This document shows, piece by piece, positions 1 through 64,000 of a stretch of DNA of 64,000 nucleotides. Under the pieces are notes generated by a model. It was not told the origin of the DNA. It saw only the letters and a program-made list of their open reading frames with translations, and did not search any database. Every line of letters begins with the position of its first letter. The stretch's first letter is position 1. Location: the NCBI RefSeq assembly GCF_006345805.1, contig NC_043001.1:54746001-54810000 (forward strand), read 5' to 3'. This stretch comes from Octopus sinensis. Its lineage: Eukaryota. Made by a program: the position numbers and the translations under genes.

Positions 1-331
1 CTTGGGTTTCAGTTGCAGTATATGTCCTTGATTGTGTTGAGAATGATGGAAACTTTCTGAAAAATTTGCGACAGCCTCTGAGCAGGTATTGCCAAGTTTT
101 TGTCAAAATATGATGTAGATTCTCTGCTCAACTTTCTCTCTCATGGTCAAAGCAATGATCAAATGCTACACGCCTCCCTTCGAATTACTGCTGTACAGAA
201 GTGAGCTAGAACATTAAAACTTAGTGTGCATGCACAGCAGAGTTCAAGGTCAATCTGTGCCAAGCAGCTTCTCTCTGCATGCTTTAGTTTCATTACTATG
301 GCAACAGTCCGGATAATTATTGAACAGACCA
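1..331 (-). mobile_element. mariner transposon 5' remnant
   Basis: The minus strand reads TIR-like ggtctgttcaataattatccggac, then MREKVEQRIYIIF*QKLGNTCSEA, resembling the mariner N-terminal EQRxxIKF motif. Confidence 0.7.
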
Positions 332-594
332 CATATATATATGTGTGTGTGTGTGTGTGTATCTTTGTGCCTGTGTTAGTACCCCTGTCACTGCTTGACA
401 ACCAGTGTTGGTATATTTACGTCCCCTTAACTTAGCAGTTTGGCAAAAGAGACCCATAGAATAAGAACCAGGCTCAAAAAAAATTAAGTCCTGAGGTCAA
501 TTTGACTAAAACCCTTCAAGGCGGTGCTCCAGCGTGGTCGCAGTCAAATGACTTAAACAAGTAAAAAGATAAACGGATAATTCTAGAACCTCAC

Positions 595-836
595 TATTAT
601 AATAATGAAATTATTGTATACAGTGCTCAGGTGCACCACAACTTGTCAGAAAGTGTGTATAAAGTATATGCAGTAATGTAGAAATGTCTGGAAAGTGAAC
701 ATGCTTGTGTGTGTATGGAGGGGAGAAAATCAGGTGTAGTGTTGGCGAATCTCAGGAAGCATGGAAGTCTTGAAGGATGCAGTGCTCCGACAACTAACAA
801 CCGATGCCGGCAGTTTGTTCCACGCTTCAATGAGTT
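595..836 (-). mobile_element. CR1/L2-type LINE 3' end, 5'-truncated
   Basis: Reverse complement of the copy at 24030-24340; encodes the WNKLPASVVSCRS RT C-terminus. Confidence 0.75.
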
Positions 837-1313
837 CATCCTTTTTAAGATGGTAGGTTGTGATTTAAATGAGATTTTGCTGCTATTTCTAACAGGATGA
901 GTGACTGCGTAGAATGTTTTACAGTTTGAAATTAATTACAGTTTATAATGACCCAGTTTGTGAAGGTTTGCTAATTAATGTCCTGAAAGTTTAATATCCA
1001 TTCCTTATTAAGTGACCTGTATTTGTGAACATGACTGCCTAGGTTATTGAACTTATGAACCTGTATTTCTTGGAGAGTTTCAATATTATTTCTCTAGTAT
1101 GCTGTACAAAATAGAAAGTCTTCTGAGTTCAATTCTAGCTTTAACATTTATATGATGCACACATCTGCTCTGATGCACAAACATGCTCACACACTCACAT
1201 AAACATGTATATATATGCATGCAACACATTCAAAAGAAATTTGATGCTAGTAGTCCAGATGATTATGATGATGAATACATGATTCATTTTTGTCTATTAT
1301 CATTATTATTAAA

Positions 1314-2240
1314 GGCAGCGAGCTGGCAGAGTCGTTAGTGTGCTGGATGAAATGCTTAGCGATATTTTGTCTGCTGCTATGTTCTGTGTTCAAGTTCCGC
1401 TGTGGCTGACTTTACCTTTCATCCTTGTGTGGTCGATAAAATAAGTACCAGTTGAACATTGGGGGTTGATGTAATTGACTTAATCCCTCCTCCAAAATAG
1501 CTGTCCCTTTGAAACCATTCTTCTTCTTATTATTATTATTAAGGTGGCGAGCTGGCAGAATCATTAGTGCGTTGGACTTTACCTTTCATCCTTTCAGGGT
1601 CAATAAAATAAGTACCTGTTGAACAACTGGGGTTGATGTAATTGACTCATCCCCTCCCACAAAATTGCTACCCTTGTAGCAAAATCTGAAGCCATTATTA
1701 TTATTGTTATTATTATCATCGTCATCATCATTATTATTATAAAAGCAGCAAGCTGGCAGAATTGTTAGCATGCTGAGTAAAATGCTTAGCGACATTTCAT
1801 GTCTTTATTAGGTGAGTTCAAATGCCGCTGGGATCAATTTTTGCATTTCATCCTTTCAGTGTTGGTAAAATAAGTACCAGTTGAACACTGGGGTCAGTCT
1901 AATTGAATTATCCCCTCACCTGAAACTGTTGGCCTTGAGCTAAAATTTCAAATCATCATCGTCTTCTTCATCATCATAATCATCATCATTATCATTAAAT
2001 TAGCGAGCTGGTGGAATTGTTAGTATGTCGGGCAAAATGCTTAGCAGCATTTTGTCTGTTTTCATGTTCTGAGTTAAAATTCTGCCAAGGTCACCTTTGC
2101 CTTTCATCCTTTCAAAGTCGATGAAATAAGTACTTGTTACACACTGGGGTTGATGTTATCAACTTATCCCCACCCCACAAATTTCAGGCCTTGTGTCTAT
2201 AGTAGAAAGTATTATTACTATTATTATTATTATTATTATT
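1314..2240 (+). repeat. Four head-to-tail copies of tRNA-derived SINE family A separated by (TAT/CAT)n tails
   Basis: Repeated ggcgagctggcagaa...aaatgcttagc...gttcaaattc...ctttcatcct...aagtacc units starting at about 1314, 1543, 1744 and 2002. Confidence 0.85.
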
Positions 2241-3415
2241 ATTTTGAATTCAATAGTATTTCCTCCATCCAAGCGCACAGACTAATGGTCTGAGAGAGAG
2301 CTGACAGTTGGGGCAAAAATTGTGTGTGTGTGGGGGGGTGAGAGGTGTGTGGCTGGGTGAAAAATCTGAGAAAATGTTGTTCCATAAAATAAATGAAGTC
2401 ACTGTCATGTGACTGATACAATATACTCAATGGAATCATGTGATGAGGAAAGCTCATCTTATTTCAGCTGTTTGTACACACCTACTACAAGCAGCAGGAG
2501 CAGCAGTGGCGACAGACAGTCACAGACTATTATTGTTAACACTACTTTGCCACTGGCAATCATATTACTAATATTTTCTGTACCACCACCCCCACCATTC
2601 CCACTAACACAATTATCACCATTATCAGTTTCAAAACATTCCTTTATCTTCACCATTGTCATTACCACCAACATTATCATTGTATGCAACAGTAACAAGG
2701 CAACACTTGTTAATGACCATATAAGGAGACACTGACATTTCAAAGAAGGTGCATCTACATAGCTTCCCAAGTTATGAGAAACATCAGTCATAATTTCATA
2801 TCTATCTTAAAAATAATGGAATACACATTGGATAATGTGGTCCTAGATAACACTGTAGGAAAAATAAGATGGGATGGTCATAGCTGGTATGCTTCTTATC
2901 ATAGGTCTTTTTTATCAGGTTTGACTTTGGGCTAAATAGCAACAGCTTTGCTACCACCAGATATAATCACTAATCTTAACAAAAAAAAAAAAAAAAAAAT
3001 TTACAATGGTATGATACCTTCCTAAATCTTTCAGGTGTGGTAAGAAGTTTGTTTCCCAACCACCTGGTTCTAGTTTCAGTTCCACTGCATGGTATTTTGG
3101 GCAAGTGTCTTGTAGTGTAGCCTTGGCTGACTAAAGCTTTGTGAGTGGATTAGGTACTCAAAACTGAAAGAAGCCTGTCTTTTGTGCGTGTGATAAAAGA
3201 TAAATGCCAGGCCTCACACACTCTGATCTTCTAGCGCTACCACATGCAAAAAACATATGTATAAGGCAGTGAATTGACCATGTCATTACAATGCATTGCA
3301 ATAGGTATTCAAGCTCTTTATTTTCTGAGTTCAAATCCAACTGAGCTCAGCTTTACTTTTTATCAGTTCAGTATTGATAAATAAAATACCCAAAAATGCC
3401 ATAAATATAAATATA

Positions 3416-3554
3416 GGCACAGGAGTGGTTGTGTGGTTAGAAGTTTGCTTCCCAATCATGTGTGTGGCATCTTGGGCAAGTGTTTTCTACTATAGCCTCA
3501 GGCTGACCAAAGCCTTGTGAGTGGATTTGGTAGACGGAAACTGAAAGAAGCCCG

Positions 3555-3590
<36 letters not shown>

Positions 3591-3786
3591 GTGTCTGTAT
3601 TTGTCCCCTCAACATGACTCTGATGTTGGTGTGTTTATGTCCCCGTAACTTAGCTGTTTGGCAAAAGAGACTGAGAGAATAAGTACTAGACTTACAAAGA
3701 GTAAGAATTGGGATTGATTTGTTCAACTAAAGGTGGTGCTCCAGCATGGTTGCTGTCAAATGACTGAAGCAAGTAAAAGAATAAAA
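3416..3786 (+). repeat. tRNA-derived SINE family B with internal (TA)n; other copies at ~16190-16470, 39289-39660, 43541-43937, 44163-44580 (+) and 58921-59327 (-)
   Basis: Shared head ggagtggctgtgtggtaag...gttcagtcccactg and tail aaatgactgaaacaagtaaaaga. Confidence 0.85.
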
Positions 3787-5071
3787 TACCAAAAATCTAG
3801 AGTGGTGGATTGTGCACCATCTGTTTCAACCTTAGGCATTTGAAGTTCAAATTTATCACATGTCATGAGGAAGGTGAGAAATGGAGCCTTTGAGATCCAA
3901 TAAGAATGATGATAGGCTATTGATATCTGTAAGCTGTACCCCTCAGTAATGAACAATCAGTGTGTGTGTGTGTGTGTGTGTGTACAGTTGAATGTTTATA
4001 AAATGAAACATCATTGTAGTTATGTTTGCTTCCTATACTGGCATTGGATTGCATCTGATTTCTTTGCCTAAGAAACAGTTTACAATGCTATTACTGTGCC
4101 TGAGTCATTGGGTATGACCACCTTCCTTTGTATTACCTGATTAACTGTTTGGGTGTCTAGTGTATATCCTACTTCATTTGATATTTTGAGCATCTCAGAA
4201 AGTATTCCTCATAGGCTAGCAGCTTTCTGTACCTTCATATCTTTAATTGCCCTATCTACCATACAACTGTCAACTTCAATTGCCGATCCCGCTGTTAGGT
4301 CAGTGAGGAAGATCCTGTTTATTCCAGTCCTCCTCCTCTTGTGTGTTAAACTGCTGTCAGCACCGAGACAAAGGTGCATCTATCATTCTAGATATACTTC
4401 TTTCTAATGACTGCTAGTTTTGTCAGCCATACTGTCTTCTAATCCAGAACACCTCTCTCTCTCTCTCACTCTCTCTCTCACACACATATATATATTTGAG
4501 AGAGATAAAGATAGGTAGATAGTTAGATAAACACACATGCATACCCAAGTATATATACATTGTGTGTGTGTGTTTGTGCATGTATATATATACATATATA
4601 AACTACTATTCAAAACTATAAAGTCACATATTTTTAAAAGTTATTTAGAAATTTAGCTCCGTATTTAAGTGGACTAATATATATATTGTAAATAGTTTTG
4701 AAGAGCAGTTTATATTTGTGGCTAAAACTGCAGGTGGAGGATTGGATTCCACAGTTATTACAGGAGTTATCTTCAGACTTCTTTACAGGTGCTTTTTATA
4801 GCCTGCAAGTGTGATGAAGGGTGCATGCACATGCACAGGAAAGAGTTTCTTTTTCCAATGAGATACATACATATTGGTGTATAATTATTATTATTTGATT
4901 CATTGTTTTTCTGTGGTTTTTTACTGGCATTGGTTTCTGTTGACTTTTAAATGAATTGTTTGTTTTATTTATAAATCCTGACAATGTAGATTTATCTTTT
5001 GTTAATTTCTGTATTAAATATTTGAAATGAATATTTGTACTAAGTACATTTTCCCTTTTTTACATTTCCAG

Positions 5072-6167
5072 GTGTTGCTAGCTGAAGAGAAAGCAGTTAT
5101 TCGTTACAGTCCCACTGAAGTATCCCCACTTGATGTTGTTGAAAAGATTTGTCAACTTGGCTTCATGGCACGAGTTAAACAAGTAAACCCTGCTATAGCA
5201 TTGGAAACAAAAGATTCTGAACAAACTTTAGATTTTCTCTTTCAAAAACCATTAACTGTATCAGAAAAGCAGAATGCTGAAAGCAAGCTGCTTAGTATTT
5301 ATGGAGTGAACTCTGTTGAATTTTCAAAAGACAAAGACTTAACTGTATATTGTCAAAATTCAAAAATTAGTGGACTTCAAATTTCAGAAGCTTTAGAAGC
5401 TATTGGGATTGAGGTTAACATGAAAAAAATGAATCAAACACAAAGCTTTATATCTGAAACTATTGTTCAAATTGAAGGCATGACTTGCCAGTCATGCGTT
5501 CGCACAATTGAATCTGAACTCTCTAAATTCCCAGGTGTAGATTTTATTTCAGTATCTTTGGAAGAAAAACGTGCTATTATTCGATATGACCAGAAGGTTA
5601 CTAATCCACAGGCCCTTCGCAACAAAATTGATGACATGGGCTTTGAAGCAGCTTTAACTGAAAGTGATTCTTCTGATGTAGATTTTGATGAAATTGCCAA
5701 GCGCAATGTCCCAGCAGAAAATATGTGTATTATCAATATTAAAGGAATGTCTTGTAGTTCCTGTGTTACAATCATCGAAAACACAATATCAGAGAAAGCA
5801 GGCATCAATAAAATAACTGTGTCACTAGAGAACAATAATGCTCTAGTGAAATATAATCCTGAGAAGTTTAGTCCAGAATCAATTGCTGAAGCTATAAGTG
5901 ATATGGGGTTTGAGGCCGAGGTCTCCAAGGGAGATAATCCAGCTGCCTTTAATCTGATTGCCACTGTTGTAATAAATATTAAAGGAATGACATGCAAATC
6001 ATGTCAGAGCACAATCCAAATGAAAATCTCAGAACACTCTTCAGTGAAAAGCATTGCTGTTTCACTGAAGGATAACAACGCTGTGATTGAGTACTATCCT
6101 GATACAACATCTCCTTCTGAACTCTGCAATGCCATTGATGATATGGGTTTTGAAGCAAGTGTAGCAG
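5072..6167 (+). CDS. ATP7: ATP7 exon w1 (1096 nt): C-half of an HMA domain, a Cys-less HMA-like domain, and HMA domains GMTCQSC, GMSCSSC, GMTCKSC
   Basis: Acceptor ttccag|GTG, donor CAG|gtacgt, phase 0/1. Lies inside ORF 5027..6190. Confidence 0.95.
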
Positions 6168-8699
6168 GTACGTATCAACAATTTGGATGAATTCTTTAGT
6201 TTATTACCTGTCTATATTTTTGTGCATTGAAAAAAAGAAAAGCAATTATCAACTTTGTCATAATCCTTCACATGAGATAATCTTTTTTTTAATAACTTCA
6301 TTATTATCATTCACATCTAGCTGAATGCTGCATTTTGTATAATATACTAAATTTCCACATATTTGTCTTTTAGTGTTCAAGGTCTATAAACCCCTTTTTA
6401 ATGATAGGGGGAAATAAATTAGTGAACTGTTGTCTTTGCACCAAATGTTGAAATTAAAGAAATTGAAGGCAAAAACTGTGAATGTTAAGGCTAATTTATT
6501 TGAATTTGATTCATTGGTTTATTGTTTAAACAATGAGTATTTTGACATTCTGCTTTCATTGATACAAATTTGATGGGGAGTAAATCTTAAATGATAAAAT
6601 GGGTAGCATAAATTTTTTTTCTAGGAAAGAGGAACATATCTAACTGTCTGAAAGAATTCAACCCTAAGTCATTTCAAACTGACTGACTGGTGACATTGAC
6701 CCTAGTACACTGTTAGCCACAAGCTTAAAAACTCTTCTTAATTACATTGCAATTTCAGCTAAAACTACTTTTACATGCATATGAATGATACTGGATAGAG
6801 AAGGTAAAATGATTCAGCATTGTTTTACTAAGTTTTGTTTAAGACATCACTTTGATGTATCACTATTTATTTATAAAAAACAAAAAGATCAAAACAATAA
6901 TTTTACTATCCAAACATGAAATTCTTTATTTCAAAATTTAATTTAAAACAAATAACAGTGTGGTTTTGTCAGAAATAATCCAGAAAGGGTTAAGCATTTA
7001 GCTTGCATCCTTCTGCTAATAACTACTAGAGCTATTCCTTATTTTCCTACTTGGTTGATAGCTGACCACATAATAATAAGCTCAAGAATTATTTTGTCAT
7101 TAACCATGCTACCTGCCAACTAATTGCTTTTATAGCAACACATTGCAAACAGAGAGTACACCATGATAGCAAACAATATAAGACAGGAACATGCAAGTAG
7201 TGTGTTCTCCGAAAGACAAGACCACTTACTCTGCCTGCCTGAACGAGTGTGTGTGGCTACTGTCAGGTGAAGAAAAACAGGTGTTTCTGTCACTTCAAAC
7301 TTCATTGGTCAGTTGTTTAATCTGAGGTTACTGCTGACTGAATGGATCACACACACGTGTGTGTGAAAAAAAAATTCATACAGTAACAAAATCACCTTTT
7401 CTTCAGGTGGAATATATCTAATTTGGAAATTTGAATTAGTTTGTATGCTTTGGGAGAGATCTGAATATTAATGCTTTTGGCAGTGTTCTTCAGAGAAAAC
7501 CCTTTCTTTCTGTGAAAAGGGTATTTCCTGAAATATTAATGTTCCTGTCACCCCAACAACATGCAAACTATTTAAATTTGGGAACTTGATTAACTGCTAT
7601 TTGTTGATACATATCATTTCTCATTTCCTTGAATCTTGATTTTTATTTATGGTAGATCTAGAACTACACTATTTGATATATACTTTTTCCCACCTTGTGG
7701 TTTGAAGGAGATTTAGTTACTATTTCTAGCATCATCATTATTCAGTAATATAGAGGAGAATGAAAGAATAGATGTCACTTCCACTTTGCAGTTTACTAGG
7801 TTGTAGTAAGAAGACACTATTCAGTTGTTAAAATAGGAATTACTACAGGAATTTATCAAGTTTGTTCAAATTCATTCGACTTCTCAATTTTAAAGGCAGC
7901 AATAAGTGTTTATAGTAACAATTCTTCTGTCATTGCATGGTACTTATTGTTTTCTGAAATTTTTTTAAGTTCAAAGGGAATGAATGTTTTTCCTTGTATA
8001 TTGTTGGTAATATTCCCAGCTGGCATAGTACCTTTCCCTCTAACTAGGCAAAGTGACATAATGTAAAATTCTGCTGTCTTAGGTATAGTGCAGTACCCTT
8101 AAAATGGGTTGAAACTAAAAACTGAAGACTGTTGTATTTAAGTCCCAGCTCAAACCTGATCAGATGGATCCATAATCAAAGGAATTCTAACTTCGACCAT
8201 CATATTACTTTTATTAAGAATATCTTGGACTACGTTAACTAAAATGTTCTTCCCAAATGTTATTTTTCATCCTCAGACCAGCCTTAGACAAGAGACCTAT
8301 GATCATCAATATTGCATCTCACCCTTTGGTAAACAAGAATAATGCACACTTAAACCCCTTAAAACAGTTACAGGTGTTGCACCTTGCCATCATGAATGAT
8401 CTCTTTTGATGATGTCACGTCCTCAACATAGCAAAACCTGCATTACAAAGACTGATCTTCATCACAGAGCCAGAAAATATTTTAGTTTTCAACAATTACC
8501 AACACTGTTGAATACTCAAGTGAAACCCACAATGGATAACAATTCCTGTATCTGGAATGGTGATGCTGCTAGACACAGATCTCATTGGCTGCAATCCAAA
8601 ACAATTCCTTGCAACTAATTGATGTGAAGTTATTCACTAACTCATTTCAGTTTCTGGTTCACAAACATACTGTCTACTCAGTCTGTCTTTTTTAATGCC

Positions 8700-9950
8700 T
8701 TTACAGTGACTTCTAATCCTCAGGGCAGGATAGTCCTATTCCCATTCTAGATAGGCCAGTCCAACTCACTCATTTCTCCTTCTCTTATCATCTTCAGCCC
8801 ATCCTGGATACTTCACTAAATGCTTCACCAACTCCTTCTTCTTCTAAAATTCCCACTTTGCCTATATTTCTCTTACAGTCATCTCTTTCTAATTGTTCAA
8901 GAGGAATTTCAACCATATCTGGTGGACTTCCTCTTCCACTTGAATTCACTTGGTATTTTTTTTATTCAATAGTCATTCTTCATACACATCACATGCCTGT
9001 ACTAACTTTTGTCTTCTTTCTAGCACAATATGCTTAATTTCCTTTTATATCTAGTTTTCAACATTTTTTTTCATGCACACTAACATTACACATCCAGGAT
9101 AGCATGCTCACTTCTTGTCTTTCTGCATATCCTTTGCATTCAGTGCTCATGTCTTGTTACCTTGTATTTTTGCACTTTATATACAGGTATCATACAATTT
9201 ACCCTTCACTTGGAGAGTGACTCCCTTTGTAGTCCACAAATGTCATAACATCTTGAACTTTTTTCTATCCCATTCTTCACCTAGCTATTATACTTTCATA
9301 ACACTTTCTTTCACTTTGGCAATATGCTGTGCTTGAAAAGAAGACCCATCAAGCCAAGTGAAATTGTAGTTGTGGCAGATACTGGTGTCACACAACTGGC
9401 ACTGATGCCGGTGACACACAAAACACCCATTACACTCTCAAAGTGATTGGCATTAGGAAGGGCCTCCAGCCATAGAAACCATGCCAAAGCAGACTGGCAT
9501 TTGGTACAGCCCCTCAGCTTACCAGCCTTGGTCAAACCATCCAACCCATGCCAACATTGACAATGGACGTTAAATGATGATGATCTCTTTCTTTCACTGT
9601 CATTTAGGTCAACTAAAGGGAGTTTTTTTGAGCATTTGAATGAATTTGTTTTTTCCAGGGTGCTTTTTCTAATAACTGCTCTTGTGCATTTATTACATAC
9701 ATAGTCTTCTCTCTTGACCTGCCTGTGACTCTACTGCATCTCTTCTGTACTCATACTTTACATTAGATTCATTGTTGCTTAATTCTTTTTTTGCTTATTG
9801 AGTATGGTCACTTCCTGTCTTCCTATTAACTGAAACATTTGCTGTGTTTACTTTAAAACCTCTTCATTGTAGGCTTTACTTCAATGTTTGGAATTTCTTT
9901 ACTTTTGCAACAGATTTAGCTATGAGAAGTTGGATATTAGCATTCAGATC
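8700..9950 (-). mobile_element. Degenerate RTE-like LINE remnant interrupted by a SINE (~9300-9590)
   Basis: The minus strand has *YRHVMCM, similar to the RTE WYGHVMRM motif; heavily decayed. Confidence 0.5.
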
Positions 9951-10559
9951 CAGAAGTTCTTACAGATAGCCTGTATTGAACTTCTATGACCTGGAGAAGT
10001 ATAATATACAAGAGAGGTTGTGAACCAGGCTCTGATAGGCACTTATCTGCATGTTAAACACCTTACTGATTTTATTGCGCAACTACCTAGAAAGCATTAA
10101 TCTATATCTAATTTTCTTCATGACCACCAGTCTTCAGAGCATGAATACGCAGACAGAGACCTTTTCTGAATCAGTGACTGTCATACCAACTAAGCTAAAT
10201 TTCTTCCTAATTAGTTTCCTTCTCCTCATGCACAATGCTTGTCTCATGCTTTTACAACCTACCCAAGCAGTGACCTGAATAATGATGATAATAATAATAA
10301 TAATAACAACAACAACAATGAAAAATACCTAAGGAATGAGAACCCAGGTTTGAAATTTCCGCAAGACACCTGATGAAGGCTGGAGAGTATATCAGCCGAA
10401 ACGTTGTGTTAATAACAAACAAGATGAGGACAAATATCCATCAAATGTAAATAATGTAAACAATCTATCCAATCATGTTTTCTCCCCCTCTCCCCTTCCA
10501 TCTCTTCCCCCCCTCCATCTCTTCTCCCCCTCTCCCACCCTCTCTTACCCTGTATACTA

Positions 10560-10592
<33 letters not shown>

Positions 10593-11632
10593 CATTTAGC
10601 CTGCTGGGCAAAATGCTTAGCAGTATTTCATCTCTTTGTATTACTTTTAGAGCTTGGACGTCTATATGATGCCTCTGCATTTGCTCTTTCTGGAACATCT
10701 TTGCCTATGTAATAGTTGATGATACTGTTACGTCCATCATTGAGACTGACTCCTTGTATTACCTGATTGACTTTGCAAGGGATTAGGACTGGTTCCCGAC
10801 CTTTTCACTACTAAGGACTCCTTGTATTTAAATGAGTTTTTCCACAGACCCCTTTTAATATGCTTATCCTTATGTATATGTGTGTGTGTGTGTGTGTATA
10901 TACACACAAAATTTTGAATTTAGTTCACGGACCCTCAGTACTACCTTTGCGGATCACAGTTTGGGAACCACTGGGTTAGGACATCTACTTCACTAGATAT
11001 TCTCATCATCTCAGCAACATTCCCTCATAGTGTGGCTGCTTTTTGACTCTTCATATCCATTTCAGTTGTTTAACTCTTAATTCGGTATCTGTTGCCTTTA
11101 TTGCTTCTGTCTGGAGTAATCCTTGTTTTCCATGTGCATTCTTCTCATTTTCCCATACTTCTCCTTTGCATGAGTAAGAATAAGTGCACCACCATCAATA
11201 AATACACACTTCTTACTCATATAATGTCCTTATTTGTACAAACTTACTGCTTTCCAATCCCATCTGATCCTGTTATCATAGAAGGTTGATAAAGTTCTTA
11301 CCTTTCGTTTTTCTCTTTGCAAAGTTTATCCAACATATAGCTGGAATGTTGTTGTATCTACAATTCTGATTTGTGGTCTGCAACATCTCTTCTCACAGTA
11401 ACTCCTTGTTTTCCTTATTATTCTCTCCTTCCTGAAATACACGTCTTTGAACCTGTATCTGACTGAAAATTCTTTCATTACTTGTGTACACTAAAATGGC
11501 TACCTCTTCAACATATCAGCTAAAAAATGAGATTCTAAATGGTTGTTTGACCTTCTAGAAATAGCAGTCAAATCTCTCTTAAATCAATCTCTGCTGTCTT
11601 AAAAAAGGAGTCATAAAATTATGTTTGTTCCT

Positions 11633-11890
11633 TGAGCCACGCTTGGCTCATTAGGGCCGGTTTCCTGGTTTCCTTGGTGTGTAGGTTCCCCACCTGGACG
11701 GGACACCGGTCTGTTGCAGGTGAGCTTCAAGATGCAGGAGGAGTGAGAGAAAGTTGTGGCGAAAGAGTCAGAAGTTCGCCATTACCTTCTGCTGGAGCCG
11801 CTTGTTCATAAACACACAATCGTCCGGTCTGAGATTTGAACCCTCGACCGCAAGTCTGCTGCTCTAACCACTAGGCCATGTGCCTCCACA
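11633..11890 (-). repeat. tRNA-headed SINE of a further family
   Basis: The minus strand begins gtggaggcacatggcctagtggttagagcagc...gggttcaaatc, with A- and B-box-like motifs. Confidence 0.7.
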
Positions 11891-12206
11891 TAAAATTATG
11901 TGGTCCTGTATAGATTATGAACTAAAACAAAAGGACCCTCTCCACAAAAAAAAAAAAAAATCCAAAAATACACATGCTCACTTTTCTTCATAAATCTGCC
12001 TGACCAGGGCTGACCTGTGGCTAAACAAAAGCAATAACATCAGTTAATACCTTTGGTGTCCAGTCACTTGTTTTTGCCTTATATTCCTGCTAAATTCCAA
12101 CTGAAACAAAAGATCAATACTCTGAATGTTTTAGTGGTAGCCTTATATCTATATCAGATATCTTCATCATAAGTATTATTATAATTTTTTTGTTTCTTTA
12201 TTTCAG

Positions 12207-12404
12207 AAGAGAAAAATAGAAATAGCATGGTTAAAAGCCCTGAGACAAATGTTGCTATTGATGTTGGCAGCTCGATTGTTCATTTCAGTAGCAACGATGA
12301 TGCACTTGAAAATATAGAATATGAAAAATGCTTCTTTGTTGTCACTGGAATGACATGTGCATCTTGTGTTGCTCTCATCGAAAACAACATTTCCAAAGTT
12401 GAGG
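12207..12404 (+). CDS. ATP7: ATP7 exon w2 (198 nt): linker and start of HMA domain GMTCASC
   Basis: tttcag|AAG ... GAGG|gtaagt, phase 1/1; in frame with ORF 12227. Confidence 0.95.
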
Positions 12405-12739
12405 GTAAGTGTTATATTTTTCTAGTTTTACATCCAAATTTTTCATGCTGATATAAGTGGCATGAACTTTAGAAATTCATTATTACTATTATTATTAAGG
12501 TGGCGAGCTGGCAGAATTGTTAGCATGCTGGGCAAAATGCTTAGCAGTATTTTGCCTGTCTTTATGTTCTAAGTTCAAATTCCACCAAGGCTGACTTTGC
12601 CTCTCATCCTTTTGGGGTTGATAAATTAAGTACAAGGGAAATACTGGGGTTGATGTAATCGACTAGTCCCCTCCCCCATAATTTCAGGCCTTGTGCCTTT
12701 AGTAGAAAGGATTATTGTTATTATTATTGAGAGAAAGCA

Positions 12740-13235
12740 ACAGATGCCATCAAAGTGACACTGGGGTACAAATATACAAATCCCAATATGCCCATCATGA
12801 ATACCTGTTTGATAAGAGTACAACATGCATCACAAACTGCACATGACCTTGCAGGTGAAGCCTAGTTAGAATTTTCTTCAGATCGAGTAGCCCATCCCAC
12901 TCAAAAGGTCTCTGAATAAGGGTTGTTTAAGGATGTTGAATGAAACACTCATATTTCAGGGGTGAATTATCCAAACCTCAAAGAATTTCTTTCAACACAT
13001 GGCTATGATGCTCCCCCATTATTTCTGCTCATGATCAAAGATGCACATATCGTCAGCTACTAAGGGACATGCTCAACTGGTTACAGTCAAACAACTGACA
13101 AGCAAATCTGTGGTATTGAGCAGAATATTTGCATAGCCCATCTTTTATATGAAGGCAAAACAATGTACATGATAACACTTCCAGTCAGTTAAGATCAGAA
13201 GCCATGAGAACCACTGTCTGGTATGGCATCAGGCT
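12740..13235. repeat. ~500-bp interspersed repeat; near-full copy at 52994-53540, partial related copies at ~29170-29640 and ~41370-41850
   Basis: Shared text aaagtgacactggggtacaaatatac...cagagatgcacatat...gagcagaatatttgc. Confidence 0.8.
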
Positions 13236-15226
13236 GCTGCTGCTACTACTACTATCATCATTATTATTTATTTTCTTTTTACTTTTTTTTCTTTCTATAA
13301 TTTAGTTACAGATGTAATGAACTGGGCTGAGGTTAATAGTCCCCATGTTCTTTTCCTCTCTGTCTTAACTGTTGAAATTGTTGCAGCCTGTATTTAGTTT
13401 GAATATATGCTTGTTAATGTTTGCCAGAACAGTCATGGATGGGGAAGGAACTAGAAGTTTTATTTAAGTACTTGTCAAATATAAGTACTTGTCACATACA
13501 AGCACCAGCAGGCTAGATGGTCGTGTCAAGCTGGTTGATGTGTAATGTTCACCACTCAGCTAAAGGCATCCAAAGACCAATAGACTGGTAGTATATTGTT
13601 AGAGAAGTTGTTTTTAATAATCACAATAACAGTGATGTCAAACAGTCAAAGACATACAGATGTATGTGTCTTGTCCAGTGAACACATGAGCTTGGGGGCT
13701 TGATCAATGGTCCAGTATCTTAATATCAAAACAATTACTTCATAAGTATATAGTACATTGGTTCTTTATGGTGTAAAAGAAACCTTTATGGATTACTGTT
13801 TAGGGTTTTGTACTCAAGATCACAAGATTATGGTTTCAATTCCCACACTGGTGATATGTTGTGTTCTTGAACAAAACACTTCATGTCGTGTTGCTCCAGT
13901 CCATTCAGATTGTAAATGGGTAACCCTGTGACATTTCCCTGTTTAGGAGGAATGTTGACATGCCTGCTTAGCCTATGGGATGCCATCATTTGAAAGCTAC
14001 AACAATGCATGGAAGTGCATTGTGACCAGTGATGTGTAACTACATCTGACAGTGTGTTTGGCTTGATACAGTGATATGTGTGTGTGTGTATACACACACA
14101 CATATATATATATAGATGCAGGCAGAGCTGTTGGTGCAGGTGTGGCTGTTAGCTCAGGCATAGTTATGGATACAGTCATGGTTGTGTGGTTCAGAAGCTT
14201 ATTTCTCAAGCATTTAGTTTTAGGTTCAGTTTCAGTGTGTGACACTTTAGGCAAGCATCTTCTACTATAGCCTTCGGTCAACCAAAGTCTTGTGAGTGGA
14301 TTTGGTAGATAGAAACTGAAAGAAACCCATAAAAAATTTACCTGAATAAATTCTGTCTGACCCATACAAGCATTAAAATGTTGGCATTAAGATGTTGATA
14401 TGTGTGTGCAGGCAGGCATGGCTATGAGGTTAAGAAGTTTGTTAGTTTCCCCCTAGTTTCAATGAGCAAACCATAAACTAAAAGAACACCATGTTTATGA
14501 TGAGTGCTCTTAATTCTCATTGGCCAAACTAATGTTATTGAAATTAGGCGTAATGACAAAGTACAACTTAGTTACTGTAAGTAGCATAATTTTACTGTCT
14601 ATGAGCATTTTATTGATTTGCAGTTATGGGTTAAATCTTGGGTGAAGGGATTCTCTGTCAAAATCTGAAAGGATAATACTGTTGTTGTATAAATTTGATT
14701 TGGAAAATAACAGTTCTTGCATGGTAGGCCTAATCTGCGACCTTATTTTACAGTACTCTTGGCTACCTTTAGTAGAATTGGTTGTGTTGCTGACATTTAG
14801 AACATGTCTCTAAAGTGTAACAGGAGATCTTGCAACTCTGTTTCTTGCTGCACCTTCCCCCATGTAGTATTGTTGTTTATTAGAAGGTATAGATAGCAGC
14901 AGGTCTCCAGGTGACATTTACCATGAGATATGATAAGGTTTTGGCTTTAGGAGTGGTATGCCTTAGGAGGCTACTCTGTTAAATCTGAGATACAGCTGCA
15001 ATCGCTGATTTCCAATTAGGTTATTTCAAAATCAAAATAGTAGTTAGCAACAACTTATGAGTTGTGGTTTTTCTCTCTTTGCTCCACTAATATGAGTCAT
15101 AAATACCGCTTTCATTTCTTTGATTAAACTGTCCTTAACCCCTTCTTATTGTACTCGTTTGAGATTAAAAAGAAAATATTGGTTGATTGACTGAAATGGA
15201 AATTTTGCTATTGATTGATTTTGCAG

Positions 15227-15390
15227 GTGTACAAAACGTCCTTGTAGCATTGATGTCTCAAAAAGCTGAAGTGAAATATGACCCAGCTTACATTCTACCA
15301 TCCCAGATTGGAAATAAGATTAGTGCCCTAGGATTTGGAGCTACCCTTCTTGAATCAGAGTCTCTTGGTCAGTCTGCAGTGGAAATAATT
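15227..15390 (+). CDS. ATP7: ATP7 exon w3 (164 nt): GVQNVLVALMSQKAEVKYDP...VEII
   Basis: ttgcag|GT ... ATT|gtaagt, phase 1/0. Confidence 0.96.
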
Positions 15391-16230
15391 GTAAGTATTT
15401 CAAAACTAGTTGGTTAGGTATTTTTCTTTTTATTGTAGCTCATTCTCACTTGCAGAGTCAAACAAATAACAAATGGATTGTGCTTCACAACAGCTGTTTC
15501 AGAGGTGTTTTTTTTATTGATGAACAGAAGTGTTACATCATGCAAAAAAAAAAAAACTGTTTTCATCAGGTGAATATAGGTAAGAATTGAACATTCAGAA
15601 CTTCTCAAGAACAAGTATACAGTGCTATTTGAGTCTACCATTCCAAATTCGGTTAGTGATAATGCTATCACTGACATGACCTTGGTGCTTTCACTATTTA
15701 AGTACCTGATTCTCTTGAATCCTGGAAATATTTTATATTGTTTTTCTTCTTTTATTTGTTTCAGTCATTTGACTGTGTTCATGGTAGAGCACCGCCTTGA
15801 AGGGTTTTAGTTGAACAGATCAACCCCAGGACTTATTCTTTGTAAGAGATACGTGGAAGTTATGTTAGAACAAAGAATACTGCCTCATTTACCTAGAGGG
15901 CATTTCTTATAAGGATGAATGGTACAAAAAAGCTCTCATAATTCTATCTCTAACAGATGTGAATCATCTGTTACAGCCACCAGAACAGCCAGGTCACATG
16001 ATTACACCTTGCTATGGGTTCCTCAGCCACAGATGGCCAGCAGCTGGATAACAGCTGATTCTCCTGCCAATAATATATAGAAATTCAATGTCTATTCAGG
16101 CAATGGCCTTGCAAAAAGCCAGTGGGCATATTAAAAAGTAATTGATAAGAACAGAAAAAATATTAATACTGAAATACCTTTCAGTATTAATACTCTTTCT
16201 GTTGTTAGACGGAAATTGAAAGAAGCCCAT

Positions 16231-16264
<34 letters not shown>

Positions 16265-17479
16265 TCAGCCCCCCACCCCCACCCCACATCACTTGACAAT
16301 CAATGTTGGTGGCATTATGTCCCTGTAACTTAGCAGTTTGGCAAAAGACACCGATAGAATAAGTACCTGAAATTATATTGTTATCTCTTACAAAGAATAA
16401 GTCCTGGGGTCAATTTCTTCAACTAAAAACTCCTTAAATCAGTGTTGCAGTATGGTCACAGATAAATGACTGAATCATCATCATCATCGTTTAACGTCCA
16501 CTTTCCATGCTAGCGTGGGTTGGATGATTTGACTGATGACTGGCGAATCAGATGGCTGTGCCAGGCTCCAATCTGATCTGGCAGAGTTTCTACAGCTGGA
16601 TGCCCTTTCTAACGCCAATCACTCCGAGAGTGTAGTGGGTGCTTTTACGTGCCACCTGCACGAGGGCCAATCTGGTGGTACTGGCAACGGCCACGCTCGA
16701 AATGGTGTTTATTACGTGCCACCTGCACAGGAGTCATTCCAGCGGCACTGGCAACAACCTCGCTCGAATGTTTTGTTCACGTGCCACTGGCACAAGTGCC
16801 AGTGAGGCGACACTGGTAACAATCAAGTTCAAATGGTGCTTTTTACATGCCCACTGGCACGGAAGCCAGACAGCTGCTCTGGAAGTGATCCCGCTCAGAT
16901 GGATCTGGTAGCGCTCCACTGGCACAGGTGCCAGTCATCGAATTTGGTTCAATTTTGATTTCACTTGCTTCAACAGGTCTTCGCAAGCAGAGTTTAGTGT
17001 CCAATGAAGAGAGGTTGGCATGGGTGCCAGTCATCGAATTTGGTTCCATTTCAAATTCAATTTCGATTTTACTTGCCTCAACAGGTCTTCGCAAGCAGAG
17101 TTTTGTGTCCAAGGAAGGAAGTTTTGTGTCCAAACAAGTAAAATAATATATATATATATATATATATAGGATTCAAGAATTACTCAGAAGCATGACGAAG
17201 GAACACAGAAAATCGACGCACAAGACATGGCTGTGCTCTTCCCTCATCAATTATCATCTAAAAATCATAACAATTTTGTTCATCTTAGTGGCATCAGCAG
17301 CAAAAAACTGCTGGGAATAAGTGAGTGGACATAAAAGATGGTAATGAAAACAAACAACACTGCTAATTGGTATATATCTATAAATATATACATACAAATA
17401 AAGGCCTCATGGCTATGAGACAGTATTAAGACAAGACATAAATGCTGATGGGAAATGATGTCCTATAGGATTTGGAAAA

Positions 17480-17800
17480 GAGAGCAGAGAGATAGGAAGA
17501 TAGAAAGAAAAGTGGAAGGATGGAAGAAATAGAAAGATAGAATGAAAGGTGGGAAAATGAGACAAACCCAGGGTTGAAAGAAAATGCCAAGGTGGGAGCC
17601 CAAGAGAGCATGACCAACAAGTTACCAAAGGAAGGGTGAAAAGAGAAATGGAAGGGAGGGTGAAGGGCTGAGGAAAAGATGGAAGCAAATAAAGGGAGAC
17701 AGGGGACAGATAGAAAGAAAGAAATGTAGAAGGAGATAGACAAGAAAGAAAGGGAATAAAGGAGGTGTGGACAGAGTAAGAGAGAAGGCAGGAGAGTAGT
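17480..17800 (+). repeat. GA-rich purine low-complexity tract
   Basis: Strong A/G bias visible directly. Confidence 0.75.
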
Positions 17801-17953
17801 GAAATGCTGAAATTCTGCTTCTATTTTGAGAAGACCTGCCGGAAATTAACTGGACTTACCATAAATATTACCTAACTTTGAATGATTTGATAGTGCTGAC
17901 CACAGTGGCAACAATACTGCTGCTAATGCTGAGACATGCTCTAACATGTTTAA

Positions 17954-18173
17954 CCCTTTAGTGTTCAGATTACTCTGTTAAATGTAATACTTTTTCACTC
18001 AAATTGTTTTGAATTAATCATGCATTATCTCATAGCTTTGAGGTTTCAATGATGTGATTGTATATTTTTTGAATCTCAATGTAGGTTAGGTTTGAGGGGC
18101 TAGATATTCCCAGTTTGATTATAAAACATATAGAATATTTGGGCCAGATATGGCCGGTTTAAACACTAAAGGG
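17954..18173. mobile_element. piggyBac-type MITE with TTAA flanks; related copies at 23047-23250, ~29841-30037, 33667-33891, ~50201-50420
   Basis: TTAA|ccctttagtgtt ... aacactaaaggg|TTAA: 12-bp TIR with TTAA on both sides. Confidence 0.85.
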
Positions 18174-18229
18174 TTAAGTGAGATTTTTTTCATGGGTGCA
18201 TAAATACCACAGAGCAAGGAAAGCTTCAG

Positions 18230-19298
18230 TTAGACAGGTTCTGGCTTGCAGACATGCAAAAAATAACTTATTGCTTTAATAGCCCCTCTTGAAAATGGAG
18301 GTCACATTAGATATGTCATGTATTACGAGTATAAAAAAGGCAACTTGCAAGTGTCAATGTTGGTTTTGACAAGGGGACTTTTAGATTGGAAGATACTCGC
18401 TGCTCTGAGTGCCCTGTCTCTTTTGATAATGATGTGTTGAAGGCCGCTACGGAAAGAAATCGATATGCAACTGCTGAAGAGTTAGCAAAAGAGGTTAATT
18501 CATTGTCATCAACTATCCATCACCATTTGCAAGAACTTGAAATCGTGTCTAAGCTTGGCAAGTGGGTTCCACATGAGTGAAAACAATAAAAGAAAACATG
18601 TCAATATCTACTCTGCTCTTTATTCATGTGAGAAAAAATGTCCATTTTTGAACTGCTTAGTTACTAGTGATGAAAAGTAGATGGTAAATATCAATGTCAA
18701 TGGGTCCAACCAGGAGAACAAGCAAGACCCATCCAAAACAAGGTTTTCATACTTGGAAAGTTTTGTTAAGTTTTTGGTGGGACATGTTTGGTGTAATACA
18801 CTTTGAAACCTTGCCATGAAACCAGACAACTACAGCTCAAGTGTACAGTGAACAAATTGATTGATTGAATGAAAAACTTACAGAAAAAATGGTGTTCTCT
18901 TGTCAATTAAAAGGGTATCATTTTCCATCATGACAGTGCCAGACCTCATAGTACAAGAGTCACATGTACCAAGATTGAGGAGCAAGGTTTGGAAAGGCTT
19001 CCACATCCTCCATACTCTCCTGACCATACTTCTTTGGATTATCAGTTATTCTGAAGCTTGCGAAATTTTATTGATGGAAAAAATACAATTGCTTAGAGAC
19101 ACTTGAAACAGACCTTCAAGAGTTTTTCTCTTGTATGCCAGCTGATTTCTATAGGAATGACATAAAAAAATCTTTTATGGCATTAGAATAATGTTATTGA
19201 TTCAGATGGGGAATATATAGTTGATTAAATTGGTACCTTACTTGCTTTTTTATTTCTTTAAGGCATTCTACAAAAAACATTACTTATGGGATGATTGA

Positions 19299-19300
<2 letters not shown>
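18230..19300 (+). mobile_element. Decayed mariner transposon
   Basis: Fragments GHIRYVMYYEYKKG, WVPHE, VTSDEK, HDSARPH and HPPYSPD match mariner WVPHEL, ITGDEKW, HDNARPH and YSPDLAP; 3' TIR-like ttacttatgggat. Confidence 0.85.
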
Positions 19301-19331
<31 letters not shown>

Positions 19332-20328
19332 GTTAACAACTATTTTTTTTTTTGGCACAAGGCCAGCAAGGGGAAGGGTTAAGTCAGTTACATTGACCCC
19401 AGTGCCCAGCTGGTACTTATATTGTTGACCCTGAAAAGATGAAAAGTCAACGTAGTTGACCTCAGCAGAATTTTAACTCAAAACATAAACGCTGCCAAGC
19501 ATTTTGCTCAATGTGCTAACAATTCTTCCAACTTGCTGCTTTAATAATAATGATAACGGCTTTAAATTTTGGCAGAAGGCTAGTAATTTTATGGAGAGGG
19601 GCTAGTCAATTACATTGACCCTGTTTCCTAGTTGGTACTTATTTTATTGACCCCCAAAATAATGAAAGACAAAATTGATCTTGGCAGAATTTGAAATCAG
19701 GATGTAATGTGTCTGATGAAATACTGCTAGACATTTTGTCCAACATGCTACTAATTCTGCCAGCTCACAATAATAATAATAATAATAATAATAGTAGTAG
19801 TAATAGTGGTTTTGAATTTTGGAGGAGTTGGACAAGTTGATTACATTGATCCTTACATCTCGAAAGTTGAAACTACGTGACTTTTTGCCTACCAGCGATT
19901 GTAAACATATCGTTTTTGCTCAGATGGTGCGAATGAGGACATGTAGATCACATGCTCTGGCACACACATACATATATGACGGGCTTCTTGACAATTTCCA
20001 TCTTCTAATTCCACTCATCAAGCATTTGTCAGCCCTAAACTGTTATAGTAACAGACACTTGTCCAAGTTGCTGCACAGTGGAACTGAACCCATAATTAAG
20101 TGGTTGTGAAGCAAACTTCGTAACCATACAACTTGCACCTTTATAAAAACAATTTACTTGTTGACATCTAAGACATAAGTTCATTATAGTCACCTATCAT
20201 TCCCCATATGTTTCAGCCTTAAATCAAATATTGTAGAGAGTAGAAGAGAGAAATTCACATGTAAAACACTGGGTTTTTTTGTCATATTTCTTGCAAATGT
20301 TTACATACTTCTGTGTTGCTACATTTTA

Positions 20329-21388
20329 ATTGATTTGGCAAGAAAGTAATTTCGTTTTTCACAAATAGAGTTACAATTTTTTTTAATGACTTTTGTCAAT
20401 GTTATGATTTTTTCCTTTTGATATTTGATAGCCATTACTTTTAGCTTTCTTTAGAAGCAAATTGTATGTAATTTTGTTTACAGTTGTTCAGTGTCAATTT
20501 TAACATGGAGTGCAAAAACAAACATTTCTGCCATATTTTGCTTTTTTATTTCTGAAAAGGCAAGAAAGTTGCTGAGTTTCACAAAGAGATATGTGAAGTT
20601 TATGGTGTTGATTGCTTAACAGAATCCACATGTCAGAAATGGTTTTAAAAATTCTGTTCTGGAGATTTTTCACTTAAAGTTGACCAAAATCCTGGTTGAC
20701 CTACTGAAGTTGATGATGACTGAATCAAAGCCATAATGGAATCTAATTGTCATATAACTGTGCTACAGATTGCAGAGAGGTTAAGATGTATCACATACAA
20801 CAAATGGAAATCACTTTAAAAGTCTTGAACTCATTAAGGAACTCGATATTTGGGTTCCACATAAATTGAAAGATTCAGTTAACACAACAAATTAATATTT
20901 GTGATATGCATCTCAAACGCAATGAAATCACCCTTTTTTTTTAAATGAATCATCACTGGTGATGAAAATTGGATTATCTACAACAACATCAATCAAAAAC
21001 GATCATGGTTGAAGCATAATGAACCAACACAAACCACATTGAAAGCTGAAATAGTTGAAATTATTGGAGCTTGGTTGGGAAGTGATGTCACATCCACCAT
21101 ATAGCCCTGATCTTGCACCATCAGATTACCATTTATTTTGAAGTTTGCAAAATTCTTTGAATGGTAAAACTTTCAATAATGATGATGACCTGAAATCACA
21201 CTTGCTTCAGTTTTTGGCTGAGAAGGACCAGAAGTTCTATAAGCAAGGAATCATGAAGTTGCCAGAAAAATGGCAAAAGGTCATTGAACAAAATGGAAAA
21301 TATAGATTGAAGTTCATTTTTTATATGAAAAAAAAACGATTTTTATTTCACATCAAAAAACCAAAATTACTTTCTTTCCAACCCAATA
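20329..21388 (+). mobile_element. Internally deleted mariner transposon with both TIRs
   Basis: MECKNKHFCHILLFYF, IITGDENW and HPPYSPDLAPSDYHLF motifs; 5' ttggcaagaaagtaatt and 3' aattactttctttccaacccaata. Confidence 0.88.
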
Positions 21389-21427
21389 TTATATTGTTGT
21401 CATTCTTTCTTTTATTTTCTTATTTAG

Positions 21428-21589
21428 ATTACAGGCATGACCTGTTCTTCCTGTGTCCATCTTATAGAGTCAACTCTTCTCAAGAAGAAAGGAATAGTCT
21501 CAGCTAATGTAGCCCTGGCTACCTCAAAAGGTGTATTTGAGTTTAATAATGAAACAACTGGTGCTAGAGATATTATACAAGCCATTGAG
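21428..21589 (+). CDS. ATP7: ATP7 exon w4 (162 nt): last HMA domain [14 protein letters not shown]
   Basis: atttag|ATT ... GAG|gtaggt, phase 0/0. Confidence 0.96.
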
Positions 21590-22323
21590 GTAGGTTTAAT
21601 TACTTTTGATGCTGGTGTTTGTTATCTAGGTAACCTAATTAGCTGTGGATGAGAGAACTCTGAAAGCATTATTAGCTACAATGAAAATAGGGTGGGAAAA
21701 AAGTCCAGGAAGTTATTGCATTTGTTGGCAAAATAGGGATTCTCTATTCAAATGAATGGTAAAGTGTACTTTGCTTGTGTCATCTTCATCATCATCATCA
21801 TTTATTGTGTTTTCCATGCTGGCATGGAATTAGCTGGTTTGACAGGAGCTGCTCAGGCTCCAGTTGTCTATTTTAACATGATTTCTATGTTTTTCATGTG
21901 GCACCAGTACAGGTACATTTATGTGAAACTGGCATAGGTGTTTTTGTGTGGTGCCTGCATGGGTGCATTTATGTAACCCCCATGGCTTATTTGAGGATAG
22001 AAGAGAGGGTGAAGATTCCCTTTAAGGGGAGAGAACCGCTTCAGGGTTTATAATTTTTTGTTATTTTTATTATTAGAGGCTCTTTTCGTATGCTTATGGG
22101 TGAGAGAGCATATGAAATAATATTTCTTTATAGTCCATATTTTCTTGTGTCCTAGTAGTTGTAGGTAGTGCCATTTCGCCCTTATTATAGACTCAATGAT
22201 GAAAAGCACAAACTAAGAGTTAAATCCAAAAGAAATGAATATAATGATGTGTGTTTCTATGTCATTTAGAAAGCATCTGTCTTGTTTATCTGTAGACTAA
22301 TGTAAAAGTGCATATTATTACAG

Positions 22324-22403
22324 GAGCTTGGATTTCAGGCCACATTAGCAACTGAGAGTGACAACAAGGCTGCCCGGTATGATCATCGCATGGAAATTAG
22401 AAG
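22324..22403 (+). CDS. ATP7: ATP7 exon w5 (80 nt): ELGFQATL...DHRMEIR
   Basis: ttacag|GAG ... AAG|gtaagt, phase 0/2. Found by eye; too short for the ORF track. Confidence 0.93.
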
Positions 22404-24029
22404 GTAAGTACGAAAGTTCTGGCACCAGAGGACATTTAGACTTTCCCACCCATTCTGTTTTCACCTGTAACTTTACCTATACCTGGTGATATATATATAT
22501 ATACCCGGACTTGTGCCTCAGAGGGTAACTTTCTAGGTGCAATCCCATGGTCATTCATGACCAAAGGGGGTCTCCGATATGTATATATATCCTGTGCAGC
22601 AACATGTAAAAGCGACCATGTAGTGACATGTAAAAGCACCCATGTGGTGACGTAAAAGCATCCAGCTCACTCTGTAAAGTGGTTGGAGTCTGGTGCAGCC
22701 CCCACCAGCTTGCCAGCTCTGGTCACGCTGTCCAACCTGTGCCAGCATGGACAACGGACATTAAATGATGACGATGATCATACACACATGCACACTGTCA
22801 TCATCATCATCATCATTTGACATCCATTTTCCATACTGGCAAGAGTTACCAGAAGAAGATAACTATGGAAGACATGAGATGCTGTGAAAGCTGATCTCAG
22901 GAAGTTGAAGTGCATTTTATGACAAAGGGTCACAACAAAATGGGAGATGCTGTTCCAGAGAGGACCCACCCAATCTATACAAGCATGGAAAAACAAATGC
23001 ATGAGGTTGATGATTGTGGTGGTATAGTGGATTTAGATGTATATATCCCTTTAACATTCAGATTACTATGTTTATTCACCTTGTTTAGAATCAATTACAC
23101 ATTATCTGACAGCTTTGACATTTCTGTGATGTGATTGTTTATTTTTAGAATGACACTCTAGGTTAGGTGTGAGAGGCTGGATCTGGTTGGTTTTAATGTA
23201 CAAGAGGCAGAATACTTGGGCCTGATATGGCCAATTTAAATACTAAAGGGAGATATATGTGTGTGTGGGTGAGAGATAGGGTGGAAAATTCAACATATGA
23301 ACATTCCAATTGTTCAATTACATGGGCAACAAATAAAACATTTTTTTTCGTTTTTTTGTTCAAAGAAATATGCAAGTTATTTTTTCTAAGTAATCATGTG
23401 ACATGATATGTCCCCTGTTTAGTTTGTCATTGTGTTCTTCTTCTTAGTCTCTGGACTGAATAAATGACTGGCTGTCTCACTGACACTTGTTTACTGATTC
23501 AGCACTAGCAGCCAGACACTGTGTACTAAGGCTCTGCCTTCAGGTTACAGATACTTATACGGTTTTACACAGTTTCCATCTACCCATCTTTTACCCATGT
23601 TGCTTAAGCTAACTCATTGTATGGCTTGATTACACTTGTGTCGAATAGCACTCAATGTGATTGAACTCAAGGCCTGGTGAAGTCTATTTCAGTAACATTT
23701 GAACAAGTTCTCTCTCTCTCACACACACACACATGCAAACCATCATCATAACTTTACATTAATTTCCCATGGTAGTATATTTGAAGTAGTTTCATGGCAT
23801 CTCACCAGGGTCTGAGTGCATTTGATATATCACTGGTACTAGAGAGCCTCTCTGCAGCAGGATTATAGGGTCCCTTCCACTCCATGTCATTTTTTTTTCT
23901 AATATTCAGAATAACTGCTCTCCTAGACAGATTGCTTGTACTTTGCTTACAGAATCCTTCAACAAACACACACACATGTAGATGAAACTTATGCACTTAT
24001 ATTATTGTCACCCCATGACTTTAGGAAAC

Positions 24030-24290
24030 ATTTTTTCACGCTGAGAGTTGCTGAAGCATGGAACAAACTGCCGGCATCAGTTGTTAGTTGTCGGAGCACT
24101 GCATCCTTCAAAACTTCCATGCTTTCTGAGATTCGCCAACACTACACCTGATTTCCTCCTCTCCATACACACACAAGCATGTATCTGACTCATGCATTGT
24201 TCGCTTTCCAGACATTTGTACATTACTGCATGTGCTTTATATGCACTGTCTGACAAGTTGTGGTGCACCTGAGCACTGTATACAACAATT

Positions 24291-24327
<37 letters not shown>

Positions 24328-24340
24328 CATTATTATATAA
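24030..24340 (+). mobile_element. CR1/L2-type LINE 3' end with (TAT)n tail
   Basis: RKHFFTLRVAEAWNKLPASVVSCRSTASFK is a typical RT C-terminus; followed by a 3' UTR and a long TAT run. Confidence 0.8.
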
Positions 24341-24376
24341 ATTATGACGATGATAACAACAATGATTCTTTTGTAG

Positions 24377-24608
24377 GTGGCGCTCTTCATTTTTTTGGTC
24401 GTTATTGTTTGGTCTTCCTGCCATGGTCATCATGATGTACTTCATGTTCACCATGCCTGCTCATGATAATCTACCTCCAGCTGGAAATGCCACAAACGTG
24501 ACCACTGTAGCTCCTGGAACATTCAGAACCCACCGCAAACAGCTGATGGTTTGTGCTGGTCTTTCCCTTGAGAACTTATTGCTTTTCATATTGGCTACAG
24601 CTGTACAG
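24377..24608 (+). CDS. ATP7: ATP7 exon w6 (232 nt): TM1, lumenal loop, TM2 (WRSSFFWSLLFGLP...LATAVQ)
   Basis: ttgtag|G ... CAG|gtgagt, phase 2/0. Confidence 0.95.
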
Positions 24609-25177
24609 GTGAGTTACTTATTTTATTTATTTATTTCTTCTTTCTAACTTTCATTTTTTTCTTTCATTTTTTCTTTTGTCTTTCTATTTTTCTTCATTTC
24701 TTTCCTTACTCTTTTACCATTTTGTTTTTATGTGTGTGTTCTTTCATTCTGCAAACTTTTCTTTCTAGTTACCTTTCTATTTTTGTACAGTTGAATAAAA
24801 TAATCTACGTAGCATTTGTATTTTTTTCCTCTCTGCTGTGCATCTCACCATTCTTATAATAGGAATGGCTTTAAAGTTGAATTCATCAACATCCACTAAG
24901 TTCATGGTATTTGTTTTTCATTTACTTTGATGAGAATAAAGAAATAAATTAATCCAATCTAAGAGTTTAAAACTACCCCCTGTTGATTTTTAGAGGATGC
25001 CTTTAACATAATCTACACTGAGTCCATAAATATTCGGACCAAAATCCTAGCCTGTAAATAACTTGATGTCTTGAGTTATCTTCAGTTTGGAAATGTGGTC
25101 AAATGTAGTCCACTGTCTTCCCGGTGAAGTAAACCATGTTGTGATTTCTTCCTTCATTTCCTTGCGGGGGATCTTAA

Positions 25178-26255
25178 CCCTTTCGATACCAAACCGCCCA
25201 AAGCCGCCCGAAAAAAATTTTGGTTAATGTGACCAAACCGCCCAAATTTACCTATTCATATTTAAATGAGAATATCAGAGCAAATCTCTTTAGTACATTC
25301 ATGAAAACACGTATTATATTTCGTAAACAGTTCAACTACAGTTTTGTACAACAATCAAAGTGTAATTTTAATTCCGTGAATTTTGGGAGATTTTTTTCCG
25401 AAATTTGTTCCTATTGTGTTTTCAAAATTTGTAATTCTGACAAAAAATGGATACGAATTTCATTATATCAAGCAGCGAGTCAGAATTCGAAGGATTTTCT
25501 ACTGAAGACCTTCATAAATCTAACTCTATGACTGAAAAAAAAAAGCACATGGTATTTGATAATGAATCTGATGTTTCATTTTCCGAAAGTGAAAACAGTG
25601 AATCCAATAAATCTCCGACAGCGATAAAGAAAATGAATTGGCACCTGAATGGAGTGAAAATTTAAAAACTGTTTCTTTCGGTGATTTTTCTGAAGAAACT
25701 GGACCAAGCCACAGACTTTCCCAGGAGAGTAAAGCCTTAGACTATTTCTTTTTACTTTTTCGAATGAGCCTATTTGAAATCATTACGGCGGAAACGAACT
25801 GTTACGCTAAACGTAAACAAAGCGAAAGAAAGGATACTTTGTGGTTTCCCACAACCTTAAATGAAATTAAGACTATTTTGCCATAAATATTATTATGGGT
25901 ATCAGAAAGTTACCCAGAATAACAAATTCTATCGTAAAATTTTGTTGTATACCCAATTGAATATTAGCTAATAACCCATTTTCTATAGCGATGTTTGAAC
26001 AAAATTTTAATAATTTTATATTTTGTTGAATTTACCTGTATCTACCTGCAATTAGAGTCACTTTGTGACAAAAATTATAGTATAGAATTGGTTGAGAACA
26101 TTTCATTAAATTATCTTCCAAAATTCACGTTAATATATTGATAAATAAAAAAGTTATTGTTGTTTAATGAAACCAGACTAAATTTATGATTACGTTAGAA
26201 ATTAATTGAAACACATAAGGGGTGTATTTTGGTCAGAAATATAGTAACGAAAGGG
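25178..26255 (+). mobile_element. Internally deleted piggyBac element with intact ends
   Basis: TTAA at 25174-25177 and 26256-26259; TIRs ccctttcgatac / gtaacgaaaggg (11/12 match). Frameshifted N-terminal transposase: acidic SSSESEFEGF, then LDYFFLLF...AETNCYA...WFPTTLNEIK. Confidence 0.88.
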
Positions 26256-27444
26256 TTAAAGATCCTGCAAATTGGCAACCCTTATTTCTCTGACTAAGAC
26301 ATAAAACAAAAAGGTAATAATAGAAATGTGGATAATTGATTGCTGAATATATAGTACAGTATGTCAGGTATTTAGTCCTACTCTGTGGTATTTCTGTTAT
26401 TCCATTGTTTATTTTTGCTTAAGTAATTGTAAGAACAACAAACAACATGGTCAGTGGAGACAAGTGACACCTCTCACTTGCAATATATTCAAATTTTGGC
26501 AATAAAATGTAAATAAGAAAAGAATTCAGAAAATCACCTGTTCTAAAACCCTGCATAGTTTCACCTGAAAGTTAAGGATTTGAGACTGGAGTGGGCTAGG
26601 TTGGGTGGTCGCAGCTGGAAAGGAATCAGTGGTTATTATTGCTGCAAGGATATGCCACAAACAAACCCAAAATTCTTTTTTTTTTTTGGTAATATGAAAG
26701 TTTGTACAAGGATTTCTATCCCAAATGCTAAATTAACAAATTTTGAGGGTGAGCATAATCAATTTAATTGATCACTTTATAACACTTTTGCTTGTATCTG
26801 ATTGGTTCTTATTTTATCAATAAAGAAGGATAAATAACAAAGTTTAGTTAAGAACTGTAACTAGATATTGTAAGGTGTTTAATCCCATAACCCTACTGTT
26901 TCTACCACCCACCAGTCCCATCACACTGCCAGTAAGGATATCTAACATAGGCGCAAGATCACACATTTGAATTAAATAGTCCCCAGTATTTGACTGATAC
27001 TTATTTTATCAACTCCTAGAAAAAATTGTTTCAAATTTTGGCACTAGACCAGCAGTCTTGGAAGAGGGCTGAGTTGATTACATCAACCCCAGTACTCAAC
27101 TATTGACCCCCAAAAGATTGAAAGGCAAAGTCAACCATGGCAGAATTTGAACTCTGAATGTAAAGATGGATGAAATGCTGTTAGGTATTTTGCCCTGTGT
27201 GCTAACAATTCTGCCAGCTTGCTGCCTTAACCTCTAGAAATGATAATAATGATATCTAACTTAGACTTATTTCAAATCCCTCTGTAAGAGATGTTGGCAA
27301 AGAATTTAACCTGACACTATTAATTATACTAATGATGCAAGCCACAACATTATTTCATTGTTTTATTCATTTTCATAAATTTCTACATTTTTATTTTTCA
27401 TCATATATTTTTTCATTACATTTATATAATTTTTTTCATTACAG

Positions 27445-27678
27445 CTTTTGGGTGCCCGGTATTTCTATGTACAAGCTTATCGTTCCCTGAAACACAAATC
27501 TGCCAACATGGATGTACTTGTGTGTCTGGCAATCAGCATCTCTTATATATATTCCACTGTTGTTGTTGTTGTTGCTATAGCTTTAAGGGAGCCTTCTAGT
27601 CCTGTGACATTTTTTGAGACAACCCCAATGTTAGTATTATTTATTTCTCTTGGTCGATGGCTGGAACATATTGCCAAG
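27445..27678 (+). CDS. ATP7: ATP7 exon w7 (234 nt): TM3-TM4 (ANMDVL...FFETTPML...GRWLEHIAK)
   Basis: ttacag|CTT ... AAG|gtaact, phase 0/0. Confidence 0.97.
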
Positions 27679-28973
27679 GTAACTGCCTTTCTTTCATCAT
27701 TGATTTCTTCTTTTAGCATAACATTTTACAGCTTTTGTTGAATTTGGATCCCTTATATAGAAGTGATAATGGTACATTAAATTTTCAGTTAGCTTGGTTA
27801 TATCTAAAATATGGAGGAAACTCTACTCTATAAACACTCTACTTATGGTTTGTCTAATAATATGAGTAAGCAGGATGTGATTAAGCGTGAATAAATTGGA
27901 CTTTGATTCCTGCAGCTGGACCACAGTTGGGAATGGTACTAAATCCACTTTTCATATTTCTGATGGGGTACACAACATTTCATCAGGATAAGTGGTATTA
28001 ACATTCTGCATTGTGGGATGGATCTTCTTGAGTACATCAAGGTGTTAGATATCTTGGTCCTTTGTCATCACTACTTATTAAAACTTAAGTCTTCACTAAA
28101 GTTTCATTAAACTAAGAATGGTTCCCTGAGGGAAAGTCTTAATTTCTTGTAAGAACATTTGGTTCAGTTGTATTTTTATAATGCTTAGTTGGAATGTCTT
28201 TAATTCATATGTCTTTTCAGACTGGGCTTATTTGCAGATAAACAATGACATCTATATTGTCGTCATCATCATCATAATTTAACACCAGTTTTCCATGTTT
28301 GAGTTACACACCATAACAAAGACTGGCAAGGCCAGAGGCTGCACCAGGTTCCATAATCTGCTTTGGCTTGGTTTCTACAGCCAGATGCCCTTCCTAATAC
28401 AACCAATTTACAGAGTGCACCAGGTGCTTTTTATGTAGCACCATCACTACGTATATAAATAAAAAAAAAAAAAAGAAGTTTCTATTATTTTACTGCTCTT
28501 TCTTCCAACTCTTATTTTGAACTTTGATACAACACTTATGTAGTCTGTCCTTGTTAGAAATATGTCCTCAGAACTGCTAATTCAGTGAATTTCCTGAAAG
28601 TTAAGTGAAAGGCTATGTGTTGAACTGTTCTCAAAAGCTGATAGTCATGAAGCAATAGCTTCAGACAGCACATTAAATAATATGTAATAAACAAATTTCC
28701 CTTAAATCATTTTCTACTTCAGTAGCCATGTTGTGATTTGAGGAAGATTTGGCTGTTATGTTGTTATAGTCACATGATATATCATTGTAGCAACTGGATA
28801 CATTGTTGTAGCCACAATATATATGATGTGTTTATAGCTACTGTAGAGAATAAGTATTATATAGATATTAGAATTGTTGAGCTAACAGTAATTGAAAATC
28901 TCAGTATTTTGTCTTGGGTTGAATTTAAATAAAAATTGTATTTTCATCTTTACTCATTCTGTTTTTCTTATAG

Positions 28974-29111
28974 GGCAAGACATCAGAGGCTATTGCTAAA
29001 CTCCTTTCCTTACAAGCTTCCGAAGCACTTTTAGTCTACATGAAAGACGGTAACATTATCAAAGAAGAGACAATAAATGTTGATTTAGTGCAGAGAGGAG
29101 ACATATTGAAG
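28974..29111 (+). CDS. ATP7: ATP7 exon w8 (138 nt): [15 protein letters not shown]...VQRGDILK
   Basis: ttatag|GGC ... AAG|gtatga, phase 0/0. Confidence 0.96.
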
Positions 29112-30723
29112 GTATGATATAGTTACTATTACACTGTGTAACATGCTTTTTGTCATTGGGTAGCAAGTGTTATTTCATATTTGCTTACCCCAGAAAGTAT
29201 GAAAAATGGTTGATGTCTCCTTCAAACTTTGCTTTTGTTACATTTATTCAAATCCCAAAGAATCCCTCTCAACACATGACTATAATACTCTCCAACTACT
29301 CCTGCTCATGATCAGAGATGCACATATTGTTATCCACTAAGAGTCAAGCTCAAGTGGTTATAGTCTAGCAACTGACAAGCAAATGTATGGTATTGAATAA
29401 AATATTTGCTATAATGTAATTTCTGCTTTAGCAACACAGTGCTGAATTTATCTGAAATGTAATGTAAAATAGGTCAGTGTGAAAACATTGATGTTCAGAT
29501 CACAAAAGCAAAGTTTACAGGGAATAGTAGTGATTTCCTTTGAATTTTAGATAGAAGCAAATAGGAAATAACACTTACTGACCAATGACAAAAAAAAAAA
29601 ATTTTAATTTTGTTACACAGTATTATCATTATTGCCATGAGGATCTTATCATATTTGCACAGATTTGATGCATGAACTTGGGCCACCAGAAGTACAGTTG
29701 TGTGACTTCTAACTTGCTTTTCACCACTAGCATTGTGTTCAGTAGTACCTAGATGCTTATTTATTTTTATTTAGAGGCAAGTAAACAGATAAACAAATTA
29801 AATACAACAGTTTGAGATTGATATACAATATATATATATAGCCATATCTAGCCAAAATATTCTTCTTGTTTTATATTCAAACTGGTCAGATCTGGCCTTT
29901 CACACCAACCCTACACTATCATTCTAAAAATTAACCCTCATCAAACTCTTAAAGTTACAAAATAATGCATTTATTAATTCAAAACAATGTGAATAAATAA
30001 GCATTACATTTGACAAAATAATGTGAATGCCAAAGGGTTAAAGGTGCATATATCTGTGGAATACTCAGCCACTTACATACAAATTTATTGCGTAGGTAAT
30101 TCAGTTAATCAAATAACTGAATACTTATTGTGAATCAATTTGCTTTTTCTGTGCATAGGCAAGAGTGGATGGTTCTTGTGGAAATACTTGTTTTCTCAAG
30201 CTGATTGTCTTCCTAACTAACTATCCAACTGTAAAAATGATAGTCAACAATGGAACTTCTGGGTGGCCACTTCACCGCTAGAAATTGCAAGCACCCCCTC
30301 CCCTCAAATCAAATAGTGAAGGATGCATTATGTAATGTAGCTCTAGATACATCGTCTGAAATAAGGAAAACAGTATAGTCAGGGCTTATGGTCAAAGGCA
30401 AGGTGTATGCTTATACACACACCATCATCATCATCATCAACATTTAACATTCATTTTTCATGCTGGCATGGGTTGGACAGCTTGACAGAAACTAGCAAGG
30501 CCAGGGGCTGCACAAGGTACCATAGTCTGTTTTAGTTTGGTTTCTATGGCTGGATGCCCTTCCTAATGCCAACCACTTTACATGGCACCAGTACCAGCGT
30601 GTTTTACATGGAACCTATGTAATAACCACTTTAGTGTGTAAAATGTGTAAAAGAAATAGTTTTTGAAGAGGAATAATTATAATGAAATGTATTGACTGTT
30701 CTAGTTTTTTTCTTTAACTGTAG

Positions 30724-30832
30724 GTTCTTCCTGGAGAGAAAATCCCTGTGGATGCAAAAGTTATAGAGGGTTTGTCTTCATGTGATGAATCTCTAATCAC
30801 AGGAGAATCTATGCCTGTCTCCAAAAAACCTG
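30724..30832 (+). CDS. ATP7: ATP7 exon w9 (109 nt): A-domain with [12 protein letters not shown]
   Basis: ctgtag|GTT ... CTG|gtaaga, phase 0/1; TGES motif. Confidence 0.97.
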
Positions 30833-31728
30833 GTAAGATATAGTTTGACTGATTTATAACCTTATTTCTAATGAAGCACTCTGTGTGTTTCAAATAATTT
30901 TGAAAATAGTCAAGGATTTGGAGGCATTTAATAAAAGAACATTAACAAAAAAAAAATTTGACATAAAATTTATGATAAATATCTATTCAAAGAGGAACAC
31001 TTAATTGTACAATCAACAGGGTGAAAATTCAGGTCAATAGATGAACCTTTACACTGTTACTCAGTCGATTATGTTGTTAGATCACACCCTGCTACTTTTA
31101 TTTAAAAAAGAAATAAAAAAATTTAAAAAAAAAGGCATTTGGATTGATGTAGTTTGAGATATATCTGGAAAACGTCTGCAAGAGCCAGTAGAAAGTTGGA
31201 TATAACTACCTTGCAGTATTTATTTTGGTTCCTTGCATTCTGGGTTCATATTTTGCTGGGGTCAGCTTTGCCTTCTATACTTCTGGGATCAACAAATTAA
31301 ATACCTCCCTAGGGCAGTGGTTGATAGAATCATTAGAGCATTTGTACTCTGATTTCAAAACCCACCATATCCTGCTCTAGTGACTGACTCTGTTACCTAG
31401 TTTAACACTATCACTTGATCTTTGTATGCTTTTATTGGAATATTCTCTGTTACAAGCATTTGAGCTAAGTCTCTAGTTTGAGAATACCTTCCTTTATCTT
31501 TCTCTCAGTAGTCTCGAAGGTTCTGTAAAGGGGTCATGGGTTCATCCCTTCTCTCCTGACTGATATAAGAAACGAAGTATTAAATAAAACATCATCAGTC
31601 AATGACTAGTATATATTCTCTAAAATATTCTTATTTTGGTTTCAACCATTTTAAACTTTGGCTATACTCATTATTTGTATTCTCTTTGTCTTCAGTTTCC
31701 TTAAAATGTAAACATTACTGTATTTCAG

Positions 31729-31853
31729 GGTCGTCTTTAATTGGTGGTTCCTTAAACCAACTCGGAACGTTGCTGATAGAAGCTACACATGTCGGTACAG
31801 ATACCACACTGTCACAAATTGTTAAACTTGTAGAGGAGGCTCAAGTTTCAAAA
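31729..31853 (+). CDS. ATP7: ATP7 exon w10 (125 nt): [10 protein letters not shown]...[12 protein letters not shown]
   Basis: tttcag|GG ... AAA|gtatgt, phase 1/0. Confidence 0.96.
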
Positions 31854-32485
31854 GTATGTGGAATGTTTTTTTTGTTTCTCTTTCTCTCTTTCCTCTCTTC
31901 TGTTTTCTCTCCCTGTCTATCTATTTCTTTCCACTTTCTCCTTTCATGTCTCTCACCTGTTTCCTCTCTTTTCTGTTTCTTCCTTCTCTTTCTCTCTGAT
32001 GTTGATGACATGTCATTTAACTGGTTTTCTACCACCTTAAAACAACTTCAAATCATTTATGAATAGAAGACCCAGAACTTGTGTATTATTCTTTCTGATG
32101 TTCTTCTCTGGCAAAATCTTATATTTTAGTAAGGTCATCTTGATTTTCTGTAATCCTAGTCAGTTCTGCTTAAGATGATCTCTGGCATGAAGTTAAAACC
32201 AATAGAGCACTTTGGAAAATATCTTAATATATCCCATCACACTAGATATGCTTATATTTCAGTGTGATTTAGGGCTATACTGTTATTGCTTTCTCTTTTT
32301 GTGTGTGTGTGAGATGCAATGCAGTAATCTAGGTGTTTTCACTCTCACTAATGACATGACTCTGTAGCTGGAACAGAATCTCTTATCAATGGTTTGGTTT
32401 CTATAAATGGATACCTTTTATTAACACCAGCCATTTCTGAATATGTATCATCCCAAACTGAAATTAATCTCACTTTTATTTTCAG

Positions 32486-32620
32486 GCTCCAATCCAACAG
32501 TTAGCAGATAAGATTGCTGGTTATTTTGTTCCAATGGTTGTGTTTGTCTCTGTGCTCACTCTTATCATTTGGATTATCATTGGCTATCATGATATTAAGT
32601 TGATTGACAAAAGTTTTAAG
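32486..32620 (+). CDS. ATP7: ATP7 exon w11 (135 nt): [18 protein letters not shown]5
   Basis: tttcag|GCT ... AAG|gtataa, phase 0/0. Confidence 0.96.
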
Positions 32621-34005
32621 GTATAATACTTTATATTTTTTTTTAAACTTGAATTTTTTTTTTTTACAAAAGTCTTAATAACCAAACTATTTGTTATAAT
32701 TAGATATTTCTCTTCTTATAAATGATATTATTTTTTCTTTTTTATGTATTTATGTATACTGCTGTTCTTGTTTGTTATTCATCCATTTTATTTCATCACC
32801 TTTATTTACATATACATTGTTGAGGAGACTGGTTTGACTACTCAATGTCTTTCTTCTTATAAGCAAGGGTTCATGGACATTTTATAATCAAGAATTAGGG
32901 GATATTAATGTTTAGGAAAACTAATGTGGGAAAAGTAGTGTATCTTGTGTAATGGTTTTGATGATTGCATCTGCATTTGATCTTGTGTCTTTGACATCAC
33001 AGTCACATTGCCTTTTACTGTAATATGGTTGTTTTTTTTTATAGTCCTCAAATAAGTTTGGTAAGCATGCCTTTCTGAGCCATATTTACAACTGATGTGA
33101 GCTGAAAGAGTGAAAGAGAAGAGAGAGAGAGAAAAATTGGTATTTAGTATCAAATTACCTACTCACTGGTATAGTTTAGTGAACCAAGATCCAACCTCCA
33201 ACCAAGATCAGAAGTGGAACTTATATTTTAACTCATTTTTCTCATGCTTTTATGAGTTGGTTGTCTCTGGGTTTTGTGATATTTTTGAGTAAGCCAAAAA
33301 TATCACAAAAGCACAATATATATATATATATATATATATACATACACACATATATAGGGTCTGCTTAAATCAAACCAAGCCAGCCAGTATACTGAGACCA
33401 TTCTATGATACCATTTAAAAGTATGTCTTCATTGAGCCTGTTTAGAATTGGATCTTGGATAGTTATTGACAGAAAATTCCAGGATAGGTAGGGTAATTGC
33501 CATCATTAGCATTACTATCATTACCTTTCTTTTCACTAGCATTATCATCATTTTAATTATTGTTGTTACCATTGTTAGTTCTGTGTTTTCTTTCCACCAT
33601 AAAAACAGTTATGATGTGGAACTTACATAAGACTACATTTGAAAACCAATGACCTGTGATATTTAACCCTTTAGCACTCAGATTACAAAGTGAATAACTG
33701 CTTGTTTATTCACTTTGTTTTAAATTTATCATTCATTATCTCATAGCTTTAAGCTTTTGATGATGTTATTGTGTATTTTCTATTTTTAGAATGACATTAT
33801 AGGGTACATATGAGATATCAGGTCTGTCTGGTCTGGATATAAAACAGGTATACTATTTGGGCTGGATATGACCGGTTTAAAATCTAAAGGGTTAATAGAT
33901 GTAAATCTAAGTATTGATTTATTGTATTCCTTCATTTGTTTGATTCATTGATGTTATGTAAACAAATCTAATTGATGTTACCATACACTGTTTGTTGCTT
34001 CACAG

Positions 34006-34197
34006 GAAGATGGTCCTTTGACAAAACATGAATTGATATTCCAATATGCTTTCCAGTATGCAATTACTGTTTTAAGTATTGCATGCCCCTGTGCTCTGGG
34101 TTTGGCCACACCCACTGCTGTAATGGTCGGTACAGGGGTTGGTGCCACTAATGGCATTCTCATCAAAGGCGGTGAACCTCTGGAACTGACACATAAG
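34006..34197 (+). CDS. ATP7: ATP7 exon w12A (192 nt): canonical TM6 exon ...[40 protein letters not shown]
   Basis: tcacag|GAA ... AAG|gtaaga, phase 0/0; CPC motif. Confidence 0.97.
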
Positions 34198-35061
34198 GTA
34201 AGATCTAGGGAACAGTCAGCAAGGTTTACAGAAAAGTGTTCTTTGTTAATGCCTCTCTTGCGAGATGTTCTTTGTGTTGTTTTTATATTGACAAGTTTCT
34301 TTGCTTTGTTGACACTGAATTTTTTCACTTGCAGATACATCTACTTTTCTTTCAAGGTACAAACATTGTCTTTGTATGTGTATCTATGTATACATATAGG
34401 TCCATAAACTACATATATCATAGGTCATAGATATCAGATGGTCAACACATTTTTACTATATGCGAATATTTGGACAACTTTAGTGATGTGATAGCCTTTT
34501 AAAATTATGCTATCGTTTGGTTCAAAATTCTTATTTAGATCAGGATGGGGATTCTGCATACTCACAATCTGAAGTTGTATGGCAACAATGGAAAACAACA
34601 GGTTCTTTTGCTACTTGTTGCATTGATTTTACTTGAAGGAGGATTTAACATTAGTATCACAGTATCAAAAGATTTGTCTGTTCATTGCTTCCTACAACAA
34701 TGAAATATAACTCTGATATCAAATTTATCTTGAAGTAATTAAAGAAGTGTGAATGTTACAGATATTGTAGCCCCATTTGTATACCATAGCTGTTATCAGA
34801 ATATAACTGTTGGATATCTGCTGCTGCTAATAATGATGTACATAAACAAGTCTTTTGTACAGCTTCTGGATATCTGTGTAAGACTATTTGTAGAGTTTTT
34901 GATGAACTAATATCTATCTCTTGGTTGTTTACAGGTGGATTAAACTGAAATACCAACAATTATCTGGTCTTTGATACTTGCTAGTACCTCTTCTCAGGCA
35001 AATATATTGCATTAAGACTGAAAAAAATATTAAACATGTATGTTTCTTAATTCATCTTCAG

Positions 35062-35253
35062 GCTTATGGTACTTGGCATTATCTTCGTGTGGTATTTACA
35101 GCTGCTGTCCAATACTCACTCACAGTTTTAACAGTGGCTTGTCCATGTGGTCTTGGTCTTGCCACACCCACAGCCATTGTCGTAAGTCTTGGGGTAGGCA
35201 GCAGTATTGGCCTTCTTATCAAAGGTGGGATTCCTTTAGAAAATATATCAAAG
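35062..35253 (+). CDS. ATP7: ATP7 alternative exon w12B (192 nt): diverged duplicate TM6 exon ...[40 protein letters not shown]
   Basis: cttcag|GCT ... AAG|gtaaga. Same length and phase as w12A, open frame, CPC kept, 34/64 aa identical. Usage in mRNA is inferred. Confidence 0.85.
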
Positions 35254-38200
35254 GTAAGATGGTCAGTACAGCATAACCAAGCGCTGAGTTCATGATATAC
35301 CTCTGGTAATGGGCTTACACCATTTTCTTTTGCTATGGTGATTAAAGTTGCCTACCCTTTGCTCTCCCCCTAATCTCCTTTTGAACAAACTGGAGTCCTT
35401 AATCCCATCAGCTACATTTTATTTTTTAAAGCTTTCTAGTATTCCAACACCTTTTAAGAGAGAAAAAAAAACTGTTTCTCATTTACCCCACTGGTCAGAT
35501 TTGGGTTTAGGAATTCTTCTTTAGCTTATTTATCATTTTTTTTTCATTCAAAGCTTTTATAAAATGTTTGTATATTGAAGGTGAAAGTTACTGATGTTTC
35601 TGTCTGTGATATTTTTGTCACGATGTTATATTATATAATTGATAATTAATTTTAACTTGATGATTTTTACCATAAAATCATATTAAAAAAACATTTTTTT
35701 GAAAAAATTAAATAACTCACAATCAGTGTTGTATTATTAATAATAATAAAATAACCCCAATATTGTACTAAGATAGAAAGATGATGTTAATAAAGTGCCT
35801 TTATTTTTTTCATGGGATAGTGGTAACAAAATTGGTAGAGTGACAGGTAATATACCTTGTGTTTTGGGGTTCTGAGTTCAGATCTTGCCAAAGTCAAGAA
35901 CAAAGTACCAGTCAAGTATTGCGACTGATAAAAAAAAATCCATTGGTCCTTCCCTACATAAATTTCTGCTCTTGTATCTATATAGGAAATCATAAATGTG
36001 TCATTTAAGAGTAACAGTAGGGAAAAACAGTTGAGTGCCTTACAGATCTAGGCTTATTTATGTTCTTAGTTCAAATTAAACGAAGTTTAACTTTGCATTT
36101 CAGCTCTTTGGGACTCAGTAAAATAAATACCAGTCATTAACTGGTGGCTGATTCAGTTGACTACCCTACACAGATTTGGAACTTTGTGCTAAATGTAAAC
36201 TTGTTAGATTGAATTCTTGGACTGCAGCAGTACAAGTGTTATAATAAGCAAAGAAATCAATATTATTAACTATGACAGCTTGTTAAGGTTGACTTTGCAT
36301 TTCATCCTTTGTGTTGCTGTGGTTTGACCTTAATGAAGCAGACCTATGATCAAAGCATTATAGTCATGACTGTCCCCTCTCTTTAAACCTATTTAGGACT
36401 GCTTTACCTAATAAATGTGGTTCTTATTTAAGACAGTAAGATGTGATCTGAGAAGATTTGGTTGCTATTTCTAACAGATTGACCAACCACATTGATGCTC
36501 CTTCATTACAAAAAAAAAAAATCCTTTTGCATGCTGATGATTACAAAGTGAAATTTTTAACCATTTTGCCATTCATTCATTCATTCACACACACGTGTGT
36601 GTGTGAGAAATATTGGTATTTACATGGCCCTGTCAAGTGACCTGGTATGATCACACAGTTCCTTGAACAAGTGTCTTTTATCATGGGTCAGGTTTCACTC
36701 AAGCTTTGTTCTTGACATTCAACATAAAAGCACATCAGGTTGTTTGAAATGGTCGTTAAATAATAGCTTTAATCTGTTGCCCAGTTTAATGCCACCAGTT
36801 GGCTCTTTATTGAGTTCAGCAAAGTTCTCTCTATTACAAGCATTTGAATCACATTTCTGGTCTGAGAAATGATCATATGATTGCTGTTTCATCATTTCTT
36901 TATTTCCCCTTCTCCTTTGTCACTCGTGGATGCACTGCATAAAGAGATGAATGAATGCACTGCTGGAATATGCAATAAGAAGGGACAATGGTTGAAGTAA
37001 GAACGTTATGTATGTAATCAGTAAGGTGTTCTGTTAGAGAGAGAAAAATTAAAGAAAATGCTGTCTCTTCCTTGTCTGTTAAGTCATATTTATTTTTAAA
37101 GAAAAGTGGTTGGGATGTAAGACAGAATCAATTGGGTGGGATTTGAACTCAGAGCATAAAAGAAGATAACTAAATTTTGCATTACAAACTCTTTTGTACA
37201 TTATTTGAGAAGAATACTAAATATTGTATGTTGTATTGAAATTTATGAAATTTTATCAGTTGTAACAGTAATATGTTTTGTAATAAAAATTCTAAGGGTT
37301 TTTAATTAAACTGCTATTTTCTAATTATATTATTGAATTTGTGTGGGTTACATTAATGCATTGTTACATTGCTCATATTAGTAGATGTGGCAATAATATT
37401 AGTAGGTATGTAAGTTACTAGAATTGTGGATTATGTTTGTGGGTAGGATAGTGTTACTTTGCTCAATTAATAGCTATTTTAACATATTGATACATTGATA
37501 ATATTAGTACATATATGAGGGTCACATTGTTAGATATGTGGGTCATATTAGATATGTAGGTCATATAAGTGTATGTATGTGTATATACATACATATATAT
37601 ATAGTAATAATTTTATATTTGGGTATACACCTTGTAGTATGCTATTTAAAGCCTGTTCACAGTATTTGGTTACCTGATATCAACAACTGTATGCAAGTAT
37701 ATGCCACTGGATTTACTTCAGGAATTCCAGTACCCATAGAGTTTATAAAAATATGATAAAGAAAATGGAATTCACAAGACTCTTTATTATTCACTACAAT
37801 CATTTCAACCCATTGTGCACCAGTGCCTATGATACATGCAACTGTTTGTACAACATCTCAAGCCATGAGGTACCATTGCATGATGGGTCAAAATGATCAT
37901 AGTGAATAATAGTCTCATGAATTCCATTTTCTTTCTCTCATATTTATACCCCAACCTATATATATATTCTGAGATCCCCTTCAGTCACGACACAGACCAT
38001 GGGATTGCACCTAGAAAGTTACCCTCTGAGGTACAAGTCTGGGCAAGGTTGCTTATGGAAGACCAGCAGCCACCCACGCATACCAGCCTCCCCTCTCCAT
38101 GCCACCGATGTTATCCAAGGGAAAGGCAATGACCTATACAGCTTGGCACCAGTGACGTCGCAGCTCATTTATTAACGTCCAAGTGGCTGAGCACTCCACA

Positions 38201-38594
38201 GACACGTGTACCCTTAACGTAGTTCTCGGGGAAATTCAGCATGACACAGAGTGTGACAAGGTTAGCCCCTTTGAAATACAGGTACAACAGAAACAGGAAG
38301 AGAGAGTGAGAGAAAGTTGTGGTGAAAGAGTACAGCAGGGTTCACCACAACCCCTTGCCAGAGCCTCGTGGAGCTTTAGGTGTTTTCACTCAATAAACAC
38401 TCACAATGCCCGGTCTGGGAATCGAAACCACAATCCTGCAACCGCTGGGCCATTTATATATATAAAGTGGGTCACATTAATAATTATATAGATCCTTCCC
38501 TTGTAAATATGTATGTTACACTTGTAGATATATAAACCATTCTAGTTTAACATGTTCCACTTATTTAAACCATGTTTATTCTTATTTTTGATAG

Positions 38595-38777
38595 GTGAAG
38601 AACATTGTGTTTGACAAAACTGGCACCATCACTCATGGAATACCCCGTGTGGCAAGAATCTGTACTTTTGTTGAGAGTCATGTGTGTTCATTTGTGAAGC
38701 TACTTGCTATTGCAGGAACTGCAGAGACCAGCAGTGAACACCCTATTGCTGCAGCAATTGTGAAATATGCTAAGCAG
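38595..38777 (+). CDS. ATP7: ATP7 exon w13 (183 nt): phosphorylation site DKTGT and SEHP
   Basis: tgatag|GTG ... CAG|gtaatt, phase 0/0. Confidence 0.98.
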
Positions 38778-40635
38778 GTAATTTCTTTTTATAGAATATA
38801 CTTTGATAAATCAGTAGATCATCATGTTCAGTGTGGTCCCCTGATATGGAGCTGTTCATTTCAAGGTATGTAGATCATCTTGACACTAACAACAAACATA
38901 TACTATAAATAACTATTACTACAACTATTCTTTTATTAATTGGCTCTGGCTATGGGTTTCACAATAAAAAATATACTCAGGCTCCCTGACAGGAACAAAA
39001 CCATGATTTCCTGTGTGAACGGTAGTGAGGGAGTTACTTACTTATCTTATTTCATGGAGATTGCAAAGTAGTTGCTCTTGATGAACAAAGACTTTGAGTA
39101 GGCAGCCCCACCTTTAGATAACAATTGTTTAGCTACCATCAGCATACAACCTATACTACCACAGATGTTCTTATGTTTTGTGGTCATAGCTTTATTCTCT
39201 TTATTTTATCTAGCCAATTATATGTAAACTTCATATACGAAAATCCATGTAAGAATGGCTTGGCTTCCTAACTATTTTATTCACTAAACATGGCTGTGTG
39301 GTAAGAAGCTTGCTTCCCAACCACATGGTTCCAGGTTCAGTCCCACTGTGTGGCACCTTGGTCAAGAGTCTTCTACTCTAGCCTTGAGCCAACCAAAGCT
39401 GTGTGAGTGGATTTGGTAGACAAAATGAAAGAAGCCTGTCATATATATGTACATTTGTGTGCATATGTTTTTGTGTCTAGGTTTGTGTCTCCCTCTCCCC
39501 CACTTCCTGCCCAGCTTGACAACTGGTGTTTGAGTGATTGCATTTCTGTAACTTAGCAGTTTGGTAAAAGATACCGATAGAATAATTACAAGTCCTGGTG
39601 TTGATTTATTCAACTAAGGCTGTACCTCAGCATGACCACAGTCAAATGACAAACAAAGAAAATATAAAAGTTATATGTGCATGCGCGCGCACACACACAT
39701 ACACACTTTTAATTAAACTCTCAAGATAGATATCAAAACATCTTGATGCAATATCAATATGTCCGATGGCCTTGAGTGCAGGATGTGGTGCTGCAACTAA
39801 AGTTTAGTATCCGGTTTTTTGCTAAAGATATATGCATTCCACCTCATGATATATACATCTGACAAACATCCTGCTTCATGCTAAAGCTGTACACATTCAA
39901 TTAATGATGAGACATAAAAATTGAGCATTCCCAATAATATTTGAGGAGCTTCTGACCTTTACAGAAGTGTCTAGAAGCTTGAAACCTGGATTCGATCTGT
40001 AAATTGGCAAGGCAAGAGACTGAACACTTAGATCTGTCAGTAGGGGTATCTAAGCTTGAATGGTAGATTCTTTATAGAAAAATAATTGCTTAGTGTATTT
40101 TGTAAAACGTTTTGGTGCTGAAATAATTTATGGCAGAGAAAAAGTGATGGATGCAGGTGTGACTTTGTGGATGTGAAGTTTGCTCCCCAACCATCTGGTC
40201 TTGGGTTCAATCCCACTACATGGTTGTAAATGAGCATCATTATCATACAAATACGGTTTTTCCTTTCCAGTTTTCCATGTAAAACATTTTTAACTATGGG
40301 AAAATATTACCTTACTTGGAAACAGGTGAAAGTTGGTAGCAGGAAGTGGACTTTAAATGACGACAGTGTGTAACAGATACTGCTGTGCTTTGAAGCTGTA
40401 TTAACTTTGGGCATCTGTTAATGAGCACTTTATTATACTTCATGGTAATTATCTATCAATAAAGGCATTATTGACAAAACTATTAGGATACTGATCATGT
40501 TTGAAAATGTCCATATTAAAATCTTCCATCATAAGTGTGCAACCTGATAAAATAATTTTTTTAGATGAGATATATATTCACAAAGATAAGCGCATTTGCA
40601 CTTTTAATACATTTTCTTTTTTATTTTTTTTGCAG

Positions 40636-40837
40636 ACTCTTAAAACAGAAATACTTGGCAATGTGACTGACTTCCAAGCTGTCCCAGGTTGTGGATTACG
40701 TTGTAAAGTTTCCAGAGTTGAGCCATTGTTGTCCAACATTGATATTGAGGGTGTTCACAACCGTAGAAATATGGCTGGTAGCCAAAGGGTTAAAATTGAT
40801 AACATTCTTGGTTTAGAAGACAGTCCAATAATTGAAA
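40636..40837 (+). CDS. ATP7: ATP7 exon w14 (202 nt): N-domain FQAVPGCGLRCKV
   Basis: ttgcag|ACT ... AAA|gtaagt, phase 0/1. Confidence 0.95.
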
Positions 40838-42015
40838 GTAAGTTTTTGTTTATTTTGTCCATTTTATTTTTTTATAATTGATTTCTTTTTTCTGTTTTGT
40901 TTAGCTTCTATTTTCCATTCTACCTTTATATTATTAGGAAATTGGATGGATATTTCAGAAATAATTGGTGGAGCAATTATTTTATAATCATTACTGTGTT
41001 CACAACCTGACTGCAAAATTACTATCTTAGCTTGATTTTTGTTCTTTTTAATCAAAGTTGTCTTATCTGATCTGAGTAATATGCCTACCCTGACAATGTA
41101 ATGGAATGTTTCTGATGTAGTTTGGACCAATGATCTATGAGTGACTCTAACATTTCTCCCACGTTTGCTTCATTGTCATAAATGTCACAACCTTGAATAT
41201 TTCCTTCACCGACTGAACTTTAGGTCATATGTATCCTATGAAAAGACGCCAATATGAGTAAGCGGTGAGCAATGAAGACACAGGCTAAGATTATTCTTCT
41301 TGAACACACAGTTTAGTAACTTTCTATCACTAATAACACTATTTAACACAATTTTTGTCCTTGGGTAGCAGCTGTTATTTCCTATTTGCTTACTCCTGGA
41401 AAGTATGAAAAATAGCTAATATTTCCTTCAAACTTTGCTTGTGTTAGATTTTTTCCAAACCCCCAAAGCATTCCTCTCAACAACGTGGTTGTGATGCTCC
41501 CCCTCTACTCCTGCCCAAGATCAGAGATGCACATATTATCAGTCACTAAGGGATATACTCAAGTGGTTAAGCTCAAGCAACTGACAAGCAAATCTTTGAT
41601 ATTGAGCAGAATATTTGCTATAATGATATTTCTGCTTCAATAACTCAGTGCTGAATCTGTCTGAAATGTATTGGGAAATAGGTTAATTTCAAAATGTTGA
41701 TGTCCAGGTCACAAAAGCAAAGTTTGAAGGGAATGGTAGTCATTTTCTTTGATTTCTAGATAGAAGCAAATAGGAGATAACACTTACTGACCAAATACAA
41801 AAAAAAAAAAAAAAATTGTTACATTGTTACACAGTATGATCAAAGACATTCCAGCAGCGATCATTCTAATTTTTTTTACAAGCAGAGTATAGGTTGACCA
41901 ACAGTATTTATTGTATTTCCAAGATGGTTGTATGCAATATGAGGGTGATTTGGCTGCTATTTCTAGCTGGTTGACCATGCCTATCTATCATGTGTTTCAA
42001 TATTTGTTTATTTAG

Positions 42016-42177
42016 GTATGGACACTATTGGTGCTACAGCATCTCAAACCTACGATGTATTCATTGGTAACCGTGAATGGATGCGACGTAATGGACTGGA
42101 GATCACTCATAAAATTAACAGCAGTATGGAAGAACATGAGGAACAAGGTCACACAGTGGTGCTTTGTGCTATTGATG
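42016..42177 (+). CDS. ATP7: ATP7 exon w15 (162 nt): N-domain IGNREWMRRNG...GHTVVLCAID
   Basis: atttag|GT ... ATG|gtaggt, phase 1/1. Confidence 0.95.
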
Positions 42178-43191
42178 GTAGGTTCCTTAATCCTATTGAT
42201 ACCAAATCATCTAAGACCACTTCTGGTTTTGATTTAACAATACTACTTATTTCAAAATGCTCATATTTAAAGTGTGACTTTCTGTTACAATGAATGTTTT
42301 TAGCCATTTTATACTAAATTGCTACAAATTCTTGATTTAAAAAAAAAAAATCAACTGAAATAGTTTGATAATGTATTTCAGTAGAAACATGATCAAAGAA
42401 AGGCTTATATTTTCTACTTATTTGAAATATTTACTTATCTTTTAATTTTCAAAAGTTACTGCTTCTCTATTTCTCATTGATTGGAATATTATTTCTTTGT
42501 CTCCTTTTAGAGCCATCAACTAAAAAACGATAATTTGAATAATTCTATATAAGAAATCATTTCTAGCTTTCTAAAATATTTTGGCTCTTATATATATATA
42601 TATATATACGATTTAAAAAATTTAAAATAGGATAAAATCTTTATAAGAATTTATCAAGTAGTCAGTATGAAAACCTCATAAAGGAAAAATTTATAATTAT
42701 TCCCTTTAAATATATTTATTTACATTAAGGGCATTACTACACATAAATGCCCCAAGCTACGAGAGATTCTTAAAGTCAAAACTACAATAATAAATACACA
42801 GTGTACAGAACGTGAGGAAATGCAACCTTTGAAGCCAAACCTTAAAAACAGATTCAGCCACAAATCATATGATTTCATAGTTAGTGTACATAATCCACTT
42901 CCTAATCATCAGTGCAGGCATAATCAAGACACATAAAAATGAACAAGATCAACATACCAGATGAACACCAAATGTATCCAACATAGTACATAGAGATGTT
43001 CACTCTTATATATCTATGTAAGAGGCTGGCTTTTCAAATTGCATCTAGGTACATTCAGAATAATTCAACACTGAATATATTCCGGTTAAATTTAAAATTT
43101 AAAATAGGATAAAATCTTTATAAGAATTTATCAAGTAGTCACCATGAAAACCTCAGGGAAAAATTTATAATTATTCCCTTTAAATATATTT

Positions 43192-43472
43192 ATTTACATT
43201 AAGGGCATTACTACATGTAAATGCCTCACGCTATGAGGTACTCTTAAAGTCAGAACTACCATAATAAATACACAGTGTACTGAACACGAGGAATGCAACC
43301 TTGTTGGATACATTTGGTGTTCGTCTGGTATGTTGATTTTGTTCATTTTGATGTGTCTTGATTATGACTGCACTGACGATTAGGAAGTGGATTATGTGTA
43401 TTTATTATTGTAGTTTTGACTTTAAGAGTCCCTCATAACTTGGGGCATTTATGTGTAGAAATGACCCTAATG

Positions 43473-43477
<5 letters not shown>
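43192..43477. mobile_element. MITE-like element with ~83-bp inverted arms, followed by (TA)n
   Basis: atttacattaagggcattactac...ataataaatacaca (43192-43274) is an imperfect reverse complement of 43395-43477. Confidence 0.7.
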
Positions 43478-43539
<62 letters not shown>

Positions 43540-43707
43540 AGGTGCAGGAGTGGCTGTGTGGTAAGAAGCTTGCTTCCCAACCACATGGTTCCGAGTTCAG
43601 TCCCATTGCATGGCGCCTTGGGCAAGTGTCTTCTAATATAGCCTCAGGCCAAGCAAAGCCTTGTGAGTGGATTTGATAGACAGAAACTGAAAGAAGCTTG
43701 TTGTATG

Positions 43708-43738
<31 letters not shown>

Positions 43739-45439
43739 TTGTGTCTGTGTTTGTCCACCCAACATCGTTTGACAACCAATGCTGGTGTGTTTACGTCCCC
43801 GTAACTTAGCGGTTCGGCAAAAAGAGACTGATAGAATGAGTACTAGGCTTACAAAGAATAAGTCCTGGGGTCAATTTGTTCGACTAAAGGCGGTGCTCCA
43901 ACATGGCTGCAGTCAAATGACTGAAACAAGTAAAAGAATATATATATGTTTCTGTTTGGGAGAAGGAGAATTAGTGCCCTTAAACCTTTTCAACAGGTCT
44001 TCTCAGACTGGTCAGATAAACCTTTTTGATACCAACCCACCCTGGTGCTATGATATAAAATTCATGTTTAAAAGTGGTTTACATTAAAAACTTAACCAAA
44101 ATTTGCTAAGTTACATTTGAAACAAGCTTAATAATGACAAAGATATTTTAGTAAATTCTTTAGGAGTGCTGTGTGGTAAAAAGCTTGCTTCCCAACTACA
44201 TGGTTCCGAGTTCAGTCCCATTGTGTGAAACCTTGAGCAAGCACCTTCTGCTATAGTCTTGGGTGGGCCAAAGTGCTGTGAGTGGATGTGGTAGATGGAA
44301 ACTGAAAGAAGCTAGTTGCATATATCAGCATTTAATGTCTGCCTTCCATGCTGGCATGGGTGGGACATATGTGTCCCCCCGCCCTCCGACTACCACTTGA
44401 TAACTGGTGTTGGTGTGTTTATGTCCCAGTAACTTTGCAGTTTGGCAAAAGGGACTGGTATAATAAGTACCAAGCTGTAAAAAAATAAGTCCTGGTGTCA
44501 ATCTGTTTGACTAAAATATCCCTTGAAGGTGGTGTTGCAGCATGCCTCAGCCAAAATGACTGAAACAAGTAAAAGAATAATAACAAAAAATTTTTTTAAA
44601 AGATTAACTGAAACAAAAGCAATGTATTTCAGTAGAACTATAATAACAAAAGGGTTAATTCAAAGTTAATAGTGTAATTTATTAGAAGTAGTGCATGAAA
44701 TGGTTAACAAACAAAAACTTTTTTTAAATTAGAAAAATTAAAAAAGAAAGCAAAGCGAATTTTAAAAATTATAAATAACTGTTTTACATTAATTTTTCAT
44801 GGTTTTGTGGGTTGTTTACTGGAGTACTTGTTTTTACAACTGAATGCTCTTCTTTGTGTTATTTACTTAAGCAGAGAAATAATGAATGAACTCTGTTGTT
44901 TGTTAACCTAGAAAATTGTAACAAGCATTGTCAGGTATTTTGTCCCTCAAGGTTACATCAGAATAACAATAAGATATCAACATACAATCATTATGTTGTT
45001 CTTATTTAAATGCAGTTCAGCCCTGATGGACCTGACATATAATCAATGTCATACCAGCTATAAGTATCCTGTCTTGTTATGGGTAGGGTAGGATATCCTC
45101 TTTTTTAAGATAGTAAGGTATAGGTTAAGTGATATTTAGTTATTTCTAGCAAGTTGGTTTCTAATTAGTTTCATAGTCACATGAATTGATAAAGTGCAAC
45201 TGATCTGGAAGCACTTGTCTCAGGTTGTTTGATAGATGGTGATGGTAAACTTAAAGAGACATATAAAATCAGACGTACCAATCTTGAATCAATCATTATT
45301 CACTAACCTGTTTGCTTTGTTTATATTTATCGATGAAAGTTTATTCCTCTCTCGTACACTCTCTGAAGTTTGATTTATCAGTGACTGGCATCCCACTATA
45401 AATTTACTTAGGATTTACTTTCTTCTTAATATTTTGCAG

Positions 45440-45582
45440 ATGAGTTGATGGCAATGTTAGCTGTGGCTGATACTGTTAAGAGTGATGCTCATTTAGCTGT
45501 CAGCACACTGAAAGACATGGGTCTTGAAGTGATTCTTTTAACTGGAGATAATCAAAAAACTGCGAGAGCAATTGCCAAACAG
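45440..45582 (+). CDS. ATP7: ATP7 exon w16 (143 nt): P-domain AVADTVK...[16 protein letters not shown]
   Basis: ttgcag|AT ... CAG|gtaagc, phase 1/0; TGDN motif. Confidence 0.96.
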
Positions 45583-47007
45583 GTAAGCATATAACAAAGA
45601 TATTGAATATTTTGTTTTATTAAATGAATTTTGTTGATTTCTAACTTTCTCCCATCCCTTCCTTGTTACTCATTTGTTACGGTTACTTATTTCCTCTTCT
45701 GAAGTCTTTGATTTGCTGCAGTAATATTGGCATGAGAAAAATGATTTTTATAAGTAACTTATCTTAGAATTAAAGTTTGTTCTCACGGATAATTGTTCAC
45801 CAACCTAAACAGAATTTCACTTTCTCAAAAGATCAAAATTTTCAAACTATCAAGGGGATAGATTCTTACTAATCTCTGTTGTTGTTAAGTATGAGTTAAG
45901 TGCAATTACCTTTAGATTTGTTCTGCACCTAATCATCAAAAACACTTCCTAAATTCATTCCTTGTCTCTGAAGACCACATTCACTGTCATCTTGTTTACA
46001 CAGGTGCTAAGTATAAAAGTTTCCCCAGTCACTTCAACTCAAAAATATACTATCTGTGTCCTAACTATCACCTTCAGTCAGTTTGCCAAAGCTCATTGCT
46101 TGAGATAGTTCTTTTCAGTAAATTCTTTGCACTTACTTTCTTCACACATATCTATAAGTTATAGATGGCAGTGTGTCCCATGCCCCCCAAAGTTACCTTT
46201 GTTAATTGTTGCCCTGTCACATCAGCTTTTAAATTTCATGAATGTGAAGACACTTGTAAATTATCAATTTCATTTTTCTTCCTCCCTGATCATTAGTATG
46301 GTTTCAGTGCAGCTAAAGAGCCCGAAGAGCTTTCCTACTTCACATGAGTTTCAAACGTGTTTGAGATCATCAATGACAGCTATGTTGTTGCTCTTTAACC
46401 ATGTTTGTCATAAAATTGCCTTGCAATACTGCCAACTTATGGTCTACACCTATCTATTTCTTGGGCTGGAAGTTTCTCCTCAGACCATTCTATTACAGTA
46501 TTTGAGATCAAGAACGTCTCCAACCAACATTCTATTGACTCATGATTTGGTTATATTGCATACTGTTCATTCATCATATCAATGAGCAACTTGCTGTTGC
46601 TTCCACACAAACTTTTCTGTGCAAATGAAACCATCTTTCACTCCTCAGTAACCTTTCACATACAGACATCATCATCGTCTACAAGCAGTCTAAATACCTC
46701 CTTTCAGAGCTGCAGTACTTTATAGACAAAGGCCTTGAAAACCTCTTCTGATATGAACATAATAACTATGTCTCCTTTAATAACATCAAACAAGTCACAA
46801 CATTTGTTAAAGGTACAGACTTTCAACAGTACCTTATCAAAACATTGCCAATACATATATTAAGTACTCACTGCTTTTTTTTTATTCCTATATTTCCTGT
46901 AACCGTAATGTTCACTTCTGTAAGTTCCCTTTACTGCTATATCTGACTTACCCATAATGTTCACTACGTTTCAATACTTACCTGTAAAACATTTGCTTTC
47001 ACTCCAG

Positions 47008-47211
47008 GTTGGCATCACAACTGTATTTGCTGAAGTCCTTCCATCTCACAAGGTGAAAAAAATCAAGCAACTTCAAAAGTCCAACAAAAAAGTTGCTATG
47101 GTGGGTGATGGTGTTAATGATTCACCAGCACTTGCTCAAGCAGATGTTGGAATTGCAATTGGCACAGGAACAGATGTTGCAGTTGAGGCTGCAGATATTG
47201 TTTTAATTCAG
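47008..47211 (+). CDS. ATP7: ATP7 exon w17 (204 nt): [40 protein letters not shown]
   Basis: ctccag|GTT ... CAG|gttgga, phase 0/0; GDGVND hinge. Confidence 0.96.
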
Positions 47212-50200
47212 GTTGGATGATCAATTCTTCTTGATTTGTCATTATTGTTTTCTCCTCCTCTTCCTCTCATGTTATACATATACATATGTGTGTGTGTGTG
47301 TGTGTGTGTGTTGTCGTCGTCGTCGCCGCCACCAGTGTTAGCATCAACAATGAAAGTATTAATGATTAATTAATGAATAATGAATTATCTCAGCAAGTTG
47401 GGACACAACTCTAATCTTATGTCCTAATCAGTGAAGCATAGATTTAATGGCTTCTGAATGAGAGACAAATCCAGAAATTTGAGGAAGGAATCCAGTCAGC
47501 TGAATTCACCATCAAAATCAGTTCTGCTGGAGTTCAATGCAGAACAGAAAGACAACTAAATGTTGTTAAACATTTCATCTTCTGCTCTACTAATTCTATT
47601 CATTGGTAACAAGAATGTGAGAGTTTCTGATTTAATCACAAACCCGCATATTGGGGTTGGTAGTAGTTACATTGATTTAATTGACTTCAAGACTTGATTG
47701 CTGCCTTTTGATAATGATTTCTTACGTAGGCTTATTAAGGCCAGAAATTTGGTGGGGGTGGGTGCAATTATTGTTTCTATCAACATTAATATGTGACTAA
47801 TACTTTATTTTATAAACCTCAGAAAGTGTGAAAAACAATGTAGAACCTTGGTAGAATTTGAACTCAGAATGTAAAGAGCTGAAATAAATATACATTTCCT
47901 CAAAGCTCTAATGATTTTCCCCAAGCTATCATCTTGGTGATGATGATAAGGATGATAGTGGCGTCGACTTACACTATCAACATCGTTGTAATTTAGTTCC
48001 AATTTTCATTTTTAATCCATCAAAGTAACGAGCAAAAAGCATACTAAACGTGACCATCCTTGGACTGCATTATCTCCTTCATGTCTTTAAGATTGTGGAA
48101 TGTGATTCTGAAGGAAATTTGGCTGATATCTTTAGCAAGTCGTACACATAAACGGCTCTAAACTAACGTTTACGCTGATTAGAAACTTGATAGGGGGACA
48201 GAAAGCGTTTCAAGGGAGGTAATTCACTCACCTCTAAAACGCAGTTGTAAATCATCTCCCTTGATTTAATAATTTTTTTTTTCTTTCTTTTTTTTTGTCT
48301 GCCAAATGCTCGAATTATCTCGAACACAATTTTCTGAAATTGTTTCTTTGAATTTAGATTATAAAATTGTTACACTGCAAAATTGTATCCGACTTGCAGG
48401 TTTTCCTTTATAACTGGATTCCGCTTCTGTCATCAAATTACTGACAGAATAGACAGTAATTTGATGACCTCATTTTGTAGGATGCTTTACAGAGCAAGGG
48501 AAAGCCTTTTAATTTTACTCAGTGTCTGTTTAGTCGGTAGAGTAAAGAAGCAGCAGAAAATAATTTACCATTGTTTGTACTAAGGTATATCGTACAATAT
48601 CTGGGCTATAAGTGTGATGCTTCATTAGAGGTAACTGAGGTAAGCATATGTTGGTTGCACAATATTAATTTTTCATTTCATTTCATATCAACGTCCACTT
48701 TTCCATGCCTGTATGGGTTGGACGGAATTAATTGAGGCGAATTTTCTACAGACAGATGCCCTTCTTGTCACCAACCCATACCTATTTCTAAGCAAGTTAA
48801 TATTTGTCCCATGGCTAAGGTGGCGAGGTCGCAGAAACGTTAGCATGCCGGGCGAAATGCTTAGTGGTATTTCGTCTGCCGTTACGTTCTGAGTTCAAAT
48901 TCCGCCAAGGTCGATTTTGCCTTTCAGGGTCGATAAATTAAGTCCAAGTTACACACTGGGGTCGATGTAATCGACTTAATCCCTTTGTTTCTCCTTGTTT
49001 GTCTCCTCTATGTTTAGCCCCTTGTGGGCAGTAAAGAAATAAGACACGTTAGCGTGTCGGGTGAAATGCTTAGCGGTATTTCGTCTGTCTTTATGTTCTG
49101 AGTTCATATTCCACCAAAGTCGACTTTGCCTTTCATCCTTTCGGGGTCAATAAATTTAGTACCAGTTGCATACTAGGGTTGATCTAATTGACTGGCCCCT
49201 TCCCCAAAACTTTTGGGCCATGTGCCTAAATTAGAAAAGAATATTTGCCCCAATGACCAGACATGTTCTTGCAGTGTATTGAAAATGAATGACACTGCTT
49301 GTATGATGTTGACAGTCATTTACAAATATGGCACTCTGATATCAGGCAAGGTCACACACACACACACACACACACAACAAGCCGCTTTCAGTTTCCATCC
49401 ACCAAATCTACTCACAAGGCTTTGGTCAGCTTGGGGCTTTAATAGAAGACACTTGTCCAAGGTGCCATGCAGTGGGTCTGAACCCAAAAACGTGTGGCTG
49501 AGAAGCCATGTCTGCTCTTGTCTTATTCTGTATGAAATAACGAAATAGAACTAAGCTGTGAGCCTTATTATCAATTATGTGCAGAAAAGACAATTACATT
49601 GGTATCAACATATTGAGTGGATGATGAGTGTTCAGCAGTGATAGGTGCCATGTAGTAACAGCACAGCACAGATCTGTGTCAATAAAAGAAGAATAAAGAA
49701 ACAGTTGGAAAGACCCTTTGACAGTGCAAGATCAAATTTCTTGGTGCATTGTTCTTATGAGTCTACCATATATATATTTTAATAATAATAATACTAATAA
49801 TGATAATAATGGTTTCAAATTTTGACACAAGGCCAGCAGTTTCAAGGGAGGGAATAAGTTATTTACATTGATCTCAGTGCTCAACTGGTATTTATTTTGT
49901 CAAGCCTGAAAGGATGAAAGGCAAAGTTGACCTTGGTGGAATTTGAAATCGGAATGTAAAGACAAACAAATTGCTGCTAAGCATTTAGCCCAGCTTGCCA
50001 CCTTAATAATAATGATAATGGTTTCAAATTTTGGTGTAAGGTCAGTAAGTTCAGAAGGTTATCAACCCTGAAAGGATGAAAGGCAAAGTTGACCTCAGCA
50101 GAATTTGAACTCAGAACATAAAGATTGACAAAATGCTGCTAAGCATTTTCCCTAGAATGCTCATGGCTCTGCCAGCACACCGTTTTAATAATTATATCAA

Positions 50201-51042
50201 CCCTTTAGCATTCATGTCATTCTGACAATGCTAATGCTAATTGACTCCCATTGTTTTGAATTAATTATGCATTAACTTGTAGCCCTGAGATTTTGATGAG
50301 GTAACTGTTAATTTTTAGAATGATATTATAGGGTTGGTGTGAGAGGCCAGAGCTGGTCAGTTTGCCCATAAAACAGGTAGAATATTTTAGCCAGATGTGG
50401 TCAGTTTAAATGCTAAAGTTTTAATAATTATAATAATCGCTTCTACTAAAGGCACAAGGCGTGAAATTCGCGGGGTGGGGACTAGTCAATTACATCGACC
50501 CCAGTGTTTCACTGATACTTAATTTATCGACCTCGAAAGGATGAAAGCAAAGTCGACCTTGGCAGAATTTGAAATATAATAATAATCCTTTCCAATATAG
50601 GCACAAGGCCTGCAATTTTGGAGGAAAGGGATGACCAATTATATTGATCCCAGTTACTGATTGGTAATTAATTAATCAACCTTGAAAGGCTAAGTCAATT
50701 TTGGCAGAATTTGAACTCAATGTAAAATCTAAAGAAATGCTGCTAAGCTTTTTACCTGGTTTGCTAACAATCCTGTCAGCTTGTTTTTTTATTTAGGCAG
50801 AAAACCAGTATATTTGAGGGGAAGGTGATATTTGATACCATCGACATAGACAGATGAAGTACCGTTAAGCATTTTCCCTGATGTGGTAACGATTCTGCCA
50901 GCTCACTGCCTACTATATTGTGCTAATAATAATGATAACAATAATAATAATAGTTTCAAGGCCAGTAATATCCCTTATCTAATTATCAATATCCTTTATC
51001 TAATTTTATTTTCTTATTTGTTTTCTATTTCATGTCTTTCAG

Positions 51043-51160
51043 AATAGTCTTATCGATGTTGTTGCTGCCATTAAATTATCAAAAATGACTGTCCGACGAA
51101 TTAGAATTAACTTTTTTGCTGCTTCAATTTACAATCTATTGGGTATTCCAATTGCTGCTG
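51043..51160 (+). CDS. ATP7: ATP7 exon w18 (118 nt): TM7 with YN ([22 protein letters not shown])
   Basis: tttcag|AAT ... CTG|gtgaga, phase 0/1. Confidence 0.96.
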
Positions 51161-51292
51161 GTGAGATATCATTACATATTTCTACATCAATCTATCATTA
51201 TATCAGTAAATATTAATACATTGGTATCATTTCACATTATTATTATAAACTATTGGCTAAGCTCACTGTTTAATTAACAAATCATGTTAATT

Positions 51293-51821
51293 TAGGGCCA
51301 TTCGTACCATCCTCGTGTAGCATCAATTTATTCCATTTGATAATTTCTTTGTCAATGTCGATGTTTCACTGTCATATAATAGCATTGATTCAGTGATTGC
51401 AGTGAGCAGCTTGATTTTGATTTGCCTGGGCAATTTGGAGTTCCAGACTTTCTTTAGTTTGTGACATGCTTGTGCCTTCTTGATGTGAAATGGCAGCCAC
51501 TTGTGACAATCAAATGCCTTTATGGAGACCTGCTGAAAGTTAGTGAGAAGATCAGGCAAAAATAGCTGCAACTATCTGGTCACTGTGTGCACCACCTAGA
51601 ACTGGAAGCACCCAGATTAGTCTTCTGGAACTCACTTGATGGTGATGTAAGAAAAGGAAAATGTCATCACACTTACATCGACAACTTGATTGCAGATACT
51701 GGCCTGGAATGTATCCAGGACCTCAAGGCAGCGATGATGGACCAAGAAGTATGGCAGGTAGACTTTATTGCTGCAGCCTGGGTTGGAACTCAGCCATAAT
51801 CATAAAAATAATACCAATAAT
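51293..51821 (+). mobile_element. 5'-truncated, 5'-inverted RTE-clade LINE with 13-bp TSD
   Basis: Minus segment KKVWNSKL...ESMLLYDSETSTL...CYTRMVRMALN; plus segment LYGDL...GHCVHH...TYIDNLIADTGL; TSD aatcatgttaatt (51280-51292) and aatcacgttaatt (51822-51834). Confidence 0.85.
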
Positions 51822-52552
51822 AATCACGTTAATTATGTTAATCATATTTTTGTCCAATGTTCTTTTCATTTAGGAATAGATTTTGAAACTTTATAGTGAA
51901 GAGGCACAATACCTATGAAACCATAGTGATAGATTCAAGTCTTAATACAGCTTTACTTTTGTGCCCATGAACAAAGGCCATAATCTGTTTGTTGGTTTTT
52001 TTTTTTTTGGTTCAATTGTTATTTTACATTTGAATAGTAAGCATTAGGAAGAACATCTAGCCATTAAAGTATTGTTCCAACTATATCAAAATGCTCTATT
52101 TTCATCTTTGTATTGTACATAACTAACTTTTCCTATCTTGATTTAATTTGTTGCCCAGTTTAATACTTCTTCTTGGTCTTTGGGTGTTTTTAGCAGAGTT
52201 CACTCTGTTACAAGCATCCAGGTTTGATCCCCAGTTTGTAGAAATAAAATCACATACACACACACACTCTCTTTCTCTCTCTCTCTCTCTGTTTCTCTCT
52301 CACATTGGATTTTTAACCAGAAAAAATGTAGAGTACTGAATATATGTTATAAAGTTTAATTGTTAATTTATTGGAAGCTGAAGCTATTAGCAACATTCAT
52401 TAAAAAAAAAAAGGAGTGTGTTTGTGTGTTTGTGTTTGAGAGAGAGAATGTGTGTATTGATATCTGCTTATGTAACTCTGTTTCTAGTTCTGATATTTTA
52501 ACTGTAGCATCTTTATCATTAACTGTTTTTAATTTCTTTTACTTCTTTTCAG

Positions 52553-52655
52553 GTGTCTTCATGCCAATTGGTCTGTCTCTCCGACCATGGATGGCTTCTG
52601 CTGCCATGGCGTTATCTTCTGTTACCGTTGTATCCTTATCTTTACTTCTCAAATT
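52553..52655 (+). CDS. ATP7: ATP7 exon w19 (103 nt): TM8 [12 protein letters not shown]
   Basis: tttcag|GT ... ATT|gtgagt, phase 1/2; MxxSS motif. Confidence 0.96.
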
Positions 52656-53549
52656 GTGAGTATTATTCTCTTATAAAATTTTGTGTGTGTGTGTTGAGAA
52701 ATGGGAACAGAGAAAGAGGCAACATGAGATCTGATAGACAGAAACCAAATTTTGTACCATCAGCCATAAAGCAAAAAATAATGGTTATGTTTATATATTT
52801 GATTTATAAGATTTTTGATGCAAAATTGTGTGTTGAAATAGATATTATTATACTTTAGGATGGTCATATTTTGCCAATTAACACACACATTGTATGTTTG
52901 GTTTTTACTTCAGCAGTGTTGTTGGTGTTATTAATATTATTATTATTATTATTATTATATTATTATTATTATTATTATTATTATTGAGTGAGAGAGCAAT
53001 GCATGCCATCAAAGTGACACTGGGGTACAAATATATGAAGCCCAATATACCTAGCATGACTACCTGTCTGATAAGGTACACCAGGCACATGCATTACAAC
53101 TATATGTGTGTGACATGATGACCTTATACCAAAATAAACAGCTCATGACCTTACAAGTGGGACCCAGTTAGAATTTTTTTTTCAGGTGAAGTAGCTCATC
53201 CTGTTCAAAATGTCCCTGAATAAGGGTTAAGGATGTTGAATGAAACACCCATATTTTCAGAGGTGAATTATCGAAACCTCAAAGAATTCCTCTCAACACA
53301 TGGCTATGATGCTCCCCAACTACTTCTGTTCATAATCAGAGATACACATATTGTCAGCCACTAAAGGACATGGTCAACTGGTTACGGTCAAGCAACTGAT
53401 GAGCAAATCTGTGATATTGAGCAGAATATTTGCTGTAGCCCATCTTTTTAAACCAAGACAAAACATGTACATGATAATACTTCCAATCAGTTAAGATCAG
53501 ATGCCATGAGAGCCAGTACCTGGTTCTGCAGCAGGACATTTGTTATTTT

Positions 53550-53550
53550 A

Positions 53551-53599
<49 letters not shown>
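53550..53599 (+). repeat. (TAT)n microsatellite followed by a SINE family A copy; representative of many (TA)n, (AC)n and (TAT)n tracts
   Basis: Direct reading. Confidence 0.9.
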
Positions 53600-53600
<1 letters not shown>

Positions 53601-54778
53601 GGCAGTAAGCTAGCAGAATCGTTAGCACACTGGGTGAAATGCTTAGCAGTATTTCATCTGTCGTCAAGTACTGGGGTCGATGTGATCAACCATCCCTCTC
53701 CCCGCAAATTCCAGGCCTTGTGCCTATAGTAGAAAGGATTATTATTATATTAGTTTCTTGGACCTCTTCAGCGACTCCTTATTACACATGCATATATTTG
53801 ATAAATAACAAAAATGATTCTATCATGGCCAGCTGTATGTCACTTCTATTTCCATTCAGGTGCATTTGAAATACCTGTCATTTTCTCTCTCTTTCCTCCC
53901 ATTTTTGGTATTCTATGAAACAAATTTTTTTATGCAGAGAGAAATGGAGATAATCAAAAATTAACTACACTAATCTCAGTATTGTTGGAGTTCTTGCAAA
54001 AGGACAGTCATGGGCACTCTTTGTTCTTCTTAGTTGTTATGCAACAAATGCAAGAGCTCTGAATGATTTTATTTGGAAAAGCATGATCTTTTTTCTCACT
54101 CTACCATCCATGTAATATCATCTGAATTTTTTTAACATCATCATTGTCTGAAAAGAAAAAGAATATTTGTTGTATGGAAGGAATTTGAAAACACAGTAAA
54201 TGCAGCTGTTTCAAAATCAAACATGAGAGTCACAGGTGAAACACCAGTTCTATCATGTTTTGATAATTCAGTAGATTTCAGTGTAACCTGCTTCAGATCA
54301 ACTACAATGACCAAAGGAACCGTATGAGATCCATTTAGCTACTAACAATGACATCTTTGGAGTTATTAGAATGTAGAACTGGTATTTCTCTCCAAACAGT
54401 CTTTGACTCTGATATTGGTTATATTTAATGCTTTTGAAATCAGCCCCACTACAGTTGTTTTTTAATTTTTATTTTTAAAGCCATTTCTAGAATTGTTATT
54501 AGTGTGAAATTATTCTATAAAATAAATTTAGAATATATGAAAAATTGGTCTGAGGTTTGATAAAAAGTCATGCTATACACACACACACATATTAGTCAGC
54601 CTGTGGAAGAGACTATCAATCAAAAACCATAAGCAGTATGACCGCCTCGACTGATGCTTTTGCTTGCTCACTGCTCAGTTCATTTTCCTTGCTAGTTTAA
54701 TTTTCTTTGGCATTTTTTATTCATTTATTTAATTATTTATTTTTCATTCATTCTTTTCTTTTTTTTTCCGCACTCAAG

Positions 54779-55013
54779 ATTCCAGAAACCCACAAAGAAC
54801 GAACTCCTCACGCAAGAATACTTTCGCAAACATTGTGAAAGAGAAGTTGAAAATATCTCCGTCCACCGTGGTATTGATGAATGTCCTCCAAGTCCGAAAG
54901 GCAGTCGACAGGGCAGTATCTTATCACGGCTGAGTGGCAAGTCAAAGAAGCCACCGACAGCTGAATCTAACAACTTGCTTCAGATGGACCCCACAGTTGA
55001 AATTGAAGCTTAG
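54779..55013 (+). CDS. ATP7: ATP7 last coding exon (235 nt): LFQKPT...ISVHRGID...NNLLQMDPTVEIEA*
   Basis: Long pyrimidine tract, then ctcaag|A; phase 2. The tail resembles the vertebrate ATP7A tail (KPT, SVHxGID, dileucine). TAG at 55011-55013. Confidence 0.88.
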
Positions 55014-55099
55014 TTCCATCATCATCATCATTATCACTTTTATGTCTCCTTTTCCATACTATATGGGATGGATGGGTGTTCCCCACCACAGTTTGTCAT

Positions 55100-55390
55100 G
55101 TTATGGTTCTTTGTCATTTCCTATGTGAAGTTCAGCCTCTTGACATCAACATTCACCACTCCTTCCCCTATTTTCCTCACTCTTTTTCTACCACCTGTTC
55201 CCTCTACTTGCATTGCTTGGCAATAGTTTACTCAGTTCTCCTTTTCCTCTGCACATTACATACTTCTACCAGTGCAGTCTTCTCTCTTGTACATTATATC
55301 GGATTCTTCTTATACCCAGCTTTTCCCTCAGTTCATCTCTGCTGTTGTTTATTGTTCATGCACATCTATTGGAGCACACTTATCTCATCT
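55100..55390 (-). mobile_element. RTE LINE 3' remnant, antisense, about 90 nt after the ATP7 stop codon
   Basis: The minus strand reads ELREKLGIRRIRYNVQERRLHW*KYVM, an RTE C-terminal signature. Confidence 0.7.
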
Positions 55391-55536
55391 TATTTCTTTC
55401 CATCCTCTCCATTCAAGGGCCATGTTGTGCTGTTTCCTTTGTCAATATCATCTTTATTAACTTCATCATTATCATAATCATCAATATCAGTAACACACAC
55501 ACACACACATTTTCTCTCTCTCTCTCTCTCTCTAAA

Positions 55537-55575
<39 letters not shown>

Positions 55576-55921
55576 CTGTGTATGAGCAGTGGAGTTAGCT
55601 CTGTTAGTAAAGAACTTGGTTAGTTTTATTTTTTTATGGCATTTAGTTTGGCAGTAATATTTCACATTTTCTGAATTCAAATCCTTGGTGTTTCCTTTTG
55701 ATTTTTTTTTATATATATATTCCCATCTTCTTATCTGCTCTCACTTTCTGTCAACAAAATAAGTTAGTTAACAACAATATACTGGGAATTGGCAGGAGTT
55801 TTTGTGAACTGATCCTCTAATAGTTGAGAAGAATTCACATATGCATGAGACACGTGCACTTACACACACACACACACACATGCACACACACTATGTTTGT
55901 TTGCATGCAGATACTTGCTTG

Positions 55922-55955
<34 letters not shown>

Positions 55956-56095
55956 TATGTATATATATAATGGAGAAATTGTACAAAATGTATAAATGGA
56001 TGATGAGTAAAGCACTGTCACAGTTTCGATTATCTGTTGTTATCCATAGATTTACTGCAGGGACTTCATAGCTTCATAGTGATGGTTGGGGTAAC

Positions 56096-56391
56096 AGTAT
56101 TAATTGAATAGGAGATGGAATGTGTAATAGATTTTATTGGGTACAGCACCTTTTGACCTGTTCTGGATCTCTTCAAGTCTCACTAGAGATTTCTTGAGTC
56201 GGCTTACGTACTGCTATATGTCCATCAAATTCTTTAATTTGATGGACTTATAGCGGGCTCAAGAATTAAGCCAACTCAAGAAATCTCTAGTGAGACTTTT
56301 TATTGATGTACCTGAAGAGATCCAGAATGGTCAAAAGGTGCTGTACCCAATAAAATCTATTACACATTCCATCTCCTATTTTATTAATACT
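56096..56391. repeat. Long near-perfect inverted repeat (foldback hairpin)
   Basis: 56107-56158 is the exact reverse complement of 56329-56380; further paired blocks lie inside. Confidence 0.95.
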
Positions 56392-59118
56392 ATTTGTATA
56401 TACACACACACACACATATGTATGAGACATATCAAAACAATACTGTTTATAGTTTGTTGATGAAGATTTTGGTCCCACCTCTGAAGTAACTGCCCCAAAT
56501 TAATTTAATGCGTAATGGTTGAAATAGGATAGTGATTTTTATGACTCTGCATTTCAAATTCCAAATCAGTGCAACCTCATGCTTTGCCACAAAAAAAAAT
56601 ATGAAAGAAAAAAAAAACTGACAATATTAAGTACCATTCCAGTCATGACCACGCTGTCTTTATTTAATCTAGGGCTACACACAGTGAGTGATTTTGAGGG
56701 AGATTTAGCTGTTATTTTTAGTTGCTTGAGTGACAATGCAACAGGCTTCTTCATTTCATTGTTTTTTAATGTTCCAAGTGTGGTGGGGCCTAGAAATTTT
56801 CTCTATTCATTTTTTTTTATTACTGAAGCTCCCCTCATCTATTGGTTCATTTATGCATGGAACGAACGTTTTTGATAACTCTTCTTGCTCATGGCACCAT
56901 CAAACAGACACTTTTATCTGTTGCCATTTGTAGGGTTCATCTGTTGCTAGTTGCGGGGTTCATATGTTATCCAGTAAAAGGTTAATTTGTTTTCATATCA
57001 CTTGTTTTAGCCCCAGATCAGCCCTCAACAACCAGACCTATGTTTAAAGTCATTCTATACATGTCCATCTTATCTTCTATTTTTATTTTAGATATGTAAG
57101 ATCTACAAAAATTTTTGTCCTTTTTTTAAACATTATAGGGTATGATTTAGAGAAAACTTGGCTGCTACATCTAGAAGGTTAGACAACTGCATGTAGACTC
57201 ACTTCCTCTGGTGTTTGTGTGGCACATAGAGAATTCTTCACATCTCACAGTATTTGCAGCTAGACTGTATTTGTTCTATAATCAAATTTGTGTACAATTA
57301 ATGAAGTTCACAGATTTAATAGCAAGAAATAAAAAGGAAGTTTGAAAGCCTTTTATGTGGACTAACATGGAGAGTGAATATAATTTGCCACTACACAGTA
57401 GTCAAACTGATCATGGGAATGTGAGCAGCATTCACAAATTAGTTCTCCTCTTTCATCTCCTCCTTATAATCAAGTCAGTATTTCACATGTAGGATTGAAT
57501 TTTTTTGTGCTCCATGGATGACAAACCACGGAGGAATGTTTTAACATAGTAGGTCCTGTATCTTTTTACACACATGAGGCATAAACTTTAGACAAAAACT
57601 TAAAACACACATATGCACTAAAATCCCACCATGGCTCTTTATACCTTTTCTGCCCCCTCAAATGTGTCCAGGATACATGAAATAAATATCCATAATGTAT
57701 CAGGGTCAATGCAGTTGACTATATCTTCTTCCTCCAACAAAACTTGACTCTAAAATTTAAAGCATAAATAACAGTGAGCTGGTGAAATTATAAGTTCATC
57801 AAAAACAAAAAAATGCATTACTTTGTATTTGTTCTGGCTCTTTACATCCGGAGTTCAAATCCTGCTGAGGTTAACTTTGCCTTTCCTCCCCCTGAAGTCA
57901 ATAAAGCAAAATATCAAGCCAAAAACTGGGAACAGTGTATCAGCTAACACTCTCCCTTAATGGTTGGCCTTGTGCTAAATCAGAAACCATTGTTATTATC
58001 AAAATCATGGTGGTGGTTGTTTAGTTACATTGCTTTCATTCGAAGTTGAAATCCCACCGAGTTTCGACTTTCCATTTCATCCTTTCAGCATCAATCAAAT
58101 ATGTACCAGTCAACTATGAAGTTCAATATAATCAATTATATATACTCTTACCCTGAAATTTGTGGCCTTGTGCCATTGCTAGAAAACATTGTAATTATTA
58201 TTGAACATCAAATTAAAAATATTCTTTATTTAAAAAAAGAAAAGAAATATATATGTATGAAGTGTATAAAAATATAATTTCTTAATGAAACGCACTTGTA
58301 TTTTGTTCTTTTTTAATTACTTCTGTGTTTTTTATTTATCTTTATGAAATTGATATATAACCAAACATTTACCTTCAAAGTTTTACATGAGCTATTTTTA
58401 AAATGAAAAAGAAAGCCAAAAATTAATATTATTTGCCAAAGTCAACTTTGCCTGTCATCCCTTCAGGGTTGATAAATTAAGTACTAGTTGTCTCGATGTA
58501 ATCAACTAGCTTCCTCCCCTAAAATTTCAGGCTTTGTACCTTTAGTAGAAAGGATTATCATCATTATTATTATTGTTGTTAAAGTGGTGAGCTGGCAGAA
58601 TTGTTCGCATGCTGGGCAAAATTCTTAGCAAACATTTAATTTGTCTTTATGTTCTGAGTTCAAATTCCACCAAGGTTGACTTCACCTTTCATCTTTTCAG
58701 TAAAACAAATACCAGTTTTGTTAGACCATTTTGTTATTAAGCTAACTAGCATCTTCTAAGGCTAATTTGTGAAATTTCTGTCTTTTTAGGACAAATTTTC
58801 ACATTTAAAAGGTTAATGTACATATTTAAAAAAAATATAGTTTCTCAATTGTGAGAGGAGATGATTCTTGGAAGAGCCATTATGAAAACTGTTTCCCACC
58901 ATCACCTGCTACAACTCTTTTCTCTTTTACTTGTTTTAGTCATTTGACTGTAGCCATGCTGGAGCACTGCCTTTAGTTGAGCAAATCGACCCCAGGACTT
59001 ATTCTTTGTAAGTCTAGTACTTATTCTATTGGTCTTTTTTGTTGAACCGCTAAGTTATGGGGACGTAAACATACCAGCATTGGTTGTCAAGCAATGTTGG
59101 GTGGACAAACACAGACAC

Positions 59119-59176
<58 letters not shown>

Positions 59177-60599
59177 ACACCTTTCAATTTCCGTCTACCA
59201 AATCCACTCACAAGGCTTTGGTCAGCCCGAAGCTATAGTAGAAGACACTTGCCCAAGGTGCCACACAGTGGGACTGAACCCGGAACCATGTGGCTGGTAA
59301 GCAAGCTACTTCCACACAGCCACTCCTAACAGAGAATATATGAATAACAATGGCAGTGACAACCACAAAGACAATGCAAATGAAAAATGTGAAAGGAACA
59401 GTATTCCCACACCACTACTATTAAGGGTAACAGCAACAATTGTGATAAGCAAGACAAAGGGAACATTGAAACAAACCTACACAAACTTTAATACAATAAA
59501 AACAGCAAACACTGTGGTTTGGAAACAAAATGGAAAAGATTCCTTGAATGCATATGGAAAACTAAAGGCAGTTTAATTATTAGAACAAGAACTAAAGAAT
59601 GCAAAAGCTCATCTTACTAAAAATGGTAGAACGCACTATATGAAATCCAAGAGAAATCCCCTAATGGGAAACAATACTATACAAATATGCTGCACTCAAA
59701 ACGAGGTAACTTGAGAGAATAACATAGGCTCTAATTGAAAAGTGCCTTAAACCAATCTGGAACATAAAAATATACATCACTTGAAGATGTTTTGGTGCAG
59801 TTGAAGTGAGGTTTGAAACTGAAGAGGCAAAAGAAGATTCAACAACAACCCTAAAAAAGGTAATGAACTACTACTGATTCCAACATATTTCAATTGGGTA
59901 GTCACAAAAATAAAGGTGGCTGAGGTTACAATAGAAGTAATGTCTTTACTAATGGCAGCCTTATTATATGGCGTAGAAAATAAGACACATTTTATGAGAC
60001 TTGGAAAGAAATATTAGTTAAGCACTTGGATGGAATTATTAATACACACAGATTAAGAGGGCATAGAAGCCATCTTAGATTTGATCAAACACTAACCATC
60101 TGCGAGTTTCCTGCCCACTGCAAAAGGAAAGAGTAGGAAGACTCCTCTTTCTACTGCTGACGCCTTCACCACAACCACAAAGCAGCATCACTAAAAGAAA
60201 CCAACAACAGCAGTAAGAATACCATTAGCAACATCACAGGGACTATAAATAAAATCTCTGTAAAGAAATGTTGTGGAAACACTATAAATAGCTGGAAGGA
60301 CGGAAACATCTATCCTTCCACGGAAATACAGTAAGTGGTTCGTGCTTTTCTCTCTGTTGTTGGACATGGTGGAACTCTGAATAAGTAGTGTGAACACATG
60401 TGGCCTGTGGATTACCTTGGATGCAGGGCCACCTGATGAACGATCTCAGACCACCAGATGTTGATGTAGCCATTAGTGAGACCAGAATTTCCGATGCACG
60501 AGCATTTGCGTCCATTTTCAACTGTTGTACGCATTACCAGGTCTGCCAGGAATGGGGCGGAAAAGTTGTGTTGTTTCGGAAATGGTAAGTCGGTAATGC

Positions 60600-62450
60600 T
60601 GACATGACCTGTAGCGCAGGCCATGGCTTCAGACTACTAGCCGTCTATGCCTGGCCAGGGGCGGGCATGGGCAAACTGTATCGGGTTAATCTGATCAAGA
60701 TAGGGTATTCTGTAATCCATTAGATGGAGATAGCATATGTTGTCCACAATTTAAAGTGATCGGCTACATAGATAAATAATTTCTGGCCTGTATGGTCAAC
60801 CTGAACAGATTTCATTCTGCGCGTCATACTTACAGGGACCGGATAAGCGAATTAGTTAAGCGGACGTCGACGGCAGCAATCATTGACAAACAGAAGATAA
60901 CTGGCTCTAGAAAGAGCGTTTAGAATGGAGTCGATAAGGTTTAGCAAGCACGTAATAACGGAGAAAACTAGATTAAAGAGAGGTTTAGAAATCTGGAAGC
61001 GATACTTAGGAAAGGCATCGTAATCGACATGCTAGCAGTGGGACTGGCCCTTGACCAAATATTTAACAGGAGATATGAAGGCTGCGCAGTCAGAGCTAAG
61101 GTACGTGCTCTAATTAAGAAAACCCGTTCGATAGCCTGAGTAGCAAAGATTCAGCGTGATTACAAAGTCACAATTTGTCTTTGCCCGACCACGATGAACG
61201 TGTGCTGCTCAAATTCTAGGCAGATGTGTACAGCATTTTGCTCGACTGAATGGGGGTGGGGGTGGATCGCAGGATGGACTTAGTTGTCTACCTCGAAGGA
61301 CTGCCGCGACATTCGGCAATGGCATTAGAGTGTTGCAAAACGGCCAAAACAGTCACTGAAATAAAAGGAGCCATGCCTGGATGCACGAGTAGCAAATCGT
61401 CTGGTTTGGATAGACTTACCTCTGAGTCTTATGTCGATACTCCAGAATTGTTCGGCGATCTCTTAGCAGATGTCTACTGCAACTGGTAACAGAATAGTAG
61501 AATTCCTAATCCCGTGAGCCGAGGAGTGGTGGCACTGCTGAGTAAGAACTTGAGCAAAGTGGACTACATAGTTTATTTTCGGTCCATAGTTCTGCTAAAT
61601 GCTCGGTTCAAGAGTATAACTATCTTCTAAGCGGCAGTTTCGATCCCATTTTCAAGGGCTGATTGTAATGTACAGCGACATCTGTTCGCTGGTTAATGAG
61701 TAAATGGCCACCAATCAGAACCGTTCCGTATCATGTACTCTATTTGCCAAGATTGTCCACTCTCGTCTCTCCAGCTTGACTTGGCTCTAGCGCTAGTGCT
61801 GCGGAAACTAGAAATGTTGAAGGGTATCCCGCACGAACTAGAATGTGTAAGATATGCAAATGACGTTGCTATAATAGAGTCAGCATCACTCTAAGGGAAT
61901 GTGAGGCGATGACAGGAGCAATAAATTAAATTGAAAACGTTGGGTCTGCAGCTCAGTACTTAGAGAGGTAGGTCCATGCTAGCTAACACTGGACGCTAGA
62001 CGATCACTGGACCAAATCAGACCCGGAACACCGGGGTCTGGTTTGTTTCAGATCTCCAATTGGACGAGGTGACGAACAGATGGCCAGTCTTACTGAGAAA
62101 TGCCATGCACTGAGGTTGCAACATCTCCAGATTTTCCTTGACAGTGAGCAGGTGCAGTTCCCCTTCACCAGACGCATTTTTCCGAGGTTCATTTTATTTT
62201 GACAAATCAAATGTGAACCGAGACAGAGCAGCAGACACCTAGTCTGCCGTCGGGCAATATGGTCAGTAGATGTTCCACCATGGCGTTCTATAGTGGATTA
62301 GTGATGTACAAAAGGCGACGCGACATTCTCTCGTGCAACCAGTCATCACTCTCTGTAGTTGTTAACGGACTTTCGCAGAGCTCCACATCCCTATCCTAGA
62401 GCCTAGCTGTTGAGGTTTGCAATAAAGTCTGTTCCTGTCTCCAAAATGCT
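60600..62450 (+). mobile_element. Decayed L1/Tx1-like LINE ORF2 (endonuclease and RT remnants)
   Basis: FRLLAVYA (endonuclease); KSSGLDRL...GVVALLSK...FRSIVLLN (similar to KSPGxDG...FRPIxLLN); YANDV (degenerate YADD). Confidence 0.75.
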
Positions 62451-62479
62451 GGAATAGAGTAGCGACCCATCGAACAACT

Positions 62480-63130
62480 TTTGCTTCCTCGTGCATTAGA
62501 GCACGTGCCAAGCTCTGACAATAAAATCTTCTTGTTTAGCATTGAAGAATCGACCAAGGCCCAATCTTGCCCCCAGCACGTTAGTCACGATGCCCTTCCA
62601 AAGCACCTTTTCTAGATTACTAACTAAATCTTCTTCAGCTATAGAACTTTATATCCCTATTTCCTTATTAACTCTAATAGTCTTTTACAAGGCTAACCAC
62701 CATTACTTGTTGACGACTGTCCCCGTCAACTTCCTCTTCGCCAATTCACAAATCCGGTTTCTATAAACTTGGTGTGTATGTCAAGACGCACCCAGTTTCT
62801 AGTAACTGGGCCCCAGTCTATGCAACTTAACTAGGTCGAACGTACAACTCACAAATCTATGATCTCTGTAGCCGAATATTTTGAATTGTGTATAACCTAT
62901 GCTATCCCTGTCTTCTGGTCTACAGAATGCTCTTTCTAGATACGATCTGGATAACCCGATAATGTTTGTAGCATCCAGGAAATCCAGTTGGTACCTGTGA
63001 GTCAGTTGGAAACGACTGAGCAGGTTTGAGTGAGTTTTACACCCCACTCTCCTGCCAGTTAGTCCCACCCAGGACAGATCTGCATCTAAGATGGTGTATC
63101 CATCGCCCATTAACACCAAAGAGAGGGACG
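62480..63130 (-). mobile_element. L1/Tx1-like endonuclease-linker fragment, inverted
   Basis: RFQLTHRYQLDF...SYLERAF...GYRDHRFVSC...GPSY resembles the APE domain motifs SxLD, SDH and GPxYWK. Confidence 0.75.
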
Positions 63131-63499
63131 TTCTCAAGAAAACCTTTACATACTTTCGCCTGTTTTTATTTTCTTGTTTGAAATTATGGCGGCGGTAACG
63201 CACACTGTCAGATTCAACGAGGAGATAGCAGAAAAATATCATACCACAATTAGCTTCATGAAAGAATAACAATAACAATAACAGCAATAGTAACGACAGC
63301 GGTAAGGACAATGTTTTTAACAACACAAGCAGCAGCAACAACAACAACAATAATAATAACTAATGATAATGACAATAGTAAGGATACGATCTGGATAACC
63401 AAATTCTGCTTGCCCATTTCCATTTTGGTGCATTCTGGAAATCCAGTCGGTACTTATCATCAAGTTGGAAGCATGTTTGAGAAGTTTCTACAATAGAAA

Positions 63500-64000
63500 T
63501 ATTGTACATATTTTCAATCAGCTACTCTGCCGAATTTCCTTATTTGCATGGGTCATTTTGATAGGACGCATGACAAGGGTTCAATGCTGGAAGTTGAATG
63601 CATTTCGGCACGTAAGCTTCCAACCAGAGTATTAGCAAATGAGTGACGTTGCAACTGAGCAGGCGCTTGATCGTCAAAAAAGCGGTGGTGGCATGCACTA
63701 AAGAGGACGATTAGAGTATTACGATTAACATTTAGAAACGTAGCGATAGAGTGAAAAATAGAAAAGAGGAAGCAAATAAGTAAATTAGGAAAGGAGATTT
63801 GCAATAGGCATCGTGATCAACGTTCTGACGATGACAATTGCTTTTTTAAATACGAAACACGAAAGTTGTTTTGATGGAGTTAAAAGCGTGTATTCTTAGA
63901 GACGAAGGAACGAAATCCATCGATGAATGCGGCTGGTAGATGTGTGTCGTAGCGACCAAGTTATAATTCAGACATTGATTGGCTGAGACGAGCAAATGTT
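63500..64000 (+). mobile_element. Further L1/Tx1-like fragment (WKLNA plus linker)
   Basis: CWKLNA motif; shares ggcatcgtga..aacgt text with the 62480-62700 and 61000-61120 fragments. Confidence 0.6.

What the first reader, a model, noticed from the sequence alone, without database searches (positions are those of the whole stretch)
34006..35253. Tandem duplicated, probably mutually exclusive exons encoding the CPC metal-binding helix of ATP7
Seen: two exons, 34006-34197 (A) and 35062-35253 (B), separated by an 864-nt intron. Both are exactly 192 nt and phase 0/0, with canonical AG acceptors, the same AAG|GTAAGAT donor context, and no stop or frameshift. They align without gaps at 34/64 aa identity. 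The core [13 protein letters not shown] is conserved in protein but differs at many synonymous sites (gca tgc ccc tgt..ctg ggt ttg vs gct tgt cca tgt..ctt ggt ctt), which indicates an old duplication under purifying selection. I found no other duplicated ATP7 exon. Established: this exon encodes the TM6 CPC of P1B-ATPases, which forms the intramembrane Cu(I) site with YN (TM7) and MxxSS (TM8). Inference: including both copies would add an extra TM helix and flip downstream topology, so they should be mutually exclusive, giving two pumps with different ion-binding helices and lumenal loops from one gene. In a haemocyanin-using animal one isoform could serve bulk copper loading. I know of no description of such an exon pair in ATP7, but I could not search.
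Basis: partly seen in the sequence, partly recalled or inferred. Interest (0 to 1): 0.92.

Follow-up and report, generated by a model that had tools for sequence, protein, structure and literature searches.

The report
Conserved alternative CPC-helix exon in octopus ATP7
The octopus copper-pump gene ATP7 carries a second, unannotated copy of the exon for its copper-binding membrane helix; selection has kept it protein-coding since before octopus and a cuttlefish-like species split, so these cephalopods probably make a second pump version, although no transcript containing it could be found.

Summary
Exons A (34006-34197) and B (35062-35253) are each 192 nt and phase 0/0, with intact AG…AAG|gtaaga sites. 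They share 34/64 residues. There is no third copy and no other duplicated exon.

The window is the Octopus sinensis ATP7 gene: 20 exons, 1404 codons.

B is not a dead copy.
- In a second octopod whose introns differ by about 14 % plus indels, B has 5/192 changes. All are synonymous.
- A much more distant cephalopod, probably a cuttlefish, has an orthologous 192-nt B exon with the same splice sites.
- Over that distance dN/dS is about 0.11-0.16, changes follow codon position, and trees group (A,A)(B,B).
- B's intron flanks are better conserved than A's, as expected for a regulated exon.
- B keeps the conserved P1B TM6-to-P-domain residues shared with A ([18 protein letters not shown]).

Using both exons, or neither, would wreck membrane topology. 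Mutually exclusive use is therefore the best explanation.

It remains unproven. All annotated octopus isoforms and all assembled decapodiform transcripts carry A, and no sequence mechanism enforcing exclusivity was found.

This is a new member of a known kind: tandem-duplicated alternative exons in ion transporters. I found no published or annotated description. The haemocyanin idea is untested.

The parts
5072..55013 (+). ATP7 (copper-transporting P1B-ATPase) gene body held in the window: 20 exons, 1404 codons up to the stop. The first exon(s) lie upstream of the window.
   Evidence: Gene model from splice-site and frame chaining. It is residue-identical at the diagnostic positions to Octopus sinensis isoforms X1/X2.
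32486..32620 (+). Constitutive upstream exon (TM5; APIQQLADK...IDKSFK), phase 0 at its 3' end.
34006..34197 (+). Exon A: the canonical TM6 exon (lumenal loop, CPC helix, stalk to the P-domain). It is the one used in all annotated and assembled products.
   Evidence: 7/192 changes against L001, all synonymous. 59/64 residues identical to the cuttlefish-type exon A in L004.
34198..35061 (+). 864-nt intron between A and B, U2-type (gtaaga...cag). The first ~45 nt are poorly conserved and the middle is 67 % conserved.
34321..34367 (+). Perfectly conserved intronic block. It contains a 22-nt micro-exon-like unit (34335-34356, cag|ATACATCTACTTTTCTTTCAAG|gt) and a pyrimidine-rich tract. Possibly a splicing-regulatory element or a poison micro-exon.
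   Evidence: identical in the window and L001. Function not tested.
34862..35061 (+). Upstream intron flank of exon B, 92 % conserved between two octopods, without gaps.
35062..35253 (+). Exon B: a divergent, unannotated alternative TM6 exon ([64 protein letters not shown]).
   Evidence: 5/192 changes against L001, all synonymous. Orthologous 192-nt exon in L003. Still scores as a P1B-ATPase segment. Aligns end to end with TM5-TM6-P-domain of solved ATP7B.
35254..35453 (+). Downstream intron flank of exon B, 92 % conserved. 35306-35405 is 95-100 %.
38595..38777 (+). Constitutive downstream exon ([11 protein letters not shown]...: phosphorylation site, SEHPI), phase 0 at its 5' end.

Best explanation
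Exon B is a functional, protein-coding alternative to exon A. A tandem duplication of the TM6 exon of ATP7 arose in an ancestor of octopuses and of the distant cephalopod that carries L003, probably a cuttlefish-like decapodiform.

Since then both copies have been kept as 192-nt, phase-0 exons with intact U2 splice sites. A functional mRNA must contain exactly one of them. The gene would therefore yield two Cu(I) pumps that differ only in 64 residues: the short lumenal TM5-TM6 loop, the CPC helix, and the stalk that links it to the phosphorylation domain.

A is the default form. B is a minor, tissue-, stage- or condition-restricted form. The substitutions that define B sit next to the CPC site and in the M4-to-P-domain link. 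The other copper-site motifs are in constant exons. The most likely functional difference is therefore in transport kinetics or in the coupling of copper binding to phosphorylation, not in metal selectivity.

Shown: the duplication, its age relative to the species splits, the coding constraint on B, the conserved splice sites, and the conserved intron flanks. Inferred: that B is spliced in place of A, that it is rare or restricted, and what it changes in the pump.
For: 1. Structure. The two exons have the same length, phase and splice-site context, with 34/64 identical residues.

2. Constraint between close species. Against L001, exon B has 5/192 changes, all synonymous. The chance that all five are synonymous is about 0.001. 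The chance of 5 or fewer changes at the intronic mismatch rate of 0.143 is 4e-8. Acceptor and donor are kept.

3. Deep orthologue. L003 has a 192-nt exon bounded by ctacag| and |gtaaga, with 43/64 identical residues. dN is 0.26 (0.17 in the core) and dS about 1.5. Changes at codon positions 1/2/3 number 20/8/36 (p about 1e-4). Nine positions separate both B exons from both A exons and none supports the other grouping. Four-point sums are 0.32 against 0.79 and 0.82.

4. Flanks. B's intron flanks (+/-200 nt) are 92 % conserved, against 82-83 % for A's flanks (Fisher p = 1.5e-4) and 67-70 % for the deeper intron. This is the usual mark of a regulated alternative exon.

5. Pump motifs.
- B keeps 32 positions that are invariant in all four exons, including [11 protein letters not shown] and IKGG.PLE.
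- It scores 168 bits on TIGR01525, against 182 for A.
- It aligns end to end with ATP7B in 7SI3 and 7XUK.
- The YN and MxxSS partner motifs are in constant exons.

6. Topology. Inclusion of both exons, or of neither, keeps the frame. Established P-type ATPase topology says this would add or remove one membrane pass.

7. Precedent. Tandem-duplicated substitution exons are enriched in ion transporters and membrane proteins. They are ancient and tissue-specific, and they occur in the PMCA family of P-type ATPases (PMC9741552).
Against: No transcript evidence was found.
- All 8 annotated Octopus isoforms (bimaculoides X1-X4, sinensis X1-X2, vulgaris x2) and Argonauta hians carry A.
- All transcript-derived products that cover TM6 in the two decapodiform clusters carry A. 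Together these clusters come from well over 60 contigs.
- Of 499 proteins collected, the only 4 with a B-type sequence are genomic read-through ORFs.
- Exact look-ups of three hypothetical full-length B isoforms found nothing.

Caveats on that negative evidence:
- The collection holds no Octopus ATP7 transcripts at all.
- The clusters fold isoforms together.
- De novo assemblies keep the major isoform.

None of the known ways of enforcing exclusivity is visible. The intron is 864 nt, so there is no steric block. Both donors are U2-type. There is no frameshift that would trigger decay. No convincing docking/selector pairing was found.

B evolves about four times faster than A in protein.

The taxon of L003 rests only on the proximity of run accessions.
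Confidence: 0.7

Rival explanations
1. B is an in-frame inactivating exon. It is included together with A, or A and B are both optional. The result is a 9-helix, wrongly oriented, inactive protein, and this serves to turn pump output down.
For: A+B inclusion keeps the reading frame, so it would not be removed by nonsense-mediated decay. No mechanism that enforces exclusivity was found. B's flanks are conserved like those of a regulated exon.
Against: A mere disrupting insert would not need to keep 32 invariant P1B positions ([18 protein letters not shown]). It would not need a dN/dS of about 0.1-0.16 or exactly 192 nt over a divergence at which introns no longer align.
Confidence: 0.07
2. B's conservation reflects a non-coding role of the DNA or RNA, such as an intronic enhancer, a splicing-regulatory structure for exon A, or another transcript. 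It is not translated.
For: The conserved sequence extends 200 nt into both flanks of B. A separate intronic block (34321-34367) is perfectly conserved. Folding of the region around B is marginally better than that of shuffles (z = -2.0).
Against: All 5 close-species changes are synonymous. Deep divergence follows codon position (20/8/36; core 15/3/31). The reading frame, length and splice sites are kept in a species whose introns no longer align. Non-coding constraint does not produce this pattern.
Confidence: 0.05
3. B is a decaying pseudo-exon: a dead duplicate that is never used.
For: It is absent from every annotation and every assembled transcript examined. It is more divergent from the family consensus than A.
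Against: A-B dS is about 1, so the duplication is old. Yet B has no stop, no indel, intact splice sites, dN = 0 between octopods, and an orthologue in a distant cephalopod. A neutral 192-nt stretch would be expected to show about 27 differences from L001. It shows 5.
Confidence: 0.03
4. B is an assembly or haplotype artefact of this genome assembly.
For: None found.
Against: The same A-intron-B arrangement is on an independent contig of another species (L001, about 80 % identical overall). B alone is on L002 and on nine contigs from at least 10 sequencing runs of a third species. A and B are only 62.5 % identical in DNA.
Confidence: 0.01

Closest known systems
Tandem-duplicated, mutually exclusive 'substitution' exons in ion channels and transporters. 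Examples are exon 5a/5b of voltage-gated sodium-channel alpha genes, calcium-channel exons, and the PMCA family of P-type ATPases (PMC9741552, PMC8373072, PMC12772994).
   Same: Adjacent homologous exons of equal length and phase that encode a membrane-spanning functional segment. An ancient origin. Both copies under purifying selection. Unannotated copies are often found in distant species.
   Different: This one is in a P1B copper pump, for which I found no such event described. It replaces the catalytic ion-binding helix itself (CPC). Usage in mRNA has not been shown here.
Canonical ATP7A/ATP7B TM6 exon (CPC helix) as seen in solved structures 7SI3/7SI6/7SI7 (Xenopus ATP7B) and 7XUK (human ATP7B).
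   Same: Exon A is nearly identical to it. Exon B aligns with it residue for residue over TM5-TM6-P-domain, with one 1-residue gap in the lumenal loop. The ...HK|gt exon boundary is shared from molluscs to vertebrates.
   Different: In both lineages B has G instead of A/S after CPC, IVV for VMV, L for T in the VGTG turn, GLL for GIL, and changes at the C-terminal end of the exon. In octopus GGEPLE becomes GGIPLE; the cuttlefish-type A exon has S at that position, so this site does not cleanly separate A from B. B has a different, non-conserved lumenal loop.
Known ATP7 isoform diversity: alternative N-terminal first exons (isoforms X1-X4 in RefSeq octopus models) and exon skipping in human ATP7A/ATP7B.
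   Same: One gene gives several pump variants by splicing.
   Different: The annotated octopus isoforms differ only at the N-terminus. None alters the transmembrane core.

Membership tests
P1B-1 Cu(I)-transporting P-type ATPase (ATP7) | CPC motif in TM6 (M4) | tested here: met
   Both A ([14 protein letters not shown]) and B ([14 protein letters not shown]) have it.
P1B-1 Cu(I)-transporting P-type ATPase (ATP7) | Partner copper-site motifs YN (TM7) and MxxSS (TM8), encoded in exons common to both isoforms | tested here: met
   [13 protein letters not shown] and [11 protein letters not shown] are in the assembled protein.
P1B-1 Cu(I)-transporting P-type ATPase (ATP7) | P-type catalytic motifs (TGE, DKTGT, SEHP, GDGxND) and N-terminal HMA domains with GMxCxSC | tested here: met
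   LITGES, FDKTGT, SEHPI, GDGVND and five GM(T/S)CxSC sites are in the window's ORF. There is 95-100 % identity to annotated octopus 'copper-transporting ATPase 1'.
P1B-1 Cu(I)-transporting P-type ATPase (ATP7) | Family HMM match of the TM5-TM6-P-domain segment carrying B | tested here: met
   TIGR01525 gives 168 bits for B and 182 for A. TIGR01511 (Cu) gives 138 against 156. PF00122 gives 44 against 51. Only a 170-residue segment was scanned, so the NCBIfam whole-protein cut-offs do not apply.
Mutually exclusive tandem-duplicated exons | Adjacent homologous exons of the same length and phase, each with intact splice sites | tested here: met
Mutually exclusive tandem-duplicated exons | Both copies kept by purifying selection in other species | tested here: met
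   (two further species for B, two for A).
Mutually exclusive tandem-duplicated exons | Mature transcripts contain one copy or the other, never both or neither | not testable with these tools
   The collections hold no octopus ATP7 transcripts. All decapodiform transcripts and all annotations carry A only. No read-level RNA data were available.
Mutually exclusive tandem-duplicated exons | An enforcing mechanism by steric hindrance, U2/U12 incompatibility, or frameshift with decay | tested here: not met
   The intron is 864 nt. Both donors are gtaaga and both acceptors are cag. 192 nt is a multiple of 3.
Mutually exclusive tandem-duplicated exons | An enforcing mechanism by competing RNA pairing (docking and selector sites) | tested here: inconclusive
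   Only TA-rich, low-complexity inverted repeats were found. Folding z-scores were -2.0 and -0.3. With only two alignable species there is no power to detect covariation.

The most novel reading that the evidence does not exclude
Coleoid cephalopods have used, since before the octopus-decapodiform split, two versions of the copper-binding TM6/stalk module of their single ATP7 pump. The B version would be a kinetically distinct pump deployed in a specific cell type or condition, for instance a tissue with exceptional copper flux such as the haemocyanin-producing branchial gland, or under copper stress. It would be a natural isoform pair for dissecting how the CPC helix couples copper binding to phosphorylation.
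Probability: 0.2. Interest if true: 0.8.

Novelty: new member of a known kind. Interest (0 to 1): 0.6.

Why it matters
ATP7 pumps deliver copper to secreted cuproenzymes and export excess copper. Their TM6 CPC helix is the heart of the transport site. In humans it is a hotspot for Menkes and Wilson disease mutations (my own knowledge).

A naturally selected second version of exactly this module, swapped in by splicing, would have two uses.
- It would give structural biologists a ready-made pair of variants for asking how M4 and its stalk set affinity, turnover and the E1/E2 balance.
- It would give cephalopod biologists a handle on how an animal with one ATP7 gene and copper-based blood partitions copper handling.

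It also shows that current RefSeq models of three octopus genomes miss a conserved coding exon.

Tried and rejected
1. Third or decayed copies of the exon, and other duplicated ATP7 exons: none.

2. Docking/selector RNA pairings across 32621-38594: only TA-rich, low-complexity arms and weak 20-25-nt matches. Folding around B gave z = -2.0 and the conserved A-B block gave z = -0.3. Not convincing.

3. Transcript evidence.
- A search with an E11+B+E13 junction peptide found only a genomic read-through ORF.
- A full-length B-isoform search and the cluster listings found A only.
- An exhaustive search of 1.84 billion representatives, plus a B-profile search, found just two B-type clusters. Both are genomic.
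- Exact look-ups of hypothetical B isoforms were negative.

4. Taxon of the Logan runs. A literature search for the run accessions found nothing useful. The exon-A contigs (L004-L006) and the exon-B contigs (L003, L007-L014) do not overlap. Only the proximity of accession series links L003 to the cuttlefish-type species.

5. P0498 looked like a possible intron-retaining transcript. It is an ordinary spliced A-type transcript with a frameshift.

6. Structure prediction was not run. The tool returns no coordinates, and an alignment dominated by A-type sequences would give the canonical fold whatever B's real behaviour.

7. A Pfam scan of the intronic ORFs that looked transposase-like by eye gave no significant hit.

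8. Polymorphism among the nine cuttlefish-like B contigs: 0 variable sites in the exon and 5-6 in 1077 nt of intron. Too few to test.

Full report
OBSERVATION

The window carries two 192-nt open segments on the + strand. Exon A is at 34006-34197 and exon B at 35062-35253, 864 nt apart. Each is preceded by a pyrimidine-rich tract ending in cag and followed by AAG|gtaaga.

They align without gaps at 34/64 residues and 120/192 bases, with BLASTP E = 1e-23. Eighteen of the 34 identical residues use different codons.

The upstream exon (32486-32620) ends in TM5 (...IDKSFK). The downstream exon (38595-38777) starts with [11 protein letters not shown]. Both junctions are phase 0.

THE GENE

By chaining splice sites and frames I obtained a 20-exon, 1404-codon reading frame from 5072 to the stop at 55013. 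It has five GMxCxSC metal-binding sites, TGE, CPC, DKTGT, SEHPI, GDGVND, YN and MxxSS. The first exon or exons lie upstream of the window.

A full-length search gives 'copper-transporting ATPase 1' of Octopus bimaculoides (95 %), Argonauta hians (86 %) and two unnamed transcript clusters at about 70 %. One of those clusters matches the cuttlefish Acanthosepion pharaonis. At the residues that distinguish O. sinensis, O. vulgaris and O. bimaculoides, the window matches O. sinensis.

The A version and the B version both read through. A+B together, or skipping both, also stay in frame, because 192 = 3 x 64. There is no third copy of the exon and no other duplicated exon.

IS B ALIVE? CLOSE COMPARISON

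A genomic read-through ORF from public run assemblies (P0052) led to contig L001 (2635 nt). L001 aligns with window 33758-36401 at about 80 % identity and contains both exons in the same arrangement.

Aligned intron columns differ at 14.3 %, with many indels on top. Exon A has 7/192 differences and exon B has 5/192. All of them are synonymous, and all four splice sites are kept.
- Five random substitutions in B would all be synonymous with P of about 0.001.
- Five or fewer differences at the intronic rate has P = 4e-8.

The A-B pair itself has dS of about 1.0-1.35 and dN of 0.30-0.41. The duplication is therefore many times older than this species split.

IS B ALIVE? DEEP COMPARISON

An exhaustive search of 1.84 billion cluster representatives with exon B found only two B-type entries: P0052 and P0268 (78 % identity). 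Everything else was 66 % or less and, where read, A-type.

P0268 lies on L003. There, a 192-nt exon (462-653) is bounded by ctacag| and |gtaaga. L003's introns no longer align with the window's. The same contig, 99.5-99.8 % identical, is present in at least 10 runs.

Comparing octopus with L003 (for B) and with L004 (for A, the cuttlefish-type exon A) gives:
- A is 59/64 identical, with dN = 0.065.
- B is 43/64 identical, with dN = 0.256 (0.174 in the core) and dS of about 1.5. That gives dN/dS of about 0.11-0.16.
- Changes in B at codon positions 1/2/3 number 20/8/36 (p about 1e-4).
- Nine positions have both B exons agreeing, both A exons agreeing, and A differing from B. No position supports the opposite grouping.
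- Four-point sums are 0.32 for (A,A)(B,B), against 0.79 and 0.82.

So there was one duplication before these lineages split. B has been under coding constraint ever since, although it evolves about four times faster than A.

Two coincidences of accession series suggest that L003 belongs to the cuttlefish-type decapodiform.
- B contigs come from SRR9969973/4, and cuttlefish-type full-length transcripts come from SRR9970012.
- A B contig comes from ERR14857108, and a cuttlefish-type exon A contig comes from ERR14857104.

If so, the duplication predates the octopus-decapodiform split. That is on the order of 250-300 million years by published clocks (my own knowledge). This placement is an inference, not a demonstration.

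REGULATORY SIGNATURE

Between the two octopods, the 200 nt on each side of B are 92 % identical. The figures are 82-83 % for A's flanks (Fisher p = 1.5e-4) and 67-70 % for the deeper intron.

A 47-nt block in the A-B intron (34321-34367) is perfectly conserved. It looks like a 22-nt micro-exon with both splice signals.

Highly conserved flanks are the usual mark of a regulated alternative exon (established knowledge).

IS B A COMPETENT TM6?

Thirty-two of 64 positions are invariant in all four exons. They include [11 protein letters not shown] and IKGG.PLE. The PLE glutamate corresponds by alignment to SERCA Glu340 (my reading; compare PMC7733806).

With B in place, the TM5-TM6-P-domain segment scores 168 bits on TIGR01525, against 182 with A. 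On the Cu subfamily model it scores 138 against 156. It aligns end to end with ATP7B in 7SI3 and 7XUK.

The substitutions shared by both B exons are:
- S to T and A to G around CPC
- VMV to IVV
- T to L in the VGTG turn
- GIL to GLL
- changes at the exon's C-terminal end

In octopus GGEPLE becomes GGIPLE; the cuttlefish-type A exon has S at that position, so this site does not separate A from B in both lineages.

The lumenal loop differs from A but is not conserved between the two B exons. The YN and MxxSS partner motifs are in constant exons.

I therefore expect a Cu(I) pump with altered kinetics or coupling, not a change of metal. This is inference.

HOW IT MOST LIKELY WORKS

Each copy encodes one membrane pass plus the strand leading to the phosphorylation site. 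Using both copies would add a ninth helix and put the catalytic domains on the wrong side of the membrane. Using neither would remove the CPC helix. This follows from established P-type ATPase topology.

Selection on B's protein sequence therefore makes sense only if B replaces A. I put 0.7 on B being a mutually exclusive, low-abundance or restricted alternative.

WHAT SPEAKS AGAINST IT

- No transcript or annotation with B exists in what I could reach (details under 'What I tried without result').
- No enforcing mechanism is visible. The intron is too long for steric exclusion. Both introns are U2-type. No frameshift arises. I found no convincing competing RNA pairing.

RIVAL EXPLANATIONS

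- An inactivating co-included exon (0.07).
- Non-coding constraint (0.05).
- A dead duplicate (0.03).
- An assembly artefact (0.01).

Each is contradicted by the codon-level pattern and by the independent assemblies.

COMPARISON WITH WHAT IS KNOWN

The closest known kind is the tandem-duplicated substitution exon of ion channels and transporters. These are ancient, tissue-specific and enriched in membrane proteins. They include the PMCA family of P-type ATPases (PMC9741552).

I found no description of such an exon pair in ATP7 or in any P1B-ATPase. RefSeq does not annotate B. It is therefore a new member of a known kind.

B-type exons were found only in cephalopods. A-type genomic exons from other molluscs, and from animals up to vertebrates, were abundant among the hits. 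That does not favour a general link with haemocyanin.

WHAT I TRIED WITHOUT RESULT

- All 8 annotated octopus isoforms differ only at the N-terminus and carry A.
- All transcript-derived members of the two decapodiform clusters that cover TM6 carry A.
- Of 499 proteins collected, 445 are A-type. The 4 B-type ones are all genomic read-through ORFs.
- Exact look-ups of three hypothetical full-length B isoforms were negative.

The collection contains no Octopus ATP7 transcripts at all, and de novo assemblies keep the major isoform. This is therefore weak negative evidence. It does say that B is not a major isoform in the sampled decapodiform material.

VERDICT

- The functional speculation is untested.
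- Interest is 0.6.

Noticed in passing
window 34321-34367 (micro-exon-like unit 34335-34356): A 47-nt block in the A-B intron is identical in O. sinensis and the second octopod. It reads tttttcacttgcag|ATACATCTACTTTTCTTTCAAG|gtacaaacat: a 22-nt unit with both splice signals and a CU-rich tract. If spliced in after exon A it would shift the frame. It could be a poison micro-exon, a decoy, or a binding platform for a splicing repressor.
   Followed up: partly
window 33298-33367 and 37553-37626: TA/CA-rich microsatellite-like stretches in the intron before A and in the intron after B are mutually complementary (up to 58 nt at 74-87 %). They bracket the whole A-B pair. They are low-complexity and probably fortuitous.
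   Followed up: no
window 37744-37948: A nested inverted repeat (arms of 41 and 44 nt, 83 % and 77 % complementary) in the intron between B and the DKTGT exon. It looks like a small hairpin-forming (MITE-like) insertion.
   Followed up: no
window 5072-5470 (first part of the large exon): The stretch between the first and the next intact GMTCxSC site has the length of a metal-binding domain. It lacks the CxxC cysteines and gives no Pfam HMA hit. The second metal-binding domain therefore seems degenerate in octopus. In the cuttlefish-type protein another domain reads GMKNKSC, with the first cysteine lost.
   Followed up: partly
upstream of the window (annotated proteins P0121, P0241, P0244, P0247, P0243, P0246): The RefSeq isoforms of octopus ATP7 differ only in alternative N-terminal first exons. 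Some lack the first metal-binding domain and start at MARVKQ.... None differs in the membrane core.
   Followed up: partly
window 18335-19051 and 20949-21504 (intron between exons at 15390 and 21428); 25441-25883: Open segments in introns that look by eye like remnants of DNA-transposon transposases (mariner-like; piggyBac-like). A Pfam scan of the fragments gave no significant hit, so this remains an impression.
   Followed up: partly
protein P0059 (ENA contig of 748,706 nt, unrelated organism): A read-through ORF with three tandem copies of the first part of the DKTGT exon (IVFDKTG[TS]LTHGVP[RQ]VSRIALFVSVTACLTQITS x3) of an ATP7-like gene. It may be another tandem exon duplication in this gene family, in a different exon and organism.
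   Followed up: no
protein P0184 (Artemia franciscana 'isoform X2') and P0001 (Strongylus vulgaris): Annotated ATP7 proteins with large, exactly repeated internal segments (A-domain to TM6, and TM5 respectively). The identical copies suggest assembly or annotation artefacts and not alternative exons.
   Followed up: no
Homologous-protein output: The listed hits never exceeded about 1.75 times the query length (297 aa for a 170-aa query). Short queries therefore cannot reach full-length proteins. This matters for how the negative results are read.
   Followed up: partly
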